Assembly: GCA_046328905.1 (NCBI GenBank)
Contig: JAXLVP010000001.1
Coordinates: 2,030,731 to 2,094,730 of the forward strand
Reading direction: 5' to 3'
Origin: Bdellovibrionota bacterium
GTDB taxonomy: Bacteria; Bdellovibrionota_C; UBA2361; SZUA-149; CAZDWZ01
DNA length: 64,000 nt
Under the pieces are notes generated by a model, which saw only the letters and a program-made list of their open reading frames with translations, did not search any database and was not told where the DNA came from. Both the position numbers and the translations under genes were made by a program. Numbering within the stretch: the stretch's first letter is position 1; each line of letters begins with the position of its first letter. Positions 1 to 64,000 of this stretch are shown in pieces.

Positions 1-1485
1 CAGACCCAGACGACCGCCGTCCAACCACTTCCGGTTCACGCGGCGTACCGGCCGGTGAATGGATCGGTCGACTATTGGGGCTACGGTCCCATGGCGTTCT
101 TGGCGCCGGAGCCCGCTCATTCAGCGTTCCGAGATCCGCAGGACCAGGTTGATGAGCTGAAGCTCGCAGGACGACGCTTACGCCAAGCCGGAATCGAGTT
201 CATCATCGACGTTGTCTTCAATCATACGAGTGAAGGCAACGAGCTCGGTCCGACACTCTCGTTGAAGGGAGCAGGAAACGGCGAATATTACCGGCTGAGC
301 CGTTCGGAACGGGGTCCCGGAGAATACCGTGGATATTATGACCTGAGCGGAACCGGCAACACGATGAACATGGAACAGCCGGCCCCGCTTCAGCTCGTCA
401 TCGACGCTATGGTCATGTGGGTCACGGTCTACCGCGTTGACGGATTTCGTTTCGACCTGGCTTGGGCGCTCCGAAGCCTCGGTTCGCTCGATTCCTTGGG
501 GACATTCTTCCAAACCGTTGCAGCTCACCCGATCCTTTCGAAGGTCAAGCTCATTGCGGAACCTTGGGATACGCGTTCCTCCGGTCTGGGATGCTTTCCA
601 TCGCCGTGGGTTGAGTTCAACGGAGAGTATCGAGACCAAGTGCGGCGCTTCTGGCGCGGCGACCGAGGATTCGCCGGTCAACTTTCGGATGCGCTTGTCG
701 GCTCTCAACGCCGTTTCCCGCATCGAAGCAGGCCGTATCAAAGCTTGGGAAACATCACCTGCCACGACGGTCCTCCGCTCCCGGACCTGACCGCGTACGA
801 GATGAAGCACAATGAGGAGAACGGCGAGGGGAACCGCGACGGCAACGACTGCTGCTGGGGCAGGAACTACGGTGTCGAAGGACCGACCAACGATCCCGTC
901 ATTCTCGCTATCCGCCGCCGTCAGTGCCGCAACATGCTCGGCACGTTGTTCCTCTCTCAGGGGCCGCTGCTCACTCAGGCGCTGGACTGGTTCCTTCAGT
1001 CGAACGAGGGCAACAACAACCCGTGGTGCCAGGATAACCGACGCTTCTGGCTGAAGTGGCGGAACAGGAATGTCGAGTTCTTCTCCTTTTGGCAGGGGAT
1101 AAGCGCGCTGCGAAGGCGCTTCCTCGCAATCGCCCGGCATAAGGGGAAGGACGCTCAGCTCCGCTGGCTCTGCCAAACCGGCGCCGAGATGACGCGAAGC
1201 GACTGGGAGGAGGAGCTCCGGAAGCATTTGGGGCTATCGTTCCTCTCGGTCGAAGTCGATGGCAAGAAGATGGTCGGTCGCGCGATGTTGATGATCCTCT
1301 GCTCTGCAGACGAGCACCACACCGTGACGTATCGTTTTCCCGCGCTTCCGGAAGGCGCCGGAACGCCAGTGCGGATCCTCGAGACGCACGATGACACCGA
1401 CATCTTCGCCGAAGTCCCGCTCACAGACGGACATTACAATCTCCGTCCGCAGAGCCTGGTCGTCATCAAGGTCCCGCTCCTCTAG
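1..1485 (+). CDS. glgX: Glycogen debranching enzyme GlgX (GH13 isoamylase-type), 5'-truncated at the window edge
   Basis: The reading frame is open from nt 1. The motifs VVFNHTSEG, GFRFDLA, IAEPWD and NNNPWCQDN are characteristic of GlgX/TreX-type debranching enzymes. Confidence 0.8.
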   Translation, partial: QTQTTAVQPLPVHAAYRPVNGSVDYWGYGPMAFLAPEPAHSAFRDPQDQVDELKLAGRRLRQAGIEFIIDVVFNHTSEGNELGPTLSLKGAGNGEYYRLSRSERGPGEYRGYYDLSGTGNTMNMEQPAPLQLVIDAMVMWVTVYRVDGFRFDLAWALRSLGSLDSLGTFFQTVAAHPILSKVKLIAEPWDTRSSGLGCFPSPWVEFNGEYRDQVRRFWRGDRGFAGQLSDALVGSQRRFPHRSRPYQSLGNITCHDGPPLPDLTAYEMKHNEENGEGNRDGNDCCWGRNYGVEGPTNDPVILAIRRRQCRNMLGTLFLSQGPLLTQALDWFLQSNEGNNNPWCQDNRRFWLKWRNRNVEFFSFWQGISALRRRFLAIARHKGKDAQLRWLCQTGAEMTRSDWEEELRKHLGLSFLSVEVDGKKMVGRAMLMILCSADEHHTVTYRFPALPEGAGTPVRILETHDDTDIFAEVPLTDGHYNLRPQSLVVIKVPLL

Positions 1486-1698
1486 CTTGGGGAATGCCGA
1501 GGAGCGAGACGCCTGGCGGGCTGCGCTTTCACGCGCTCCCGTCAGGTTTTCATTTCGGTTTTTGCAAAGGCCGATGAGAACAGTTTCCACCTCAATCGCT
1601 CCCCTTCTCACGAGCGGGAGCCCAAAAAGAGCTGGACGAATCAGGACGATGTTGTCAGTTTAACTTCGCAGCTTCCCTCGCAAAAACCGACACGAGCT

Positions 1699-1729
1699 TG
1701 TTACAATCATGTTACACATCGCTGTAACA
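1699..1729. promoter_or_regulatory. TGTTACA x2 direct repeat plus inverted TGTAACA, upstream of the ECF sigma gene; candidate operator or promoter element
   Basis: The sequence reads TGTTACAatcaTGTTACAcatcgcTGTAACA and lies about 90 bp upstream of the sigma factor start. Confidence 0.3.
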
Positions 1730-1817
1730 GCGACTTTTCCTCCCACCACCAAGTATCTATGGGGCGCTTGCTGCCCGGGGTTCAACCGCGGCTATTTCAG
1801 CTGGGTGCGGAGACGCG

Positions 1818-2420
1818 ATGTCCGGTGCTGACGATCTCGAAGACCGACGGTATCTGGAGCGCGTTCTCGGCGGAGACAAGGCAGCGTTTGCGCTTTTAGT
1901 CGAGAAGTATGAGCTGTATGTGCGGCGTATGGTGGCACGGCACGTGAAGCCGTCCGACACCGACGACGTCGCGCAGCAGGGGTTTGTCGAAGTGTACCGG
2001 TCGCTCGGCAGCTTCCGGGGGGACAGCTCATTCAAGACCTGGATGACTCGCATCGTGCTCCGCCAATGCTATGCATACTGGCGGCAACGGAAGGCGAGAC
2101 CCGAAATCGCCGTGAGCCAGATCTCTGCCGAGCAAGCCAACTGGCTCGAGCAGACAATCGCGGGCACATCCTCGGCGAGCTACGAGGAGGGTGAAGACCT
2201 CAGACGCGCAAGAGAAGTGTTGACACTAGCTCTCGCACGGCTGGGCGCGGATGACCGGATGATCGTTACACTTGCGCTTCTCGAGGACCGCCCACTCGAT
2301 GAAGTAGCTGCGGTGCTCGGATGGAGCAGCGTGCGGGTTCGTGTACGCATTCACCGGGTTCGGGGGAAACTGAAGAGCATTATCGAAGAGCTGACAAACG
2401 AACGGGAGTCCTCGTCATGA
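1818..2420 (+). CDS. RNA polymerase sigma-70 factor, ECF subfamily
   Basis: Regions 2 and 4 are recognisable (DDVAQQGFVEVYRSLGSF; C-terminal HTH LDEVAAVLGWSSVRVRVRIHRVRGKLK). Length is about 200 aa. Confidence 0.85.
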   Translation: MSGADDLEDRRYLERVLGGDKAAFALLVEKYELYVRRMVARHVKPSDTDDVAQQGFVEVYRSLGSFRGDSSFKTWMTRIVLRQCYAYWRQRKARPEIAVSQISAEQANWLEQTIAGTSSASYEEGEDLRRAREVLTLALARLGADDRMIVTLALLEDRPLDEVAAVLGWSSVRVRVRIHRVRGKLKSIIEELTNERESSS

Positions 2421-2833
2421 AGCTATCACGGGACATTTTTGAGCAACTGCTGTCAGCGTTCAAACGGGCGTGGCTCGATTCTGCGTCGCCGTCGCCCGAC
2501 AGCGCCTTCCGGAAGTCTGTTCTCCGAGAAGTGGACAGCGTCGAGCAAAGCGGAGTAGCGGGTCTCTCTCTCTTGGAGCAGAAATTTCGAGCGAGCTTGC
2601 TCCTCGGCCCTGAACCCGAGGCAAGCGCCGAGTTCCGCCGTCAGATCGCCGATCGAATCCGCAAAGAGCCCGCATACGAGGCGGAGCCGTCGGTGGTTGA
2701 TATTATGCTTACTCTCGCAGAGCAGTACGGCGTGAGGCTCTGCTCGGCATCCGTTCTTTTTGCTGTTGTAACGATCTCCCGTATCGGGTTGGTTCCGAAG
2801 CTGCCGCTCGACGTGACGATGTTCATAGGATAG
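2417..2833 (+). CDS. Putative anti-sigma factor; small protein with a C-terminal TM segment, translationally coupled (ATGA overlap) to the ECF sigma gene
   Basis: Its ATG overlaps the sigma TGA. It is 138 aa with a hydrophobic C-terminal segment (VLFAVVTISRIGLV). The call rests on operon position only. Confidence 0.45.
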   Translation: MKLSRDIFEQLLSAFKRAWLDSASPSPDSAFRKSVLREVDSVEQSGVAGLSLLEQKFRASLLLGPEPEASAEFRRQIADRIRKEPAYEAEPSVVDIMLTLAEQYGVRLCSASVLFAVVTISRIGLVPKLPLDVTMFIG

Positions 2834-2840
2834 GTCCGCT

Positions 2841-3521
2841 ATGCGAGTTTCTCGCCGCTACTATGCTTGGTTTTGCCTGGGGCTCGTGTTCCTTTCGGGC
2901 GGTGTCGCCGGTGCGATGGCGGTTCGGTTCTATATCGGCGCAACGATCAATCGGTTCATCGACTCCGACGAGAATCAGATCGAGAACTTCATCGTCGACC
3001 TCGTCGAGCGCAACTTCAAGATCGCCCCGGAGAACGTTCCAGCTTTACGCCAGCTCCTGAGTGAGTCATTCGACGCCGGGAAAGTGGCTGCTATGCGCAA
3101 TCGGCCGGACATCATGGTCGTGCTGAACGATTTTTTCACCCGTGAGAAGCCGCTCATAGACCCGTCGAAATACGAACATTTCGACATGATTATCCGCCGC
3201 GCTCTGATGGATCAGGGCGATGCTAACCGTTCCTCCTTTTGCTTTACGCTCGATCTGAGCACCGATGAAATGCTGAGGCTCGACGAAATTTATGCAAAGC
3301 ACTACCAGGAGCTGCGAGGAGACAAGCCGCTTTCGATTGAGCGCCTCAGGACCGTCGGCAAAGAGCTGCTCATCAAAAGCATTCCGGAGCTCCGTCCGAC
3401 TCTCTCCCCGGAAAAGCAGGCGAAGCTCGATGCACTCGGTCCGAATCTGGAGAACCTGAAGCTCGTGCCCCGTCGCACGATTCTGAAGGCGTTCGAATGG
3501 CCCGGATTCCCCGAAGCGTAG
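2841..3521 (+). CDS. Membrane-anchored periplasmic protein, possibly Spy/CpxP-like (LTXXQ-type) stress protein
   Basis: N-terminal signal/TM segment (AWFCLGLVFLSGGVAGAMA), a helical body and an LSPEKQ motif. It is the third gene of the ECF module. Confidence 0.35.
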   Translation: MRVSRRYYAWFCLGLVFLSGGVAGAMAVRFYIGATINRFIDSDENQIENFIVDLVERNFKIAPENVPALRQLLSESFDAGKVAAMRNRPDIMVVLNDFFTREKPLIDPSKYEHFDMIIRRALMDQGDANRSSFCFTLDLSTDEMLRLDEIYAKHYQELRGDKPLSIERLRTVGKELLIKSIPELRPTLSPEKQAKLDALGPNLENLKLVPRRTILKAFEWPGFPEA

Positions 3522-3800
3522 TCAGCACTGAAAGGAAGAAGTCGGAAACGCTGATGCCGGACGGCAATTACGAGAGAAAGAAAAGGGCGACTGCGCAGTT
3601 TGGATGAGACGGAGTGAAATCCACGCAGCCGCCCAAGACGCACATCCATGGGCTAGGTGAGTCTCGAGCTCGTCCAACGAATGGAAAAAACTGAGCTCAC
3701 TCAGATCACGCAAGTCGCGTCATCTCCCTGTTTGTGAGCCACTCTCCGGAAAATGTTACCCAAACTGTCGCCCAGGGGAGAAAATTCGCAAAAGCGAAAC

Positions 3801-4742
3801 TCAGCGGACGTAGATCCAAGTGAGCTCATGCTTATTGTGAAAGAGGTGGAGCACCCTACCACCGGGGATATTCCGGAAGCGTTTGATCACGCCGTACGGC
3901 TTTTCCCCCTGGAATTTTAGCGTGCAGATCATGTTCGGGGGCTGCTCCTGCCGCAACCAGAGCTCAATCCACTCGAGAAGCTTCTCCGGGTAGCAGATCA
4001 CGTCCGAAAAAACCCAATCGAATGTCTGTTCACCGGACGGAAGGATCGAGAAAGCATCGCCCTTCTGGAAATGGACCCGCGTGTTCCGCATCAGCTCGGG
4101 GGCAAGGGTAGATCTGTCTACGCTCCAAACCTCCGCTCCGAGTTGCGCCAGTACCCAAGTCCATCCGCCGGGACTTGCTCCGGCATCCAAACAACGCTCC
4201 CCCGCTTGTGGGTAACGTCCGCAGAGCGTCAATGCTTCCCAGAGCTTGAGATAGGCTCGGCTCGGGGGATCGGATCTGTTCTCGACGAAACGCAGCTCGC
4301 CGTTCGGAACCGGAGACGAGCACTCCGCCGAGCACAGAATCGTATTCGGGGCGATGAGCGTCCATGAACCTAGAGGCGAAGAAGGCAGCTTACCGGGAAA
4401 TTCGATCGGCTTCGCAGAGACATGCGGAAGCTGCTCTTGGATCAGCTTCGCTCTGCGATGGAGCTGCGAAGAATAGAGTGCCCAATTCCGCTGAACGGCT
4501 CGCAGCTGTTTGGCCGCGTCGGCGATCGACGAGAACTCAAAGCGGTACGGGGCAAGCCAGATATTTTGGGCCCATGCACACGGCTTCGCTATGCCTTTGA
4601 CGAGCACCAGCCGTTCGTGGGTCTCGAGCGGTTTTCCGAGCTCCTCGAGCATCGGAACGACGAGATCTTCAGGCGCCAGATAGCCGGTCGCATTCAACTT
4701 TTCCATGTACGCCGGAAGTGTTCTGAAAGAATGACGGCACAC
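3801..4742 (-). CDS. rlmM: FtsJ-fold rRNA 2'-O-ribose methyltransferase, RlmM-like
   Basis: The C-terminal half carries the SAM-binding motif LDAGASPGGWTWVL, and the overall architecture resembles RlmM/YgdE. A short overlap with the upstream gene suggests the real start may be at an internal Met. Confidence 0.6.
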   Translation of the reverse strand: MCRHSFRTLPAYMEKLNATGYLAPEDLVVPMLEELGKPLETHERLVLVKGIAKPCAWAQNIWLAPYRFEFSSIADAAKQLRAVQRNWALYSSQLHRRAKLIQEQLPHVSAKPIEFPGKLPSSPLGSWTLIAPNTILCSAECSSPVPNGELRFVENRSDPPSRAYLKLWEALTLCGRYPQAGERCLDAGASPGGWTWVLAQLGAEVWSVDRSTLAPELMRNTRVHFQKGDAFSILPSGEQTFDWVFSDVICYPEKLLEWIELWLRQEQPPNMICTLKFQGEKPYGVIKRFRNIPGGRVLHLFHNKHELTWIYVR

Positions 4743-5455
4743 GCGCTCGAAACGTTCAGGCTCTCCACTTCACCGCTGCCGGGAATAGTCAGTAGTGTGT
4801 CGGCGAGTGCAGCGACTGGACGAGAGATGCCGCTTCCCTCCGAGCCGAGCACAAAGACTGTGTTCGGTTTGAAATCTATTCGATACAGCGGCTCCCCGTT
4901 TTTCACGGTAGTCGCGCAGATACGGTAGCCCGAACGTTTCAAACGCTCGAAGCTCTGTCGGACGTTTTCGATGCTCGCCAACTGGACGTATTCGGCGGCG
5001 CCTTCGGCGATGCGGCATGCCGCGGCAGGGAGCGGTGAAAGCCCTTCGCTCATCAACAGCTTGACTCCGAAGTGGGCGCAAGTTCTCAGGATCGAACCGA
5101 TGTTATGGGGATTCTCGACTCCGTCGAGATAGACTATCGGTCCGTTCAGCGCGCCACCGGCTAACTTCTTCGTGAGGTCTTCCTCCGTAAGCAGCGGACG
5201 ACGCTTCGCAAGCACACAGATTCCTTCGTGGTGCTTCGACGCCGTGATGGGCTCGAGCTCTGCAGACGGAACCACTCTGTAGGGAAGCTTTTCTTTGGCG
5301 CACCATTTGAGCAGCAGCCCAAACGCCTTGGTCTCCGATTCCGAGACATATACCCGCTGGATATCCGCGCGGCGCCGCTTGAACACAGCGAGACAGGCGT
5401 TCCTACCGTAATACTTGAGCTCATGCTTCTTGAGCTTTGCGGATTCCGAGGTCAT
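4694..5455 (-). CDS. TrmH/SpoU family RNA 2'-O-methyltransferase (RlmB-like)
   Basis: SpoU motifs are present: VYLDGVENPHNIGSILRTCAHFGV, FVLGSEGSGIS and ESLNVSSACAVIL. Confidence 0.8.
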   Translation of the reverse strand: MTSESAKLKKHELKYYGRNACLAVFKRRRADIQRVYVSESETKAFGLLLKWCAKEKLPYRVVPSAELEPITASKHHEGICVLAKRRPLLTEEDLTKKLAGGALNGPIVYLDGVENPHNIGSILRTCAHFGVKLLMSEGLSPLPAAACRIAEGAAEYVQLASIENVRQSFERLKRSGYRICATTVKNGEPLYRIDFKPNTVFVLGSEGSGISRPVAALADTLLTIPGSGEVESLNVSSACAVILSEHFRRTWKS

Positions 5456-5503
5456 GAGACAGTCACTAGCACTGAGCCTGGGGAAACGACAGCGGCGAGC
5501 TGT

Positions 5504-6346
5504 CTACCAGGGTACGAGCGAAAACGGCCAGCGCCGGCCGACCACATTTCCCGGTTTCCGGTAAAAGGAGCGCACCAGATCGTCAGCAAACGAGTCGGCG
5601 ATCTCGTGCAGAGCACTCGAGACCGTCAAGCGATTGATGTCGACGATCTTCACCTGTGGAAAGCGGCGGTCAAGCAGCTCCATTTTAATTTCTCCCGAGT
5701 GTTCGTCTACGAGCCGAGCTTCAAGAGTGAGTGAAGGAGACTTTACCGCGGTCGACATATTCGCCACTCCCGGCACCGGAACTGCGAGCAGCCCGGCGTA
5801 AACGACGGGATCGCCGAAATCAGCTTCGGCGATGGAGATCTGCACGCGCAGCGCACGGCTACCTGGGTCGATCAGCTCGACCGGAGTTGCGGGCACCGGC
5901 GGCGGAAGAGCGAGCTTCTCTACTTCGAGCTCCCACTGCTGCACGGCCGGCAGCGGCTTGACGCTCACCTGAGCCGCCTTCTCGGGATAGCTCTTGAATC
6001 GCTCCGTCACCTCTCGCTGGATGTAGTCGGCAAGCTCGTTGAGCCGATCGACATATGCAGCCCTGCTCGGCAGAAGAGCACTCGCGCTGTAAATCCAGCG
6101 CGACGTATCAACATAGTCGGTTCTCACGGCTTCGACGATCAGGGTCTCATATTGTGAGGCACCGATGTTCGGCGCGATCCATGCCAGGTCGAACGGCGTC
6201 ACGTCGGTCTTTTCGAGATTTTCGTGCTCGATAAAAGAAGTGGGACGGAGGTCCTGGATCGCGTCCCTTACCGTGCAGCCACCGGTGAAGATCCAAAGCG
6301 CACCGGCAAGAGCACAGGAAACGAACGTGAATTGGGAGCGGGACAT
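5504..6346 (-). CDS. Hypothetical lipoprotein
   Basis: Signal peptide with a lipobox (ALWIFTGGC). The start was taken at the internal Met of the longer ORF. Confidence 0.5.
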   Translation of the reverse strand: MSRSQFTFVSCALAGALWIFTGGCTVRDAIQDLRPTSFIEHENLEKTDVTPFDLAWIAPNIGASQYETLIVEAVRTDYVDTSRWIYSASALLPSRAAYVDRLNELADYIQREVTERFKSYPEKAAQVSVKPLPAVQQWELEVEKLALPPPVPATPVELIDPGSRALRVQISIAEADFGDPVVYAGLLAVPVPGVANMSTAVKSPSLTLEARLVDEHSGEIKMELLDRRFPQVKIVDINRLTVSSALHEIADSFADDLVRSFYRKPGNVVGRRWPFSLVPW

Positions 6347-6606
6347 CCACAGCTCATATCCCGGGAAAACCCGCATGTCGACGCACAACCGGCTTTGGGG
6401 CGTCAGGCCTCCATTGTCGATTAAATTACAGCGTTTAAGTCATAAAAATGTGCGCGCTTTGACGTTCGGTCACATAAAATTGGAGGGATACGGCCGTTCG
6501 GCTGTGCGGTCGGAGGCGGCAGCGCAATGCGGATATTCGCATAGTATGGTAGCAATTCACCGGACGCTAACACCTCTACAATAACCCCCTAAATTTTTAG
6601 CCAACT

Positions 6607-9258
6607 GTGAAGACCGAAGATATCCGCAACGCTTTTCTCCGATTCTTTGAAAGTAAGGGTCATACGATCGTCAATAGCTCCTCCCTGGTTCCCGCCGGAG
6701 ATCCGACTCTGTTGTTTACCAACGCCGGGATGGTGCAGTTCAAAGACTGCTTCCTCGGTACGGATAAGCGCGCATACACTCGAGCGACCACCTGTCAGAA
6801 GAGTCTGCGTATCTCGGGGAAACACAACGACCTCGAGAACGTCGGCCGGACCGCTCGGCACCACACGTTCTTCGAGATGCTCGGCAACTTCTCGTTCGGA
6901 GATTATTTCAAGCAGGATGCGATCAAATACGCGTGGGAGTTCGTAACGGAAGTTCTCGGCCTGCCGAAAAATCGGCTCTGGGTCACCGTTTATGAGGAAG
7001 ACGACGAAGCTGCAGAGCTTTGGGCTGCAAACACTGATGTGCCCAAAGAGCGTATCCTCCGATTCGGCAAGGACGACAATTTCTGGGCGATGGGTGAAAC
7101 CGGTCCGTGCGGCCCGTGCTCAGAGATCTTTGTGTATCTCGGAGACAATATCGCCGGCCAATCCGAACAGGAGTTTCGCCACACCGACGGACTGTACATC
7201 GAGATCTGGAATCTCGTGTTCATGCAGTTCAATCGCAATCCGAAGGGAGAGCTCACCCCGCTGCCGAAGCCGTCTGTCGATACAGGTATGGGGCTTGAAC
7301 GGGTTGCAGCCGTAAAGCAAGGCGTTCGTTCCAACTACGATATCGACTCCATCCGGCGGATCATCACGCTCACCGAACAGCTCAGCGGGAAAAGCTACGT
7401 AGGTCACGACTACACGGCCCGCGACACCGAAACCGACCAGCAATACGCGGTCGACGTTGCGATGCGGGTCATCGCCGACCACAGCCGAGCGGCAACTTTT
7501 CTCATTGCCGACGGCGTCAACCCTGCCAGCGACGGTCGGGGTTATGTGCTTCGCCGCCTGATTCGCCGGGCATGCCGTCACGGACGCGTTCTCGGCTTCA
7601 CCAAGCCGTTCCTCTTCCAAGCGGCGACAGAAGTCGTCGCCGTCATGGGCGACGCATATCCCGAGATTCGCGCAAACGAAGCGAAGATTGCGAAGATTAT
7701 TCGGGCAGAAGAGGAGAAGTTCCTGGTCACCCTCGACACGGGAATTGGGATACTCAATACGGAGATTCAAACGGTCAAGAGCCGCTCTTCCAAAGTGCTC
7801 CCGGGCGAGATCGCTTTTCTCCTCCACGACACGTACGGCTTCCCGCTCGACCTGACAGAGGACCTTGCTCGCACCCAGGGTCTCACAGTCGATTCCGACG
7901 GCTTTTCCGCTTCGATGGAAAAGCAGCGTGAACGGTCACGCGCAGCACGAGCGTCGGATACCGAGCTGATCCTCCAGCGTTCCGTGAAGCCGCAGAAAAC
8001 GGAGTTCGTCGGCTACGAGTTTACTGAATACGAATCGAATGTCCTTTCGCTTTTTGACGCTTCCGGAGAGATCTCGTCGGCAAAAGCCGGCCAGGAAATC
8101 GTTGTCCTCGCGAAAGAGACACCGTTCTATGCGGAGTCCGGTGGTCAGGTCGGCGATACCGGAACAATCACCTGCAGCTCGGCGACCCTCGATGTCGTCG
8201 ACACTCAGAAGGTCGGCGGCGATACCATCGCCCACATCTGTCGCGTCACCGAAGGGGAGATCGCGCCGGGAGCAAACGTTCGGTTGGCTATCGACGCGGC
8301 GCGACGGCAGCGACTTCGCGTCAATCACTCCGCGACTCACCTGCTTCATCTTGCGCTCCGTGAGGTTCTCGGGGACCACGTAAAACAGGCAGGTTCCCGC
8401 GTCTCTGACCGCACATTGCGGTTCGACTTTTCGCATTTCGAACCAATTACGCCCGAACAGCTGCGCGAGATTGAGACCATCGCGAATCAGCAGATTCAAG
8501 CGAATCACGCTGTCACCACGCAGTTGATGCCCGTTGAAGAGGCGAAGCGAAGCGGCGCAATGGCGCTCTTCGGAGAAAAATACGGCTCTACAGTGCGGGT
8601 AGTCCAGATCGGACCCCGTTCTCGAGAGCTTTGCGGCGGGACCCATGCATCACGCTCCGGCGACTTGGGGCTTCTCACGATTCTGTCCGAGGGGAGCATC
8701 TCGGCAGGCGTTCGTCGGGTTGAAGCGACTGCCGGCGCGGGCGCGCTCCAAACCATCGCTGCGCAAAAGCAGCTTCTCGCTGAGCTGGGCGAACTCTTGA
8801 AGACCAGCGAGCGCGACCTTACCGAGCGCGTTTCCAAGATGCTCGAGCACCAACGCACTTTAGAGAAGGAAGCGTCGCGGCTCGACCAGATCATGAAAGC
8901 GGAGAAGAGCGCCGACCTTACGAAACACGCGTTTACTCTGCCGAATGGAACCAGGGTTGTGGCAAGCGTCATCGATGACGCTACACCGAAGCAGCTCCGC
9001 GAAGTCGCCGACAACCTGCGTGAGCGTCTGGGTTCCGGATGTATTGCACTGGCGACGGTAAACGACGGCAAAGCCGTTCTGCTTACCGCCGTTACCAAGG
9101 ATCTCGTTGACCGCTACCACGCCGGAACCCTGATGCAGGAGTTGGCGAAGGTCGTCGGCAGCCGCGGTGGCGGCAAAGCCGACCTCGCACAAGCCGGCGG
9201 GGGCGATCCGACGAAAATCGATCAGGCCCTCAAACGGTTTCAGGAGCTGCTCCAATGA
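6607..9258 (+). CDS. alaS: Alanine--tRNA ligase
   Basis: 883 aa with a GTG start. Class II motifs are present (FTNAGMVQFK) along with editing and C-terminal domains. It is unambiguous. Confidence 0.97.
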   Translation: MKTEDIRNAFLRFFESKGHTIVNSSSLVPAGDPTLLFTNAGMVQFKDCFLGTDKRAYTRATTCQKSLRISGKHNDLENVGRTARHHTFFEMLGNFSFGDYFKQDAIKYAWEFVTEVLGLPKNRLWVTVYEEDDEAAELWAANTDVPKERILRFGKDDNFWAMGETGPCGPCSEIFVYLGDNIAGQSEQEFRHTDGLYIEIWNLVFMQFNRNPKGELTPLPKPSVDTGMGLERVAAVKQGVRSNYDIDSIRRIITLTEQLSGKSYVGHDYTARDTETDQQYAVDVAMRVIADHSRAATFLIADGVNPASDGRGYVLRRLIRRACRHGRVLGFTKPFLFQAATEVVAVMGDAYPEIRANEAKIAKIIRAEEEKFLVTLDTGIGILNTEIQTVKSRSSKVLPGEIAFLLHDTYGFPLDLTEDLARTQGLTVDSDGFSASMEKQRERSRAARASDTELILQRSVKPQKTEFVGYEFTEYESNVLSLFDASGEISSAKAGQEIVVLAKETPFYAESGGQVGDTGTITCSSATLDVVDTQKVGGDTIAHICRVTEGEIAPGANVRLAIDAARRQRLRVNHSATHLLHLALREVLGDHVKQAGSRVSDRTLRFDFSHFEPITPEQLREIETIANQQIQANHAVTTQLMPVEEAKRSGAMALFGEKYGSTVRVVQIGPRSRELCGGTHASRSGDLGLLTILSEGSISAGVRRVEATAGAGALQTIAAQKQLLAELGELLKTSERDLTERVSKMLEHQRTLEKEASRLDQIMKAEKSADLTKHAFTLPNGTRVVASVIDDATPKQLREVADNLRERLGSGCIALATVNDGKAVLLTAVTKDLVDRYHAGTLMQELAKVVGSRGGGKADLAQAGGGDPTKIDQALKRFQELLQ

Positions 9259-11651
9259 AGCGCTTTTCGGTTCTGCTAGAAAAGTTTCCGGAAAAGCTCA
9301 CTCCAGCGGTCGCCAAGGCCGCTCTCCTTCTGCTGACGGCCATCGCTGTCAGCGTCATGCTCAGCTCCCTTGTTTGGGATTTCGAAAAGCCGGTCACCTA
9401 CTATCGCGGTGACATCGCCCGTCAGACAATTCGCGCACCGCACGATCTCATCGTCGAAGACTCGGCAACCACCGAGCAACGACGGGCGGAAGCGCTCGGA
9501 ACCGTGGCCCAGGTCTTTACTCGACAGGCCGTGGACCCTCTTGAGCGGATCTCTCGCTTGTTTGCCTACCTTGAAGATGTCTCCGGCGAGTCGCTCTCTC
9601 ACGAGGGACGAGTCGTACTGACTCAGGAGCAGCGCTTGGAATACGAGCGCAAGTTCGGCCTCGATCTCGTTGCCGAGGAGTGGCACGTCGTCGAGAACCG
9701 GGCCAACTGGGAGTCACTCCAGTCCTCCGTCGCGACAATCGTCGAACCCATCATAGCGAAGGGCGTGCTCCCTCGAAAGCAAACGCTCCGAGCCGCGCTC
9801 AACTCCGGAAAGGCCGTCCTGAGAAATGCCGCGAACGGAAAAGAGGAAGAGCTCTTCATGGAAGGCGCGCTCTACGACATGCAGGAAGCGCTCGGCCAAA
9901 CAAAGCTCTCCTTCCCAAACACCGGGTTCGGCCGCTCCTCGGCTTTCGATTCCTTGGTGCAAAAGCTTGCGGCTGCAAGCATCCACCCGAACGTATTTTT
10001 CGACAGTGAAGAGACCAGCCATCGCCTCAAGCTTGCTCGCGAGCGCGTCGAAGCGAGCGTCCTCCGGATTCAGCGCGGGCAGGTCATCGTTCGTGCGGGA
10101 GATCTCGTAACGGCTGCTCAACAGAGCATCTTGGAGCAGTTCCAAGAACAGCGGAACATCACGACGCTTTTCCGCGTGGGAATCGGCTACTTTCTGCTCA
10201 CGGTGGCGCTCCTGTTCATTTGCTACCTCTTTGCCGCTACGTATTGGCCGGGCTTTGCCGCTACCACGAAGGACCTCGCCCTGATCTCCGCAACGCTCTG
10301 CGGCACCTTCTTCCTTCTCAAGGTCTTCTCGATCCTCGCAACGTCGCTCAGCTACTCCTTCTCCGATCTCGATGCGAACTCGCTGCTGGCGATGACCCCG
10401 CTCGCTGCCGGCGGTATTCTGCTCCAGTCCACTATCGGCGGCCCAGCCGTGTTTGTGTTCACTTTAACGTCCGCGCTGCTCACGGGGGTATTCTTGGATA
10501 GCTCCTGGTTGCTCCTTCTGTTCATCGTTTGCGGAAACTTTGTCGGAGCTATCAGCGTGCAACGATGCTCTCGGCGCTCCTCGTTCATCTACGCAGGTAC
10601 TCAGATCGCCGCAATCAACGCCTTCGTCGCGGCCGCATATTTGCTCTTTTATCCGCAGATCTCCTCAACTGAAGGGGCCGCGCGACTACTCGTTGCGATC
10701 TTGGGTGGTATCCAATCCGGCCTGCTCGCCGGTGCGCTGACACCGTTTGCTGAATTTTTCGGCGGTTACATTACCGATATCAAATTGCTCGAGCTCGCAT
10801 CGCTCGACCGACCGCTCCTGAGAGAGCTTTCTCTCCAGGCGCCGGGAACCTGGAATCATTCGATGGTCATGGGGCAGATCGCCGAAGCCGCGGCGGAGAG
10901 CATCGGGGCGAACCCGCTGCTGGCTCGCGTCGGCGCGTTTTACCACGACATCGGTAAGACCAAGAAGCCGGCTTACTTCGTTGAGAATCAGCTCGACCGC
11001 AACCGACACGACAAGCTGACTCCTTCGATGTCCGCCCTGATCATTAAGGCTCACGTCAAAGACGGTATCGAAATGGCGCAGGAACATAGGCTGCCGCAGG
11101 CGCTCATCGATTTCATTCCGCAGCATCATGGAAACTCGCTGATCGAATATTTTTACGAAAAGGCTCTGCGAGAAACGGAAGACGGTGAAGTAGACGAGAG
11201 TCACTACCGGTATCCGGGTCCCCGTCCTCAAACCAAGGAAGCGGGAATCTTGATGCTCGCCGATGCCGTCGAGGCGTCTTCCCGCACGCTCTCGGATCCG
11301 GCACCGGCAAAAATTCAGGGACTTGTTCAGAAGATCATCAACAAGGTGTTCGCTTCGGGCGAGCTCAACGAATGTAATCTTACCCTTCAGGATCTGCACC
11401 TGATCGCGAAGAGCTTCACCCGAGTGCTGACCGGCATCTACCACCGAAGAATCGAATACAGCGAGCCGGCCGAGAAGACTCGCGACACCCGCCCGGTACG
11501 CCCTCGCACCGAGGAACCGCTGGAACAGGAGATCGTCGTCGAGCGAGACGGATCTCCGACCACGGAGCGGAGCCAGCTCGGGCACGACACGATCTCGCCC
11601 GGCTCCCCGCTCGAGGTCACAGAACCGCTCAAGCGTCTCGGAATGCACTAA
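9255..11651 (+). CDS. pgpH: 7TM receptor with intracellular HD hydrolase domain (PgpH/YqfF-like, putative cyclic-di-AMP phosphodiesterase)
   Basis: Its start overlaps the alaS stop (ATGA). It has an N-terminal TM segment, an extracytoplasmic domain, a 7TM block and an HD domain (YHDIGKTKKP...QHHGNSLIEYFYEKA). Confidence 0.8.
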   Translation: MKRFSVLLEKFPEKLTPAVAKAALLLLTAIAVSVMLSSLVWDFEKPVTYYRGDIARQTIRAPHDLIVEDSATTEQRRAEALGTVAQVFTRQAVDPLERISRLFAYLEDVSGESLSHEGRVVLTQEQRLEYERKFGLDLVAEEWHVVENRANWESLQSSVATIVEPIIAKGVLPRKQTLRAALNSGKAVLRNAANGKEEELFMEGALYDMQEALGQTKLSFPNTGFGRSSAFDSLVQKLAAASIHPNVFFDSEETSHRLKLARERVEASVLRIQRGQVIVRAGDLVTAAQQSILEQFQEQRNITTLFRVGIGYFLLTVALLFICYLFAATYWPGFAATTKDLALISATLCGTFFLLKVFSILATSLSYSFSDLDANSLLAMTPLAAGGILLQSTIGGPAVFVFTLTSALLTGVFLDSSWLLLLFIVCGNFVGAISVQRCSRRSSFIYAGTQIAAINAFVAAAYLLFYPQISSTEGAARLLVAILGGIQSGLLAGALTPFAEFFGGYITDIKLLELASLDRPLLRELSLQAPGTWNHSMVMGQIAEAAAESIGANPLLARVGAFYHDIGKTKKPAYFVENQLDRNRHDKLTPSMSALIIKAHVKDGIEMAQEHRLPQALIDFIPQHHGNSLIEYFYEKALRETEDGEVDESHYRYPGPRPQTKEAGILMLADAVEASSRTLSDPAPAKIQGLVQKIINKVFASGELNECNLTLQDLHLIAKSFTRVLTGIYHRRIEYSEPAEKTRDTRPVRPRTEEPLEQEIVVERDGSPTTERSQLGHDTISPGSPLEVTEPLKRLGMH

Positions 11652-11666
11652 TTCATTCGCTCTCCT

Positions 11667-12269
11667 GTGGAAGCAAAACCCGGGTCTCCCCAAATTGATC
11701 TTCTGGTCCGCCGCTCCTCTGCGGCGAAGCTGAAGAAGATCGTTTCGCTTCGAGCGCTCACCTCTGACATCGAGCGCATCCTTGCTTTGCTTGGATGCTC
11801 GTCATCTGAGCTGAGCGTGGTGATCACGAGCGATCGAGAGATCCGGAAGTTGAACGCGCAGTATCGAGCGAAAGACAAGGCGACCGACGTCCTCTCGTTC
11901 CCGCTCCAGGAGGGGCCGGAAACTTTCGGTGCGGCGCAGATGCTGGGCGACATCGTCATTTCGGTCGATACGACGTTGCGCCAAGCAAAGGAATACGGTG
12001 TCTCGAATCTCCAGGAGCTGCGACGGCTCATCGTCCACGGCACGCTCCATCTCCTGGGGTACGATCACGAAAAGGTTGCGCCGGCAGCCGCTGCGCGCAT
12101 GCGACGGAAGGAGCAGAGCCTGCTCAAAGCTCTCGCCGGGCCGGAAGCGCCGAAACGACCATCCCGCCCACAATCAACAGCCCGCCGACGGCCGAGTGGA
12201 GCTGGAACGGCTCTCCGCCCCACGTCCAAGCAAAAATCGCGGCGAAAACCGGCTCCAAAGAAAAAATGA
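11667..12269 (+). CDS. ybeY: Endoribonuclease YbeY (rRNA maturation factor) with a ~50 aa basic C-terminal tail
   Basis: The metal-binding motif HGTLHLLGYDH is present. It sits in the conserved pgpH-ybeY position. The ORF does not stop until 12269, which adds a Lys/Arg/Pro-rich tail. Confidence 0.85.
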   Translation: MEAKPGSPQIDLLVRRSSAAKLKKIVSLRALTSDIERILALLGCSSSELSVVITSDREIRKLNAQYRAKDKATDVLSFPLQEGPETFGAAQMLGDIVISVDTTLRQAKEYGVSNLQELRRLIVHGTLHLLGYDHEKVAPAAAARMRRKEQSLLKALAGPEAPKRPSRPQSTARRRPSGAGTALRPTSKQKSRRKPAPKKK

Positions 12270-12984
12270 GCGCAACTTTGATCGCGGTCGTGTACCGCTG
12301 CGCGTACGCCTGAATCAGGAACGCGCTCACCGTGGGAAATACCGCGAGAAAAACGATAGCGCCCAGCGCCTCGTTCGAGCGCACTTCGAGCGGCGCTCCC
12401 AAAACGTAGCCGAGCAGGATGCTGAGGACTGCCGTCACGACGAACTGCTGAATACAGAGCGCGATCGGATCGACTCCGTCCCTCACATAGCGGTCGGTGA
12501 GAAGCACATGGAGCGCGTAGGCCGCTGCCGTGATCAGGGTGAGAAGGTCGCCGGTGTTCATCGCCTGAAGCTTCCCGGTCAGCACGTACAGCCCTGCTAC
12601 TGCAAGCAGCACAGAAAGGAGATCTTTCGGCGTCGGACGCGTATCGAAAAAGATTCTTCCGAACAATGGAACGAACACTACAAAAAGGCCCGTGATGAAA
12701 GCAGAGTTGGCTGCGGTCGTGTAAGCCAAGCCGATTGTCTGTGGGACGTAGACCAACCAGAGCACAAAACCGACTATCGCTCCCGGCACAAGGTCCTTCG
12801 GCCGTCGATTCGAGCGGCGCACCACAATCGATATCAACCAAAGCATTCCTGCAGCGAGGAGGAAGCGGTAGCCGACGAGCAGCAGCGGGTGAACACCCGC
12901 AATCGCCTGCTTCACCATCACGAAGGTCGAGCCCCAAACTAGGGCGGCGTAGATCAGACCGATATCTGAAAGAAGAGCGCCCAT
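12124..12984 (-). CDS. EamA/DMT family transporter (10 TM)
   Basis: Two EamA-like repeats are present, with a fully hydrophobic helix pattern. Confidence 0.85.
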   Translation of the reverse strand: MGALLSDIGLIYAALVWGSTFVMVKQAIAGVHPLLLVGYRFLLAAGMLWLISIVVRRSNRRPKDLVPGAIVGFVLWLVYVPQTIGLAYTTAANSAFITGLFVVFVPLFGRIFFDTRPTPKDLLSVLLAVAGLYVLTGKLQAMNTGDLLTLITAAAYALHVLLTDRYVRDGVDPIALCIQQFVVTAVLSILLGYVLGAPLEVRSNEALGAIVFLAVFPTVSAFLIQAYAQRYTTAIKVALIFSLEPVFAAIFAWTWGGEPFQLHSAVGGLLIVGGMVVSALPARREL

Positions 12985-13065
12985 TCTGCTGCTCGGGAAA
13001 AATCTATTGTTGAAGCTCGAACAGGATAGCCGAGGGGCTCGGCTGCTGAGGATGAAGAGCTCGGG

Positions 13066-13863
13066 TCAGCGGAAAGCAGATTGGATCCACACGTGAAAGT
13101 CCGGCTCCGCGAGCTCTCCTGCTTTGGACACTATGGTTTTCACGTGGTCCGGAAAGTCTCGTCCCAGCACCCAGCTCGAATAGCTCCGGTCCTCTTGAAT
13201 CACCTCGAAAACGGAGCGCCCCTTGTGTTTACCGAAGCCGAAGATCACCACACCTTCCCTCCAGGAGATGTGATTCGTGTCGCCGATACGCTCCTTCCGC
13301 CCCGGATCGATGAAATCGGCCAGGCCCTCCCAGCTTGCGTCGTGCATCGAAAATGCCTTGAGCATGCCGACGAGGGCTTCACCTGTCGCCTGGACGTCCG
13401 CAAGCGCTGAGTGGGCGTTCGTATGCTCGCGTCCCGCGAACCGTCGCACTGCATCCTCGAGCCTTCTCGGCTCGCATTTCGACCACAGGCGGTGGGGATC
13501 GATGATCTGCTTGCCACGGAGATCCGGCCCCTCGACACCTGCCCTCCGGAATTCGTTCTGTACCATCTCGATGTCGAAGCTGACGTTGTAGCCCACGATG
13601 ACATCCGAGCCGGCAAAGATCTTCTGGATGGTTTCTATGGCAGAAGCAAACGGTGGGCAGCCCGCGACATCTTCATTGGTGATGCCGTGGACCATCGTCG
13701 CAAACGATGAAATCGGGACTGTCGGCTTGAACCGCCAACTCTTGCGGAAAGCGTCATCGCCAAGCCCTTTCTGAAAGGCGAACTCAATCACCTGATCACG
13801 GCTCGGATTCAGGCCGGTCGTCTCGACATCAAAAATCAAAACAATCTGTTCGCGGTCGGTCAT
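13066..13863 (-). CDS. DEDDh 3'-5' exonuclease (DnaQ/ExoX-like) with a C-terminal FGKHKG domain
   Basis: Exo I-III motifs are present (FDVETTGL, VGYNVSFD, HSALADV). The C-terminal ~95 aa resembles the ExoX-like C-terminal domain. Confidence 0.75.
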   Translation of the reverse strand: MTDREQIVLIFDVETTGLNPSRDQVIEFAFQKGLGDDAFRKSWRFKPTVPISSFATMVHGITNEDVAGCPPFASAIETIQKIFAGSDVIVGYNVSFDIEMVQNEFRRAGVEGPDLRGKQIIDPHRLWSKCEPRRLEDAVRRFAGREHTNAHSALADVQATGEALVGMLKAFSMHDASWEGLADFIDPGRKERIGDTNHISWREGVVIFGFGKHKGRSVFEVIQEDRSYSSWVLGRDFPDHVKTIVSKAGELAEPDFHVWIQSAFR

Positions 13864-13918
13864 GCTGCCTCATTTCGTTCAGCCGAAACCCAATTTACAC
13901 CATACCATCCCCCTGTCA

Positions 13919-13945
13919 CCCGCAACGAAACAGTTTCCGTTGCGG
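13919..13945. promoter_or_regulatory. Near-perfect palindrome in the divergent promoter region between the exonuclease and the PrsW-like gene
   Basis: The sequence is CCGCAACGAAAC-a-GTTTC(C)GTTGCGG, a 12-bp-arm inverted repeat with one bulge. Confidence 0.3.
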
Positions 13946-14010
13946 CTCAGATAAAGTGCGTTTATGCTCGATTCCACTATTGAATTTCACTCTCTGCGAG
14001 CGAGAAGCGC

Positions 14011-15342
14011 TTGTCGATTACCATCACCTGCAGCTGTGGCAAGGAGCTCTTCGCCGACACGTCCATGAGCGGCAGCGCATGCAAATGCCCGGCATGCGGC
14101 GCTCCGATAGAGATTCCGTTTGTCGAGCCGGAGCCGCCGCCTCCCCCACCGGAACCCGAGCTTCCGCTACTCGAGGAAGTGGACACCGCGCCACCAGCGC
14201 CTTCCGAAGAGAACATCCCGGCTCCGCCGGTGGTGCCGACTCAAATTCACGCTCCTCCGCCCCTCGGGCGCTTTGAAAACATACAAGAGCTGCTGAGAAC
14301 CACCAAAATCTTCTATGCCATCTGTCTGGTAGTGTTCCTTCCGCTCGCATGGCATGTGCTCGTGGCGCCGAAGGGCGACTCCATCGAGAAGCGTCTCGGA
14401 CGAACCGTTGAACAGCTTCGCCCCCAGGACCGCGGACAATACGCTTCTTCGGGACAATCGGTGTTCGCGAACCTCGACACGATAATCAATTCTCTTCCCA
14501 ACCACCGCCTTACGGGAGCGTTCCTACCGCGAGATACCAAGGTCCACTACGTCTTCGGTATCAGTGCCGGACTACTTTTTTTCGGTTTCCTCATCTTCCT
14601 TTCGTTCGAAGAGGAGGTATCGCCGCTTCACCTGCTTGGCGCAGGATTTCTGACGGGCACTCTCGGTGTGATCTATTTGATGGTTGTGCAAGCGGTGGCA
14701 ATCGGTTCTCTCGCCGTCGGAATCAGCACCAGCATCGTCGGCATCGTGGCGAAGATCATCGGATTCTCCTATATGGCCGCATTCGACCCGCGAAACGGCT
14801 TTCTGCTCAGCCTCTTCGGGTTCACCTTCGGCGTCGGCTTCTGCGAGGAGGTGTGTAAGGTCGTTCCCCTGCTGATCTGCTTCTATGACAGCCCGAAGTG
14901 GAAGCTCGGCTGGCGGACGGCAATGGTTTGGGGAATGGCATCGGGCGTCGGGTTTGGTGTCGCAGAAGGGTTGATTTATGCGGGGCAATACTACAACGGA
15001 ATCATGCCTGGCGAAGTCTACTTCGTCCGTTTTCTCACCTGCGTTGGATTGCACTCGGTCTGGGCAGGCTCTTCCGGCATAGCGATCTTTCGCAATCGGA
15101 AGCCGCTCTTCATCGATCATCACGAGCCGCTCCGAATTGCTTCAACCCTCGTCCCGCTTCTCGCCGTACCCACTTTTCTACACGGACTTTACGATACGGT
15201 GCTCAAAAAAGAGTTCGATTTCGCGACGCTTCCGGTCGCGCTCGCGGCCCTTGCGTGGCTTGTCTACCAGATGTCTCTCGCGGAAAAATTGGAGCGCGGT
15301 CCGATCGCTGAAGACGAAGAGAAACAGGTCGGTTGGTCGTAA
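14011..15342 (+). CDS. PrsW-family intramembrane metalloprotease with an N-terminal Cys4 zinc ribbon and a poly-Pro linker
   Basis: The N-terminus shows CSCG...CKCPACG followed by PEPEPPPPPPEPELP. A multi-TM core follows with the PrsW EExxK motif (GFCEEVCKV) and a downstream HGLYD. Confidence 0.6.
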   Translation: MSITITCSCGKELFADTSMSGSACKCPACGAPIEIPFVEPEPPPPPPEPELPLLEEVDTAPPAPSEENIPAPPVVPTQIHAPPPLGRFENIQELLRTTKIFYAICLVVFLPLAWHVLVAPKGDSIEKRLGRTVEQLRPQDRGQYASSGQSVFANLDTIINSLPNHRLTGAFLPRDTKVHYVFGISAGLLFFGFLIFLSFEEEVSPLHLLGAGFLTGTLGVIYLMVVQAVAIGSLAVGISTSIVGIVAKIIGFSYMAAFDPRNGFLLSLFGFTFGVGFCEEVCKVVPLLICFYDSPKWKLGWRTAMVWGMASGVGFGVAEGLIYAGQYYNGIMPGEVYFVRFLTCVGLHSVWAGSSGIAIFRNRKPLFIDHHEPLRIASTLVPLLAVPTFLHGLYDTVLKKEFDFATLPVALAALAWLVYQMSLAEKLERGPIAEDEEKQVGWS

Positions 15343-15351
15343 CGCTCCGCG

Positions 15352-17838
15352 TCACTCCGAGTTGAGCGGATCCTCCGGCCATTTGTGCTTCGGGTAACGT
15401 CCGCGGAACTCCTTTCGCACGTCAGGATACGTATTTTTCCAGAAGCTCGCGAGGTCTCGCGTAACCTGAAGCGGTCGACGGGCCGGAGAGAGGATGTGGA
15501 GCAGCAAGGGAACAGCACCATCCGCGAGCTTTGGACTCTCCCTCCAGCCGAATAACTCTTGAACTGTCGCCTGAAAAAGCGGCCCCTCCGAATAGGTATA
15601 ATCGACTCTGCGCATTCGACCTCCAGGGAGCTTGAGCGACTCCGGTACGAGCTCGTTCAGCTTTCGCATACCATCCCACCCGATCTCCGCTTCGAGAAGC
15701 TGCACAACGGGAATCTGGCGCACATGCGCGAGCTTCGTCATTCCGAAGAGCCTCCCCGCAAGGAGAAGCTCGAGACGCTCGGTAAGCGCACCGTCGGTGC
15801 AATCGGGGAGGGTATTCGCGCCGGTAGATTTTCTGACTGCTTCGATTCTCGCCTGAAGCTGCCGAGCATCATCGTCCCAACCGAGAGCAGCGGCGCCAAG
15901 GTTCTTCAATCCGGTCAAAAGAAGCTGTTCGACGGTATCGGTATCGCCAGTGTCAGAGGGTTTTCGGCGTAACACGATCGAACCAAGGCGTTCAATCGTC
16001 TCAGCGACGACCCCTTGCGCGGCTTCATCCCACTCGAGAACTGTTTCCGTCGTCACGGTCTCCGCGAAGTGCTGGCGAAGCGCTCTCTCTTCGAGAGGTG
16101 CGGCAAGAAACACCTTTCCGTCTCCCCGGCCGACCTGCATATGCGCGATAACCAGAAATTCGTGCTTTCGCATCGGATCGTGCTCAGAAAGACGAGCGCC
16201 CCACCCTCCGGCGGTAAGATATCTCAGCTCACCTGTATCGTTCGTTCTTCGTTTCGCGATCCGCTCTGGGTATGCAAATGCCAGCAGCAATCCGGCGTGC
16301 CCGTCCTCGGCGTCGTTTGCCGGAGCTTGAACACGCACCCGCCGAGCCCATTCCTCAGCCCTCCGCTCCACATGGGAGAATCGCGCTCCACCCTTCTTTC
16401 GTCTCCCTTGGCGCAATGCGTCGACCCGAAGGGAGAGATCTGCACCGCGCGAATCGTCTCGTGCAAAAATGTCGCGCTCGTCCAGCAGAGCCGCGAGATC
16501 GCATGCAAGCGGAAGCAAGCTCAAGCGCTCCGCTGCTAAAAACATATGTGCTACACGAGGGTGAGCCGGATAAGCGCAGATCCGTTTCCCTTCCGCTGTG
16601 ATTCGGCCATTCTCGTCCAGAGCTCCCAGAGCGCGAAGCAAAGCTCTTGCCTGATCGAGTGCTGTCTCCGGCGGGTAATCGAGAAAACGAAGCTGCCGCG
16701 GCGATTCTGCGCCCCACACCGCAAGCTCGAGCACAAACGAGGCCAGGTCGCTCTCGAGAATCTCCGGTGAACGGCTCTTCCGCAGCGTTCGGTTCGTATG
16801 CTCTGACCAAAGGCGCTGACAGATCCCGGGACCCAAGCGCCCTGCTCTCCCCGCTCTCTGTTCCGCGGAGTCAGAGCTGATTCGCTCAGTGACGATACGG
16901 TTCGACCCGGTATTGAGCTCGAAGCGTGAGAGCTTGGCGAGACCGGAGTCGACCACAATACGCACCCCCTCAATCGTAAGGCTGGTCTCCGCGATCGGCG
17001 TGGCCAGAATAATGCGCCGACGTCCCGTGATCGGCTCGAGAGCCTGTCGTTGCTTATCAAACGGCAGATCTCCATAAAGCTCCACGATCGCTACAGGCTC
17101 ACCCTGCAGGTCGTTCTGTAGCATTTCAGCGACTCTTTTGATTTCTCCGACACCGGGAAGGAAAACCAGCATATCCCCTTCGTGCTGCCGATACATTCGT
17201 GCGGCAGTTCGTGCAGCGGTGGACAAAAGTTCTCGTTGGTCCGGATCCTCACTGAGATAGCTCACCTGAACTGGAAACGGCACGCCCCGCCCGATGACTA
17301 TCGGCGCGTTGTCAAGAAGTGCGGCCGCTCCCTCAGTGTTCAGTGTCGCGGACATAATCAGCACTCGGAGGTCCGGCTGAAACGCACTTCGGCTGTCCAA
17401 GGTCAACGCGAGGGCAAGGTCCGCGTGAATACTGCGCTCGTGGAACTCATCAAAGATGATCAGGCCGACACCTTCCAGGCTGGGGTCCTCCTGAATCTTT
17501 CTGGTGAGAATACCTTCAGTGACGACTTCGATCCGGGTCTCTGCGCTCACCTGTCCTTCGAAGCGAACGCGGTAACCGACCGTCTGTCCAAGCTTCTCTC
17601 CGATGAGGTCGGACATCCGAGCGGCAATCGCCCTCGCCGCGACCCTCCTCGGCTGCAACATCAGGATCTTCTTTCGCTGAAGCCACGGTTCGTCGAGGAG
17701 CTCGATGGGGACAATCGTGGATTTCCCTGAGCCCGGCGGCGCCTGAAGGACGAGCGAGCAGCTTTGAGCGAGCGCCTCGCGAATCGCCGGGATCGAGTCT
17801 GCTATGGGAAGCGGAGGGAGCTGAATAGGGGTCGCCAT
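15352..17838 (-). CDS. hrpB: ATP-dependent RNA helicase HrpB (DEAH-box)
   Basis: It carries APPGSGKST, DEFHERS and a C-terminal HrpB domain. Length is 828 aa. Confidence 0.9.
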   Translation of the reverse strand: MATPIQLPPLPIADSIPAIREALAQSCSLVLQAPPGSGKSTIVPIELLDEPWLQRKKILMLQPRRVAARAIAARMSDLIGEKLGQTVGYRVRFEGQVSAETRIEVVTEGILTRKIQEDPSLEGVGLIIFDEFHERSIHADLALALTLDSRSAFQPDLRVLIMSATLNTEGAAALLDNAPIVIGRGVPFPVQVSYLSEDPDQRELLSTAARTAARMYRQHEGDMLVFLPGVGEIKRVAEMLQNDLQGEPVAIVELYGDLPFDKQRQALEPITGRRRIILATPIAETSLTIEGVRIVVDSGLAKLSRFELNTGSNRIVTERISSDSAEQRAGRAGRLGPGICQRLWSEHTNRTLRKSRSPEILESDLASFVLELAVWGAESPRQLRFLDYPPETALDQARALLRALGALDENGRITAEGKRICAYPAHPRVAHMFLAAERLSLLPLACDLAALLDERDIFARDDSRGADLSLRVDALRQGRRKKGGARFSHVERRAEEWARRVRVQAPANDAEDGHAGLLLAFAYPERIAKRRTNDTGELRYLTAGGWGARLSEHDPMRKHEFLVIAHMQVGRGDGKVFLAAPLEERALRQHFAETVTTETVLEWDEAAQGVVAETIERLGSIVLRRKPSDTGDTDTVEQLLLTGLKNLGAAALGWDDDARQLQARIEAVRKSTGANTLPDCTDGALTERLELLLAGRLFGMTKLAHVRQIPVVQLLEAEIGWDGMRKLNELVPESLKLPGGRMRRVDYTYSEGPLFQATVQELFGWRESPKLADGAVPLLLHILSPARRPLQVTRDLASFWKNTYPDVRKEFRGRYPKHKWPEDPLNSE

Positions 17839-17970
17839 GTCACGTCATCATGCCGCGTCTTTCGGTGCGCCTCACTCGAAGGAAGAGCGTTCCGGTCGCC
17901 TCGGGAACTTAGCACAGAACAGCCCGGAAAATGGACAAAAACGCGTGGTTATGGCAGAGTCCGCGACCAT

Positions 17971-19099
17971 ATGGCAAACGATCTCGTAAACATCCAAGAG
18001 CTTCAGCAGCGCATCTCTCAGGCCCAGACTCGGCTTGACGCGTTGGGGAGCTATCTTTGACCTCCCTAAAAAGCTTTCCCGACTTCAAGAGCTGCAAGTA
18101 GAGACATCGCGTCCGGAATTCTGGAACGATGCCGACCGCGCTCAAGCCCTCTCCAAAGAGCAATCGGAGCTGACCGCGCAGATCGACAAGCTCCAGTCCC
18201 TCATGCGCTCGATCGACGACGCAGAGGTCCTCCTCCAGCTCGCAAGCGACAGCCAGGATAAGGATCTCATCGACGAGTTTTACCGCGAAATTGCTCGCAT
18301 CGAGAGCGAAGTTTCAAACTTCGAGCTGACGCGAATGCTCTCCGGTCCGCACGATTCGCAGAGCGCCATCCTCGAAATCAATTCGGGCGCCGGCGGAACA
18401 GAAGCGCAGGACTGGGGTGAGATCCTACTCCGCATGTATATGCGCTGGGCTGAGCAGCACAAATACGGCGTGCAGCTCCTCTCGGTCCATGCCGGAGACG
18501 GAGCAGGAATCAAGAGCGCGACTCTCTATATCGAAGGAACGAACGCTTACGGCTTTTTGCGCTCGGAGCGCGGTGTTCACCGCCTAGTGAGGATCTCGCC
18601 GTTCGACGCCAACGCCCGGCGCCATACCTCCTTCGCTTCCGTGTCGGTCATGCCGGACATCGACCAGGAGATTAACGTGGAAGTGCGCGACGAAGATCTT
18701 CGTGTCGACACCTACCGCTCCAGCGGCGCAGGTGGTCAGCACGTCAACAAAACGGACTCCGCAGTCCGCCTCACACACATTCCGACGGGAATCGTGGTCG
18801 CCTGCCAAAACGAACGGTCGCAGCATAAGAACAAGGCCACTGCAATGAAGCTTCTCAAGGCGAAGCTGTATGAGCTCGAAGTGGAAAAGAACCAGAAAGA
18901 GCTCGAACAGATCGCCGGAGAGCGCAGAAAGATCGATTTCGGCAGCCAAATCCGCAACTACGTGCTTCAACCGTATCAGCTCGTAAAAGATGTCCGCACC
19001 GGCTACCAAAGCAGCGCGGTCGACGCGATCCTCGACGGCGACATCGACGGCTTCATCCAAAGCTATCTGATGTCCGAGGAACACAACATTACGTCGTAA
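17971..19099 (+). CDS. prfB: Peptide chain release factor 2, with programmed +1 ribosomal frameshift at CTT TGA C (18055-18061)
   Basis: Frame 1 ORF (MANDLVNIQELQQRISQAQTRLDALGSYL) ends at an in-frame TGA within CTTTGAC. This is preceded by an internal SD-like GGGGAG. Frame 2 continues DLPKKLSRLQEL... through the SPF and GGQ motifs (SGAGGQHVNKTDSAVR). Confidence 0.9.
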
Positions 19100-19109
19100 G
19101 GGAATCGTC

Positions 19110-20501
19110 ATGAGCACGAACAGTCCTGTCCGCATCACGTTCCACGGTGCCGCACAAACCGTCACCGGCTCGCGCTACCTGATCGAAACGGACAAGCACC
19201 GAGTGCTCATCGACTGCGGGCTTTTTCAAGGAAAAAAAGAGCTGCGGCTGAGGAACTGGGACCGCCCGACGTTTGATCCTGCTTCACTCGACGCCATTGT
19301 GCTTACGCACGCGCACATTGATCACACCGGATATCTGCCGCTGGTGACCAAGCTCGGCTTTACCGGACCAATCTATTGCACTGCGGCTACGAACGAGCTT
19401 GCAGGGCTTCTGCTCCTCGACTCGGCACACTTGCAAGAAGAAGAGGCGAGACACGCAAACAAGGCCGGTTCTTCCAAGCACCACCCTGCGAAACCGCTCT
19501 ATTCGATCCGCGATGCTCAAGCGGCCCTCCGTCAGCTCCAAGTGATTCCGCGCGCCGCGAGGACGGAGATTCTTCCGGGATTCGGAGTCACTCCAGTTTG
19601 CGTCGGGCATATCCTCGGCGCAACGGCGCTCAGGATCGACGCGTGCGGAAAATTGCTGACTTTCTCTGGTGACATCGGCCGCTACGACGCACCAATCCTT
19701 CCAGATCCGAAACCGGTCGATATCGGAGATCTGCTCATTTGCGAATCCACTTACGGAAATCGAGATCACCCGCAGGAGAACACGCTCCCCCGGCTGGCCG
19801 CGATCATCAATCGAGCCGCGGATCGAAAGGGCGCCATCCTGATTCCAGCCTTCGCGCTGGGGCGCACGCAGGATCTGCTCTTTCAGCTTGGTGAACTCGA
19901 AAGGGCAGGCCAGATCCCGGTACTTCCGGTTTACGTCGACAGTCCGATGGCGATCGACGCGACATCCATCTACCGTCGTTATCATAACGACTTCGACCAG
20001 GACGACCAGCGACTTCCAGGGCCGGGACAGCTCCCGCTTCATACCGCGAACACGACCTTCGTCCATACCGCGGAGGAGTCGAAGAGCCTGAACACACTCA
20101 CGGGAAGCCGAATCATCATTGCCGGAAGCGGCATGGTGAACGGCGGTCGCATACTTCACCATATGTTACACTTCCTCGGAGATGAATCGACGACCGCAAT
20201 CTTTGTTGGCTATCAAGCCGAAGAAACGCGAGGGCGGCTGATGCTCGACGGAGCTCCGTCCATTCGCATCTTCGGCGCCAACGTTCCGGTTCGCGCGAAG
20301 ATTGAGGAGCTCTCCGGCATGTCGGCACACGGCGACCGAAACGAGCTCATCCGCTGGGTCAAGAGCTGTCACGGGACGCCCCGGTTCACGAAAATCACTC
20401 ACGGCGAGCCTGACGCAAGCGCGGCATTTTGCACGCTGCTCAAAGAAAGACTGAACATTGAAGCCACTGCGGCCCAGCATTTGGAGACTATCGAGGTATA
20501 A
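19110..20501 (+). CDS. MBL-fold beta-CASP RNA-metabolising hydrolase
   Basis: It shows HAHIDH, a metallo-beta-lactamase fold, a beta-CASP region and a C-terminal RNA-specificity domain. Confidence 0.8.
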   Translation: MSTNSPVRITFHGAAQTVTGSRYLIETDKHRVLIDCGLFQGKKELRLRNWDRPTFDPASLDAIVLTHAHIDHTGYLPLVTKLGFTGPIYCTAATNELAGLLLLDSAHLQEEEARHANKAGSSKHHPAKPLYSIRDAQAALRQLQVIPRAARTEILPGFGVTPVCVGHILGATALRIDACGKLLTFSGDIGRYDAPILPDPKPVDIGDLLICESTYGNRDHPQENTLPRLAAIINRAADRKGAILIPAFALGRTQDLLFQLGELERAGQIPVLPVYVDSPMAIDATSIYRRYHNDFDQDDQRLPGPGQLPLHTANTTFVHTAEESKSLNTLTGSRIIIAGSGMVNGGRILHHMLHFLGDESTTAIFVGYQAEETRGRLMLDGAPSIRIFGANVPVRAKIEELSGMSAHGDRNELIRWVKSCHGTPRFTKITHGEPDASAAFCTLLKERLNIEATAAQHLETIEV

Positions 20502-20504
20502 GCG

Positions 20505-21614
20505 ATGACTGGAAACTCTTTCGGCACTCTGTTTCGGATTACCACGTTCGGCGAAAGCCACGGCCCAGCGCTCGGCGTGATCATCGACGGCTGTCCTGCC
20601 GGGCTCGAGCTCGACCTCAGTCACATCGCGCATGAGCTCGATCGACGCCGCCCGGGCCAATCCACACTGGTCAGTCCACGCCGCGAGCCGGACAACTTCG
20701 AAGTCATGAGCGGGCTTTTCGAAGGTCGCACGACCGGAATGCCCCTGATGATGATCGTCAAAAACGAGGATGTAAAATCGAAAGATTACGCGGCCATCAA
20801 AGACCTGTTCCGCCCCGGACATGCTGACTTCACCTATTTCGCCAAGTATTCGCACCGGGATTATCGCGGCGGCGGCAGATCGTCTGTGCGAGAAACCGTC
20901 GGGCGAGTCATCGGCGGCGCCGTCGCGAAGCAGCTCCTCAAAACAATCGGCGTATCCTTTGTCGGCGGCGTAACTCAGGTCGGCAAAGTCTGCGCGAAGC
21001 GATACGTGTGGGACCAGGTCGAATCGAATGAAATTCGCTCAGTCGATCCAGACACCATCGACGCGATGCGCGAGGAAATCGAGCGCGCGCGAAAAGATCG
21101 TGACTCCGTGGGCGGTGTGCTCGAGGTTCGCGCACTCGGCGTCCCACCCGGCTGGGGCGAGCCCGTCTTCGGTAGGCTCGATGCGGTCATCGCGGGAGCG
21201 ATGATGTCCATCCAGGCTGTAAAAGGTGTCGAGATCGGCGCCGGGTTTGCATCGGCCGCCATGCGCGGCAGCGAGATGAACGACGAGATGTTCCCGGACG
21301 GATTCCACTCGAACAACCACGGCGGTATTCTCGGCGGGTTATCTTCCGGTGCACCGATTGTCGTTCGAATGGTCGTAAAGCCGACCTCCTCCATTCCGAA
21401 GGATCGGCAGACACTCGACGTCAACTTCCAACCGCAAACGATTTCGACAAAAGGACGGCACGATCCGTGCGTCGCGCTTCGCGCCGTTCCAATTGCAGAA
21501 GCCATGCTCGCGCTGGTCCTCGTTGATTTCTGGCTGCAGGATCTCGCCCAGCGGGGCGCGAGAGAGACTTTCGCCCCTGCATCGTCGGTGAAGTACGGGC
21601 TGGTCGAGAAGTAA
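20505..21614 (+). CDS. aroC: Chorismate synthase
   Basis: The N-terminus GNSFGTLFRITTFGESHGPALGVIIDGCPAGL is diagnostic. Confidence 0.95.
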   Translation: MTGNSFGTLFRITTFGESHGPALGVIIDGCPAGLELDLSHIAHELDRRRPGQSTLVSPRREPDNFEVMSGLFEGRTTGMPLMMIVKNEDVKSKDYAAIKDLFRPGHADFTYFAKYSHRDYRGGGRSSVRETVGRVIGGAVAKQLLKTIGVSFVGGVTQVGKVCAKRYVWDQVESNEIRSVDPDTIDAMREEIERARKDRDSVGGVLEVRALGVPPGWGEPVFGRLDAVIAGAMMSIQAVKGVEIGAGFASAAMRGSEMNDEMFPDGFHSNNHGGILGGLSSGAPIVVRMVVKPTSSIPKDRQTLDVNFQPQTISTKGRHDPCVALRAVPIAEAMLALVLVDFWLQDLAQRGARETFAPASSVKYGLVEK

Positions 21615-21637
21615 CTACCGGAGGTCGCGCTTATTCT

Positions 21638-23173
21638 ATGGCGAAAACTATCGTCCCCTCCAAAGAGCTCAACGATGAAAGCCGCGAGCGCGTCCGACGG
21701 GTCGCGGAGCTGAAACCCGGCGCTCGAATTCACATTGCTGGCGTATGCGGCACCGGCACGGCGTCAGTGCTTACGCTTCTCAAAGCGCTCGGCTACCACG
21801 TGACCGGGAGCGACAAAGCCTTTTATCCGCCGATGGGCGATGTGGTCCGCTCTGAAGCCGATCATGTGTTCGAGGGTTATTCCGCCGAAAATTTGCGGGA
21901 ACGTCCGGATCTGGTTGTCATCGGCAACAGCTTGAGCCGAAACAATCCTGAAGTTGAATATGTGCTCGAGCACGATATCCCGTTCGCTTCGATGCCTGAG
22001 GTCTTCGCGGCCCTGCTCATCGGCGATCGAAACCACTGCCCGACATCGATCGTGATCGCCGGCACGCATGGGAAGACGACGACCACCTCGGCCACTTCAG
22101 TTCTTTTCGACGAGGCTGGCCGGAAGCCTGGATATTTCATCGGTGGAATGCCGAATGACCTCCCCGGAAGTATTCGACCGGTTGATCTTGCAATCCCGGT
22201 CGCGGAGCGGGTCGTCGTTCTCGAAGGCGACGAATACGACAGCGCATTCTTCGCCAAATATTCGAAGTTCCATTCGTATCGACCAGATGTTCTCGTCGTC
22301 ACGAGCCTGGAATTCGATCACGCTGATATTTATAACTCGATTGAAGAGATCGAGCTGGAGTTTACGCGCTGTGCTCGGCGCGTGCCCAAGTTCGGTTATC
22401 TCGTAGTCGAAGATAGCGGTGAACGGCTTGGACCCCTGGTAGAACGTTGGAAGTCGGACCCGGAGATTGCGGCGACGATAGTGCGTTACGGCGAACGTCC
22501 CAGCTCTGAATTCAAGCTGCTGAAACGCACTGTCCGCCCCGGTGAGGGCAACATTCGGCAATCACTGGAGATGGAGCTGAGCGGCCTGAAAATCACTTGC
22601 GAAACGCAGCTTTCGGGGGCTCAAAATGCGTACAATTTGCTCGCCGTCGCTGCTGTTGGAAAGCTCCTCGGATTGACGCCTGACCAGATTCAACGAGGCA
22701 TCGCAAAGTTCAGCGGCGTGGCGCGGCGGCAGAACGTCATCGGTGACAAGAACGGGATTCTGATCATCGAGGATTTTGCGCACCATCCGACGGCGGTGCA
22801 GCTCACTCTCGAAGGTTTGAAAGAGATCTATCCGGGACGACGGCTCGTGGCAGTTTTTGAACCGCGGTCGAACACGAGCAGAAGAAACTTTTTCCAGGAG
22901 CAGTACGCCCGAAGCTTCGGCGCGGCCGACATCGCGGTGATTCAAGAGCTGCAGGACACGACGGTCTACAGTAACACCGGTGCTTTCGTTCCGTTCAGCG
23001 TAACGAAGCTTGTCGAGGACCTCAAAGCAAACGGTGTGAACGCCGTGTCAGAGCCGAACGTAGAGAGGATTATTGCGCGGCTCAAAGAAACGGTGGCGGA
23101 GGGTGATGTGGTGGTGCTGATGTCGAACGGAGATTTCGGGGGCCTCCCGAGGCGGTTACCGGCGTCCCTTTAA
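21638..23173 (+). CDS. mpl: UDP-N-acetylmuramate:L-alanyl-gamma-D-glutamyl-meso-DAP ligase (Mpl) / MurC-family ligase
   Basis: N-terminal IHIAGVCGTGTASVLTLLKALGYHVTGSD. It has the Mur ligase central and C-terminal domains. Confidence 0.75.
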   Translation: MAKTIVPSKELNDESRERVRRVAELKPGARIHIAGVCGTGTASVLTLLKALGYHVTGSDKAFYPPMGDVVRSEADHVFEGYSAENLRERPDLVVIGNSLSRNNPEVEYVLEHDIPFASMPEVFAALLIGDRNHCPTSIVIAGTHGKTTTTSATSVLFDEAGRKPGYFIGGMPNDLPGSIRPVDLAIPVAERVVVLEGDEYDSAFFAKYSKFHSYRPDVLVVTSLEFDHADIYNSIEEIELEFTRCARRVPKFGYLVVEDSGERLGPLVERWKSDPEIAATIVRYGERPSSEFKLLKRTVRPGEGNIRQSLEMELSGLKITCETQLSGAQNAYNLLAVAAVGKLLGLTPDQIQRGIAKFSGVARRQNVIGDKNGILIIEDFAHHPTAVQLTLEGLKEIYPGRRLVAVFEPRSNTSRRNFFQEQYARSFGAADIAVIQELQDTTVYSNTGAFVPFSVTKLVEDLKANGVNAVSEPNVERIIARLKETVAEGDVVVLMSNGDFGGLPRRLPASL

Positions 23174-23176
23174 TTC

Positions 23177-23255
23177 CCCTCTGCGTCCTCTGCGTCCTCT
23201 GTGGTTGCATTGAAACGTAAAATGCAACCACAGAGGACGCGGGGGACGCAGAGGG
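23177..23255. terminator. Very long (35-bp arms, 2 mismatches) hairpin between convergent mpl and hemH; probable bidirectional terminator or REP-like palindrome
   Basis: The left arm ccctctgcgtcctctgcgtcctctgtggttgcatt pairs with the right arm aatgcaaccacagaggacgcgggggacgcagaggg. The loop is gaaacgtaa and there is no flanking T-run. Confidence 0.55.
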
Positions 23256-23262
23256 AAAGCGC

Positions 23263-24333
23263 TCAAGCTCTACGAAAAGCCTCGACCCTCTTCTCCGATC
23301 CCTCAGCGTCCTCCCGATGCCAGCCTACTGTGTGTTGGCTGATCAGATCTGCGAACATCTCGATGTGGTCGGGTCGGCTGTTCAGCGCATGGATGTAGCG
23401 GAACTGCTTTCCGCCATGCTCGAGGAAGATCTCTTTGTTCTGCTCCTCGATCTCTTCGATCGTCTCCAAGCAGTCCGCGGCGAAGCCTGGGCAGATAACA
23501 TCGACATCCGTCACCCCGTCTTTGGCGAGCTGCGTGAGCGTGTCGCTGGTGTAGGGGCGCAGCCATTCCTCCTTTCCGAACAGTGATTGGAACGAGATGA
23601 CATATTCCTCGCTCGACAATCTCAGCGCCTCGGCAAGTAAACGACCCGTCTTCTGACAATAGCAGTGATAGGGATCGCCGCCTTCGAAATAGCGTTTCGG
23701 CACACCGTGGAACGACATGAGCAGCTTCTTTGGACGGCCATTCTTCGACCACAGTTCTTGAACCGATGCGGCGAGCGCCGAGATGTAACGCGGGTGATCG
23801 TGATAGCTCATTATCATCCGGAACTCCGGAATCCACCGCCGGGTGTGCAGAACCTCGGTCACACCGTCAAAGACGCTGCCGGTCGTCGTGCCGGAATATT
23901 GCGGGAAAAGCGGAACGACGAGCAGCTTTGTGATGTTTGCGGCTTCAAGCTTCTGCATCGCCGACTCGAGGCTCGGTTTGCCGATGCGCATCCCGAGCTC
24001 GACAGCAAAGCGTCCGGGCGCGAGCTGCTCCAGCCGCGCGCGAAGCGCGTCGCGCTGTTGGATACCGATCGTCAGAAGCGGCGAGCCTTCAGGCGTCCAC
24101 ACTTTCTCGTAAAGCTTCGCCGACTGTTTCGGGCGAAATGGAAGAATGAAGAGGTTCAAAATGAACCACCACTTCAGCCTCGGCACTTCAATCACTCGCG
24201 GATCGGCGAGGAAGGCTTTGAGATACGGGCGCAACGCTGCTGGAGTCGGAGCATCGGGTGTGCCGAGGTTGACGAGCAAGATCCCGATCTTGCGCTCATC
24301 GCCGTGACGGAACTCTGATCTGCCGGTGTACAC
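23263..24333 (-). CDS. hemH: Ferrochelatase
   Basis: GILLVNLGTPDAPT, an internal HxxxE region and typical two-lobe length. Confidence 0.9.
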   Translation of the reverse strand: MYTGRSEFRHGDERKIGILLVNLGTPDAPTPAALRPYLKAFLADPRVIEVPRLKWWFILNLFILPFRPKQSAKLYEKVWTPEGSPLLTIGIQQRDALRARLEQLAPGRFAVELGMRIGKPSLESAMQKLEAANITKLLVVPLFPQYSGTTTGSVFDGVTEVLHTRRWIPEFRMIMSYHDHPRYISALAASVQELWSKNGRPKKLLMSFHGVPKRYFEGGDPYHCYCQKTGRLLAEALRLSSEEYVISFQSLFGKEEWLRPYTSDTLTQLAKDGVTDVDVICPGFAADCLETIEEIEEQNKEIFLEHGGKQFRYIHALNSRPDHIEMFADLISQHTVGWHREDAEGSEKRVEAFRRA

Positions 24334-24490
24334 TCTCTTGTTTCCTGATAAGTTCGGTTAGCCGTTCCGTCGTCCTCTACGAGCGGCTCGGTCAGTCTTC
24401 TGAAAGCGACTCGCCCTACGAATCAGACGAAATCCCCACGCAGAAGATCAAGGCGCGTCCAAGACAAAGATAAGGGAAGTTGAGGTTGGC

Positions 24491-25744
24491 CTACCGAAAG
24501 TTAGCCTGGAGCTGCTCACGCATCTCCGCCCGGAAGTATGCCACCGTCTCACAAAGGATGTCTATCGTGTGGAGCACGGACTCCCGCGAAGCATGTGGAC
24601 CGAACGAGAACCTCAACGTCGAGAGGCACTGTACCACGGAAAGTCCCATACTCCTGAGCACTGTGGATGGTTCGGCGCTTCCCGCCTTGCAGGCGGAACC
24701 CGCGGACACGATGATTCCCCGCTCTGCAAGTGCTTGAACGAGCTCCTGTGCGACGACGCCTTCGAACTGCACGCTCGAGGTGTTCGGCAACCGGTTCATC
24801 GCCGCCCCGTTGATCATTACTTCCGGAATTCGCTCTGCCAGCGCTGCTTCAAAGAAGTCTCGGACGGAGCGCACGCCCTCAGCCATGCCGGCGTCGAGCT
24901 GCTGCTTTCGGTTCTTTGCAGCCTCGCCCTGAGCAACGATCAGAGCTACAGCCTCAGTGCCTCCCCGCCTTCCGCCCTCTTGGCCGCCGCCCTTCACCAC
25001 CGGCTCCCAAAGCGCATTATCGCGAATGACAAGCGCTCCTGAGCCTTTCACTCCGCCAAATTTGTGAGCGGACAGACTGAGCAGATCGACACCGAGCTCC
25101 GCGAAGCTCACCGGGATCTTCCCGATTGCTTGAACAGCGTCTGTATGGACGAGCAGGCCTCTCGCATGCGCCATCTCGACGATCTCCGGCACCGGAAACA
25201 GCACTCCCGTTTCGTTGTTGGCAAGCATAAAGCTCAGAACGCCGGTCTGCGGACGAATTGCTTCGAAAAGCTCGTCGATATTCAGCCTGCCGTTCCGGTT
25301 GACCGAGACCTGGGTCACCTCTACGCCGCACATCGTGCGAAGAAACTCCGCTGCTTCGGTAACGGCCGGATGCTCGACTGCTGAAATGACCAGATGGCGC
25401 TTGTTCTTTTGAGCACGGAAAGCGCCGACCAAAGCTGCGAAACATGATTCGGTGCCGCCGCTTGTGAAGACGACCTGATCGGCTCGGCTCCCCACGAGAT
25501 TGGCGACGTGCCCGCGAGCAGTCTCGATCGCTTCCCTCGCCCGCTGCCCAAGACGATTGGTCTTGCTCGAGGGGTTGCCGAACTCATTCGACAGAAACGG
25601 GCGAACGGCATGCAGCACGCCGTCAGCGATCGGTGCGGTGGAGTTATAGTCGAGATATTCTTCGTTGCCGAAATTCGCGAGAGTTTCGTGCGAAGCTTCG
25701 GAACGGGTCCCGAAGGTTGCATGAACTGTGCGAGCGCCGTCCAT
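24491..25744 (-). CDS. Cysteine desulfurase (class V aminotransferase, IscS/NifS family)
   Basis: YLDYNSTAP, the PLP lysine motif SAHKFGGVKGSGAL and the catalytic SAGSAC. The start is uncertain: the ORF extends to 25831, but the internal Met at 25744 fits family N-termini better. Confidence 0.85.
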   Translation of the reverse strand: MDGARTVHATFGTRSEASHETLANFGNEEYLDYNSTAPIADGVLHAVRPFLSNEFGNPSSKTNRLGQRAREAIETARGHVANLVGSRADQVVFTSGGTESCFAALVGAFRAQKNKRHLVISAVEHPAVTEAAEFLRTMCGVEVTQVSVNRNGRLNIDELFEAIRPQTGVLSFMLANNETGVLFPVPEIVEMAHARGLLVHTDAVQAIGKIPVSFAELGVDLLSLSAHKFGGVKGSGALVIRDNALWEPVVKGGGQEGGRRGGTEAVALIVAQGEAAKNRKQQLDAGMAEGVRSVRDFFEAALAERIPEVMINGAAMNRLPNTSSVQFEGVVAQELVQALAERGIIVSAGSACKAGSAEPSTVLRSMGLSVVQCLSTLRFSFGPHASRESVLHTIDILCETVAYFRAEMREQLQANFR

Positions 25745-25924
25745 ATCGATAAGCCCTTTGCTGGGTTGCGCCGACTGGAAAATACAGCAAGAACAACGCG
25801 CAGTTGTCTGAAAAACAACCGGTTTTGCCAATTACCGGCTCTCAGGGTAACATATCAGAGGGGCGTGATCAAAAATCGCCTAAGCTGTTTGCTCCTTGAG
25901 CCCGAACTGGTCATCTATTGGTCT

Positions 25925-26527
25925 ATGGAACCGATTAGCTTTCTCGTCGCATTTCTTCTCGCCGTCGGCGGCCTCGCGCTCACACTCTATTTCGTCTGGG
26001 TTCTCTTCGATCCGATCATTCGCACCTTCGGCGGTCAGCAGCAGCTTACCCGCACGAAGCGCATGACCGACCGGATTGCTCGCGTGGACTCGCTGATTGA
26101 TGAAAAGCAGTTCAAAGAGGCTCTCAAGCTGCTGCGCTCGGCACCCATTTACGACGTGTTCGAGCGTCCCGAGCTTCTCGCGCTCATCCGAGATCACCAC
26201 CAGAACATTCTCTCCCGCTGTGTAGTTTTAGCCGAGGAGCTGGATACGCATCCGGCGAATCTCGCGGACGTTGAACGTCTCGCGCTGGAGCGCACCGAGC
26301 TTCTGTCGCTCTTCATTCGGGCTCGGGAGTCTTTCAAGAGCTTGAAGTCGCGACGCCAAAAGAACGGCAAAGACGTACCGATGTGGTCCCGTGCCGATTT
26401 CGATCAACGCCTCACCGATATCCAAACCGAGCTGGCGAACAACCGCATCGCCCTCAAAGCCGCATTCGACAAGCTTTTTGACTCCATCGAGTCCTCTCCA
26501 AAGCCGAACGACATCGTTTACCACTAA
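25925..26527 (+). CDS. Hypothetical membrane-anchored protein with a cytoplasmic helical/coiled-coil region
   Basis: One N-terminal TM helix, then charged helical sequence. The start was chosen as the first Met after the desulfurase gene on the opposite strand. Confidence 0.4.
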   Translation: MEPISFLVAFLLAVGGLALTLYFVWVLFDPIIRTFGGQQQLTRTKRMTDRIARVDSLIDEKQFKEALKLLRSAPIYDVFERPELLALIRDHHQNILSRCVVLAEELDTHPANLADVERLALERTELLSLFIRARESFKSLKSRRQKNGKDVPMWSRADFDQRLTDIQTELANNRIALKAAFDKLFDSIESSPKPNDIVYH

Positions 26528-26539
26528 TCCTGGCGATAC

Positions 26540-27202
26540 ATGCTCTGTCCAAAATGTGGAACGAACGTCGGGGATCTGCTCACCCTATGCGAGCGTTGTA
26601 AGGCGGATCAGGTGCAAACGGCTGAACGGGCATCTGCTGAGCAATCCGCGCGTGCGGCCAGTGCTCCGCCGACAGCACCGCGCGATAATCGCCGCCTCAT
26701 CGGGATGCTCGGCGGAGCGGTCGCAATCTTGATGTTTGCGCTCGCCGGTCTGCTGACCTACCAGCACTCACTCTCTCAATCCTCGAGGAAGCTCAGCTCG
26801 GCAGACCAAGCCCTCCTGAGCACGCATTTCAACCGATGCGTTACGGCGTTCAGTGGCAATCAAGCGTTTTTCAGCTCCACCTTTGCAGAAGTTAATGTAA
26901 AGGACCCAAACCTGCTTTTCCGGTTGGCGCCTCAGGCCCTTGCGAGCGCCGATCCGAAGCAACGGTGCGCCGAGGCTAGAGACCAGTGCGCGGAGGACCT
27001 CACCTCTCTAGCCTGCCGCCAATGGATGAAATCGAACAACCTCTTCTTCTCAGCGGTGAAGGCTTGTCAGCTTAACGGATTCGCGTCTTTTCAGTCCGCA
27101 GAGTGTAAGGAGTTCTTCGACACCTGTGTCAAAGCTCAGGGAGAGGGCGCCGCTTGCGAAGCGCTTCAGCGGCATTACGGCGCGGACTCTCCACGAGGCT
27201 AA
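26540..27202 (+). CDS. Hypothetical protein: N-terminal zinc ribbon, one TM helix, Cys-rich C-terminal domain
   Basis: CPKCG...CERCK, the TM segment LIGMLGGAVAILMFALAGLL, and at least 8 Cys in the C-terminal domain. Confidence 0.45.
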   Translation: MLCPKCGTNVGDLLTLCERCKADQVQTAERASAEQSARAASAPPTAPRDNRRLIGMLGGAVAILMFALAGLLTYQHSLSQSSRKLSSADQALLSTHFNRCVTAFSGNQAFFSSTFAEVNVKDPNLLFRLAPQALASADPKQRCAEARDQCAEDLTSLACRQWMKSNNLFFSAVKACQLNGFASFQSAECKEFFDTCVKAQGEGAACEALQRHYGADSPRG

Positions 27203-28158
27203 ATCGACGGCTTCGCGCTGAAGCTCAGTCCGGTCGAAGCGGCGAGACCCTGCAGCAGCTCCGAAGCGCTTTGGACAGATACCAGCTCTCCCGTTTGGAG
27301 GTCGGTAACCTCTAGCCAATCCGCATGGAGCAGAAATCCATCTTCTTCAGGAATGACGTCCGCGAGCCGTGACTTCGCACCATACAGTTCGTCCCCGACA
27401 AGCGGGTGTCCGCTAAACGCCAAATGCGCCCGAATCTGATGGCGCCGCACTCTGTCTCCGAACGCCCGAACGATGCTCGCTTTCTTCCCCGCAAATTGGG
27501 CCGAGAGCAGAACCTCCACCCGAGTCTGAGCCGAAAAGCTGGTTTCGGGGGCGTCACCGACTTCCGCTCGCTCCATCCGCTTTCCATCTTTGCTCTGCCG
27601 AAGCGGGGTGCCCACAGTGTAGGCGGAGCGCTTCACCTCTCCCTCCACGAGCGCGAGATAGCTTTTTCGGATGCGGCCGGACATCAGTGCGTCATGAAAG
27701 AATTCCCAGGCCCGCCGATTGACCGCAGCAAGTACCAGCCCACTTGTCCAGTAATCCAGGCGCTGAACCAGGCCCGCTTCGCGGCTATCCGGCGATGCGG
27801 TGAGACAGCGTGAATCGAGCGCGGCGACGCAATCCGCAAGCGTCACCGGGTCATCGGGTCGTAACCTTACGGTCGGAATTCCTCTCGGCTTTTCGACAAC
27901 GAGATAGCTCTCAGTTCGGAGATGGACATGAATCGGCAATCCCATTTCCGGTTTCGCCGCAGCGTCGCCCGTGTCGAGAAAAACAATCTCATCGCCGGCT
28001 TGAAGAGCCGTCCCCGCGCGTCCAGCCTTACCGTTGACTGAAACTCTGCCGCCCTCGCAGGCTTCTCGCGCTTTCTTGCGGCTGAGCCCCTCGATGTTTG
28101 CACTGAGAAAAACATCGAGACGTTGGTTCGGCTCGGTAACGACGAGCTTGCGCTCCAT
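27199..28158 (-). CDS. RluA-family 23S rRNA / tRNA pseudouridine synthase with an S4 domain
   Basis: An N-terminal S4-like segment, the catalytic motif LVVEKPRGIPT with its Asp-containing core (QRLDYWTSGLVLAA), and HQIRAHLA. Confidence 0.85.
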   Translation of the reverse strand: MERKLVVTEPNQRLDVFLSANIEGLSRKKAREACEGGRVSVNGKAGRAGTALQAGDEIVFLDTGDAAAKPEMGLPIHVHLRTESYLVVEKPRGIPTVRLRPDDPVTLADCVAALDSRCLTASPDSREAGLVQRLDYWTSGLVLAAVNRRAWEFFHDALMSGRIRKSYLALVEGEVKRSAYTVGTPLRQSKDGKRMERAEVGDAPETSFSAQTRVEVLLSAQFAGKKASIVRAFGDRVRRHQIRAHLAFSGHPLVGDELYGAKSRLADVIPEEDGFLLHADWLEVTDLQTGELVSVQSASELLQGLAASTGLSFSAKPSI

Positions 28159-28169
28159 GGAGCTCGCTC

Positions 28170-29597
28170 CTAACTCTTCGATTCGCGAAGGGGTGGAAGC
28201 ACGAGCGGCCCGACCCCGATCGCAGAAACGAGCTCTCCTCGGTACTCACGCTCAATCCATTTCACATCGAGCGGGCCGTCTCGGAACGCGGGTTGTCGGA
28301 CGACCCAGCGATGAAACCCGAGAGTCGTTTCCATACCCTCGACCACGAGCTCCCCGAGTACCGCAACCGAGCGCCTAATCGCTTCCTCCCGACTGGCCCC
28401 CCAGACGGTCAGCTTCGACAGCAGCGAATCGTAATACGCGGACACCTGCGTTCCGGCTTCGACCCACGCGTCCTCGCGAAGCCCGGCACCGCCGAGGCGA
28501 GAGATATACCTCACCGTTCCGCTAGTCGGTTTGAACCCTTGAGAAGGGTCTTCAGCATACACTCGGAATTCGATAGCGTGGCCGCGCGACTGCACGGCGG
28601 ATTGCTCCATGGGAAGCGGTTTTCCCTCGGCAACGTGGAACTGGAGCTTGAGCAGATCGATTCCGGTAACCGCTTCGGTCACTGCATGCTCGACCTGAAT
28701 CCGGGTGTTCATCTCGAGGAAGTAAAACGGGGATTCCGCGGTAGTCCCGTCCTCGACGAGAAACTCCATAGTGCCGGCACCGCGATAACCGACAGCCTTC
28801 GCGAGCGCTACGGCGGATTCGAGCATTCGAGCTCGGACTGCCGGATGGAAAAACGCAGCGGGCGATTCCTCGACAACCTTCTGATGGCGACGCTGCAGCG
28901 AGCATTCACGCTCGCCGAAGTGCAGGACGTTTCCGTGAGCGTCGCCGAATACCTGAACCTCGATATGTCGAGGGCGTCCCAGATACTTCTCCACAATGAC
29001 ATCCCGGTTGCGAAACGCTGCTTCCGCCTCAGCTTGGGCTTCGAGCAGCTTGTCCCCGAGCTCAGCCTCTTTCTCGACAAGCCGCATTCCGCGGCCGCTC
29101 CCGCCGGCGACTGCTTTGATCATCACCGGGTAGCCGATTTTCTTACAGAATTTCTGGAGCGCATCCGGGGAGAGGCCCGCCTCGGTACCGGGCACCACCG
29201 GAACACCGCTCTCAGCCGCTTTCCTGCGCGCCTGGTCTTTGTCGCCCATCAGCCCGATGACCGCCGGATCAGGGCCGATAAACGTCAGCCCGGCGCGTTC
29301 TAGGGCACGCGCGAATTCGGCGTTTTCCGCGAAAAAGCCGTAGCCGGGATGCACGGCATCGGCTCCCGACAGAATCGCGGCGTTCAGGATCTTGTCCTGG
29401 CTCAGGTAACTGTCACGAGCGCTGTTCCCGCCGAGCGCCACTCGCTTGTCCGCCAAGCGAACATGGAGAGCGCCTTCGTCGGCATCCGAATAAATTGCAA
29501 CGGTTTGGAGCCCGTATTCACGTGCCGCTCGGATAATCCGGACCGCGATTTCGCCCCTATTGGCCACGAGAACCGTGCCGATCTTCCGTTCACTCAT
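28170..29597 (-). CDS. accC: Biotin carboxylase (acetyl-CoA carboxylase subunit AccC type), with no adjacent BCCP gene
   Basis: An ATP-grasp domain with the N-terminus KIGTVLVANRGEIAVRIIRAAREYG. Both neighbours are unrelated genes (rluA-like, trxB). Confidence 0.9.
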   Translation of the reverse strand: MSERKIGTVLVANRGEIAVRIIRAAREYGLQTVAIYSDADEGALHVRLADKRVALGGNSARDSYLSQDKILNAAILSGADAVHPGYGFFAENAEFARALERAGLTFIGPDPAVIGLMGDKDQARRKAAESGVPVVPGTEAGLSPDALQKFCKKIGYPVMIKAVAGGSGRGMRLVEKEAELGDKLLEAQAEAEAAFRNRDVIVEKYLGRPRHIEVQVFGDAHGNVLHFGERECSLQRRHQKVVEESPAAFFHPAVRARMLESAVALAKAVGYRGAGTMEFLVEDGTTAESPFYFLEMNTRIQVEHAVTEAVTGIDLLKLQFHVAEGKPLPMEQSAVQSRGHAIEFRVYAEDPSQGFKPTSGTVRYISRLGGAGLREDAWVEAGTQVSAYYDSLLSKLTVWGASREEAIRRSVAVLGELVVEGMETTLGFHRWVVRQPAFRDGPLDVKWIEREYRGELVSAIGVGPLVLPPLRESKS

Positions 29598-29854
29598 TGG
29601 AATTCGCGCGCCTATGCAAAGTTGCGTTTTTTCATGTAGGCTAGAGTCAGTTCCGCGCGTTTTCCGGGAACAATCGCTCCCATTTCGGAGCTACGCGCTT
29701 CGAAAGCCGGCCGCAGCCCAAGTCTTTCTCGGGCCAGCCCCGGCAGCCGAGCGCCAAGAGTCTCCTCGCCCGCACTCCTCCGTTTGCAGCGTTCGGGAAC
29801 GGAGTGCCGCAAAACGCTGATATAACATTGAACGCTGAGAAAGGTCATTCTTCG

Positions 29855-30787
29855 ATGTCAGACAGCACCACCCGCGACATTATCATTCTCGGCAGCGGTC
29901 CAGCAGGGCTCACCGCCGGACTTTACGCCGCTCGCGCAAATCTCAATCCACTGATCATCCACGGTCCGCAGCCGGGCGGACAGCTGACGACGACAACTCA
30001 TGTCGAGAATTTTCCCGGCTTTTCTCACGGCATTCTCGGCCCCGACCTGATGGAAGAGATGCGGAAACAAGCCGAGCGCTTCGGCGCCGTGATGCGTTCC
30101 GATCTGGTAACCAAGGTCGATTTCAGCGCGAGCCCTTTTCAGGTTTGGATCGACGGCCACCGCGAAACTGCAAGGGCAGTCATCATCGCGACCGGTGCCA
30201 GCGCACGAACACTTGGACTTGATCGCGAATGGGAGATGATGGGATTCGGCCTTTCGACGTGCGCGACCTGTGACGGCGCGTTTTTCAACGATCGCGAGAT
30301 CGTCGTGGTGGGAGGAGGCGATTCCGCTGCTGAGGAAGCTATTTTCCTCACAAAATTCGGTAAGCGGGTCCGATTGGTGCACCGCCGGGACCAGCTCCGA
30401 GCTTCGAAAATCATGGCTCAGCGCGTGCTGGAGCATCCGAAGATCGAAGTTCTGTGGAATCAGATTCCGGAGAAGCTGATCGGTGATCGGAAATCCGGGA
30501 TCACCGGCCTGGTGCTGAAACACTCGCAGACCGGCGAGCTCAGCGAGATTCAAACAGACGCCATCTTCTACGGTATCGGACACACACCGAACACCAAGCT
30601 CTTCGAGGGGATCCTCGAGATGGACGAGAACAAGTATCTTATCACCAAGCCGAACAGCACTCAGACGAATATTCCGGGAGTGTTCGCATGCGGTGACGTG
30701 CAAGATCACGTGTTCCGCCAGGCCGTCACTGCGGCGGGCTCAGGCTGCATGGCCGCTATTGAGGCCGAGCGGTTTCTCGCACATTGA
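29855..30787 (+). CDS. trxB: Thioredoxin-disulfide reductase
   Basis: GSGPAGLTAGLYAARA, the redox-active CATCDG and a second Rossmann motif GGGDSAAEEA. The start was taken at the second Met, which has an SD-like GAAAGG upstream. Confidence 0.9.
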   Translation: MSDSTTRDIIILGSGPAGLTAGLYAARANLNPLIIHGPQPGGQLTTTTHVENFPGFSHGILGPDLMEEMRKQAERFGAVMRSDLVTKVDFSASPFQVWIDGHRETARAVIIATGASARTLGLDREWEMMGFGLSTCATCDGAFFNDREIVVVGGGDSAAEEAIFLTKFGKRVRLVHRRDQLRASKIMAQRVLEHPKIEVLWNQIPEKLIGDRKSGITGLVLKHSQTGELSEIQTDAIFYGIGHTPNTKLFEGILEMDENKYLITKPNSTQTNIPGVFACGDVQDHVFRQAVTAAGSGCMAAIEAERFLAH

Positions 30788-30957
30788 ACGGCTGCATCAT
30801 CGCGGCAGAGAATTATGGAACTGGACGTTTATCAACCTTTCGATAAACCTCCGATACTTTGGACCGAACGGGGGCGGCTGCAAGAACTGCATGCCAGAGA
30901 AACCCCCGCCGGCGCCAAAGCTATTCCACGCATCCATGAAAGACTCCTGAAGGGACT

Positions 30958-31518
30958 TTAGAAGAGAGAGGTGAACGACGAGAGACAACGTCGCAGTCCG
31001 AGAAAAGACCATCCAACGACAACTTCCGGACGACAGCGCTTCGGAAGGCGTTGTCGTGCGAGATCGGCGAACAGCTCCTTCTGCAGAAGGACCGACTCCG
31101 TATCACCAACGAGCTCGACGAGCGCGTCTCTCATCCAGTCGAACTCCGGGTTGAGGGCGAACCCAACCAGCGCGACCTTGAGCGTGAATCCGCGCTGACG
31201 CGCGACGTTTCTCGCTAAGGTGACATACGCGCTGAGCGCTTCAAACTCCGTAGCCCGGCGACCGTCGATCTCCAGATCGCGGAACGTCGGCGGCTTATGA
31301 AGCACCAGGTACACCGAAGCACCGGGACTGACTCCCTTAAGGACCTCGTCCACCGATCCCAATCGATGGGGCACACCGTAAAACGGTACACCCATCTGAT
31401 GATCTCCGTCGGCGACCCAATCCAGGGTCACCTCCGGTTGCTCGAGGCCCGAGTTCAACGCCATGCAGACTGCTCTGCGAAGCGCCAACCTCAGGCGAAT
31501 CCAGCCTAAGATCTTCAT
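30958..31518 (-). CDS. Hypothetical protein (186 aa), unrecognised family
   Basis: The ORF has plausible composition, but I see no confident domain motifs. Confidence 0.35.
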   Translation of the reverse strand: MKILGWIRLRLALRRAVCMALNSGLEQPEVTLDWVADGDHQMGVPFYGVPHRLGSVDEVLKGVSPGASVYLVLHKPPTFRDLEIDGRRATEFEALSAYVTLARNVARQRGFTLKVALVGFALNPEFDWMRDALVELVGDTESVLLQKELFADLARQRLPKRCRPEVVVGWSFLGLRRCLSSFTSLF

Positions 31519-31767
31519 CTCAATACCCTCACTTTCTTACGGGTAAGAATCCTCCCCAAATGACTCGAAAACGTCCCAGTTCCCGCATCCCCACATCCGA
31601 GCACGTACTCTGCTTATGAAAGCAGCAGAGCGAGAACTGTTGATAAGTCTTCTACCCGTATGAAAGCGAACGCATAGGCTCGCCGAATAATTTATATAAG
31701 CTCGCCCAATGAGTCGGAGTCAAGAACATCACAGAAAGCTTGCCGAATACTAACGGCGGCGATTCCC

Positions 31768-31812
31768 GTTGCCCCGGAGAAGGTTGCCCCAGAAAAGGTT
31801 GAACGGGAAAAG
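31768..31812. repeat. Three tandem 15-bp imperfect repeats (GTTGCCCCGGAGAAG / GTTGCCCCAGAAAAG / GTTGAACGGGAAAAG)
   Basis: They were read directly from the sequence. They lie in the intergenic region downstream of the DUF62 gene and upstream of the 30958-31518 gene. Confidence 0.6.
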
Positions 31813-31822
31813 GAAGGGCGGC

Positions 31823-32725
31823 TCAACCGATGGTGATATGAACCGGATCGCCGGCGTCGAGCGCGAGCAGCTTTCTCGCGCTCTGTTGGTTCGCAACGAT
31901 TTCTACACATCCTTGCGAGTTAATTATGCAGCCCGGTTCACCCGTTCGAAAGTCCTCGAAGCTTTGGCGAAGGTCCAGAGTCAGGGACTGCTTCGGAAGG
32001 CTGACTATCACCTTCCCCGCGCCAAGCTGCGATTTCGTAATATTTGTCGCAGCGTTTCCAAAGTGGTCGAAGTAAACGACATGGCCCTTCAGGATGCCGT
32101 CGACTTTGATCGGCTGAGCGTGGATCTCCGCTTCGACGAGCGGAGTCGCGATTTCCGACCCGAGCTCACTCGCCGGCACACCGTTCGAAAGCATCGCCGC
32201 CACCGGGGCGAACACGTTTCTTCCGTCGAAGGTCCTTCCGGACTCGAACCTGGGCAAGCGGTGATGGTTTTGGATCTCCCATACACGTTCCCGAGCGAGC
32301 GCCGGAGCAGCTAAGGCAAAGATTCCATTGTCGGGTCCGACGAAGTAAGCCCGCTTGGGACGCACGTCGATTTCGGTCCGGACCGCTGCTTGGATGATTA
32401 TCCGACGTCGCGCGCCGCCCACCCCCGGATCAACAACAGCGAGATGGATTGTGCCGTCGGGATAATATCCGGCTGACTCAGCCAGCACTCGGGCGGCGGA
32501 AGCGATGTCACAAGGAGCGATGGAATGAGTGAGGTCGATGAGGCTGCTCTCCGGAGCGATGGAGAGCATGACGCCTTTCATCTGGGCGACGTAGGAATCG
32601 GAAAGGCCGAAATCGGTAGTGAGTGTAATGACCCCCACTCTTTCGCACCTCTGGGGAAGCGTGAGCCCGTGCTTCCCGAAAATTGTCTCAAGCGCGAATA
32701 AAGGAATCGCCTGACCCGCTTTCAC
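31823..32725 (-). CDS. S-adenosyl-L-methionine hydrolase / SAM hydroxide adenosyltransferase family (DUF62, fluorinase/chlorinase-like)
   Basis: A conserved N-terminal block (ITLTTDFGLSDSYVAQMKGVM) and the rest of the DUF62 fold. The real start is possibly the internal GTG at about 32638. Confidence 0.8.
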   Translation of the reverse strand: MKAGQAIPLFALETIFGKHGLTLPQRCERVGVITLTTDFGLSDSYVAQMKGVMLSIAPESSLIDLTHSIAPCDIASAARVLAESAGYYPDGTIHLAVVDPGVGGARRRIIIQAAVRTEIDVRPKRAYFVGPDNGIFALAAPALARERVWEIQNHHRLPRFESGRTFDGRNVFAPVAAMLSNGVPASELGSEIATPLVEAEIHAQPIKVDGILKGHVVYFDHFGNAATNITKSQLGAGKVIVSLPKQSLTLDLRQSFEDFRTGEPGCIINSQGCVEIVANQQSARKLLALDAGDPVHITIG

Positions 32726-32777
32726 GGATCAGGCGACTGACCGAATCTGCTCGGACAGAACTGGCTAGCTCGGAGAA

Positions 32778-33089
32778 CTAGGCTGACAGTCCGCGAGCGA
32801 TCAGGAACGCGAACAGCACGAGCGACTCGATGAACGCCAGTGCAAGAATCCAAGCGAGCTGCATCGGCTTTGCTGCGCCTGGGTTGCGGCTGATGCTTTC
32901 AACCGCTGCTGCGATCGCTTTTCCTTGTGCAGTTGCTCCACCGAACACCGCCAAGCCGATAGCCAAGCCTGCGCCGAGACGTCCCAAACCGGAACCTGCT
33001 GCCGCGCCTGCTGCTTCCTGCGCCATAGCCGGCTCAACTCCAACCAGGAGCGCCACCCCAACAATCGCCAACAATGAAACGAAACGCAT
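32778..33089 (-). CDS. atpE: F0F1 ATP synthase subunit c
   Basis: A two-helix proteolipid: GLGRLGAGLAIGLAVFGGATAQGKA...AFIESLVLFAFLIA. The start was chosen at the Met with a GGAGGA SD 5 nt upstream. Confidence 0.9.
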   Translation of the reverse strand: MRFVSLLAIVGVALLVGVEPAMAQEAAGAAAGSGLGRLGAGLAIGLAVFGGATAQGKAIAAAVESISRNPGAAKPMQLAWILALAFIESLVLFAFLIARGLSA

Positions 33090-33259
33090 AGATCCTCCAA
33101 CCAAACTAATTTTAACGCACACTTTTTAAAAAAACAGGCCTCGCCCGCTCATTCATCATTCTTTCAGCTCAGACACCCTGCGGCGCCGAGCTCCCATGTC
33201 ACGAGTTCGTGCCATGAGTCTCACGACCCATGCCTGTAGTGGCTCGATGCCGACAGGTC

Positions 33260-34009
33260 CTAGTGATGATCTTCCTCTTCGTGGGCCGTAGCCAAACTGA
33301 TGTAAATCATCGTGAGAATCGTGAACACGAACGCCTGAATCAGGCTGACCAGAGTTCCCATGAAGTAAAAAATCACGGGAATCGGTAAAGGAATTCCTCT
33401 TTCGAATAAGCCCTGTGTCATCTCAGTGAAAACACCGAGCACGAGATGGTCCCCCGTCATATTTCCGTACAGTCGCACTGTCAAGGAGAGCGGCCGAATT
33501 GTGTGGCTGATGAGCTCGATACAGAACAGGAATACGCCGAGTGGAAACATCCAACCGCTGAATGGGCCGAACATATGTTTGAGATACTTGAAAATTCCGA
33601 GCTCACGAATTCCCCAGAAGTTGTAGAGCACGAAAACCGTGAGCGCGAGGCCGGCATTAATCTCCGCCATGTGCGTCGGCATCACGAAACCCGGCACGAG
33701 GCCGAGCAAATTCATGGCAAGGATAAAGACGAAAAGGGTCGCGGCAAACGGAAGATACTTCCGATTCTCCTTGCCCATGGCGATATCGCCCATCCAGATC
33801 AGAAACTCGGCGAGCAGCTCGAAGAGGTTTCTCACGGTTAACCGCGATTCCGGCACCAATGGGTTCTTCGCTCGCTTCACGGCGGCCGCAGCCGAAAGCC
33901 CCGATACTACGAGCAGGATCGCAACCAGCCCCATCGAAACCAATGCCACCACTGATTCCTTGTGGGTGCCGACAGCTGCCGCAACAAAGTTAAATTCTTC
34001 TGCGCTCAT
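33260..34009 (-). CDS. atpB: F0F1 ATP synthase subunit a
   Basis: Conserved motifs: LSLTVRLYGNMTGDHLVL and a C-terminal IQAFVFTILTMIYISLA. Confidence 0.9.
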   Translation of the reverse strand: MSAEEFNFVAAAVGTHKESVVALVSMGLVAILLVVSGLSAAAAVKRAKNPLVPESRLTVRNLFELLAEFLIWMGDIAMGKENRKYLPFAATLFVFILAMNLLGLVPGFVMPTHMAEINAGLALTVFVLYNFWGIRELGIFKYLKHMFGPFSGWMFPLGVFLFCIELISHTIRPLSLTVRLYGNMTGDHLVLGVFTEMTQGLFERGIPLPIPVIFYFMGTLVSLIQAFVFTILTMIYISLATAHEEEDHH

Positions 34010-34333
34010 CGATACGCTCTCACTACTTTTAAACCGCTCTCCGGTTACAGATCCCGCCGCCTTTTCAACACACGTGAATGATTACACCGGTGGATTACCT
34101 CGAGTCTTCTGCGGCAAACTGCCGATCTCCTCACCGGGAGCTCCCGGAGCTGAGGCTCAAAGCTGAACAGACTCTACCAGACGAGAATCGAGCCGCTAAA
34201 GGGGCAGCGGCGGCGCCCTTGGGCTACGCCTTACTACAACATTCCGGAAGCCAAGTAAAACCCCGTTTCAACGGGCGCGGACACGAATTCTGATAGCCGT
34301 TCCAAGATGTTGGAGCAGTGGAAAACCCGCAGC

Positions 34334-34816
34334 CTACGGAAGTTTTGCGCTGTTCGCTTCCTCCTCGACAAAATCCGCTGTGCGCGAAGCCGTAAATGTG
34401 AGCAGCAGGGCACCGGTGATCAGGTAAACGACAAGCGCGATGAGGGCGCGCTCGAGCGCGGGTACGCCCCCGTCCCGGTACAACGTCACCAGCAGTGCGA
34501 TCGCCGCGCCCTTCAGGATGACGAGCTCGATCGCCCGAGCGATCATTTTTCGTCGGCCCGCTGCCGTCGGTTCAAGCACGGAAACACCTGCGGCGCTCGC
34601 AAACATTCTCCAGCTTCGGAAGTTGAGATGAGAGAGAGTGAGCGCCACGAGAACGGAGAGCAGCTCACGCGCTGTAAGGTATTCCCCGAAAAAGTACCCG
34701 GCAATGCACACACTCGCGATCAGCAACGCGCCGACACCGAAGACTCTCTCTCCGGCAAGCGGTGAGAAGCGATCGGTTTTCTCAGCTTCACGCGTTGTCG
34801 ATTCGTCGTTGTTCAT
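34334..34816 (-). CDS. atpI: Small 4-TM membrane protein, probable AtpI/AtpR-like protein of the F0 operon
   Basis: Position immediately upstream of atpB and a hydrophobic 160-aa product. The call rests on position only. Confidence 0.45.
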   Translation of the reverse strand: MNNDESTTREAEKTDRFSPLAGERVFGVGALLIASVCIAGYFFGEYLTARELLSVLVALTLSHLNFRSWRMFASAAGVSVLEPTAAGRRKMIARAIELVILKGAAIALLVTLYRDGGVPALERALIALVVYLITGALLLTFTASRTADFVEEEANSAKLP

Positions 34817-35708
34817 TTGAAGCCCATTTTATCGCACCGAAATGCACATGCGCGATACTCTCGCGAAGCGAGCGATGAATGCAACTGTACCTCGCAACAC
34901 GTTTTGTTGCGAGAAGCTGCGAGAACAAAAAAAATTTTGTGAAAATTTTTTTGCGCTCAGACGATTGAAATCTTTTGACCTTGAACTTTAACGAAATTTA
35001 ACTTCGGAGAATTGAGTTTGTAATGTTGGATGCATCAAGGTAAGAACGATCGCCTTTGGGGAATGGATCACAACACGTTTGTTTTTCACTCTTCATCGTT
35101 TTTGCACTTCGTAGTCCTTGGTGCTCGGTTCAGTTGGTTCTCGTGCGTTCGTTAGTTCGAACGTCGCGCTCTCATCGAGAATGAAACATGTTGATGTGAC
35201 ATGTGGATTCGGTCCTGATAGCTCAGGGCTGGTGGGTTGCTCGAGTGGTTGGAGTCATCCGCTCGGGTAGAGCTGGTCGTGACCAGCAGCTGTGCAAGGC
35301 TCGCTCTGAATGGATTGGAATCGGAGCGGTTTCCTCTGTGCAGTTTCTGCTTTCGCAGTGTTGAGGGCTCGCGAATTCGGAGTAATTTACGCTCTTTCAC
35401 CGGTTCCAGCGTCGTTTGAAAAATGGCGTTTGAAGACCTGCCCGACGAGGACATGGTCTTTCAAAGCTACGCGGAACAAGATCGCGTAGTGGATAGAGGA
35501 AAGTAGAGAGAAAGGCCTGCATGAGTGGATTAGCTCCACAGTTCAGGTTAGTTTTGCTGACGCTCTCCGGCGTGGAGATGTTCGTGGTTGCGGCGGTGGT
35601 GTCCGGTAAACGTTGGTGTGACGTCGGATAAATGACGGCGCCTGTTATGCAGCGGCGCTTTACACGCGGATAATACCGATTCCTGGAAAGGCATTTTCAG
35701 CCGAACCA

Positions 35709-37562
35709 GTGATTGTGAACCGAGCACGGAAATTGAGCGCAGAGGTAAGGCTTCGAATGGAAAACTTCGGGCGGATGGAAAGAGTGGGGGACGTTCTCGG
35801 AAGCTTCGCCGAAGCCCCTATCGCAAACCCGAAGGTTCCATCAAATTCACCACTTACCAATTCTCTACCCAATTCCCTTCAGCGGTCACAAACGTTGCCG
35901 GCTACGGCAAATACTGAAGACTCCTCCGGCGACAGCGCTCCCGAGATTGCAGATGAGAGCATTCTCCAACCGCTTCCGATTTCACCCAAAGAGCTGCAAG
36001 AGCTTTGGACTCGGACCTGCGCAGAGCTGCAAAACCAGGTAGATGTCCAAATTTACACGGCATGGCTCCGTCCGTTGCGGCTCCTCGACCTTAAGTATGA
36101 GACTGAGCAGTATGAGAATGGGCAACGCGATGGGAATGCGGCGAGCTCAGGCGGAGCGATCGCGACGCTCGCAGCTCCCAACAAGTTCTGCTCTGATCAT
36201 GTTCAGCGACACTATTCCGAGTTGATTCGGGCCGTGCTCGCTGCAATGCTTGTTCCACTCCGGTCGAAGATGGCAGCCGGCTCGAGCGCGGTCTCCGAAG
36301 AATGCGGCGCTGTTGACGAATCTGTTGATGGCACCGCGCAGGAGAAGGAACCTCAGCTGCGTTTACTTTTTCGGGTCGAAGCCGGAACACCGAACAAACC
36401 CGTTTCCGCAGAACAGCCGCAAGGAAAGCGCGGCGAGCAAGATACCGCACGCAGCAGCACGGCGCTCCACAGCTCAGCCGGAAATTCTGCCGAGCACGCC
36501 CACCGCGAGCTTCCTGTTCGCGCGCGAAAGTCTGAACAATCCCCGGACGATACGAACCTCAATCCCAAGTACAACTTTTCGAACTTTGTCGTCGGTTCCT
36601 GCAATCAGCTGGCGCACGCCGTCGGGCTCAAGGTCGCGGAAAGCCTCGGCTCGACCTACAACCCATTGTTCGTTTATGGGGGCGTCGGGCTTGGAAAGAC
36701 CCACCTCGCGAATGCGATTGGAAATTCTGCACGACGTCGCTGCAAGAAGGTTCTACTCGTCAGCTCGGAGACCTTCGTCAGCGAGCTGATTGCATCCCTG
36801 CGCAGTAACCGCATGGACCAGTTCAAGAGTAAGTTTCGCTCACTGGACCTCCTCATTATCGATGACATCCAGTTCATCATCGGGAAGGAGCGGACGCAGG
36901 AAGAGTTCTTCCATACGTTCAACGACCTCTATAACCGTCACAAGCAGATCATCATCACTTGCGACAAGGTTCCTCAGGAGCTCGTCGGTCTCGAAGAACG
37001 GCTGAGAACACGCTTTTCCTCGGGCCTCTCCGTAGATCTTCAGGCTCCGGATTTTGAGACACGTGTCGCAATTCTCAATAAAAAGGCGGAAGCGGAGAGC
37101 GTGATGCTCCCTGAGGATGTCGCGCGATGCCTCGCCGAGCGAATCAACACCAACGTCCGTGAGCTCGAAGGCGCGCTCAATCGTTTGAAGGCGCTTAGCT
37201 CTTTGCAAAAGACCGGCATTTCACGCGAGCTCGCTGAGGAAGTTCTCCGAAGCCTCGCTCCGCTGAAGATGACGGAAGTTACCTCAGAGCTGATTCAACG
37301 CATCGTTGCCGAACGTTTCAACGTCAGCGTGCACGACCTGCTCGGTAAGCGGCGCACGCAAAACATCGCGCTCGCACGACAAGTAGCTATGTATCTATGC
37401 CGGAGAATGACTGCGCTCTCGTTCCCTGAAATCGGCGCATTTTTCGGCGGCCGCGATCACTCAACAGTGATCCACGCGCAGAAATCGATCACGGAAAAGC
37501 TCGCAGCAGACGCAGAGTTTCGCGCGAACGTTCGCAACATCGAGAAGCGTATCCGAGCGTAA
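35709..37562 (+). CDS. dnaA: Chromosomal replication initiator DnaA (long N-terminal extension and expanded domain II)
   Basis: Domain I (LWTRTCAELQNQVDVQIYTAWLRPL), AAA+ motifs (GGVGLGKTHL, DDIQF) and the domain IV DnaA signature (ALARQVAMYLCRRMT). The start is uncertain, with candidate Met codons at 35709, 35757 and 35775. Confidence 0.93.
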   Translation: MIVNRARKLSAEVRLRMENFGRMERVGDVLGSFAEAPIANPKVPSNSPLTNSLPNSLQRSQTLPATANTEDSSGDSAPEIADESILQPLPISPKELQELWTRTCAELQNQVDVQIYTAWLRPLRLLDLKYETEQYENGQRDGNAASSGGAIATLAAPNKFCSDHVQRHYSELIRAVLAAMLVPLRSKMAAGSSAVSEECGAVDESVDGTAQEKEPQLRLLFRVEAGTPNKPVSAEQPQGKRGEQDTARSSTALHSSAGNSAEHAHRELPVRARKSEQSPDDTNLNPKYNFSNFVVGSCNQLAHAVGLKVAESLGSTYNPLFVYGGVGLGKTHLANAIGNSARRRCKKVLLVSSETFVSELIASLRSNRMDQFKSKFRSLDLLIIDDIQFIIGKERTQEEFFHTFNDLYNRHKQIIITCDKVPQELVGLEERLRTRFSSGLSVDLQAPDFETRVAILNKKAEAESVMLPEDVARCLAERINTNVRELEGALNRLKALSSLQKTGISRELAEEVLRSLAPLKMTEVTSELIQRIVAERFNVSVHDLLGKRRTQNIALARQVAMYLCRRMTALSFPEIGAFFGGRDHSTVIHAQKSITEKLAADAEFRANVRNIEKRIRA

Positions 37563-37993
37563 GTGTCCGGGTCGTCTTCCCCCTCCTCGAAAGAGCTGTA
37601 TCAGTCCTGTGGATAAACTGTTAACGTGCTGTTTAAGACACATGAAGTAATAACCTAACCCATAGCGGTTATTAGCTATTTTTTAAAACTTTAGGGATGT
37701 CTTGGATTTTCGGCGCCTGTGGATAACATGTCGACACGCAAACGAGTAACTTGTGACCGGATGGGGACAAGATCGGACTCGATCGAAGCTCGAAAAGTTA
37801 CACTCTGCTCATCCACAGGTTCACGTCGATCTCGCCCACTGTTTACCCACAGCGCTTTCTCGAAGATCCGGATGGAGTTAGTTATGCTGTGCACACTTTT
37901 TCGCGCGCCCTACTACCACTACTACTATTTTTTATACTTATCTTTTTGTAAGTAAGAGAAGAGCTGGAAACGCCAACCCAAGGAGTAACTCGA
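37563..37993. promoter_or_regulatory. Candidate oriC: DnaA-box cluster plus AT-rich unwinding element between dnaA and dnaN
   Basis: Perfect TGTGGATAA boxes at 37608-37616 and 37718-37726. One-mismatch boxes TCATCCACA at 37809-37817 and TTACCCACA at 37853-37861. An AT-rich tract with TAC/TAT triplets at 37911-37965. An inverted repeat TAATAACC...GGTTATTA at 37648-37674. Confidence 0.7.
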
Positions 37994-39115
37994 ATGAATT
38001 TTTCCATCGCCAAAGAAAAGTTCTCGCATCTGCTTTACCTCACGCACTCGATTGTAGAACGGCGAAATACAATGCCGATCCTCGCGAACGTGAAGTTGAA
38101 TGCGGAAGATGGAAAGCTCACTCTCGCAGCGACAGATCTTGAAGTGAGCGTGATCGGCGAAGCGGAAGCAACAGTGAAGGCTGCGGGGAGCACGACTGTT
38201 GACGCGAAGGTTCTCTACGACATCATTCGCGAGCTGCCGAACGAACCGATCTCGGTAAATCTCGCAAAGGGTCAGCGTCTCGAGATCCAGTGCGGACAAT
38301 CCAAGTTTAAAATCAACGGCACATCTGCCGACGAATTTCCCTCGCTGGCTGGAACAACGATCTCGAAGCCGGTTTCAATCGAAGCAGCGATGTTCTACGA
38401 GATGTTCGATAAGACATCGTTCGCGGTGTCGACGGATGAGACCCGTTACAACATCAACGGTGTGCTCGTTGAAACAGTGCCTCAGGAGTCCGGAAAGGGG
38501 CATAGCATTCGTTTCGTCGCGACCGACGGGCATCGGCTCGCTTTAATCGATCGTCCGTCTGAGGGCTTCCAGCTCGCTGATTCGGTGATCGTCCCGAGGA
38601 AGGGTATTCAGGAAGTAAAGAAAGTTCTCGAAGGGAACGAAGGCGCTGCAAAGGTCGAGGTTCGCGACGGTTTTTTCACCGTCGAAAGTGCCGGTGTCAC
38701 ACTCGGCATTCGCCTTGTCGATGGTCAGTTCCCTGATTACCGTCAGGTTATTCCTGCGGAGAGCAAAACGGAAGTCGGCATTAACCGCGTCGAGTTCCTC
38801 TCAGCGGTGAAGCGTGTTTCGTTGGTGACCACCGACAAAAACAAAGCCGTGCGCTTCAAGGTAAGCGGCGACACATTGTCGATTTCGAGCTCCAGCCCGG
38901 AATATGGGGAAGCAAATGACTCCCTCGCTGTTGATAAACAGGGCGAGGATGTCGAGATCGGGTTCAGCGCCCGATATATCATCGACCTTCTGAACGCGAT
39001 GACTGACAGCGAGCTCATCACGATTAAGTTGAACGGGGACCTTGGCCCGGGCGTATTCACCGGAAGCGGAACGGAAGCTTACACTTGCATCGTAATGCCG
39101 ATGCGGTTCGAGTAG
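37994..39115 (+). CDS. dnaN: DNA polymerase III beta sliding clamp
   Basis: 373 aa with three beta-clamp domains, and an N-terminus typical of DnaN. Confidence 0.95.
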   Translation: MNFSIAKEKFSHLLYLTHSIVERRNTMPILANVKLNAEDGKLTLAATDLEVSVIGEAEATVKAAGSTTVDAKVLYDIIRELPNEPISVNLAKGQRLEIQCGQSKFKINGTSADEFPSLAGTTISKPVSIEAAMFYEMFDKTSFAVSTDETRYNINGVLVETVPQESGKGHSIRFVATDGHRLALIDRPSEGFQLADSVIVPRKGIQEVKKVLEGNEGAAKVEVRDGFFTVESAGVTLGIRLVDGQFPDYRQVIPAESKTEVGINRVEFLSAVKRVSLVTTDKNKAVRFKVSGDTLSISSSSPEYGEANDSLAVDKQGEDVEIGFSARYIIDLLNAMTDSELITIKLNGDLGPGVFTGSGTEAYTCIVMPMRFE

Positions 39116-39205
39116 GCTGTTCTTTGAGATTGGCGGTGGGAAACTGTGCGTCACGCGCCGTTTCCCATTTGCTCTTTCTGGGCGCGAGTTTGTAGGCAAG
39201 AAACC

Positions 39206-39225
39206 GCTTCAAAAGAAGCTTTTTT
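39206..39225 (+). terminator. Weak candidate intrinsic terminator after dnaN (GCTTC-aaaa-GAAGC followed by TTTTTT)
   Basis: A 5-bp stem with a 4-nt loop followed by T6. The short stem makes this low confidence. Confidence 0.25.
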
Positions 39226-39392
39226 CCGCCCGTGCAACTCTCGTATTGGCCAGCCCCCTGAGCTGGAGTGCTTTGGGCGGTTCCTGAAAGGCTATTGCAA
39301 AATTCCATTGAGCCTCTCCGTCTCAGTTCCATCCTTCGAGGAGCTTTCGCCGCGTGAATTTTCAGGGGCGTTAATTTTCTGAGCGGCGGTCT

Positions 39393-40661
39393 GTGCGCAG
39401 CAGCCGCTTTTCGATAGAGTCACCCTCAATCGCTTTTCAGGAACGAGAGCTGCTGTGGGAGAACGGTCCCTTGTTTTTAACGCGTCTCCGAGTCAGTAAC
39501 TTTCGTAATCTCGCTCCGCAGGAAATCACGTTCGACAATCGAGTGACCGTGATTACCGGCAAAAACGGCCAGGGAAAAACCAGTCTGCTCGAAACAGTTT
39601 ATCTTCTGAGCCACAATCGCTCTTTTCGCTCTGGCAAAACAAAGGACCTTCTCCAATGGACTGCCGGTCCCGCTCGCGAGCGGGTCGAAGGTGCAGTCGA
39701 AGCCACCGTCTCTTCGTCCAGCGGTGACCGGCTCATCCAGTATTTTCTCCGCGGGAACCACCGCGAAGTGTTCGTAAACGAAAAACGTGTGGAAAAGCTG
39801 AGCCACTTCTACGGCCAGCTCAATTCAGTAATTTTTACGCCCGAAGAGCTGCAGCTGGTGAAGGGTGCGCCTCAGCAGCGCCGCAATTTCGTCGACCGCT
39901 CGTTGGCGATGGTAGACCCGGTGTTCGTGGAAGCTGCCGTTCAATATCAGCGCGCTCTGAAGCAGCGAAACGCGCTGCTTGGACAGCTTCAGCAAACTAA
40001 AGCTCCGGCATCCGAGGCGGTTTCGCAGCTCGGCTTTTGGGACGCACTGCTCGTGAAGCACGGGCACATTGCCGCCGGCCGCCGCCGGCAATTCATTGCG
40101 GCCTTAGGTGAGAAGGTGCCCAATTACTATCGCGCGCTAGTTTCAACGACGCGGTTAGTGCGTGCGCTCGAGCGAGTTTCACTTCGCTACACGAGCGATT
40201 TTCTGGACGAGTCGGGAGAAATTTTGCCTACGCCCAAGCTCGAAGAGCTTTTTGCAGCAGAGCATCTCCGCGATTTGCGACGCGGGGTAACTTCTGTCGG
40301 CTTTCACCGCGATGATGTAGAAATTTTCCTTGAAACTGATTTTGGAGCGAAACCGGCGAAGATCGCTGCATCGCAAGGTCAGGCGCGGAGTGTGTCGCTG
40401 GCGCTGTCTCTGAGCGCCGTAGATTACCTCAATGAGCGCACCGGTGAGCCACCGGTCATGTTGCTGGATGACGTGGAGTCGGAGCTCGACCAGTATCGCA
40501 GAGCGGCGCTATTCGAGCTGCTTTCGACCTTTCAGGCGCAGGTATTACTGACCACGACCGAGCCGACGAGCGCCGTGAAATCCTTCGGTTCCACCACCGG
40601 TTTCCTGGCCATCGAGGGCGGCCAAGTTTCGGCTGATCGTGACCCGAAATTTCCTCAGTAA
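39393..40661 (+). CDS. recF: DNA replication and repair protein RecF
   Basis: Walker A (GKNGQGKTSLLE), an SMC-like signature and Walker B (LLDDVESELD). The ORF start probably over-extends. The RecF core begins near LTRLRVSNFRN, around 39470. Confidence 0.9.
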   Translation: MRSSRFSIESPSIAFQERELLWENGPLFLTRLRVSNFRNLAPQEITFDNRVTVITGKNGQGKTSLLETVYLLSHNRSFRSGKTKDLLQWTAGPARERVEGAVEATVSSSSGDRLIQYFLRGNHREVFVNEKRVEKLSHFYGQLNSVIFTPEELQLVKGAPQQRRNFVDRSLAMVDPVFVEAAVQYQRALKQRNALLGQLQQTKAPASEAVSQLGFWDALLVKHGHIAAGRRRQFIAALGEKVPNYYRALVSTTRLVRALERVSLRYTSDFLDESGEILPTPKLEELFAAEHLRDLRRGVTSVGFHRDDVEIFLETDFGAKPAKIAASQGQARSVSLALSLSAVDYLNERTGEPPVMLLDDVESELDQYRRAALFELLSTFQAQVLLTTTEPTSAVKSFGSTTGFLAIEGGQVSADRDPKFPQ

Positions 40662-40688
40662 CATTCCGAAATCACTAACGATAATTGT

Positions 40689-40717
40689 TTGCCCAAAAGA
40701 GGCGGAAAGGGTATACT
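40689..40717 (+). promoter_or_regulatory. Sigma-70-like promoter upstream of gyrB (TTGCCC -17 nt- TATACT)
   Basis: The hexamers and 17-nt spacing were read from the sequence. They lie about 60 bp upstream of the gyrB ATG. Confidence 0.4.
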
Positions 40718-40721
40718 TTAG

Positions 40722-43253
<2,532 letters not shown>

Positions 43254-43352
43254 CGAACATTCGAGCGCGTAGAGGGGCGGGCTGTTTCACGTTTCTGTGA
43301 AGCGGCCGGGCTGTTTCGCTGCTGCGTTCGAGCACAGAGAAGTCGATCGGAC

Positions 43353-45950
43353 ATGGAAAACAACAATACGACCGTCATACCGGTAAACATCGAAGACGAG
43401 ATGCGCGGGTCCTACATGGACTATGCGATGAGCGTCATTATCGGGCGAGCGCTGCCCGACATCCGCGATGGTCTGAAGCCGGTGCACCGCCGCATTCTCT
43501 ACGCGATGCTGAATGAAGGCCTTGTTTCCAATCGAAAGTATTCGAAATGCGCCGGGGTCGTCGGCGAAGTGCTCAAGCGTTACCATCCTCATGGTGATAG
43601 CGCGGTCTACGATTCGCTTGTTCGCATGGCTCAATCGTGGAACCTGCGTTACCCGCTCATCGACGGGCAGGGAAACTTCGGTTCGATCGACGGAGATTCA
43701 GCGGCGGCCTATCGTTATACGGAGTGTCGTATGCGGGCGCTCGCCGAAGCGATGTTGGCGGATATCGAAAAGGACACTGTCGATTTTCAACCGAACTTCG
43801 ATGATTCGACCGTAGAGCCGATCGTCCTCCCCTCCCGCGTTCCGAATCTGCTCATCAACGGAGCCGAAGGCATCGCGGTCGGAATGGCATCGAAGATTCC
43901 TCCGCACAATCTTCGTGAGATCATTGCCGCAACGATTCGCTTGATCGAAGAGCCTGCGTCGACTGTCGAAGAGCTCATGGAGCACGTTCCAGGGCCTGAC
44001 TTTCCGACCGCGGGAATCATTTACGGAGCGGCGCCGCTGCGACAAATTTATAAGACCGGTCGGGGGGTTATCCAACTTCGGGCAAAGGTCCATGTCGAGG
44101 AAATCAAGGGCAAGCGCGACGGCGAGATGATTGTCGTCGACGAAATTCCGTATCAGGTGAACAAGGCCCGGCTCGTCGAGAAGATCGCGGAGCTCGTCAA
44201 CGAAAAGAAGATTGAAGGTATCTCCCGACTGCGCGACGAATCAGACCGTCGCGGAATGCGCGTCGTTATCGAGGTGAAGCGCGATTCGTCCTCCGATGTC
44301 GTTCTCAACCAGCTCTTCAAGCTCACTCCGCTCCAACGAACATTCGGCGTGATGATGCTCGCCATCGTGGACGGCCGTCCGATGGTTCTCGGTCTCAAGG
44401 AATTCCTGCAGAATTTTATCGAGCACCGGCGCATCGTCATCGTGCGCCGCACTCGCTTCGATTTGGCGAAGGCGAAGGCGCGGGTGCACATCCTCGAAGG
44501 GTTGCTCATCGCGCTGTCGCATATCGACGAAGTAATCGCGATTATCAAGGCGTCGGAATCGACCGCCGAGGCGAAAGCCGAGCTCGAACGGCGGTTCTCG
44601 TTGAGCGAAATTCAAGCTCAACAGATTCTCGACATGCCGCTCCGCCGTTTGACCGGTTTGGAGCGAAAATCGATCGAGGACGAGCATGCAGAGCTGCTCG
44701 AGCTGATTACTCGGCTTACAAAGATCCTGACCGATCCGAAGGAAGTGGACCGGGTCTGCGTTGAGGAGCTGAAGGAAATCAGCGACAAATACGGAGACGA
44801 GCGCCGCACGCTCATCGAGGCCGAAGGCGAAGAGATCGACCTCGAGGACATGATCAACGAAGAGGACATGGTCGTCACCATCAGCCACCGCGGTTACGCG
44901 AAGCGCTGCTCCCCTTCTCTCTACAAGGCACAGGGGCGCGGCGGAAAGGGTGTCATGGGCACGAAGAAGCTCTCGGACGACGACGAGGATTTCGTCTCGG
45001 AGATGTTCATCGCTTCGACCCACGCCTATTTGTGCGTCTTTACGACGCTCGGAAAGCTCCATTGGCTGAAGGTCTACAACCTCCCTGAAGCCGGCCGGAC
45101 CGCGCGCGGTCGAGCGCTCGTGAACATGATTCAGTTCGAAGAGAACGAGCAGGTCTCTGCGATTCTCCCGATTCGTCACTTCGAAGAGGGGAAATACGTT
45201 GTCCTCGCGACCAAGAACGGCGTGATCAAGCGCGTCGATCTGATGGAGTTTTCAAACATCCGTCGCGGCGGGATTCGGGCGGTATCACTCGATGAAGGGG
45301 ATACGCTCATCGGCGCACGACTCACTGAGGGTGGCCGTGACATCCTGCTCACCACGGCGAGCGGTATGGCCATCCGGTTCAAAGAAACGGATGTTCGAGT
45401 GATGGGCCGAGTCGCTCGCGGCGTTCGAGGGATCAACCTCGACGAAGGCGATACAGCCGTAAGCATCGTCACGGTGCCGCATGTGAGCGATGAAGAAAGC
45501 GAAAACGCAGCCGAAAGCTCGAAAGAGGGCGGTGAGGTCTTCGGCTTGCTGAGCGTTTGCAAAAACGGCTACGGAAAGCGCACGCTGGTCGGCGAGTACC
45601 GAATGCAGAGCCGCGGCGGGAAGGGTGTCATCGACATCAAGACCGACGGCCGGAACGGTCCGGTCATCGGCAGCAGCCGAGTGAAGGACAACGATCACAT
45701 CATGCTGATCACGACTGCTGGTAAGGTTATCCGTATCGAGGCGAACAGTATCTCCCTGATCGGTCGCAACACCATGGGAGTGCGGGTCATCAACCTGGAC
45801 GAAGGCGAATCGGTAGCCGCCATTGCGCGAGTTGCTGACGCGGCGGTCACCGAAGGCGAATCGGGTACCGGCGGTAATGAAGAAGGCTCGGAAAACGCTT
45901 CCGCAAATGGCACCGCGAACGGCAGCGATACACCGGAAACGATTCAGTAA
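43353..45950 (+). CDS. gyrA: DNA gyrase subunit A
   Basis: The active-site region AAMRYTE-like ([10 protein letters not shown]), the QRDR region, C-terminal beta-pinwheel repeats and an acidic tail. Confidence 0.97.
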
Positions 45951-45979
45951 CCCAGTACGGGAAGCACATCGGGAGTAGA

Positions 45980-47026
45980 ATGAGCGACGGTTCGGAAGCG
46001 CCCAGCGACGGTTCGAAGGGGGCTGACCAAAAGACGGTCGCCGTCCTTGGTGCCGGGAGCTGGGGCACGGCCCTCGCACACCATCTCGCGCGTGTGGGTC
46101 ACCGAACCATTCTTTGGGGCCGCGACCCTGAGCTGCTTCGAGTAATCGGTGCAGAGCACCGAAACCCGAGATACTTTCCCGATCTTCCTCTCAGCCCTGA
46201 AATCACGGTCGAAGCTGATATTTTGAAGGCGGTTCGCGATGCGGACGCCGTCGTGTTCGCGGTGCCGTCCGGAGTTCTTCACGAAGTGCTGAAGAACGCG
46301 AAGCCCAATCTCAGAGCGGATGCCATTCTGGTCAGCACGGCAAAAGGTTTGGAGGATCAAACCTTGCAGCCGATGTCTGCGGTGCTTCGCGGCGAGCTCG
46401 GCGACCACGCACAGATCGCTGTCCTTTCCGGCCCGAGCTTCGCGCGAGAAGTCATCTTGGGGCTGCCGACCGCAGTGACCATCGCCGCACGAAGTCTGGA
46501 GACTGCCTCGGCCGCGGCCGCTTTCTTCCATATTGATTACTTTCGGGTCTACACTTCCCGCGACGTCGTTGGCGTAGAGTTCGGTGGCATCGTGAAAAAC
46601 GTGATTGCTCTCGCGTGTGGAGTTGTCGAGGGAGTCGGAATGGGGGCCAATGCCCGTGCGGCGCTTATCACCCGGGGACTACTGGAGATGCAGCGCATCA
46701 CCCTCGCCCTGGGAGGCGAAGCGGTAACAGTCACCGGCCTGAGTGGTCTCGGAGACCTCTTGCTCACGGCGACGGGCGACCTGAGCCGAAATCGGCAGGT
46801 TGGTTTGCGGCTAGGAAAGGGCGAGAAGCTGACGGACATCGTTTCCCACCTGGGCCAGGTCGCAGAAGCCGTACGGGTAACCCCGAAGGTTGCCGAGCTT
46901 GCCCGGCGACACAACGTTAAAGCACCCATTATTGAAGAAGTTGACCGAATCCTGTCCGGTCAGTCGAGCGCGGCGGAGTCGGTCAGAAAGCTGCTGTCTC
47001 GAGCGCCCGTATTAGAAGCGTCCTAG
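45980..47026 (+). CDS. gpsA: NAD(P)H-dependent glycerol-3-phosphate dehydrogenase
   Basis: VAVLGAGSWGTALA is the Rossmann motif; the C-terminal GpsA domain follows. Confidence 0.9.
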   Translation: MSDGSEAPSDGSKGADQKTVAVLGAGSWGTALAHHLARVGHRTILWGRDPELLRVIGAEHRNPRYFPDLPLSPEITVEADILKAVRDADAVVFAVPSGVLHEVLKNAKPNLRADAILVSTAKGLEDQTLQPMSAVLRGELGDHAQIAVLSGPSFAREVILGLPTAVTIAARSLETASAAAAFFHIDYFRVYTSRDVVGVEFGGIVKNVIALACGVVEGVGMGANARAALITRGLLEMQRITLALGGEAVTVTGLSGLGDLLLTATGDLSRNRQVGLRLGKGEKLTDIVSHLGQVAEAVRVTPKVAELARRHNVKAPIIEEVDRILSGQSSAAESVRKLLSRAPVLEAS

Positions 47027-47303
47027 CTTTAAGGGTCCGTCCTGAGCCCCAGCCTCCGATTGCCGAAAAGCTCTACGAAGCTCGTGTGACACGACGTCCC
47101 TTACAGTTTAAGTCCGGCGACCCCGCGCCCGAATGCGAAGTTGGAAATTGGTTTCCTCGTGCCGTCACCGGTTTCATCTAGCAAAGGAGCAGTAAGCTGA
47201 GGTATCGACGCGTTTGGTTAGCCTTCGTGTCCGACGTTGTTCGGCGCGTGTTAACCTCTTCATCTCCTGCCGTCGGCCGTAAACACTGAGGAGCTCATCG
47301 AAC

Positions 47304-47783
47304 ATGACCACAGCAATTCAAGACCAAACAGCAAATCGCTCATGCTACGGCTGCGGCGCTGAGAATCCACATGGGCTCCAGCTCAAGAGCGTTATGGTCG
47401 GTGACGAGGCGAAGGCCAGCTTTCAGCCGAAGCCGTTCCATACCGGCGGCTTCCCCGGGCACGTCTACGGAGGGCTTATCTGCTCACTGCTCGACTGCCA
47501 CAGCGCGAACTTCGCGATTGCTTGGTTCTATGCGGATGAAAAGCGCCCGATCGGAACGGAGCCTTTGATTCACTGTGTCACCGCACAGCTCAATATCAGT
47601 CTGCTGAAACCGGCCCGTATCGATCTTCCGATTGAGCTTTCTGCGGAGATGAAGAGCGTCGAGGGCCGCAAGATGTGGGTGCGTGCGCAAGCGTTTTCGG
47701 GTGGCGAGAAGTGTGCTGATGCCGAGATTCTGGCGGTGCGTTTGAAACCGGAGCAAGCAGAAGCGATGCTCAGCAAGAGCTGA
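47304..47783 (+). CDS. PaaI-family hotdog-fold thioesterase
   Basis: 159 aa with an N-terminal CxxC and hotdog core motifs (GHVYGGLICSLLD). Confidence 0.7.
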   Translation: MTTAIQDQTANRSCYGCGAENPHGLQLKSVMVGDEAKASFQPKPFHTGGFPGHVYGGLICSLLDCHSANFAIAWFYADEKRPIGTEPLIHCVTAQLNISLLKPARIDLPIELSAEMKSVEGRKMWVRAQAFSGGEKCADAEILAVRLKPEQAEAMLSKS

Positions 47784-48248
47784 AGTTCAGAACGTGCTTT
47801 TCGCGTTTCCGGAAGACCGTTCCGCAGAGAACGGAAAGGAGAATTGGAGAGAGCAGGATTAAGGGAACTAGAGATGTGGGCATTCAGCGAGCGGCCGCTG
47901 ACATTTCAACAAAATCACCGGCCGCACGCCGAAACAAAACCAAGCTTAACCGAGTCTGAACCTGTAACCTGAAATAACCCAAAAAATAACCGTTTTTATC
48001 CTACTCTCATCCTGCGAAAGCCGCTTTTGAGGCGGGACTCGCGGGAGAAGAGCCGAAGCTAGTCTCCACTAGAACCTTGCTCGTCCGGATCGAATCTCTT
48101 CGAAGCCTGTCCGAGCGAAAAAAACCCCGGGGCGTCCCGGATACTGGTTAGAAGCTCATTCCGCAGAAATCGCTTCAGCCATTAGTGAAACTATAACAAC
48201 GAAACAGCTGAGCAGCAAGAAAATTTCCAAGAAATTCAAATACTTAGA

Positions 48249-48268
48249 CCGAATGTTCATTCGGTTTT
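48249..48268 (+). terminator. Small hairpin plus T-run (CCGAATG tt CATTCGG TTTT) within the ORF-free region upstream of rpmH
   Basis: It was read directly from the sequence. Its function is unknown, and the orientation suits a plus-strand terminator. Confidence 0.25.
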
Positions 48269-48432
48269 GCTACTCCCGTGCTTAAACTCAAGAATACTGT
48301 CTTCGTATGGCTAAGAACCATACGCCAGGGACCGGCGGTATGGTTGATCGCCATACCGAGTACGTAATATTGAGCCAGGCGTGGGAAGAAGGTTGACTTC
48401 ACTTCCTCACCCGTGGCAAAACCCCCGCTCTT

Positions 48433-48594
48433 ATGAAGAGAACATATCAACCAGGAAATAAGAGCCGCCTGCGAACCCATGGGTTTCGCAAGCGCATGTC
48501 GACGAAAGACGGTCAGTCTGTCTTGAAGCGCCGCCGTGCGAAGGGCCGCAAGCGCTTGACGGTTTCGATGCCGCTGAAGGGCCGCAAGAAGTAG
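48433..48594 (+). CDS. rpmH: 50S ribosomal protein L34 (below the 60-aa threshold of the ORF track)
   Basis: Translation gives [53 protein letters not shown], which matches the L34 signature (MKRT[FY]QP...HGFR.RM.T..G..VL..RR.KGRK.L). It sits immediately upstream of rnpA, as in most bacteria. Confidence 0.9.
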
Positions 48595-48747
48595 CGCCCG
48601 ACATTCCGCACGCAATCTCAGACCCCGCTTTAGACTTTCGTCGCTCGCAATCACCTCAAGGCAGTCCACTTGGACGCCAACGCCACTCGTGTGCGTTGCG
48701 TCGTTTGTGGGGTGGACACTAGCCCGTGTGATTCGGAGATTCATGCT

Positions 48748-49251
48748 ATGGCACGCGACGAAAGCTTCGACCGCACGCGACGCGTCCGCAAGCGGCGTGA
48801 TTTCCTGCGCATTCAATCCAGCCGCCGCAAGGTCCGTACTGACCACCTGTTACTTGCAATTTCGCCGCAGAAAACCGTAATATCCGGCTCTCTCGGAACG
48901 ACCGAACGCCCGGCATTTCCTGGGGCGGAACGGACGCGCTTGGGAATTACCGTAACCACGAAAATTGATAAGCGGGCGGCAAGGCGCAATCGATTGAAGC
49001 GCCGGATTCGCGAGTTTTTTCGCCGGGAGCATCACCGATTCCGCGAGACCGTGGATTTAGTGGTCATCGCGCTCGAGGGAGCTACAGAGCTGGATTACGC
49101 GCAGGTGGCCGGCGAGCTCAAGCGGGGATTTGATCGAGCCGGTCTCTATCGTTCGAGCCGTCCCTATAAGAACGAACGCCCACGAGAGGCAGACCGGCCG
49201 AGAAGTCCGCAGAGCGATCGGGGTCCACGTGCCCCAAAGGATGCAAAGTGA
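48748..49251 (+). CDS. rnpA: Ribonuclease P protein component
   Basis: The RnpA RNR motif ([18 protein letters not shown]) and synteny rpmH-rnpA-yidD. The start was chosen at the internal Met. A long basic C-terminal tail overlaps the yidD start (GTGA). Confidence 0.85.
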
Positions 49252-49490
49252 TTAGGACCCTTCGAGAAGCCAACCGTATCCTGGTTTGTTTGCTCGCTTC
49301 CTTGCTGATGCTGTGGAATAAGCTGATCTCGCCTTTTTTCGGGGATCGCTGCCGCTTCTGCCCGAGCTGTTCCGAGTACGCCCGTGATGCCGTTTGCCGG
49401 CATGGAGCACTGCGCGGGATGTGGCTCGCGGCTCGGCGGGTGATCCGCTGTAACCGATTTTTTCCGGGTGGATTCGACCCGGTGCCGTGA
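49248..49490 (+). CDS. yidD: Membrane protein insertion efficiency factor YidD
   Basis: The motif [11 protein letters not shown]...HG. 80 aa with a GTG start that overlaps the rnpA stop. Confidence 0.9.
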
Positions 49491-49540
49491 GGCACCGCTC
49501 TCGAAAAGGCCCTACGTTTGAAAGGATGATACCGTAATCT

Positions 49541-51364
49541 ATGAACGCGTCTGGTACTGGGAACGACCACCGAAAAACGGCCGCCCTCTTTGCATGTTTG
49601 TTCCTGGCCTACATCTACAAACAGATGGTTTGGGACGCCTACTTCAATCAGCGGCCACAAGGCGCGCCGCAGACCCAGGCCGTGCCCGCAGCAACCACCG
49701 CCGATGGAAAGCCGAATCCGACACGCTTTGCAGAGCCGACTGCCCCTACTTTTCAGCCGAGCCCAACATCGGGGCAGCAGCCCAGCCCAATGGCGGCGTT
49801 GTCACCCACCGCTCCGCAGCCTGATGCAGCTGTTCCAGCACAGTATCCAAGCGACGCTCAGATAGATTCCGCCGGCAGTGTCGTGGTCGAGACCGATACT
49901 CTGCGAGTGAAGGTTTCGCTTCTCGGCGGCCGGGTGACTCGTTTGGAGCTGAAGAACTATCTCGGGACCCTCGAAGAGAAGAAGCCGCTCAATCTGATTG
50001 AGCACACGGAGTTTGCTCCCTACCCGCTCGGTGTCTACGCCGGAGCGGTGAACGACGCCTGGGTGAAATATCAACTCACTTCGGGGCAGCAGGTATCTTC
50101 CGGGGCGGAAACTCCTGTTCAGGTGCCCGCGGACGGGGATTCTACGTTCGTCTTTCAGGGTCAGCTTCCGGACGGGCGTCAGATTCAGAAGACGCTTACT
50201 TTTCACAGTAAGGACTACTTCCTCGAGACTTCAGCGAAGTTGAGCCAACCCTCTCCTGACGCGTCGAGAATTGCGGTCGAATGGACGAATCTCGTCGCGC
50301 ATCCGGCTGACCCCTACAACCCTGCGGGCTTTGTTTGGTTCGACGGCCAAAAGGCCCTGCGCGAGCCGTTCGGCAAGCTCGAGTCCAATGACCTCGCTCT
50401 GCCAAATATTTCGTGGGTCAGCATGGGCGATAAGTACTTCATGACGTCGCTCATCTCAGATGACGGCTCGGCCCCCGGCCGTGCGATGAAAACGGACGAG
50501 CTGTTTCGCGCGCGACTCTACGGAACGGATACGGAGAAGCGAGCGAAGGTCTTCGCCGGTCCGAAAAGCTATCGGCTGCTCGAAGCATCCGGTTACGAGC
50601 TGAAGCGCAATATCGACTTCGGCCGGACGGCAATTATTGCGGCTCCACTGCTCGGACTGCTTCACTTGCTGCACGATACTCTCGGAAACTACGGGTTGGC
50701 GATCGTGATGCTCACGATCATCGTGAAGCTTGCGATGTATCCGCTCACCGCGAGCTCCTTCAAACAGATGAAGGCGATGCAGGATCTCGCTCCGGAAATG
50801 AAGCGGATCCGCGATAGCGGCAAGGACAAGCAACAGCAGCAGCTCGAGACGATGGCGCTTTACCGCGAACGGGGGGTCAATCCGCTCGGTGGTTGCTTCC
50901 CAATTCTGGTGCAGATGCCGGTCTTCATCGGCCTGTATTCGGCGTTGCAGCTCGATATCGAGCTGCGCCACGCACCTTTTGCGTTGTGGATTCATGACCT
51001 TTCGGCGCCCGAGAAGCTCCATCTCGTAGGGTTCAGCATTCCCGTGATGGTGATCCTGTTCGTGATCTCCATGTTGGTTCAGCAGTGGACGACTCCGACC
51101 TCGGTGGACCCCTCACAGAAACGCGCGATGCTGATTATGCCGCTCGTTTTCGGCTGGCTCTTCGCGAAGAGCCCGGCCGCGCTCACGCTTTACTGGCTGA
51201 CGAACAACCTCATTTCCATCGGGCAGCAGGCGGGCTTCCGCAGCAAGAAAGCGGCAATGGATTCGGTTGACGGCGATCAAAAGTTGGCGTCGCCGCTCAA
51301 GCTCACGATTCTGATCGCCGGCTCGGTATTCCTCTTTGCTTGGTTGATGACCAAGCTCGGTTAA
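49541..51364 (+). CDS. yidC: Membrane protein insertase YidC (Pro/Gln-rich N-terminal linker)
   Basis: A periplasmic domain and a 60-kDa IMP core (YPLTASSFKQMKAMQDLAPEMKRIR, GGCFPILVQMPVFIGLY). Confidence 0.95.
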   Translation: MNASGTGNDHRKTAALFACLFLAYIYKQMVWDAYFNQRPQGAPQTQAVPAATTADGKPNPTRFAEPTAPTFQPSPTSGQQPSPMAALSPTAPQPDAAVPAQYPSDAQIDSAGSVVVETDTLRVKVSLLGGRVTRLELKNYLGTLEEKKPLNLIEHTEFAPYPLGVYAGAVNDAWVKYQLTSGQQVSSGAETPVQVPADGDSTFVFQGQLPDGRQIQKTLTFHSKDYFLETSAKLSQPSPDASRIAVEWTNLVAHPADPYNPAGFVWFDGQKALREPFGKLESNDLALPNISWVSMGDKYFMTSLISDDGSAPGRAMKTDELFRARLYGTDTEKRAKVFAGPKSYRLLEASGYELKRNIDFGRTAIIAAPLLGLLHLLHDTLGNYGLAIVMLTIIVKLAMYPLTASSFKQMKAMQDLAPEMKRIRDSGKDKQQQQLETMALYRERGVNPLGGCFPILVQMPVFIGLYSALQLDIELRHAPFALWIHDLSAPEKLHLVGFSIPVMVILFVISMLVQQWTTPTSVDPSQKRAMLIMPLVFGWLFAKSPAALTLYWLTNNLISIGQQAGFRSKKAAMDSVDGDQKLASPLKLTILIAGSVFLFAWLMTKLG

Positions 51365-51377
51365 CCGGAGCATCGCT

Positions 51378-52787
51378 GTGAAGGCCGATCCGCATCCGTT
51401 AGGAACTTCGGTCGATACGATAGCCGCTCCGATTACCGCCCATGGACGCGCCGGAGTTGCTGTAGTTCGCATCAGCGGGCCGCTCGCAGCTCCGGTGCTC
51501 GCCCAGATCTCGCCGCGTGCGAGTCTCATCACCGCCCAGCCTCGAACGCTCGTCATGACTCCCTTTCTCGAGGGACAGATTACGGGCGCCGACCATGTGC
51601 TCGACTACGGGCTCGCCGCTTATTTTCCAGCTCCAAACAGCTTTACCGGCGAAGACTGCGTCGAGCTGAATCTTCACGGGAGCCCCTATTTGGTTACTCG
51701 GTTGATGAGCATCCTCGCCGAGCTGGGTGTTCGTTCGGCGAAGCCCGGTGAGTTCAGTGAGCGTGCATTTCTCAACGGGAAGCTGGATCTCAGTCAGGCT
51801 GAGGCAATCGCAGACCTCATCGCCGCGGACACAGAGATCCAAGCCCGTGTCGCGCGGGAGCAGCTCGAGGGTCGCCTTTCGAAGGCGCTCAGCGATCTGG
51901 GGGAGCCGCTCAGAAATCTTCTCGCCGAGATTGAGGCGCACATCGATTTCCCCGATGAGGATATCGAGCCGTTGACGTATTCGGAATGGACAAGCGCTCT
52001 GCGCGCGATAGAAGGGCAAATTGAGGCCTATCTTCGCTCGTTCGCATATGGGCGACTGTGCCGTGAGGGCGCGCTCGTCGTGCTCGCAGGGGTTCCAAAC
52101 GCAGGGAAATCAAGCCTGCTGAACCGGCTTCTGGGCGAGGATCGAGCGATCGTCACCGCCGTGCCGGGAACAACCCGGGATAGTATCGAGGAGCCTGCGT
52201 CGCTGGGCGGGCTGAGAGTTCGATTCTGTGACACGGCCGGCCTTGCGACAGAGCATCGGACACCCGACGAGGTCGAGCAGCTCGGCATCGAGCGGAGCTG
52301 GAAGAAGCTGACCCAAGCCGACCTGGTGCTTTATGTCTTTGACATTTCGACCGGACTTGATGCCGAGCTCGATATCGTTGAAGGGGTCCGTCAATCAGCT
52401 CGAAAGGTGATGCTCGTCGCCAATAAAGCTGACCTCGTTTCGAATGCTGGAGCGGGTAATCTCCCGTCGGGCTCCGATGCCCGTCTCGTCTCTGCCCAAA
52501 ACGGCGAGGGAATCGCTCAGCTCGCTGATGCGATCGTGGCCGAGCTGCTCGGCGATGACGCCCAGTCGGACGCTCTGCTGATAACCAATCAGCGGCATTT
52601 CGAAGCGCTCAGAGGCGCGGACCGGGCACTCAAAGACGCCTTGGTAGCGCTGCAATCCTCGACTCCGGCAGAGTTCGTGGCGGTCGACCTCAGGGCGGCT
52701 CTCGGCGCCCTCGAAGAGATCATCGGCAGCACACCGACCGAGGATATCTTGGGCCGCATCTTTTCTAAGTTCTGTATCGGAAAGTAG
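51378..52787 (+). CDS. mnmE: tRNA uridine-5-carboxymethylaminomethyl modification GTPase MnmE
   Basis: G-domain motifs (GVPNAGKSSL, DTAG, NKAD) and the C-terminal CIGK tetrapeptide. Confidence 0.95.
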   Translation: MKADPHPLGTSVDTIAAPITAHGRAGVAVVRISGPLAAPVLAQISPRASLITAQPRTLVMTPFLEGQITGADHVLDYGLAAYFPAPNSFTGEDCVELNLHGSPYLVTRLMSILAELGVRSAKPGEFSERAFLNGKLDLSQAEAIADLIAADTEIQARVAREQLEGRLSKALSDLGEPLRNLLAEIEAHIDFPDEDIEPLTYSEWTSALRAIEGQIEAYLRSFAYGRLCREGALVVLAGVPNAGKSSLLNRLLGEDRAIVTAVPGTTRDSIEEPASLGGLRVRFCDTAGLATEHRTPDEVEQLGIERSWKKLTQADLVLYVFDISTGLDAELDIVEGVRQSARKVMLVANKADLVSNAGAGNLPSGSDARLVSAQNGEGIAQLADAIVAELLGDDAQSDALLITNQRHFEALRGADRALKDALVALQSSTPAEFVAVDLRAALGALEEIIGSTPTEDILGRIFSKFCIGK

Positions 52788-52858
52788 AGTCAGCCTCCGC
52801 GCTTTGAGCCTCATGTGGGCGCAAATAGCGATCAGATGCTTGGCGAATGACCTCGAAC

Positions 52859-53242
52859 CTACTTCTTCGCTTTTCCTTCTTCAAACAACGCCGCGAGATA
52901 CTCACGGAGATAGCCGAGATTAACGGGCTTCGGCAGGAACCGCGAAGCGCCGAGCTCCAAGATGTGGTTGATGTCTGCCAGGGGAACCACGCCGGAGACC
53001 ATGATGATCGGCGTGTCTTTGTATTGAGCCGTGCCGCGCATGAGTTGGATGAGGTTTTCACCCGACAGGTCAGGCATCATCATGTCGGTGATGAGACCCA
53101 CGATGTCTGAATTGTCACTGAGAATGTTCCAGGCACGCATTCCCGTCGAGGCTTCGATGGTGCTGTAGCCTTCACTCCGAACTGCTTGGACGAGGACCGT
53201 CCGGCTGGTTAGGTCATCGTCTGCTATGAGAATCTTCTGCAT
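52859..53242 (-). CDS. Standalone response-regulator receiver domain protein (CheY-like)
   Basis: ILIADDD, the phosphoacceptor in LITDMMMPDLSG and the conserved Lys in PKP. The start was taken at the internal Met (MQKILIADDD). Confidence 0.8.
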   Translation of the reverse strand: MQKILIADDDLTSRTVLVQAVRSEGYSTIEASTGMRAWNILSDNSDIVGLITDMMMPDLSGENLIQLMRGTAQYKDTPIIMVSGVVPLADINHILELGASRFLPKPVNLGYLREYLAALFEEGKAKK

Positions 53243-53486
53243 CCTGGTTTTCCTGTTCAAACTGCTGCGCGGCCGCCACCATCCCTGACCGGAATGGGTC
53301 TGACCCTGTTTGGTGAGTCGGTATCTCTCCCTCTTAACGTATATAGATTTGAGCTGTCGAGAAATTCAGGGTAGACCCCTGCCCTGTCATATCGGGTATC
53401 ATCCCCGTTTGGTTCGAGTAATAACAGAATGGGGCGCAGCGCTATCGGTCGTCCCGAAAACTATTACTTCACTGAGACTAGGTACG

Positions 53487-53816
53487 ATGGCTCGTTTGGA
53501 TCGTGAGAAAGCGCTTCGACTCCTCGACGGAGACATGGAAATCTACTCGAAGATAGTGGAAGTCTTCTCCGGAGATGTGCCGGTTCAGTTGAGCGTGCTG
53601 AGCGCTGCGCTCGCAACGAACGACATCAAAGAAGTTGGTCGAGTCGCCCACGCTCTCAAGTCGGCGGCGGCCACGGTCGGAGCCGAAGACCTCCACGCCA
53701 TTCTGTTCAAGCTTGAAAAAGCGGCCGAAGGTCGTTCGCCGGAGTCAATTCATAAGCTCGTTGCCGAAGCGAAGCTGGAAATAGAGGCGGTTCGCGGCGA
53801 GCTCGCCCGCTCCTGA
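53487..53816 (+). CDS. Hpt (histidine phosphotransfer) domain protein
   Basis: An Hpt motif HALKSAAATVGA in a four-helix-bundle-sized (110 aa) helical protein. It is divergent from the receiver gene. Confidence 0.55.
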   Translation: MARLDREKALRLLDGDMEIYSKIVEVFSGDVPVQLSVLSAALATNDIKEVGRVAHALKSAAATVGAEDLHAILFKLEKAAEGRSPESIHKLVAEAKLEIEAVRGELARS

Positions 53817-53871
53817 GCGATAAGAGGGCTGCGACTGCTGCCGAGCCCTGGCGTTGCCCTCAGCCTGTCGC

Positions 53872-54969
53872 TTACTCCGGGACGATTCTCTGCGCCTGAT
53901 TCTCACCGGTCCGCTTCCATAAGTCGGACAAAACCTCCAACATTCCGTTTGCGATTGTGCGCCGATACGGATGGTTCTGCGGAAGCTGCCTCATCAGGCG
54001 CCGATGTGCCGCTGTCATGGAGTGATAGGGCAAACTGGGAAGGAGGTGGTGAAGGGAATGATAGCGAAGCCCAACCGGTGCGAGCAGCGCTGCGATTGAC
54101 CACGGCGACACGACGGAGATCGAATCGAGAAGCTGGTCGGAGAAATCCACTGTCTGGCCAGGATTCGTGTAGCGATGGGCGCAAAGGCTCCGGATGTAGT
54201 TGTAGGCCATGATGAGCACCAGAGACAGATACGTGTTCAGAAACAGCGCCGCTGGGACAATGCTTTTGGACCAGAGCACGACTACCGCACACCAAAACGC
54301 AGTGGCGTAGACCTCCTGCAAAACGCCAATCATCCGTTGTTCCGCGTTTGGAAGCGGCCGAATGTATTTGAGGTTCATGGCAATCGTGCTCATGTGCTGA
54401 ATCACCCAATTGCGAAATCTACCCCCAATCAGAATCGATATCGGACCGAGCACGATGAAACGCACGGCAAGAAGCACCGGGGCGATCCAGATGTTAAGGA
54501 AAAGAGGGACGAGCCAAGCTGCACGGGAACCCAGACCAAGTGGAACATAACGTGGGTCCGAAGCGGTTCCGAACGTGTTGCTTTTGTGGTGATCGAGGTG
54601 TGAAATTCCGTATGTGGAGGTCGGTTGAAAGAGAATGGCACCGCAGAGCATGTTCCAAACGGTCGAGAACGGTCGCACCCAGGGCCGGTTACTGTGCGCG
54701 ATCTCGTGGATGAAGAACAGCGAGCGGTAGAAAAGAAACGAATTCGCGACGAGAGCTAGCACGCGTAGCCCAAACGAAACTTCAGAGCTCGACGCGAACC
54801 ACAGACAGGCCCATGCGAGGGTGATGCTGGCTGTGAAGTCAGCCCAGTAAACAAGCGGTCGAGGCTCGAGAAGGTCGCCGACAATCAGCTTCACCGCCTT
54901 CATGTCGATTGAGCGATCTTCTGCAACTACCGGCTTCTGTAAGGCGTTTTCGTTCGTTCGCGTTGCCAT
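53872..54969 (-). CDS. Membrane di-iron fatty acid desaturase / AlkB-like hydroxylase family protein
   Basis: Three His boxes (FIHEIAH, SHLDHHK, RYHSLHH) and multiple TM helices. It lies 10 bp downstream of the TonB-dependent receptor gene. Confidence 0.7.
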   Translation of the reverse strand: MATRTNENALQKPVVAEDRSIDMKAVKLIVGDLLEPRPLVYWADFTASITLAWACLWFASSSEVSFGLRVLALVANSFLFYRSLFFIHEIAHSNRPWVRPFSTVWNMLCGAILFQPTSTYGISHLDHHKSNTFGTASDPRYVPLGLGSRAAWLVPLFLNIWIAPVLLAVRFIVLGPISILIGGRFRNWVIQHMSTIAMNLKYIRPLPNAEQRMIGVLQEVYATAFWCAVVVLWSKSIVPAALFLNTYLSLVLIMAYNYIRSLCAHRYTNPGQTVDFSDQLLDSISVVSPWSIAALLAPVGLRYHSLHHLLPSLPYHSMTAAHRRLMRQLPQNHPYRRTIANGMLEVLSDLWKRTGENQAQRIVPE

Positions 54970-54979
54970 AGGTGTTAGC

Positions 54980-57058
54980 TCAATAATGGAGGGTTGCTTT
55001 GGCGTAAAAGCCTCGTTTGATCTCGGTCTCGGGCGGTCCGAAGATGTTGCCGACAAACTCCTCATGATGATCATGAAGGAGGTTTTGGCCGAAGAGGGCG
55101 AGCTCGAGATTGGGCCGTACATGCCAGAGCACTCCGCTATCGAGCTCCGCGTAACCGTCGATATCACCACTTCCCAGGTGGGACACGTATCGGGGCAGGA
55201 AGCTCAGTTCGAAGTCCTCCGCTACGGTCAGGTATACCCGAGCGTTGAGCTGGTTTCGCGGTGTCCCTTCCTCGATGAGCAGCTTGTCGCCACTATCGGT
55301 GCTGTCTCCCTGGTCAACGCCGATGTCGATGAAGGAATAACCGCCGGCCAGACGGGCCCAGTTTGTCGGATGCCAATCAAGAGAAACTTCAAATCCGATT
55401 GATCTGGCATCAAGGGCATTGTCGAAGAGGACGGGGATAACAACCGTAGGACGATCTGCTCCGGGAGCAGTGCCGAAATACGGTGTCCCGCCCTCGAAGC
55501 TGTAGACATCCGAGTAACGATTGTAGAAGGTTGCAAAGTCGACAGAAACCTCCGGAGACAGCTGCGATCGCGCTCCGAGCTCGTAGGAAAGGACGTCTTC
55601 AGATTCGACCTTCCGGCTGCCGAATGCGGTTACAAGAGCCTCAGGTGAGCCGTCCGAGGCCGGAATTGCGGCGATTGGAAACTGAACGTCCTCAAATACC
55701 AGTGACGGCGGCGCCACGGCGCGAGAGACGGCGAGCCAAATCGAGTTCGCCGAGTCCGGTGTCCAAATCAAGCGTGCGTTCGGCATCACCTCGTTTCCTG
55801 TGGCGACGTTGTGCTCGAACTTCGAGCCGAGAATGAAATGCAGCTGATTTTCGATCAGCGCGATCTCGTCCTGGACAAAGCACGACACAAGGTCTTTTTG
55901 CCGATTCGGGGGATTCGTGCTCTCAGCGAACGTGCCTTCTGTGGCACTCCAAAAGTGCTGATATTCGACGCCGTAGACGACGTCGTTGCCTGCAAACGGT
56001 GTGAAACGATGCTGAAAATCCGCATCGGAAACGTTATAGTCCAGATGGATGATCGTGCTGTCGAGCGTCTGCTGACGATAACTGTAATGCGCTTCGAGCG
56101 AAGAGGTCTGAGTCATTTCCCGCCTCCACTTCACTGAGCCCATACCGCCTTTCCACTTCTCCTGCCCGCTAAAGCTCTCACTATCGACGTAGGGTGGGTC
56201 TAGGGAGGGCGTCTGCGGTCGGATTTCCGTGGAGTTGCCAAATGTCTCCCCCCCGACGAAAAGTGTGTCCTCAGCCGAAAGCTTTGACTCTGCGCGCAAG
56301 CCGCCGGAGATGATTTCCCAACCGTCGTCAGCGTCGCCGCCCGTTTTCAGCTCGTTCGACGCGCGGTCGGCGTATCTTCCGAAGACCCGATACGTGGTGT
56401 CGTCACCGACGGTTCCGCCGTAGCGGAGCGAGCCGAAGCCGCGTTCCTCGTTTCCGCCGCCACCGCTCGCAAGAAGTCCCTGCGTTTGTTTGGTTCGCTT
56501 CGTGATGATGTTAATCACGCCGTTTACAGCGTTTTCGCCCCATAAAGCTGCACCGGGGCCGCGGATGACTTCAATCCGCTCGACGTCGTCGAGGACGATC
56601 TCATTGGTCTCCCAATAGACGCCGTTGGTGATCGGTGAGAACACGCTGACACCGTCGAGCAATACGAGAAGCTTGTTCGCAAAAACTTGGTTGAAGCCGC
56701 GGATGCTGATGGCCCACTTGCTCGACGAAACCCGTGCTACGCTCACGCCCGGCACCAAGCGTAGCGCCTCTGCGACGTGAGTCGCGCCGGAGCGGCGAAT
56801 ATCCTCATTCGTGATCACGTAGACGGCGGAGGCTGTTTCCGAAAGCGTCTGCTCCTTTTTGCCCGCTGATGTGACGACGAGGTCGAACGTCAGCAGCTTC
56901 TTGAGACCGACCTCTGTGAGGTCGCCAGGCAGAGCAGAATCGTCTTGCGTGGCGCTCGGTCCCGGATGGGACGCCGACGAGTCTGATTGTCCCGCGGTTT
57001 GCGCATTCGCGAGAGGTGTCAGGAGCGCTGTCAGCGCAGCTACCGAGAACCAATGCAT
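54980..57058 (-). CDS. TonB-dependent outer-membrane receptor
   Basis: A signal peptide (MHWFSVAALTALLTPLANA), a TonB box / plug domain (LVVTSAGKKEQTLSETASAVYVITNEDIRRSGA...VPGVSVAR...IRG) and a long beta-barrel ending in an aromatic residue (LHY). Confidence 0.85.
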   Translation of the reverse strand: MHWFSVAALTALLTPLANAQTAGQSDSSASHPGPSATQDDSALPGDLTEVGLKKLLTFDLVVTSAGKKEQTLSETASAVYVITNEDIRRSGATHVAEALRLVPGVSVARVSSSKWAISIRGFNQVFANKLLVLLDGVSVFSPITNGVYWETNEIVLDDVERIEVIRGPGAALWGENAVNGVINIITKRTKQTQGLLASGGGGNEERGFGSLRYGGTVGDDTTYRVFGRYADRASNELKTGGDADDGWEIISGGLRAESKLSAEDTLFVGGETFGNSTEIRPQTPSLDPPYVDSESFSGQEKWKGGMGSVKWRREMTQTSSLEAHYSYRQQTLDSTIIHLDYNVSDADFQHRFTPFAGNDVVYGVEYQHFWSATEGTFAESTNPPNRQKDLVSCFVQDEIALIENQLHFILGSKFEHNVATGNEVMPNARLIWTPDSANSIWLAVSRAVAPPSLVFEDVQFPIAAIPASDGSPEALVTAFGSRKVESEDVLSYELGARSQLSPEVSVDFATFYNRYSDVYSFEGGTPYFGTAPGADRPTVVIPVLFDNALDARSIGFEVSLDWHPTNWARLAGGYSFIDIGVDQGDSTDSGDKLLIEEGTPRNQLNARVYLTVAEDFELSFLPRYVSHLGSGDIDGYAELDSGVLWHVRPNLELALFGQNLLHDHHEEFVGNIFGPPETEIKRGFYAKATLHY

Positions 57059-57119
57059 TCGGAGCTTGCGTAAGAAGCGTGGAGAAGGCTTTCCGCGCCC
57101 CGAGGTTTTCCATTGAGCC

Positions 57120-58043
57120 TTATTCATTTCCAGCACGTCGCCGCGGCTCCTCTCCGCTCAGCTTCTCCGACAGCGGTCGGCGAAAAGTTACTAAGATGTT
57201 TCCGCGTGGCGGAAAAAAATATCCGAAAAATGCCTCGAAAAGCAGGCGGGGAGAACGAAACATCACCGACTTTTGCATCGGTTGGACGCAGACGTCGATC
57301 ATTCCGCCGGTGGCGTTGATGTAGGACCACATGTAACGCGTATTCACGGTCGGGATGAGGCTGTCGAAGTAAAAGCGTCTCAGCGTGTGCTGCACCTCGA
57401 GCGAGTGCTCTCTGGCGAGCTCGAAGAGCACGCGACCCGAAAGTATATGCCTGTGGTACGGCTGTGAAAGCTCCATTGCAGGAAATGTCCGGTACTGAAG
57501 CGGAATGTGGTCGGCATTCGGTGTTCCTAGCACCATCAGACCACCGGGCCTGACCCGTCCGACGAGCATGTTGAGAAACTCCCGTGGACTGTCGACGTGC
57601 TCGATGACGTCGTAGGACACGACGGCATCAAACGTTTGAGAGAAGATACCGGGGTCGTTGAACTGCTGAACGAACGAATCGAATCCGAAGACATTGGTAT
57701 AACCCGCCGACCTCAGCACTTGAAGAAAAAGCCCTGCGCCGCAGCCGAAATCGAGAATACGGTCGGTCTTCTTCAGGCCGAATCGCTCGAGCAGACGAAT
57801 TCGATTTGCGTATCCGACACGCGTGTGGAAATCCAATCGGTGATTCTTGAACGGGTATCGGTCGTAGTAGTGCAGCAGGTCGACTTCTTCCTTGGAGTGC
57901 AGAGAACCGCAGTTCGTGCAGCGCCAAACGGTGAAGTGGTCGTTTCGAAAGCAGTCGACGTGGCACGGGATGGAGGCGACATCCGTGGCGCCGGCAAAGG
58001 TGCCCGGATTGTCACAAAGATTACATTCCAGACACTCAGCCAT
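57120..58043 (-). CDS. Class I SAM-dependent methyltransferase with an N-terminal Cys4 zinc ribbon
   Basis: CLECNLC...CTNCGS, then the Rossmann motif ILDFGCGAGLF and an acidic DVIEHV. Confidence 0.7.
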   Translation of the reverse strand: MAECLECNLCDNPGTFAGATDVASIPCHVDCFRNDHFTVWRCTNCGSLHSKEEVDLLHYYDRYPFKNHRLDFHTRVGYANRIRLLERFGLKKTDRILDFGCGAGLFLQVLRSAGYTNVFGFDSFVQQFNDPGIFSQTFDAVVSYDVIEHVDSPREFLNMLVGRVRPGGLMVLGTPNADHIPLQYRTFPAMELSQPYHRHILSGRVLFELAREHSLEVQHTLRRFYFDSLIPTVNTRYMWSYINATGGMIDVCVQPMQKSVMFRSPRLLFEAFFGYFFPPRGNILVTFRRPLSEKLSGEEPRRRAGNE

Positions 58044-59340
58044 GAGCTGCCCTCCGATTGTTTGTTACTTGGCCGCGAGGCTCTGCGCCGGTTACCTCGT
58101 TGAGGATTGAGGGGAAGATCTTTTCCGGTCGATACTCTTCCAGCTCTTTCGCAATTTCCTTTGCGAGATCTCGATGGCGAGTGGAGCGAAGTAGGGCTGT
58201 GAGCGCAGTTTTGAAATCCTCAGCAGATGAGTTGTCCGCCCTGCACAAAATTCCGGCGCCGCAGCGATGAACGTTGGTCATGCACAGGAGCTGGTCCATG
58301 TTCGAAGCGATACCGAGCACGGGTTTTCCTTGAGCGAGCGCTTGGTAGGTGGACGGGCTGCCGCCGTTCGAAATCACTACGTCGGCTCGTTGAGCCAGAG
58401 CTTCACCCGGAAGATATTCAGCGTGTCGAAATCCGCTTGGAATCTGATCGGATGCGATGCGGCCGGCGGTTGCTAAAACGACCTGGCAGTCCAGTGATCG
58501 GAGCGCTTCGAACAGCGTTGGAAGCACTTCCAGCGGCCCCGAAGAGCCGAGCGAGAGATAGATTATCGGCTTCGAGTCAGACAGATTGGACCACCAACTG
58601 GGAAGACCGCATTCGGGCGTCCAAGAAACTGAACCGAGGTAGCGATGTGAGGGCAGCAGCTTCTCGACGGGGGCGATTCCTGGCGTGTCCGAGAAACAGG
58701 TGATATCGCCCCAGGTAAAGCCGGTGAGATAGTTCTCGAACGGAGGAAGGCCATATTCCCGCCTGACCTGGTCGAGCCCTCGGGCCTGCCTTTTCATGAC
58801 CAGCGGAAGAAGCATGTGGAAGAGGCCTTCTGCTGCGCGCACACCGACGCCGCCTTTTAATCGATGGAGCCCCAACGTCCGGATCGGTTCGAACGAGGGA
58901 AGCGGAAATCGGTTTCGTTCTGCAAAAGGACTCCAATACGCGTTCGTCAGGGAGACGTATGGAATACGCTTGACGGTAGCGCTCACTCCGAGCGAAAGCC
59001 GCATGTCGCCCACGACGGCATCAGGCGAGAGCCGTTCGAGCAGCCCGAGATCTTCTTCTGTCCGCGTTCGGACGGTGTCCTCCGGGAAGAGCTCGGCCCC
59101 TTTCGCGAGAATCTCCAGAAACTCTTCGGGCGATGTCGAGTGGACCTTGTGATACGTGCACCGGGTTTCGTCGATGAGGGGTCGGTAGCGCTCGGCGCAG
59201 CAAAAATGCACGTCGAAAAGCTCGCGATCAAGGCACTGCGCGAGCACGTAAGGTCTAACGACGTGGGCGAGAGTCACTCCTTCGCCGAGGAACAAGATTC
59301 GCTTTTTTTGAGCTTTTTTCCGAGGGTCAGCCGTCGTCAC
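58036..59340 (-). CDS. GT1-family UDP-glycosyltransferase (MGT / macrolide-glycosyltransferase-like)
   Basis: A GT-B fold with the C-terminal UDP-sugar binding region (HAEYLPGEALAQRADVVISNGGSPSTYQALAQGKPVLGIASNMDQ, a PSPG-like box). It overlaps the methyltransferase start by 8 bp. Confidence 0.8.
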   Translation of the reverse strand: MTTADPRKKAQKKRILFLGEGVTLAHVVRPYVLAQCLDRELFDVHFCCAERYRPLIDETRCTYHKVHSTSPEEFLEILAKGAELFPEDTVRTRTEEDLGLLERLSPDAVVGDMRLSLGVSATVKRIPYVSLTNAYWSPFAERNRFPLPSFEPIRTLGLHRLKGGVGVRAAEGLFHMLLPLVMKRQARGLDQVRREYGLPPFENYLTGFTWGDITCFSDTPGIAPVEKLLPSHRYLGSVSWTPECGLPSWWSNLSDSKPIIYLSLGSSGPLEVLPTLFEALRSLDCQVVLATAGRIASDQIPSGFRHAEYLPGEALAQRADVVISNGGSPSTYQALAQGKPVLGIASNMDQLLCMTNVHRCGAGILCRADNSSAEDFKTALTALLRSTRHRDLAKEIAKELEEYRPEKIFPSILNEVTGAEPRGQVTNNRRAAHG

Positions 59341-59368
59341 GTGTGGTTCGGTCCAAAAGAGTTTCCGT

Positions 59369-60196
59369 TCACTCCCTGAGCACTGCTACTTCGAGAAGCT
59401 CTGAATCGATCTTCAGCCCCAAGCGATGGGCAAGTGGAAGATCGACCGCGATGCGCGCGCGATTCGACTCTGCGAAGAGTTGCATCACGCAATTTCCCCA
59501 CTGAACTCTCTCCACGGAACAAACGGAGAGAAGCGGGTGATTTTTCAGTTGTTCGACAAATCCTCGGTCGTTCGTCAACACATCCGATCCGACGAAAACG
59601 ACGTTGCACTGCTGAAGCAGAACGCTGCTGCCGCGCTCCGCAAATGTGACTCGGATCTTTTTTCCGCGGGCCGATTTTCCTCGAACGGTATCAGCGATGA
59701 ACCCGTTGAGCGGGTCGGACCCGACGACGCAAAGCGAAATAGGGGCGCCGGGTCCATTGGATGGAGACCCTGCCGACGCATCTTCCGACGAACTTTGCGT
59801 GCTGCCGGAGGACGCTTCGGGCAATGAAACGAATTTCACGAGGTAGTAGACGAGAGCTGCCCGAATCTTCCCTGAACGATCTTCGACCGTATCGGCGAGC
59901 GCCGATGAAGGCGCAATCACAACTAAAAAATAAAACACAGCAGATACGAGAACGCAAACGCGTCTGCGGTGTCCGGCGACGCTGCGCCGAATCTCGGAGC
60001 GAGGCGAGAGCTTTGCGGAGAATCGGTTTCTCACATTGTTGCCGGTGAAGCTGCTCTTCGATGCGGTCATGTTCGCGACGGGCATATCACCCGCTTTGCT
60101 GATGAACGCACGCGAGTGCCGTTCGATGAACGATCGACTGAAGTATCTGCGCTGCGGAGCTTCGGCGCGACAGCTTTCTTTCGAGATCGCTCGCAT
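59369..60196 (-). CDS. Secreted DUF4154 / YfiR-like periplasmic protein
   Basis: A signal peptide (RRRVCVLVSAVFYFLVVIAPSSALA) and C-terminal blocks (ISLCVVGSDP, VVFVGSD, IAVDLPLAHRLGLKIDSELLEVAVL) that resemble the YfiR family. The start is uncertain within the ORF. Confidence 0.45.
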   Translation of the reverse strand: MRAISKESCRAEAPQRRYFSRSFIERHSRAFISKAGDMPVANMTASKSSFTGNNVRNRFSAKLSPRSEIRRSVAGHRRRVCVLVSAVFYFLVVIAPSSALADTVEDRSGKIRAALVYYLVKFVSLPEASSGSTQSSSEDASAGSPSNGPGAPISLCVVGSDPLNGFIADTVRGKSARGKKIRVTFAERGSSVLLQQCNVVFVGSDVLTNDRGFVEQLKNHPLLSVCSVERVQWGNCVMQLFAESNRARIAVDLPLAHRLGLKIDSELLEVAVLRE

Positions 60197-60390
60197 TTAG
60201 GGAGTTATGGGACAATCCTCCCCATGCTTGTAAAATATCGGCTCAAATCACGGCAAGTCCGAATTTATTGTCGCAAATTGCAACAGCCCAAGCGTTGATT
60301 GCGTGGGGTCGTTGTTGTACATCGCTGACTTTGCGCGACCGTTTCTGCTTTCCGGCCGCGACCAACGACCCATTACAGCGCCGAAAGAAC

Positions 60391-62031
60391 ATGGCCCCGA
60401 GAAGCGCAACATCACACCGGATGCTGTTCACCGGCGCCCGTTTTTCCGCTGCTGTTGCGCGGTGGATCCACTGCCTCGGAGCGGATTCGGTTATCGTGAG
60501 CACTGAGCGATGTGCCGATTTCGTGCAAGGTTGTGAGCCGAAGCACGCTGTGCCGCCCGCTCTTCTCCGTCCCGTATCTGTCCACCAGCTTCGCGAGCTC
60601 GTGCAGATCGCCGCTGAGTTTTCGATTCCCATCCATCCGGTCAGCCGCGGGAAAAATTGGGGCTACGGCTCCGCGTCGGCGTCACAAGAGGGCTGCGTCG
60701 TGGTCGATCTCGGCGCGTTGAACCGTGTTCTCGAGGTAAACGCCGACCTCGCATACGCCGTGATCGAACCAGGCGTCACTCAGGAGCAGCTCTACCGCTA
60801 CCTCGAGGAGCAGAACATACCACTGATGGTCGACGTCACCGGTGCACCACCCAGTGCGAGCATCGTCGGAAACACCATTGAGCGGGGATACGGCTACACC
60901 CCCTACAGTGATCATTTTGCTCATACGGCATGCTTCGAAGTGTTGCTTTCGGACGGAACCTTGTTTGAAACCGGGTTCGGTCGCTTTGCAAATGCTCGGG
61001 CAAAATACCTTCATAAAACGGGCATCGGCCCGTCGCTCGACGGTTTGTTCACCCAGTCGAACTTCGGCATCGTGACGAAGATGGCCGTCTGGTTGATGCC
61101 GAAGCCTGATCGCTGTGCAGCGTATGTCGTTCAGGCGCAGAACGACGCTGAGCTTGCACGAATGTTGGTCGCATTGCGGGACCTGAAGCTCCGCGGTTTG
61201 GTCGAAGGCAGTCCTCATGTGGTGAACGATTTGCGTTCGCTGTCGTTGCTCGCCCAGTTTCCTTTCGACTCATCCAGTCCGGACACATTCGGTGAGAATG
61301 AGCTGAGCATTCTTCGAAAGCGGTGGGGAGTAGCCCCCTGGACCTGCATCGGTGGCCTTTGGGGCACGGAAGGTCAGGTCGCAGAATCCGCTCGCGCAAT
61401 TGCTGAACGGATGAAATCCGCCGGTCTGACCGAGCCGCAAATTCTCTCCGCGCTCGAGGTCTCGGGAGACCAGCACGATTGCACTCTTCCCAAAACCGAG
61501 GAGGAGCTTACCCGCTACCGCGCCGAATTGATGTCTGCCTTGGTGAGCGGCATTCCTACCATGCGCGCGATTCCAGGGATGTATTGGCGGAAGCGCCAAC
61601 CGGCGAACCGCTCGAGCTTGGATCCAATCCGAGATAAATGCGGCCTGCTCTGGTGCTCGCCGGTGATTCCGCTCACAGAAGCAGACTCTAACCTGCTCAT
61701 GTCGATCATTCGCGGCACGTGCAGAGAGCGCCGACTGGAAGTGAACGTCGCACTCGCTCTTGTCAACGATCGCACAGCGACGGCGACAGTCGGGCTTTTC
61801 TTTGATCCTGCCGAGCCCGAGCAGCGAGCAGCAGTCGAGGAGGCATACTCAACGCTTTTGCGACGTTTCGCGGAGTCGGGGTACTTCCCCTATCGAGGAG
61901 CCGATACGCTGAGTGAGCTCTGCGGCGCTCCGAATCAATCGGAGATAGCGTTTCAGCAGGTCTGTTATCGCATCAAGAGCGCGCTTGACCCGCAACATAT
62001 TGTTTCGCCCAATCGTTACGGCATCATTTGA
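60391..62031 (+). CDS. FAD-linked oxidase of the VAO/PCMH family (p-cresol methylhydroxylase PchF / vanillyl-alcohol oxidase-like)
   Basis: The FAD_binding_4 region VSRGKNWGYGSAS...VDLGALNRVLEVNADLAYAVIEPGVTQEQLYRYLEEQNIPLMVDVTGAPPSASIVGNTIERGYGYTPYSDHF closely mirrors the PchF/VAO N-terminal domain. The start was chosen at the internal Met. Confidence 0.75.
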   Translation: MAPRSATSHRMLFTGARFSAAVARWIHCLGADSVIVSTERCADFVQGCEPKHAVPPALLRPVSVHQLRELVQIAAEFSIPIHPVSRGKNWGYGSASASQEGCVVVDLGALNRVLEVNADLAYAVIEPGVTQEQLYRYLEEQNIPLMVDVTGAPPSASIVGNTIERGYGYTPYSDHFAHTACFEVLLSDGTLFETGFGRFANARAKYLHKTGIGPSLDGLFTQSNFGIVTKMAVWLMPKPDRCAAYVVQAQNDAELARMLVALRDLKLRGLVEGSPHVVNDLRSLSLLAQFPFDSSSPDTFGENELSILRKRWGVAPWTCIGGLWGTEGQVAESARAIAERMKSAGLTEPQILSALEVSGDQHDCTLPKTEEELTRYRAELMSALVSGIPTMRAIPGMYWRKRQPANRSSLDPIRDKCGLLWCSPVIPLTEADSNLLMSIIRGTCRERRLEVNVALALVNDRTATATVGLFFDPAEPEQRAAVEEAYSTLLRRFAESGYFPYRGADTLSELCGAPNQSEIAFQQVCYRIKSALDPQHIVSPNRYGII

Positions 62032-62138
62032 TCGTGCCGCAACCGCGTTTTTGATCGGTTTTTGAGGTCCGTTCGTTGTCGTTGGTGACGCCGAGCGGGA
62101 GACACACAATTGCGAAGAAGGGGAGAATTCAAACCAGA

Positions 62139-63497
62139 ATGGAAGTCGGGCTCGCTGCAGATTTCTCGGAACGTTGCCAAGCGTGGCACTTGGTGCACCG
62201 CCAATACACAAGAAAGGGCCTTTCTCCGGCGAACCCGAGCAGGATGCTGTTTTCACCGCTCGACCTGCTTCCAACCTCTGTCACGGCCGTCGCACACGAA
62301 GCAGGCGACCTTGTCGGCACGATGTCCGCAGTCATCTGTCCGGTCGGTGCGCTCCCATCGGGCAAACAATTTGAAGCGGATTTAGAGGAGTTCGGCGTCG
62401 AGGGGCGGATCGTTTGCGAGTTCACAAAGCTCGCTTGCGTCGATGACCGCGGCCCCATCGGTGAGCAGGCAGTCCTCTGGATCGTCGGCTATCTTCTCGA
62501 ATGGTGCTCGCGGAATCTGGTTGATGACGTTTTTTGTGTCACGCATCCGCGGCACGCGCTCGCATGGAATCGCATCTTCGGATGGTCGCCAATCAGTGCG
62601 GTGAAGTCGTGCCCGCACGTCAACGCTGCGCCGGGGGTATTGCTCCATATTGACTTACGAAGGCTGCAAAGCGACCGCGCAGCCATCAGCGTCCGGGGAC
62701 GAAGGATCCTGAGCGAGTGCGCAGGAATGTGTCGCCAGGGGGCGACATCCTACCGGATGACCGGCTCGGAAGCCGCCCTGTTGATGCTCCAATGCCCGGA
62801 CCCGATTGACCGCACAAACACGATTCAGCGGAGCCTGCTGACTCGCTACTATCCCTGGGCGACCACATTTATCGAGCGTTTCATGAGCTCTGCCGCGGAA
62901 CCGTGGCGCCCGCTCTCATTCACTTCGCTGCGGAAGCCCCATCGGGAGAGAGGATATTCTTTCTCACTCCACGGCCCTCGGCCGGATTCGAGCCAGCCGC
63001 CCGAGCTGTTCAGTGGAGAGGAGCCTCGCTTTCTCGTCGTTGGAGGAACGCCTTATCTACAGTCCGTGATGCGCCGTCAGCTGCGAGACCGAAACTACCA
63101 CTGCTCGATAGTACGAGACCCGGCGATCGCTCGGAAGCATGCGCAGCGAGAACGATTCGACCTGGTGCTGCTCAGCGAAAAGCTGCAGGGGGAGCAGGGT
63201 CAGCTCTTTGCGGACGAAATCAGAGACGTCGATGGCGCTCTGAGAAGGCACACCCCGATTTTACAGCTCAGAGCCGCGCAAACTTCAGGTGAGACTCTCC
63301 GCCGCGGAGGCGAACGCCCCTTGAAACAGTGGGTTTACGAGTACTCCTCCCCCACCCTCCTTCTCCGTGCGCTGGACACACTCTCATCGGCACCGCCGAA
63401 GCGGGATTACCAAGCGTATGCGGAGGAACTGAGCGGGTGGTCGAGAGAAACCGTTCGACAGCGCGAACGAGCCGCAGCGCATGCGGGACGGGCGTGA
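62139..63497 (+). CDS. Fusion protein: N-terminal FeeM-family N-acyl amino acid synthase-like GNAT domain plus C-terminal degenerate (pseudo-)receiver domain
   Basis: The N-terminal ~240 aa follows the pattern of FeeM / PEP-CTERM-associated N-acyltransferases (a LxHRxY block, a central hydrophobic core and HPRHALAWNRIFGW). The C-terminus has a receiver-like alpha/beta pattern, but VVGGTP replaces the acidic DD pair, LVLLSEKL places Ser where the phospho-Asp should be, and PILQLRA follows. Confidence 0.5.
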   Translation: MEVGLAADFSERCQAWHLVHRQYTRKGLSPANPSRMLFSPLDLLPTSVTAVAHEAGDLVGTMSAVICPVGALPSGKQFEADLEEFGVEGRIVCEFTKLACVDDRGPIGEQAVLWIVGYLLEWCSRNLVDDVFCVTHPRHALAWNRIFGWSPISAVKSCPHVNAAPGVLLHIDLRRLQSDRAAISVRGRRILSECAGMCRQGATSYRMTGSEAALLMLQCPDPIDRTNTIQRSLLTRYYPWATTFIERFMSSAAEPWRPLSFTSLRKPHRERGYSFSLHGPRPDSSQPPELFSGEEPRFLVVGGTPYLQSVMRRQLRDRNYHCSIVRDPAIARKHAQRERFDLVLLSEKLQGEQGQLFADEIRDVDGALRRHTPILQLRAAQTSGETLRRGGERPLKQWVYEYSSPTLLLRALDTLSSAPPKRDYQAYAEELSGWSRETVRQRERAAAHAGRA

Positions 63498-63522
63498 AGA
63501 CGCACGAGATGGGGTGACGACA

Positions 63523-63771
63523 ATGGGAAACCGATTCGGATCATCCAATAAACGCGAGGCCAAGGCTGAGAAGGCTCCCGTCGAGGCCCCGGCTTCCTTC
63601 CGGAAGCAGGTTCGGCTATTCGAAATCGAAGTGGTCGAAGATGCGCTCCGGCTGAACAACTTCAATGAGTCACAGACGGCGAGATATCTCAAAATGGACC
63701 GGAATACACTCAGACGCATCCGTGCTCGAGCGCGGCAGCAGCGTAGGAATGACGAAAAAAGCGGTGGCTAA
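63523..63771 (+). CDS. Standalone Fis-type helix-turn-helix DNA-binding protein (resembles the NtrC C-terminal HTH)
   Basis: VEDALRLNNFNESQTARYLKMDRNTLRRIRA is a typical Fis/NtrC-family HTH. 83 aa from the internal Met. Confidence 0.55.
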   Translation: MGNRFGSSNKREAKAEKAPVEAPASFRKQVRLFEIEVVEDALRLNNFNESQTARYLKMDRNTLRRIRARARQQRRNDEKSGG

Positions 63772-64000
63772 TGCGCGTTCGTTGTCGACCCGGGTTCAGC
63801 GTCCTTGATGAGGAAGCTCTCGATTGTCGAAAGGAGCGTATCCTTGTCGATTGGCTTGTTGAGAAAAGCGTCCATCCCGCAGTCGATACACTTCTGGAGT
63901 CCGTCCGGGCCCACGCTGGCCGTGAACGCGACGATCGGGAGGTGGTTCTGCGCCCCCTGTTCCCGCTCACGAATAACGCGCGTTGCTTGAAATCCGTCGA
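63768..64000 (-). CDS. 3' end of a receiver-domain-containing protein (response regulator or hybrid histidine kinase), truncated by the window end
   Basis: Minus-strand translation gives ...IREREQGAQNHLPIVAFTASVGPDGLQKCIDCGMDAFLNKPIDKDTLLSTIESFLIKD*, a classic receiver C-terminus. It is convergent with the Fis-HTH gene, with a 4-bp overlap. Confidence 0.55.
   Translation of the reverse strand, partial: DGFQATRVIREREQGAQNHLPIVAFTASVGPDGLQKCIDCGMDAFLNKPIDKDTLLSTIESFLIKDAEPGSTTNAH

Follow-up and report, generated by a model that had tools for sequence, protein, structure and literature searches.

The window, that is the whole stretch of 64,000 nt analysed here, contains five packed open reading frames on the minus strand (in order, 59369-60196, 58036-59340, 57120-58043, 54980-57058, and 53872-54969). 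The first two are 28 bp apart, the second and third overlap by 8 bp, and gaps of 61 bp and 10 bp precede the fourth and fifth. These genes and their spacings, described before in a sequence-only reading, were reproduced, and the domains proposed there for searches, DUF4154, Methyltransf_23, Plug, and FA_desaturase, were all matched in Pfam. The five genes very probably constitute one transcription unit, and we infer their co-transcription. The features of the locus are as follows:

52859-53260, minus strand: single-domain CheY-like response regulator (PF00072, 69.7 bits)
53310-53816, plus strand: Hpt phosphotransfer protein (PF01627, 50 bits), convergent with the desaturase gene
53872-54969, minus strand: membrane di-iron His-box desaturase or hydroxylase (PF00487, FA_desaturase, 81 bits)
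54980-57058, minus strand: TonB-dependent receptor, TOL_0244 type (Pfam Plug, 87.6 bits; NCBIfam NF053590)
57120-58043, minus strand: SAM methyltransferase (Methyltransf_23, Pfam 76 bits) with an N-terminal four-Cys zinc ribbon
58036-59340, minus strand: GT1-family glycosyltransferase (Pfam EryCIII-like_C, 55 bits)
59369-60196, minus strand: YfiR-like periplasmic protein (DUF4154; Pfam PF13689, 84.2 bits; NCBIfam NF053591)
60197-60390, no strand: divergent intergenic control region with a near-palindrome at 60270-60284 and a GATTGC hexamer at 60297-60302
60391-62031, plus strand: FAD-dependent 4-phenol oxidase of the p-cresol methylhydroxylase (PCMH)/vanillyl-alcohol oxidase (VAO) subgroup (FAD_binding_4)
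62139-63497, plus strand: FeeM-type N-acyl amino acid synthase with a degenerate receiver domain (FeeM, 97.8 bits; Response_reg, 22.8 bits)
63481-63771, plus strand: small Fis-type HTH protein (HTH_8)
63768-64000, minus strand: 3' end of a CHASE8-HAMP-HisKA-HATPase_c-receiver hybrid histidine kinase gene, which continues off the window

GTG 57136 is a possible alternative start of the receptor; it is preceded by a correctly spaced GGAGAGGAG and was also chosen in an independent gene prediction for an identical contig. With this start, the 61-bp gap is replaced by a 17-bp overlap with the methyltransferase gene. When aligned with its relatives, the YfiR-like protein showed a signal peptide and additional N-terminal sequence. 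About 75 N-terminal residues of the open reading frame are without equivalent in any relative, and a correctly spaced ribosome-binding site was not found for ATG 60196. The true start is probably located downstream, at 60085, 60070, or 60034. The length of the divergent control region shared by the two gene groups is accordingly 194 to 356 bp, depending on the start of the YfiR-like gene.

Comparisons with curated NCBIfam profiles placed three proteins together. The receptor matched NF053590 (TOL_0244) best, with 515.6 bits over profile positions 3-602 of 604 (cut-off 645), and the periplasmic protein NF053591 (TOL_0243) with 63 bits (cut-off 125). The best match of the kinase N-terminus was NF053592, "sensor histidine kinase, YfiR-like protein-associated" (129 bits, cut-off 194). 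Since all three scores are below the curated cut-offs, the proteins are divergent relatives and not certified members. The kinase beyond the window was read from the identical Logan contig L090, which reaches past the window end, and its Pfam architecture is CHASE8-HAMP-HisKA-HATPase_c-REC; the gene lies 3.6 kb away in a separate transcription unit. An N-terminal TonB-box-like motif and a C-terminal aromatic residue are conserved in the receptor. The sole PDB match of the YfiR-like protein is YfiR, with which its Cys pair aligns. On annotated plasmids, Sphingobium pSRL1 and Pseudoalteromonas pPBSW1, the canonical gene order is receptor, "YfiR family protein", and CHASE8 protein. In Sphingobium the CHASE8 protein is a hybrid kinase, and that of Pseudoalteromonas is of the GGDEF-EAL type. 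Neither FeeM nor glycosyltransferase genes were found in these two triad loci. In the window, the receptor and YfiR-like genes are not adjacent, the glycosyltransferase and methyltransferase genes being located between them. Genes for an Hpt protein and a CheY-like receiver flank the operon.

Distantly related loci, at least six besides the window, also combine genes for the receptor, the YfiR-like protein, the glycosyltransferase, the PCMH-type phenol oxidase, FeeM, and the CHASE8 kinase. The same cluster genes are present in shuffled orders at 31-57% identity in L004/L005, L006, L016, L003, and L086. The VAO gene is divergent from the glycosyltransferase-containing unit in the window and in four relatives (L006, L016, L086, and L175); in L175, glycosyltransferase, DUF4154, and receptor genes are divergent from VAO and FeeM genes, and the CHASE8 kinase gene is convergent. 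Around this constant core the tailoring genes vary: Methyltransf_23 in the window and L003-L005, an O-methyltransferase in L086, a halogenase-like enzyme in L016, a ceramidase in L006, and the desaturase in the window only. The methyltransferase is common to only some of these loci. The expected conservation of gene linkage in relatives was observed for the glycosyltransferase, which is kept with FeeM and VAO genes in six other loci (35-49% protein identity), but not for the desaturase. The latter was not found in any of 85 glycosyltransferase loci, nor were other cluster genes found at any of 82 loci of desaturase homologues, which occupy unrelated contexts, one adjoining a ketoacyl synthase. 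The desaturase is a lineage-specific addition to the cluster, and a part in the pathway is suggested only by adjacency in this one lineage. Its three His boxes are invariant, and its AF2 model (pLDDT 88.9) has AlkB among the best solved-structure matches.

The glycosyltransferase belongs to a large uncharacterised family (365 homologues at E<=1e-10), and CalG1, YjiC, and OleD are its closest relatives of solved structure. It had been called MGT-type; the GT1 family was confirmed, but not the MGT subfamily, for which TIGR01426 gave 55.5 bits against a cut-off of 260. The 8-bp overlap with the methyltransferase gene has a counterpart in L005, where a matching gene pair also overlaps by 8 bp. In four methyltransferase homologues the zinc-ribbon residues C7, C10, C42, and C45 are invariant. 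A full-length alignment of the flavoprotein with PCMH gave 239 bits, and the phenolate triad is kept, Y92, Y501, and R502 corresponding to PCMH Tyr95, Tyr473, and Arg474. Membership in this 4-phenol-oxidising subgroup fits an aromatic, tyrosine-type substrate. For the FeeM product an exact match with an identical start is on record. Its receiver has an altered acidic pocket (DD to GG, D to S) and lacks the phospho-acceptor Asp, which makes it unlikely that FeeM of this organism is phosphorylated directly. A Response_reg domain is present in 24 of 47 long FeeM homologue representatives, and the FeeM of L086 carries a canonical receiver (82 bits).

From these analyses it appears, with a probability of roughly 0.55, that the locus combines a YfiBNR-like envelope sensor with the synthesis of a glycosylated, methylated N-acyl-tyrosine-type lipid. 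The five-gene unit would then represent two modules that travel together in evolution. The sensing module would comprise the TOL_0244-type receptor and the YfiR-like protein together with the CHASE8 hybrid kinase, the Hpt protein, and the CheY-like receiver. In YfiBNR systems, the periplasmic domain of YfiN is classed as CHASE8 (PMC8085984); YfiN is repressed by YfiR, and the outer-membrane protein YfiB sequesters YfiR (PMC4655355). By analogy to YfiB-YfiR-YfiN, the YfiR-like protein would bind the CHASE8 domain and hold the kinase in one signalling state. Upon ligand binding or TonB action, the receptor would capture the YfiR-like protein at the outer membrane, and the released kinase would allow the phosphorelay to run. 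No experimental study of any member of the receptor/YfiR-like/CHASE8 triad was found in the literature searched, so this mechanism, including all protein-protein contacts, is by analogy only. The chemical module would consist of the glycosyltransferase, the translationally coupled zinc-ribbon methyltransferase, and, in this lineage only, the desaturase/hydroxylase, acting with the divergently transcribed FeeM synthase and PCMH/VAO-type oxidase. These glycosyltransferase, methyltransferase, and iron-dependent enzymes probably modify a tyrosine-based lipid that the neighbouring genes produce, and the final lipid would be oxidised, glycosylated, and methylated; the substrate and the order of the reactions are what we infer. 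Because FeeM carries a receiver-type domain, the sensor most likely controls lipid production; alternatively, the sensor might detect the lipid itself.

According to the sequence-only reading, all five genes would serve to tailor and export an N-acyl aromatic amino acid, with the receptor as exit channel and the YfiR-like protein as an accessory. Tight packing, the divergent arrangement to VAO/FeeM, the conserved linkage of the receptor to the cluster, and enzymes compatible with lipid tailoring are in line with this proposal, and a tailoring role of the enzymes is probable. The proposal as a whole is very improbable, as the receptor and YfiR-like protein resemble two members of a curated signalling triad whose third, the CHASE8 partner, is encoded just beyond the window, and the triad also occurs without biosynthetic genes. 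To our knowledge, TonB-dependent receptors, energised and with plug-filled barrels, are importers or sensors, and no exporter is known among them. Another explanation is possible although clearly less probable than a sensor wired to lipid synthesis: the N-acyl-tyrosine glycolipid would be released, bound or re-imported by the receptor, and its occupancy relayed via the YfiR-like protein to the CHASE8 kinase. Such a circuit would be quorum-sensing-like or a FecA-like form of surface signalling, with LuxI-fold FeeM as signal synthase. Co-inheritance of receptor, sensor, and synthase in at least five loci, a window receptor co-operonic with tailoring enzymes, FeeM-receiver fusions, and the divergent promoters presumably typical of feedback circuits are consistent with it. 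However, the circuit logic is wholly conjectural, and canonical triads devoid of any synthase suggest a different ancestral ligand.

The glycosyltransferase family is commonest in proteobacterial PEP-CTERM/exosortase-type loci, and most of the 85 loci have PEP-CTERM proteins, a PrsT-like TPR protein, ThiF, a SagB-like nitroreductase, and a hexapeptide acyltransferase as neighbours, so that the enzyme may act on an acceptor other than the FeeM product. FeeM-type synthases of PEP-CTERM loci have been linked to polysaccharide phenotypes (PMC11072679). The locus could accordingly serve the envelope or an exopolysaccharide and not a small-molecule pathway. Glycosyltransferase and methyltransferase would then modify a surface glycan or PEP-CTERM-type substrate, under a sensor that regulates surface remodelling, with FeeM and VAO as loosely related neighbours and the desaturase as an ordinary membrane-lipid enzyme, in keeping with the unrelated contexts of its homologues. 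This explanation is unlikely, since natural-product GT1 enzymes are the nearest solved relatives and no PEP-CTERM gene is present among the annotated window ORFs. Moreover, the subgroup closest to the window pairs the glycosyltransferase with VAO, long FeeM, and aromatic-tailoring enzymes (O-methyltransferase, halogenase).

Among known systems, YfiBNR (TpbB; c-di-GMP signalling in Pseudomonas, E. coli, and as HmsCDE in Yersinia) shares the periplasmic DUF4154/YfiR-family protein with a conserved Cys pair, an inner-membrane partner whose periplasmic CHASE8 domain precedes HAMP, and an outer-membrane third component. This component is a 22-strand TonB-dependent receptor in the window but the OmpA/Pal-like lipoprotein YfiB in the known system. 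As output, a hybrid histidine kinase with Hpt and CheY-like proteins takes the place of a GGDEF cyclase, and the genes are distributed over two transcription units with enzymes interleaved. The NF053590/NF053591/NF053592 triad provides the best or specific matches of all three window proteins in full-length alignments; in contrast to canonical triads, the genes are non-contiguous and embedded in a FeeM/VAO/glycosyltransferase cluster. In FecA-FecR-FecI signalling, too, a TonB-dependent outer-membrane receptor is coupled to a periplasm-spanning relay controlling a cytoplasmic output, but an STN signalling extension, an anti-sigma factor, and an ECF sigma factor are lacking here, and relaying would fall to a soluble YfiR-like protein that acts on a histidine kinase.

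N-acyl amino acid synthase clusters (eDNA fee with FeeM, stieleriacine of Stieleria maiorica, PEP-CTERM-associated) likewise contain a FeeM-fold synthase beside oxidoreductase, desaturase, and regulatory genes, and N-acyl-tyrosine chemistry is plausible in each; in the stieleriacine cluster, acyl-amino-acid synthase, oxidoreductase, and desaturase lead to N-acyl-dehydrotyrosine (PMC7293339). The window differs in the fusion of FeeM to a receiver-type domain, in a PCMH/VAO-type flavoprotein as oxidase, and in the addition of a GT1 enzyme, a zinc-ribbon methyltransferase, and its own receptor/YfiR-like/CHASE8 sensor. Among the 4-phenol-oxidising flavoproteins (PCMH, vanillyl-alcohol oxidase, eugenol oxidase), the window enzyme shares the Tyr-Tyr-Arg triad with PCMH. 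It differs in having Met at the covalent-FAD tyrosine position of PCMH, followed directly by Tyr, and in the absence of a nearby cytochrome subunit gene; the substrate would presumably be a lipidated phenol.

In the control region, the 15-mer at 60270-60284 is present with 6 of 7 arm positions complementary. Across the window, comparable near-palindromes were counted at about 2.5 per 194 bp, and shuffles of the control region yielded 1.5 (P = 0.42). The 15-mer was not found in the equivalent regions of relatives. As a proposed operator, the palindrome does not exceed chance. A repeat search reported nothing, and promoter-like and terminator-like matches did not exceed shuffle expectation. All five independent VAO-adjacent intergenic regions contain the GATTGC hexamer (shuffle P about 0.013).

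Five open reading frames on the minus strand were detected where the sequence-only reading had placed a five-gene operon, and the junctions it described were found as well, namely, starting from the YfiR-like gene, a gap of 28 bp, an overlap of 8 bp, a gap of 61 bp and a gap of 10 bp. The families proposed for all five genes were confirmed by Pfam. The five genes and their neighbours are listed below, with Pfam family and bit score in parentheses.

Genes of the cluster and its flanks
52859-53260, minus strand, CheY-like receiver, flanking the operon
53310-53816, plus strand, Hpt protein, flanking the operon
53872-54969, minus strand, desaturase (FA_desaturase, 81 bits)
54980-57058, minus strand, TonB-dependent receptor (Plug, 88 bits)
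57120-58043, minus strand, methyltransferase (Methyltransf_23, 76 bits)
58036-59340, minus strand, glycosyltransferase (EryCIII-like_C, 55 bits)
59369-60196, minus strand, YfiR-like protein (DUF4154, 84 bits)
60391-62031, plus strand, FAD_binding_4 flavoprotein, divergent from the operon
62139-63497, plus strand, FeeM, divergent from the operon
63481-63771, plus strand, small Fis-type HTH protein, after FeeM

For FeeM, the N-acyl amino acid synthase, the exact 452-residue product is on record, which makes ATG 62139 the most likely start of the gene. The receptor may alternatively start at GTG 57136, a codon with a well-spaced GGAGAGGAG that was chosen in the gene call on an identical contig; the receptor and methyltransferase genes would then share 17 bp. 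In the YfiR-like reading frame (stretch 59950-60196), about 75 N-terminal residues upstream of the predicted signal peptide are without counterpart in any relative, and no properly spaced ribosome-binding site was found at its ATG 60196. The start of this gene is uncertain, and the control region shared with the flavoprotein gene therefore comprises 194 to 356 bp. The hairpin 3' of the desaturase stop does not stand out (z = 0.14).

The cluster is located on a 3.26-Mb contig of a Bdellovibrionota MAG. Its GC content is uniform with that of the surroundings, and it adjoins mnmE and yidC (immediately before the cluster) and the dnaA origin region. The chromosomal origin region, at 34000-47000, contains dnaA (35709-37562), dnaN, recF, gyrB, and gyrA. 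GC content drops locally to 0.53-0.54 there, and the cumulative GC skew reaches its minimum at about 36-38 kb. The last 17 bp of the FeeM gene are shared with the Fis-type HTH gene, which in turn meets the convergent CHASE8 kinase gene in a 4-bp overlap of the two stops.

The YfiR-like protein matches PF13689 (DUF4154) at residues 110-271 with 84.2 bits (gathering score 24.9). In the alignment with relatives, their N-termini are matched by a signal-peptide-like segment, RRRVCVLVSAVFYFLVVIAPSSALA, and the cysteines of LCVVG and CNVVF align with those of YfiR, by which the protein is predicted to be secreted to the periplasm and to carry the cysteine pair of the YfiR/HmsC-like family. The receptor exhibits a plug (87.6 bits), a conserved FDLVVTS motif before the plug, and a terminal Tyr, and its barrel is covered through the alignment with the NCBIfam model NF053590 (profile positions 3-602 of 604) rather than by a Pfam barrel model. 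The hallmarks of a TonB-dependent receptor (plug, complete barrel, TonB box, aromatic residue at the C-terminus) are thus all present. The kinase gene on the minus strand ends at 63768 and runs off the window end; it was read from L090, an identical Logan contig (window coordinate = L090 coordinate + 60440), and specifies a CHASE8-HAMP-HisKA-HATPase_c-receiver hybrid kinase with 52.7 bits for the CHASE8 domain.

These three proteins lead to one set of NCBIfam models. Best match of the receptor is NF053590, 'TOL_0244 family TonB-dependent receptor' (515.6 bits, cut-off 645), and best match of the YfiR-like protein is NF053591, 'TOL_0243 family YfiR-like periplasmic protein' (63.2 bits, cut-off 125). 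With the N-terminus of the kinase, NF053592 ('sensor histidine kinase, YfiR-like protein-associated') is matched across its whole profile (positions 1-223 of 223; 129.1 bits, cut-off 194). As all three scores are below the cut-offs, the proteins are divergent relatives of the triad and not certified members; the YfiR-like proteins of two related loci, L006 (84 bits) and L004 (61 bits), also stay below 125. By these similarities, receptor and YfiR-like protein are a predicted sensor pair. A Ser/Gly-rich insertion of 16-20 residues (SSGSTQSSSEDASAGSPSNGPG) is located inside the DUF4154 domain of the YfiR-like protein.

Triads of receptor, YfiR-like protein and CHASE8 protein are widespread enough for curated NCBI models, and no publications on them were found in the literature searched, nor was relevant literature on DUF4154 with TonB. 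In Sphingobium indicum pSRL1 the receptor gene is followed by that for a 'YfiR family protein' and then by that for a CHASE8 hybrid kinase; in Pseudoalteromonas pPBSW1 the third position is taken by a gene for a CHASE8-HAMP-GGDEF-EAL protein. Biosynthetic genes are present at neither triad locus. In the YfiBNR system, YfiR acts as repressor of YfiN and is itself sequestered by YfiB at the outer membrane (PMC4655355). The periplasmic domain of YfiN is classed as CHASE8 (PMC8085984), and the window kinase resembles YfiN in this respect. Unlike in YfiBNR, there is no OmpA-like gene in the cluster, the outer-membrane component being the TonB-dependent receptor, and the output module is HisKA-HATPase_c-REC instead of a GGDEF diguanylate cyclase.

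FeeM of the window is named 'response regulator' by NCBI. Its C-terminal domain is receiver-like (Pfam Response_reg, 22.8 bits, below the cut-off of 30.2), with CheY and kinase-receiver structures as PDB matches. Where DD and LLD would be expected, the window protein reads VVGG and LLS; acidic pocket and phospho-acceptor Asp are lost, as they are in the FeeM copies of L003, a MAG locus (14237-15940, minus strand), and of the metagenomic locus L004 (14215-15903, minus strand). FeeM of the Bdellovibrionales locus L086 (2358-4226, minus strand) contains a canonical receiver (82 bits) in which both are kept. An exhaustive search revealed 1239 representatives with FeeM matches at E <= 0.001, and among 47 long FeeM homologue representatives, Pfam detected Response_reg in 24 (best E-value 9e-29). 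Fusion of FeeM to receiver domains is a recurrent architecture. Such fusions, set within a two-component sensor, suggest that the product is made on an envelope signal or is itself a signal.

The divergently transcribed flavoprotein matches p-cresol methylhydroxylase (PCMH) over its full length with 239 bits, and vanillyl-alcohol and eugenol oxidases with about 190-210 bits. Its residues Y92, Y501, and R502 align with the phenolate-binding triad, which we take to be Tyr95, Tyr473, and Arg474 of PCMH, a numbering that agrees with the letters of the chain; the triad is kept. This points to a para-substituted phenol as the probable substrate, which would fit an N-acyl-tyrosine-type product of FeeM. 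The stieleriacine cluster is a precedent, as an oxidoreductase and a desaturase accompany the acyl-amino-acid synthase there (PMC7293339).

EryCIII-like_C is matched by the glycosyltransferase with 55.4 bits (gathering score 31.7), as expected for a GT1/GT-B enzyme, and CalG1, YjiC, and OleD, natural-product GT1 enzymes, are its nearest PDB relatives. The narrower designation as MGT-type could not be upheld: TIGR01426 reached 55.5 bits versus a cut-off of 260, and only in the C-terminal half. The methyltransferase scores 75.9 bits for Methyltransf_23 (gathering score 27); C7, C10, C42, and C45, two CxxC pairs, are invariant in four homologues and are predicted to form a zinc ribbon. Because its gene overlaps that of the glycosyltransferase by 8 bp both in the window and in L005, metagenomic like L004, action on the sugar or glycoside is suggested. 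PDB sequence searches yielded weak UbiG-like matches only, and a single-sequence structure model was unusable (pLDDT 35.7). The desaturase matches PF00487 with 81.3 bits (gathering score 29.7), and its three His boxes, H88/H92, H124/H127/H128, and H304/H307/H308, are invariant across 32 sequences. Neither the protein nor a 32-sequence profile found a match among PDB sequences; for the AF2 model (pLDDT 88.9), the best solved structures were the uncharacterised chain 8xks_K and AlkB (8f6t, 8sbb), and the only enzymes reached by the fold search were of AlkB type. These data predict a membrane di-iron enzyme, for which desaturation and hydroxylation are indistinguishable.

Synteny was surveyed with glycosyltransferase homologues as anchors. 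Gene orders of related loci are given below (GT, glycosyltransferase; MT, methyltransferase; VAO, PCMH/VAO-type flavoprotein; arrows, direction of transcription; slash between genes, divergent junction).

Gene order in related loci
L175, Logan contig: <-GT <-DUF4154 <-receptor / VAO-> FeeM-> <-CHASE8 kinase
L006, Bdellovibrionales: <-ceramidase <-VAO / receptor-> DUF4154-> GT->
L016, MAG: DUF4154-> receptor-> FG-GAP-> halogenase-like-> <-VAO / GT-> kinase-> OmpR-type regulator-> FeeM->
L004/L005, metagenome: GT-> MT-> <-kinase <-FeeM / VAO-> unknown-> <-DUF4154 <-receptor
L003, MAG: GT-> MT-> <-kinase <-FeeM / VAO-> (contig end)
L086, Bdellovibrionales: <-kinase <-FeeM-REC <-VAO / GT-> <-O-methyltransferase

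L175 is closest to the window, with identities of 49% for the receptor, 42% for the glycosyltransferase, 40% for the flavoprotein, and 32% each for FeeM and the YfiR-like protein. From these gene orders, a constant core of FeeM, flavoprotein, glycosyltransferase, and CHASE8 kinase is evident, usually together with receptor and DUF4154 protein, while the tailoring genes around it differ from locus to locus. HMM-based counts of neighbours in 85 non-redundant glycosyltransferase loci revealed FeeM in 27, a CHASE8 sensor N-terminus in 24, a 4-phenol VAO enzyme in seven, a TOL_0244-like receptor in five, and a YfiR-like protein and a methyltransferase of the window type in four each. The desaturase was found in none of the 85, and none of 82 loci with desaturase homologues (33-42% identity; 30 of these loci at least 8 kb long) contained other cluster genes. 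It was consequently rejected as a conserved member and is a lineage-specific addition seen in this organism only (L001).

Among the accessory genes are those for an NRPS-like A-PCP-C protein (L175, 13715-16915, plus strand), a tryptophan-halogenase-like flavoenzyme (L016, 6668-8353, plus strand), a COMT-type O-methyltransferase (L086, 7325-8599, minus strand), and a ceramidase-family membrane protein (L006, 4558-5277, minus strand). These differing enzymes suggest diversification of one product scaffold. Two further proteins are without Pfam family, one of 527 aa inside the L004 cluster (18035-19618, plus strand) and a Cys-rich one of 605 aa with a signal-peptide-like N-terminus in L175 (2134-3951, minus strand); they showed no similarity to each other or to any window protein.

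From layout, domains, synteny, and fusions we infer, with a probability of roughly 0.55, a sensor wired to the synthesis of a glycosylated, methylated N-acyl-tyrosine-type lipid. The YfiR-like protein would bind the hybrid kinase at the CHASE8 domain, and the receptor, acting in the role of YfiB, would capture the YfiR-like protein once ligand-bound or energised. Set free in this way, the kinase would feed the Hpt and receiver proteins, and lipid production would be controlled via transcription from the shared divergent region, with the operon presumably co-transcribed, or via contacts with the pseudo-receiver of FeeM. The cluster thereby suggests a concrete output for the triad and provides an experimental handle.

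The presumed ligand could also be the cluster's own product, and autoinduction of this kind is a possibility of minor weight. A more far-reaching reading would be a self- or cell-cell-sensing circuit: FeeM, of LuxI fold and itself a response-regulator fusion, would make an oxidised, glycosylated, methylated N-acyl-tyrosine signal, a dedicated receptor would detect it at the outer membrane, and sequestration of the YfiR-like protein would pass receptor occupancy to the CHASE8 hybrid kinase and on through an Hpt phosphorelay, in a feedback loop on the synthase. Such a circuit would be previously undescribed, and we regard it as improbable. An envelope or exopolysaccharide function is equally doubtful. 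It draws on the glycosyltransferase family, which in most proteobacteria (L007, L008, L009, and most of L010-L089) occurs in PEP-CTERM/exosortase-type loci, consistent with a surface-glycan role; in these loci it is accompanied by ThiF, a SagB-like nitroreductase, a hexapeptide transferase, a FeeM of only 276 aa (short form), and a PrsT-like TPR protein. Least probable is the proposal of tailoring and export of an N-acyl aromatic amino acid, with the receptor as channel; the receptor aligns with nearly the whole triad profile for receptors, and its annotation as product exporter or siderophore receptor should be avoided. For the sensor wired to lipid synthesis, all parts are of known kinds, and novelty is best ascribed to their combination and to the FeeM-receiver fusion. 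In the literature searched, no publications were found that connect FeeM-type synthases with TonB-dependent receptors, with kinases, or with VAO enzymes. In Oxalobacteraceae, the glycosyltransferase family adjoins a CHASE8-HK-Hpt kinase and a TonB-dependent receptor of 804 aa, and a YfiR-like gene is lacking.

In the shared control region, a palindromic operator had been proposed at 60270-60284. The motif, GTCGCAAATTGCAAC, is complementary at six of seven arm positions, and near-palindromes as good as this one number about 2.5 per 194 bp window-wide and 1.5 in shuffles of the region (P = 0.42). A repeat search of the region reported nothing, and the corresponding regions of relatives lack the motif. 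Being at chance level, not reported as a repeat, and unconserved, it was rejected as operator. Promoter-like and terminator-like matches did not exceed shuffle expectation, and Rfam gave no match over 52000-64000. When the intergenic regions adjacent to the flavoprotein gene were compared in the window, L004, L006, L016, and L086, the hexamer GATTGC (60297-60302 in the window) was present on either strand in all five independent regions, a weak lead with a shuffle P of about 0.013, the maximum being taken over all hexamers. ATTGCA, contained within the rejected palindrome, occurs in four of the five, and GATTGC/ATTGCA is a possible operator half-site.

Follow-up and report, generated by a model that had tools for sequence, protein, structure and literature searches.

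A probable fee-type gene cluster with a receiver-fused N-acyl amino acid synthase beside a putative envelope sensing module in a Bdellovibrionota bacterium

Gene content and layout of the locus

The window (the whole stretch analysed, 64,000 nucleotides of contig JAXLVP010000001.1 from a Bdellovibrionota bacterium) carries the following features towards its right-hand end. All open reading frames named in an earlier, sequence-only reading of this DNA were present where it had placed them.

52859-53260, minus strand: stand-alone canonical response-regulator receiver (Pfam Response_reg, 69.7 bits, full length)
53310-53816, plus strand: Hpt phosphotransfer protein, the next component that a hybrid kinase requires (Pfam Hpt, 50.2 bits)
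53872-55170, minus strand: fatty-acid desaturase, last gene of the minus-strand operon (Pfam FA_desaturase, E 2.3e-22)
54980-57136, minus strand: TonB-dependent outer-membrane receptor of the type accompanying YfiR-like proteins (Pfam Plug, E 1.1e-24)
57120-58043, minus strand: class I SAM methyltransferase whose N-terminus has a zinc-ribbon-like motif, a candidate tailoring enzyme (Pfam Methyltransf_23, E 4e-21)
58036-59340, minus strand: GT1-family (EryCIII/MGT-like) small-molecule glycosyltransferase (Pfam EryCIII-like_C, E 8.9e-15; NCBIfam MGT subfamily)
59369-60196, minus strand: YfiR/DUF4154-like periplasmic protein (Pfam DUF4154, E 1.2e-23)
60197-60390, no strand: divergent intergenic region, 194 bp between the two operons, presumed from gene spacing to be a shared regulatory region
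60391-62031, plus strand: FAD flavoprotein of the 4-phenol-oxidising VAO/PCMH subgroup (PchF-, VAO-, FeeG- and CndG-like; Pfam, PDB and Foldseek searches)
62139-62654, plus strand: FeeM-type N-acyl amino acid synthase domain, residues 1-172, with the invariant catalytic-position Glu94
62655-63026, plus strand: conserved helical extension of the synthase (approximately residues 173-255), then a disordered linker (AF2 secondary structure and pLDDT)
63027-63497, plus strand: (pseudo-)receiver part of the synthase, degenerate in sequence, plus its C-terminal helices (Response_reg at 22.8 bits, under the cut-off)
63481-63771, plus strand: small Fis-type HTH protein (Pfam HTH_8, 31.8 bits against a cut-off of 22)
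63768-64000, minus strand: final 77 residues of a hybrid histidine kinase (CHASE8-HAMP-HisKA-HATPase-REC) whose gene converges on the synthase operon

The minus-strand operon is tightly packed, with the YfiR-like gene first, then the GT1, methyltransferase and receptor genes and the desaturase gene last (gaps of 28, -8, -17 and approximately 10 nt), which places sensor and tailoring genes in one operon; the methyltransferase gene shares 8 and 17 nt with the genes on either side. The desaturase reading frame overlaps the receptor gene, and its true start is therefore likely Met68, near position 54969. The true start of the YfiR-like gene is probably an internal Met, and a signal-peptide-like stretch (VCVLVSAVFYFLVVIAPSSALA) lies upstream of the domain. 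On the plus strand, the HTH gene (also on the Logan contig L001) overlaps the synthase stop by 17 nt. A promoter scan of the divergent region returned one sigma-70-like match (60209-60236), with a number of sites no higher than in shuffled sequences. No dedicated ACP, acyl-activating enzyme or exporter was found in the cluster.

A flavoprotein of the 4-phenol-oxidising subgroup

The flavoprotein had been proposed to be of the PchF/VAO type, and we confirmed this by sequence and fold. It carries a FAD_binding_4 domain (Pfam, E 8e-25) and, in a sequence search of the PDB, matched PchF (1dii; E 9.7e-70; residues 14-545 aligned; 29.6% identity) and VAO/EUGO (E 1e-56 to 1e-60), whereas D-lactate dehydrogenase reached merely E 2.7e-12. 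Foldseek ranks 1-47 for its AF2 model (pLDDT 88.5) were all 4-phenol oxidoreductases, with PchF at the top (TM 0.85/0.90) and D-lactate dehydrogenase at rank 48; the protein groups with PchF/VAO and not with D-lactate dehydrogenases. The protein shares full-length homology, FAD_binding_4 plus cap domain and the phenolate-binding Tyr/Tyr/Arg triad (Tyr92, Tyr501 and Arg502; kept in 120/120 homologues) with PchF, vanillyl-alcohol oxidase and eugenol oxidase, but its genomic context is biosynthetic rather than catabolic and no cytochrome c gene, PchC included, lies near it.

The clade around this protein has Gly and Ala/Ser at two N5-contact sites, Leu at the position of VAO His422 and no equivalent of PchF Tyr384. 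It shows neither of two signatures, that of the oxidases being Leu plus Asp/Glu at N5 with a flavin-linking His and that of the dehydrogenases Pro/Ile plus Ala/Thr with a flavin-linking Tyr. The N5-site residues and a 14-17 residue insertion are the clade's own; the comparison with FeeG, CndG and HyeB is by their descriptions, that with PchF and VAO by sequence and fold.

A FeeM-type synthase fused to a degenerate receiver

The N-terminal domain of 62139-63497 belongs to the FeeM family, as had been suggested, by sequence, fold (superposition on FeeM at 2.0 A) and catalytic Glu. The protein is approximately 18% identical to FeeM, to which it adds the helical extension and the (pseudo-)receiver. 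Relatives of 260-300 aa that stand alone have the extension as well (65 representatives of the type 'FeeM plus middle'), and the synthase-receiver fusion family is rare: at 50% identity it makes up approximately 38 clusters out of 1.84 billion representatives. The sequence-only reading had described a receiver fused to the synthase; a receiver-like domain is indeed there, but all five signature residues are replaced (D12G, D13G, D57S, T87R and K109E in alignments to 7c1j and CheY) and its AF2 model has four strands only. Lacking these residues, the fused receiver of this genome cannot accept a phosphoryl group at the canonical site. The receivers of the synthases in L014 and L015 are canonical and that of L009 has Glu at the acceptor position; in all three loci the synthase-REC gene is followed by the kinase gene in the same direction, as in cognate pairs.

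This signalling-like architecture raises the alternative that the protein is a regulator or scaffold, a ligand- or acyl-ACP-binding GNAT pseudo-enzyme that makes no lipid. The receiver-like fusion and the co-transcription with the kinase in L009, L014 and L015 are reminiscent of a signalling protein, and NCBI annotates the synthase as 'response regulator'. We nevertheless consider this very unlikely, since Glu94 and 6 other positions are invariant in 10 diverse members, the fold superposes on that of FeeM, stand-alone synthases without a signalling domain adjoin the same flavoprotein gene (L016 and metagenome loci) and tailoring enzymes are conserved around the synthase.

Conservation of the gene neighbourhood

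Synthase and flavoprotein genes occur together in the relatives L003, L004, L009, L014 and L016, which bears out the synteny expected for the pair. In 5/5 informative loci retrieved with the synthase (the window, L003, L004, L014 and L016), the flavoprotein gene was adjacent or within 2 kb; in L009, retrieved with the flavoprotein, the genes lie approximately 4 kb apart. A FeeM gene was found in 17 of 80 metagenome loci retrieved with the flavoprotein (11 within 600 nt), and 6 metagenome FeeM genes near the flavoprotein were confirmed by Pfam at 133-174 bits. Roughly 76-79% of the loci in the less biased metagenome sample, many of them on short contigs, had no recognisable N-acyl amino acid synthase nearby, and the flavoprotein clade is broader than the N-acyl-tyrosine pathway.

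The genes for synthase, flavoprotein, TonB-dependent receptor, YfiR-like protein and CHASE8 kinase are all present in the window, L004, L009 and L014. L003 has the first four on a contig that ends before the kinase position, and the shorter contigs L002 and L015 carry synthase and kinase only. GT1 is kept in the window, L004 and L009; its copies adjoin the YfiR-like gene in L004 and L009 (37-42% identity), and its stop overlaps the flavoprotein start in L009 and L010 (translational coupling). The methyltransferase has no sequence homologue in the other loci, and L014 carries a methyltransferase at the same position. With the same set of genes found again in relatives at 25-49% identity, chance is far from sufficient to explain the arrangement.

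TonB-dependent receptors are importers, and the characterised PchF/EUGH relatives of the flavoprotein are catabolic. The locus might thus serve uptake and catabolism or detoxification, with the receptor importing a phenolic that the flavoprotein oxidises as PchF does p-cresol, while the FeeM protein is unrelated or modifies the import. A Scalindua locus (L013) would suit such a role, as its flavoprotein gene stands beside receptor, periplasmic binding protein and kinase genes with no FeeM gene within 10 kb. However, the cluster contains neither downstream aromatic-catabolic genes nor a cytochrome subunit, GT1, methyltransferase and desaturase are enzymes of biosynthetic type, FeeM and flavoprotein genes repeatedly adjoin each other with gaps often below 200 nt, and no signal peptide is present in the flavoprotein translation, whereas imported phenols reach the periplasm first. 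We regard an uptake and catabolism or detoxification role as very unlikely.

The receptor, YfiR-like protein and kinase

The conserved regulatory partners, mostly overlooked in the sequence-only reading, are the TonB-dependent receptor (43-49% identity to copies in L003, L004, L009 and L014), the YfiR-like protein (kept in the same four loci) and the CHASE8 hybrid kinase (37-48% identity to copies in L002, L004, L009, L014 and L015). The last of these is the receiver/kinase gene already noticed at the window end; the remainder of it lies beyond the window and is mostly readable on L001, which is identical and also cuts the kinase N-terminus. The YfiR-like gene at 59369-60196 had not been named in that reading. 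NCBIfam has dedicated models for this triad, which the window proteins match best, all below the cut-offs: NF053590 'TOL_0244 family' for the receptor (515 bits, cut-off 645), NF053591 'TOL_0243 family YfiR-like' for the YfiR-like protein (63 bits, cut-off 125) and NF053592 'sensor histidine kinase, YfiR-like protein-associated' for the kinase (129 bits, cut-off 194).

As in YfiBNR (TpbB), the genes specify a periplasmic YfiR-like protein together with a CHASE8 membrane sensor and an outer-membrane partner; the periplasmic domain of YfiN is a CHASE8 domain and is repressed by YfiR (PMC8085984). The output of the window's sensor is, however, a hybrid histidine kinase rather than a diguanylate cyclase, and the outer-membrane partner is a TonB-dependent receptor rather than the YfiB lipoprotein. 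Since we found no paper characterising the triad, its mechanism rests on analogy: receptor, YfiR-like protein and kinase would act like YfiB, YfiR and YfiN, with the YfiR-like protein restraining the CHASE8 domain of the kinase until captured by the outer-membrane partner, and the output would be a phosphorelay, not c-di-GMP.

Relation to known clusters and proposed pathway

Synthesis followed by oxidative tailoring of an N-acyl-tyrosine-like molecule, as originally proposed, is supported by precedent. The VAO/PCMH family includes two 4-phenol-oxidising enzymes, FeeG (encoded with FeeM in the fee cluster) and CndG, whose substrate is N-acyl-tyrosine; they decarboxylate it oxidatively by way of a p-quinone methide (PMC11350588, PMC8762209), and they are the sole characterised 4-phenol oxidisers of N-acyl-tyrosine (CndG in vitro, FeeG by product; PMC11350588). 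In hyellamide biosynthesis, a FeeG homologue is accompanied by a glycosyltransferase and the phenol is glycosylated (PMC11959600). The synthase, oxidase and GT1 glycosyltransferase of the window are consistent with this scheme, and the synthase-oxidase pairing, which had been thought undescribed, has been found before in clones of soil DNA. The novel aspect is a lipid synthase fused to a degenerate signalling domain within a conserved sensing module of outer-membrane receptor and kinase.

The window shares a FeeM-fold synthase with active-site Glu with the fee cluster (eDNA clone CSL12; FeeM is an N-acyl-tyrosine synthase, PDB 2G0B) and, with fee and CndG (chondrochloren), a partner flavoprotein of the same subgroup and the predicted chemistry, quinone-methide oxidation of N-acyl-tyrosine. 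Unlike fee, it has no dedicated ACP such as FeeL and is embedded in the receptor/YfiR-like/kinase module. The hye cluster of Hyella patelloides likewise joins an oxidase and a glycosyltransferase on an N-acyl-tyrosine scaffold to give a glycosylated product (PMC11959600), but its acyltransferase is SGNH/GDSL-type rather than FeeM-type, its host phylum is Cyanobacteria rather than Bdellovibrionota, and neither a signalling-domain fusion nor receptor/YfiR-like/kinase genes are reported for it, whereas the window has both.

Overall, building on the domain identities, folds, catalytic-position residues, loss of receiver residues and conserved synteny observed here, we favour the reading that the region from 52.8 kb to beyond 64 kb is probably a fee-type cluster, wired directly to an envelope sensing module, whose product is a tailored lipid derived from N-acyl-tyrosine. 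In the substrate, product, step order and signalling direction that we infer as most likely, the cytoplasmic FeeM domain would take a fatty acyl group from acyl-ACP or acyl-CoA and attach it to the amino group of tyrosine or of a closely similar 4-hydroxyphenyl amino acid. The flavoprotein would bind the phenolate through its triad, and its FAD would accept a hydride from the benzylic position, leaving a p-quinone methide that would most likely collapse by decarboxylation to an N-acyl 4-hydroxystyryl eneamide, as for FeeG and CndG; desaturation or hydration would be alternative fates. GT1 would then glycosylate the product, following the hyellamide precedent, and in this lineage the methyltransferase and desaturase may decorate it further.

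VAO/PCMH enzymes yield alkenes or benzylic alcohols from 4-alkylphenols. With such products familiar for the family (mechanism summarised in PMC7617285), the oxidation might instead end without decarboxylation, in N-acyl-2,3-dehydrotyrosine (the job of the nitroreductase-type oxidases TyzC and OxzB) or in a beta-hydroxy product glycosylated by GT1. Among natural products, N-acyl dehydrotyrosines are widespread, and their clusters contain a methyltransferase and a fatty-acid desaturase (PMC7293339, PMC12479983), as the window does. These nitroreductase/ThiF clusters also resemble the window in a FeeM/AHL-synthase-fold synthase whose product is then oxidised at the tyrosyl side chain by a flavin-dependent enzyme, with MMPL-type export in relatives, and L006, L008, L012 and L032 combine both toolkits, with flavoprotein homologues beside ThiF or a ThiF-nitroreductase fusion and MMPL exporters. 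Their oxidase, however, belongs to the FMN nitroreductase superfamily, and their pathway needs a ThiF cyclase; the window has neither. As flavoprotein and nitroreductase-type enzyme coexist in L012 and L032, the former is not simply a substitute for the latter, and both characterised oxidisers of N-acyl-tyrosine decarboxylate their substrate. A non-decarboxylating outcome is thus unlikely, and decarboxylation remains our preferred route.

Control of the pathway and lineage-specific regulators

In relatives whose receiver is intact, the synthase would itself be the response regulator. Here the fused receiver has decayed, and control would therefore run via the Hpt and free receiver, the HTH protein or protein-protein contact. 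The receiver and Hpt at 52.8-53.8 kb, both singled out in the sequence-only reading, are real, but the receiver, possibly a terminal phosphorelay acceptor, has no close homologue at the same position in other loci and is lineage-specific in position. The detached Fis-type HTH also stood as a domain, but together with the Hpt, methyltransferase and desaturase it has no counterpart in any related locus compared; on sequence comparison, these genes appear lineage-specific. By analogy, a hybrid kinase, separate Hpt and Fis-type HTH recall acyl-homoserine-lactone/Vibrio-type quorum sensing, although the HTH protein is without receiver and AAA+ domains. The Hpt gave weak NCBIfam matches to the ArcB/TorS Hpt and to LuxU.

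Organization of the gene cluster

All open reading frames named in the sequence-only reading exist as described, at the coordinates given there. The cluster and the chromosomal genes to its left are arranged as follows.

35709-37562: dnaA, in an origin-proximal set (35709-52787)
within 35709-52787: dnaN, recF, gyrB, gyrA, gpsA and a 4HBT thioesterase gene
48670-49251: rnpA
49541-51364: yidC
51378-52787: mnmE
52859-53260, minus strand: canonical stand-alone receiver, left of the minus-strand gene group
53310-53816: Hpt protein, left of the minus-strand gene group
53872 to ~54969, minus strand: fatty-acid desaturase (profile match; start adjusted)
54980-57136, minus strand: TonB-dependent receptor (profile matches)
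57120-58043, minus strand: SAM methyltransferase (profile matches)
58036-59340, minus strand: GT1 EryCIII/MGT-like glycosyltransferase (profile matches)
59369-60196, minus strand: YfiR/DUF4154-like periplasmic protein (profile matches)
60391-62031, plus strand: flavoprotein, 546 aa, FAD_binding_4 (Pfam)
62139-63497, plus strand: synthase, 452 aa, FeeM domain (PF21926) and weak receiver match (Pfam)
63481-63771, plus strand: Fis-type HTH protein, 96 aa (Pfam)
63768-64000, minus strand: C-terminus of a convergent kinase (last 77 codons; rest outside the window)

The five minus-strand genes are tightly packed (gaps of 28, -8, -17 and ~10 nt), and a 194-bp spacer separates them from the divergent plus-strand genes. 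The housekeeping genes mnmE, yidC and rnpA lie beyond the stand-alone receiver and the Hpt gene; as they belong to a replication-origin-proximal set, the lipid cluster begins ~15 kb from dnaA. The receiver/kinase gene reported earlier at the window end was confirmed as the C-terminus of a hybrid kinase with CHASE8-HAMP-HisKA-HATPase-REC domains, read on an identical Logan copy of this region (L001; N-terminus cut by the contig end).

At NCBI, the synthase is annotated as 'MAG: response regulator [Bdellovibrionota bacterium]' on a 3.26-Mb contig, in a 417-aa version with a later Met start (P0001; 92% coverage). A Shine-Dalgarno-like GAAGGGGAGA motif precedes the start at 62139, and the alignment of homologues supports this position as the probable start of the 452-aa protein. 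A frameshifted synthase-REC-HTH fusion was considered and rejected, as the C-terminus '...RA' followed by a stop is common to the homologue P0002 and the HTH gene is absent from related loci. Two other reading frames are probably over-long at their 5' ends: the YfiR-like frame (59369-60196) has ~75 non-conserved residues ahead of a signal-peptide-like segment, and the desaturase frame (53872-55170) shares 191 nt with the receptor gene and is likely to start at Met68. Promoter and terminator scans gave counts no higher than in shuffles and were thus uninformative.

The flavoprotein falls into a 4-phenol-oxidising subgroup

Within the VAO/PCMH family, the flavoprotein is a member of the 4-phenol-oxidising subgroup, in agreement with the PchF/VAO assignment in the sequence-only reading. 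FAD_binding_4 was matched with 87.6 bits (Pfam), and a PDB sequence search aligned PchF end to end (residues 14-545, E 9.7e-70), with vanillyl-alcohol and eugenol oxidases at 1e-56 to 1e-60. Using the AF2 model (pLDDT 88.5, pTM 0.90), Foldseek placed PchF first (TM 0.85/0.90), and ranks 1-47 were all 4-phenol oxidoreductases. In the HMMER alignment as well as in a 121-sequence MAFFT alignment, the phenolate-binding residues Tyr95, Tyr473 and Arg474 of PchF line up with Tyr92, Tyr501 and Arg502 of the window flavoprotein, and this Tyr/Tyr/Arg triad is invariant in 120/120 homologues. An identity as D-lactate or glycolate dehydrogenase was rejected: D-lactate dehydrogenase was found at E 2.7e-12 and Foldseek rank 48, compared to 9.7e-70 and rank 1 for PchF, and the NCBIfam GlcD model scored 42 bits against a cut-off of 568.

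Identity to PchF is 29.6%, and the clade has features of its own around the flavin. It carries an insertion of 14-17 residues ('DPxxD-xCG') beside the flavinylation region and a Leu at the position equivalent to VAO His422; PchF Tyr384 is not conserved, its column holding Met, and a Tyr is found one residue later in 78/120 homologues. A family member with non-covalent flavin, nsVAO, is known (PMC7617285). The two N5-contact sites are an invariant Gly and Ala/Ser, which matches neither the oxidase signature (Leu with Asp/Glu) nor that of dehydrogenases (Pro/Ile with Ala/Thr; PMC7617285). No CxxCH gene for a cytochrome c partner was found in 52-64 kb.

The synthase carries a FeeM domain

The FeeM-type assignment of the synthase was upheld as well. 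PF21926 was matched with 97.8 bits (cut-off 27, E 7.3e-28), with synthase residues 14-172 spanning profile positions 1-158 of 158, and the fold is that of a FeeM/AHL-synthase-like GNAT. When the whole PDB was searched with a profile built from ten diverse relatives, FeeM was the one match (E 3e-17). All 10 diverse members share Glu94, which aligned with the active-site glutamate of FeeM (Glu95), in the motif KLAEVVQF (chain index 96). The specific profiles proposed in the sequence-only reading, Acetyltransf_5 (PF13444) and TIGR03694, gave no match at E <= 0.01 in Pfam and NCBIfam, and membership of PF13444 or of the PEP-CTERM/exosortase-associated synthases (TIGR03694) was rejected. The only NCBIfam match of the N-terminal domain was a weak one to PRK14852 (33.8 bits).

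Relation to known N-acyl-tyrosine pathways

The pairing of synthase and flavoprotein, called undescribed in the sequence-only reading, has precedents. FeeG is encoded in the eDNA fee cluster, as is FeeM, and CndG acts in chondrochloren biosynthesis (PMC11350588, PMC8762209). On an N-substituted tyrosine, both transfer a hydride to FAD; the p-quinone methide formed in this way is decarboxylated, which yields a hydroxystyryl eneamide (PMC11350588 section 5.2.1; PMC8762209). The central argument of the sequence-only reading, by which N-acyl-tyrosines are 4-alkylphenols and hence VAO/PCMH substrates, was correct and already established (PMC11350588, PMC8762209). Hyellamide, published in 2025, is an N-acyl-tyrosine eneamide in glycosylated form; its cluster encodes a homologue of FeeG, along with a glycosyltransferase for which decoration of the phenol has been proposed (PMC11959600). 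Given these precedents, the synthase, flavoprotein and GT1 of the window fit a known biosynthetic scheme, and the window resembles the fee cluster in that its flavoprotein is encoded with a FeeM-type synthase. Judged by subgroup membership and gene context, the flavoprotein is a putative orthologue of FeeG, CndG and HyeB. Like other FeeM-family enzymes, the synthase would form long-chain N-acyl (aromatic) amino acids from acyl-ACP or acyl-CoA, and its acyl acceptor is presumably tyrosine or a 4-hydroxyphenyl analogue.

Oxidised N-acyl-tyrosines are also made by a second known route, with nitroreductase-type flavin oxidases and ThiF proteins (TyzABC, OxzAB); stieleriacine-type clusters follow it and carry methyltransferase and desaturase genes too (PMC7293339; PMC12479983). 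Neither a ThiF-type cyclase nor a nitroreductase-type flavin oxidase is encoded in the window cluster, unlike in the relatives L006, L008, L012 and L032, where this toolkit is present.

The cluster is conserved together with a sensor module

Related loci were found by exact-protein look-ups and their genes compared by tblastn. Synthase, flavoprotein, TonB-dependent receptor and YfiR-like protein occur together at five loci including the window. The neighbourhood is thus conserved in relatives, and its conserved regulatory partners had been overlooked in the sequence-only reading.

Gene order at related loci and identity of the conserved proteins to those of the window
L003: YfiR-like, receptor, flavoprotein, synthase; contig ends before the kinase position
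L004: GT1, YfiR-like, receptor, flavoprotein, synthase, convergent CHASE8 kinase
L009: kinase, synthase-REC, receptor, YfiR-like, GT1, flavoprotein
L014: methyltransferase, YfiR-like, receptor, Trp-halogenase-family enzyme, flavoprotein, synthase-REC, kinase
L002, L015: synthase and kinase only; short contigs
TonB-dependent receptor: 43-49%
hybrid kinase: 37-48%
GT1: 37-42%
flavoprotein: 33-40%
synthase: 26-47%
YfiR-like: 25-35%

A FeeM gene adjoins the flavoprotein gene in the window, L003, L004 and L016 (in the latter a stand-alone synthase relative directly after it), lies near it in L014 and is ~4 kb off in L009. Receptor, YfiR-like and kinase genes are all present in the window, L004, L009 and L014, and L003 has the first two before its contig ends. 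The HTH and Hpt genes, proposed earlier as nearby phosphorelay parts, are indeed present, but they have no homologues at the other loci even at E 0.01, and neither have the methyltransferase and desaturase of the window.

The three sensor genes correspond to consecutive NCBIfam models, namely NF053590 ('TOL_0244 family TonB-dependent receptor'), NF053591 ('TOL_0243 family YfiR-like periplasmic protein') and NF053592 ('sensor histidine kinase, YfiR-like protein-associated'). Each model was the best or specific match of its window protein, all below cut-off (receptor, 515 bits vs 645; YfiR-like, 63 vs 125; kinase, 129 vs 194), which indicates divergent relatives of a triad recognised by curators. 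A paper characterising this triad was not found in the literature. In YfiBNR signalling, the diguanylate cyclase YfiN is kept repressed by YfiR in the periplasm, which acts on the periplasmic domain of YfiN, now classed as CHASE8; the outer-membrane lipoprotein YfiB sequesters YfiR and thereby lifts the repression (PMC8085984). The window shares with this system a YfiR-like protein and a CHASE8 sensor; it differs in having a HisKA/HATPase/REC output instead of GGDEF and in lacking YfiB (an OmpA-like lipoprotein). By analogy, the receptor may take the role of YfiB and the hybrid kinase that of YfiN.

Two relatives encode additional enzymes. At L014, a Trp-halogenase-family flavin halogenase (6421-8103) lies between receptor and flavoprotein, at a locus with a canonical synthase-receiver fusion. 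In chondrochloren biosynthesis, the halogenase CndH, which is of this type, acts on the tyrosyl ring; the L014 gene hints at a halogenated N-acyl-tyrosine as product. At L004, the locus of the synthase homologue P0004, the region just past the kinase (13715-16915) encodes a single NRPS module of 1066 aa with adenylation, carrier and condensation domains, together with a response regulator of 259 aa.

The fused receiver is degenerate in the window and intact in some relatives

The receiver reported as fused to the synthase gave a weak match of 22.8 bits, under the PF00072 cut-off of 30.2, and all five signature positions are changed (D12G, D13G, D57S, T87R, K109E). Alignments to solved receivers, to the four closest homologues and to E. 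coli CheY with 38 family members agreed on these changes, and the region was modelled with four strands only (AF2). Judged by its residues, the domain is a pseudo-receiver and not phosphorylatable at the canonical site. The fused receiver cannot carry the signal in this Bdellovibrionota genome; the Hpt protein, the free receiver or the small protein with the HTH are candidates for this task, but all of them are lineage-specific.

An exhaustive HMMER search of 1.84 billion representatives returned 114 proteins at E < 1e-30, and the extent of the fusion family was visible by this search only. A word-indexed protein search yielded 4 homologues of the fusion only, to which a profile re-search added just P0126, the L009 synthase, which was known already; with the fusion alignment, a scan of genome contigs recovered an already known contig and no others, and a scan of metagenomes gave no matches. 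Architectures were tallied from the best 150 matches (147 read) and five query-alignment sequences. Among these sequences, ~38 proteins consist of synthase, helical extension and receiver, 65 have the extension without a receiver, and 42 are a synthase domain alone. Long fusions (570-640 aa) have mostly canonical receivers with a 'VEDN' motif, Asp57, Thr87 and Lys109; the short ones (430-460 aa), which include the window protein, have degenerate receivers, with Asp at the acceptor position in 4/14.

The layout of the kinase gene was also recorded. In L014 and L015 (canonical receivers) and in L009 (Glu acceptor), the kinase gene comes after the synthase-REC gene, co-directionally and with gaps of 9-135 nt, and loci with a pseudo-receiver (window, L002, L004) have a convergent kinase gene. 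Co-directional adjacent genes are the usual layout of cognate kinase/regulator pairs. The Glu acceptor ('VILLEY') occurs in two long fusions, P0126 (L009 3996-5810) and P0139, in which the other receiver residues are largely kept; these receivers may be phosphomimetic and constitutively 'on'. Both proteins have ~290 residues without a Pfam match between synthase and receiver, with an N-box-like stretch inside.

Possible product and signalling role

Metagenomic clones have been known since 2000-2002 to make long-chain N-acyl-tyrosines and eneamides derived from them; to our knowledge, little has been learned about how these lipids are regulated and what they do in native producers. What is new here is a synthase built as a response regulator (degenerate in the window) and a fee-type cluster conserved with an uncharacterised outer-membrane-to-kinase sensor. 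This locus and ~38 related protein clusters join the synthase to a two-component receiver, and at the readable loci its gene is tightly linked to those for an outer-membrane receptor, a YfiR-like protein of the periplasm and a hybrid kinase. The linkage provides a testable handle on the timing of lipid synthesis and on whether the lipids are sensed, and it gives a first functional context to a sensor triad curated in NCBIfam but unstudied.

Several readings start from the observed domain identities, folds, key residues, receiver decay, operon packing and conserved synteny. The flavoprotein may perform an oxidative decarboxylation, an assignment that we hold tentatively and at slightly under even chances; otherwise it would desaturate or hydroxylate its substrate. 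The oxidised product would probably then be glycosylated and methylated. The receptor/YfiR-like/kinase module would control production of the lipid, sense it, or both. Going further, the locus could encode a self-contained lipid signalling circuit, in which the product is sensed by the cluster's own receptor and a phosphorelay feeds back on the synthase; we regard this as speculative and rather unlikely. In such a circuit, the response-regulator-type N-acyl-tyrosine synthase would give rise to an oxidised, glycosylated lipid, which would be recognised at the outer membrane by the TonB-dependent receptor of the cluster. The ligand-bound receptor would then capture the YfiR-like protein and release the CHASE8 hybrid kinase, and feedback on the synthase would be direct in relatives with an intact receiver and indirect in the window genome. 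If true, this would assign a native signalling role to long-chain N-acyl-tyrosine derivatives and a function to the uncharacterised triad.

The flavoprotein clade in other genomes and metagenomes

The link between FeeM and flavoprotein is strong when loci are collected via the synthase, and partial when they are collected via the flavoprotein. In a reverse sample of 80 metagenome loci fetched via the flavoprotein (30-42% identity), 17/80 had a FeeM-subfamily gene, within 600 nt in 11 of 17, and the six such genes that were checked were all Pfam-confirmed (133-174 bits). An Acetyltransf_5/autoinducer-synthase-type GNAT adjoins the flavoprotein in one or two further loci; the others had unrelated neighbours or short contigs. 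A near-universal FeeM linkage of the clade, drawn from seven hand-picked contexts, was thus too strong a claim against this sample. Two or three tandem FeeM-subfamily genes lie beside the flavoprotein at L018, L020, L032, L035, L042 and L070, a pattern reminiscent of the stieleriacine cluster with its four synthase genes.

In another cluster type, found in L006 (1-11617), L007 (Omnitrophica contigs) and L008, the flavoprotein clade occurs with a PilZ-FeeM fusion, which suggests that the same enzyme is placed under c-di-GMP control. These clusters also encode two B12-binding radical-SAM enzymes, ThiF, a beta-eliminating lyase, an MMPL exporter and LolA-like (TP_0789-like) and DUF1302 proteins. 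An OxzB-like ThiF-nitroreductase fusion is encoded near the flavoprotein in L012 and L032.

L012 is from Desulfacinum hydrothermale DSM 13146, a sulfate reducer in culture. That strict anaerobes carry the clade speaks against a flavoprotein with an obligate need for O2. Fee-type chemistry is extended by the window cluster to Bdellovibrionota and by the flavoprotein clade to anaerobes, in which the O2-dependent nitroreductase route would fail. At L012 (5614-20459), a DUF1302 gene is followed by one for an MMPL exporter, whose stop overlaps the start of the flavoprotein gene, and a PEP-CTERM protein, a second MMPL and the OxzB-like fusion are encoded within 9 kb.

At L013 (10001-18434; Candidatus Scalindua), no FeeM gene lies within 10 kb of the flavoprotein. 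After it come genes for a TonB-dependent receptor and an ABC_sub_bind periplasmic protein, then those for a histidine kinase with a HAMP domain, a receiver and a receiver-HD protein; this is a second arrangement of receptor, periplasmic protein and kinase next to the flavoprotein clade.
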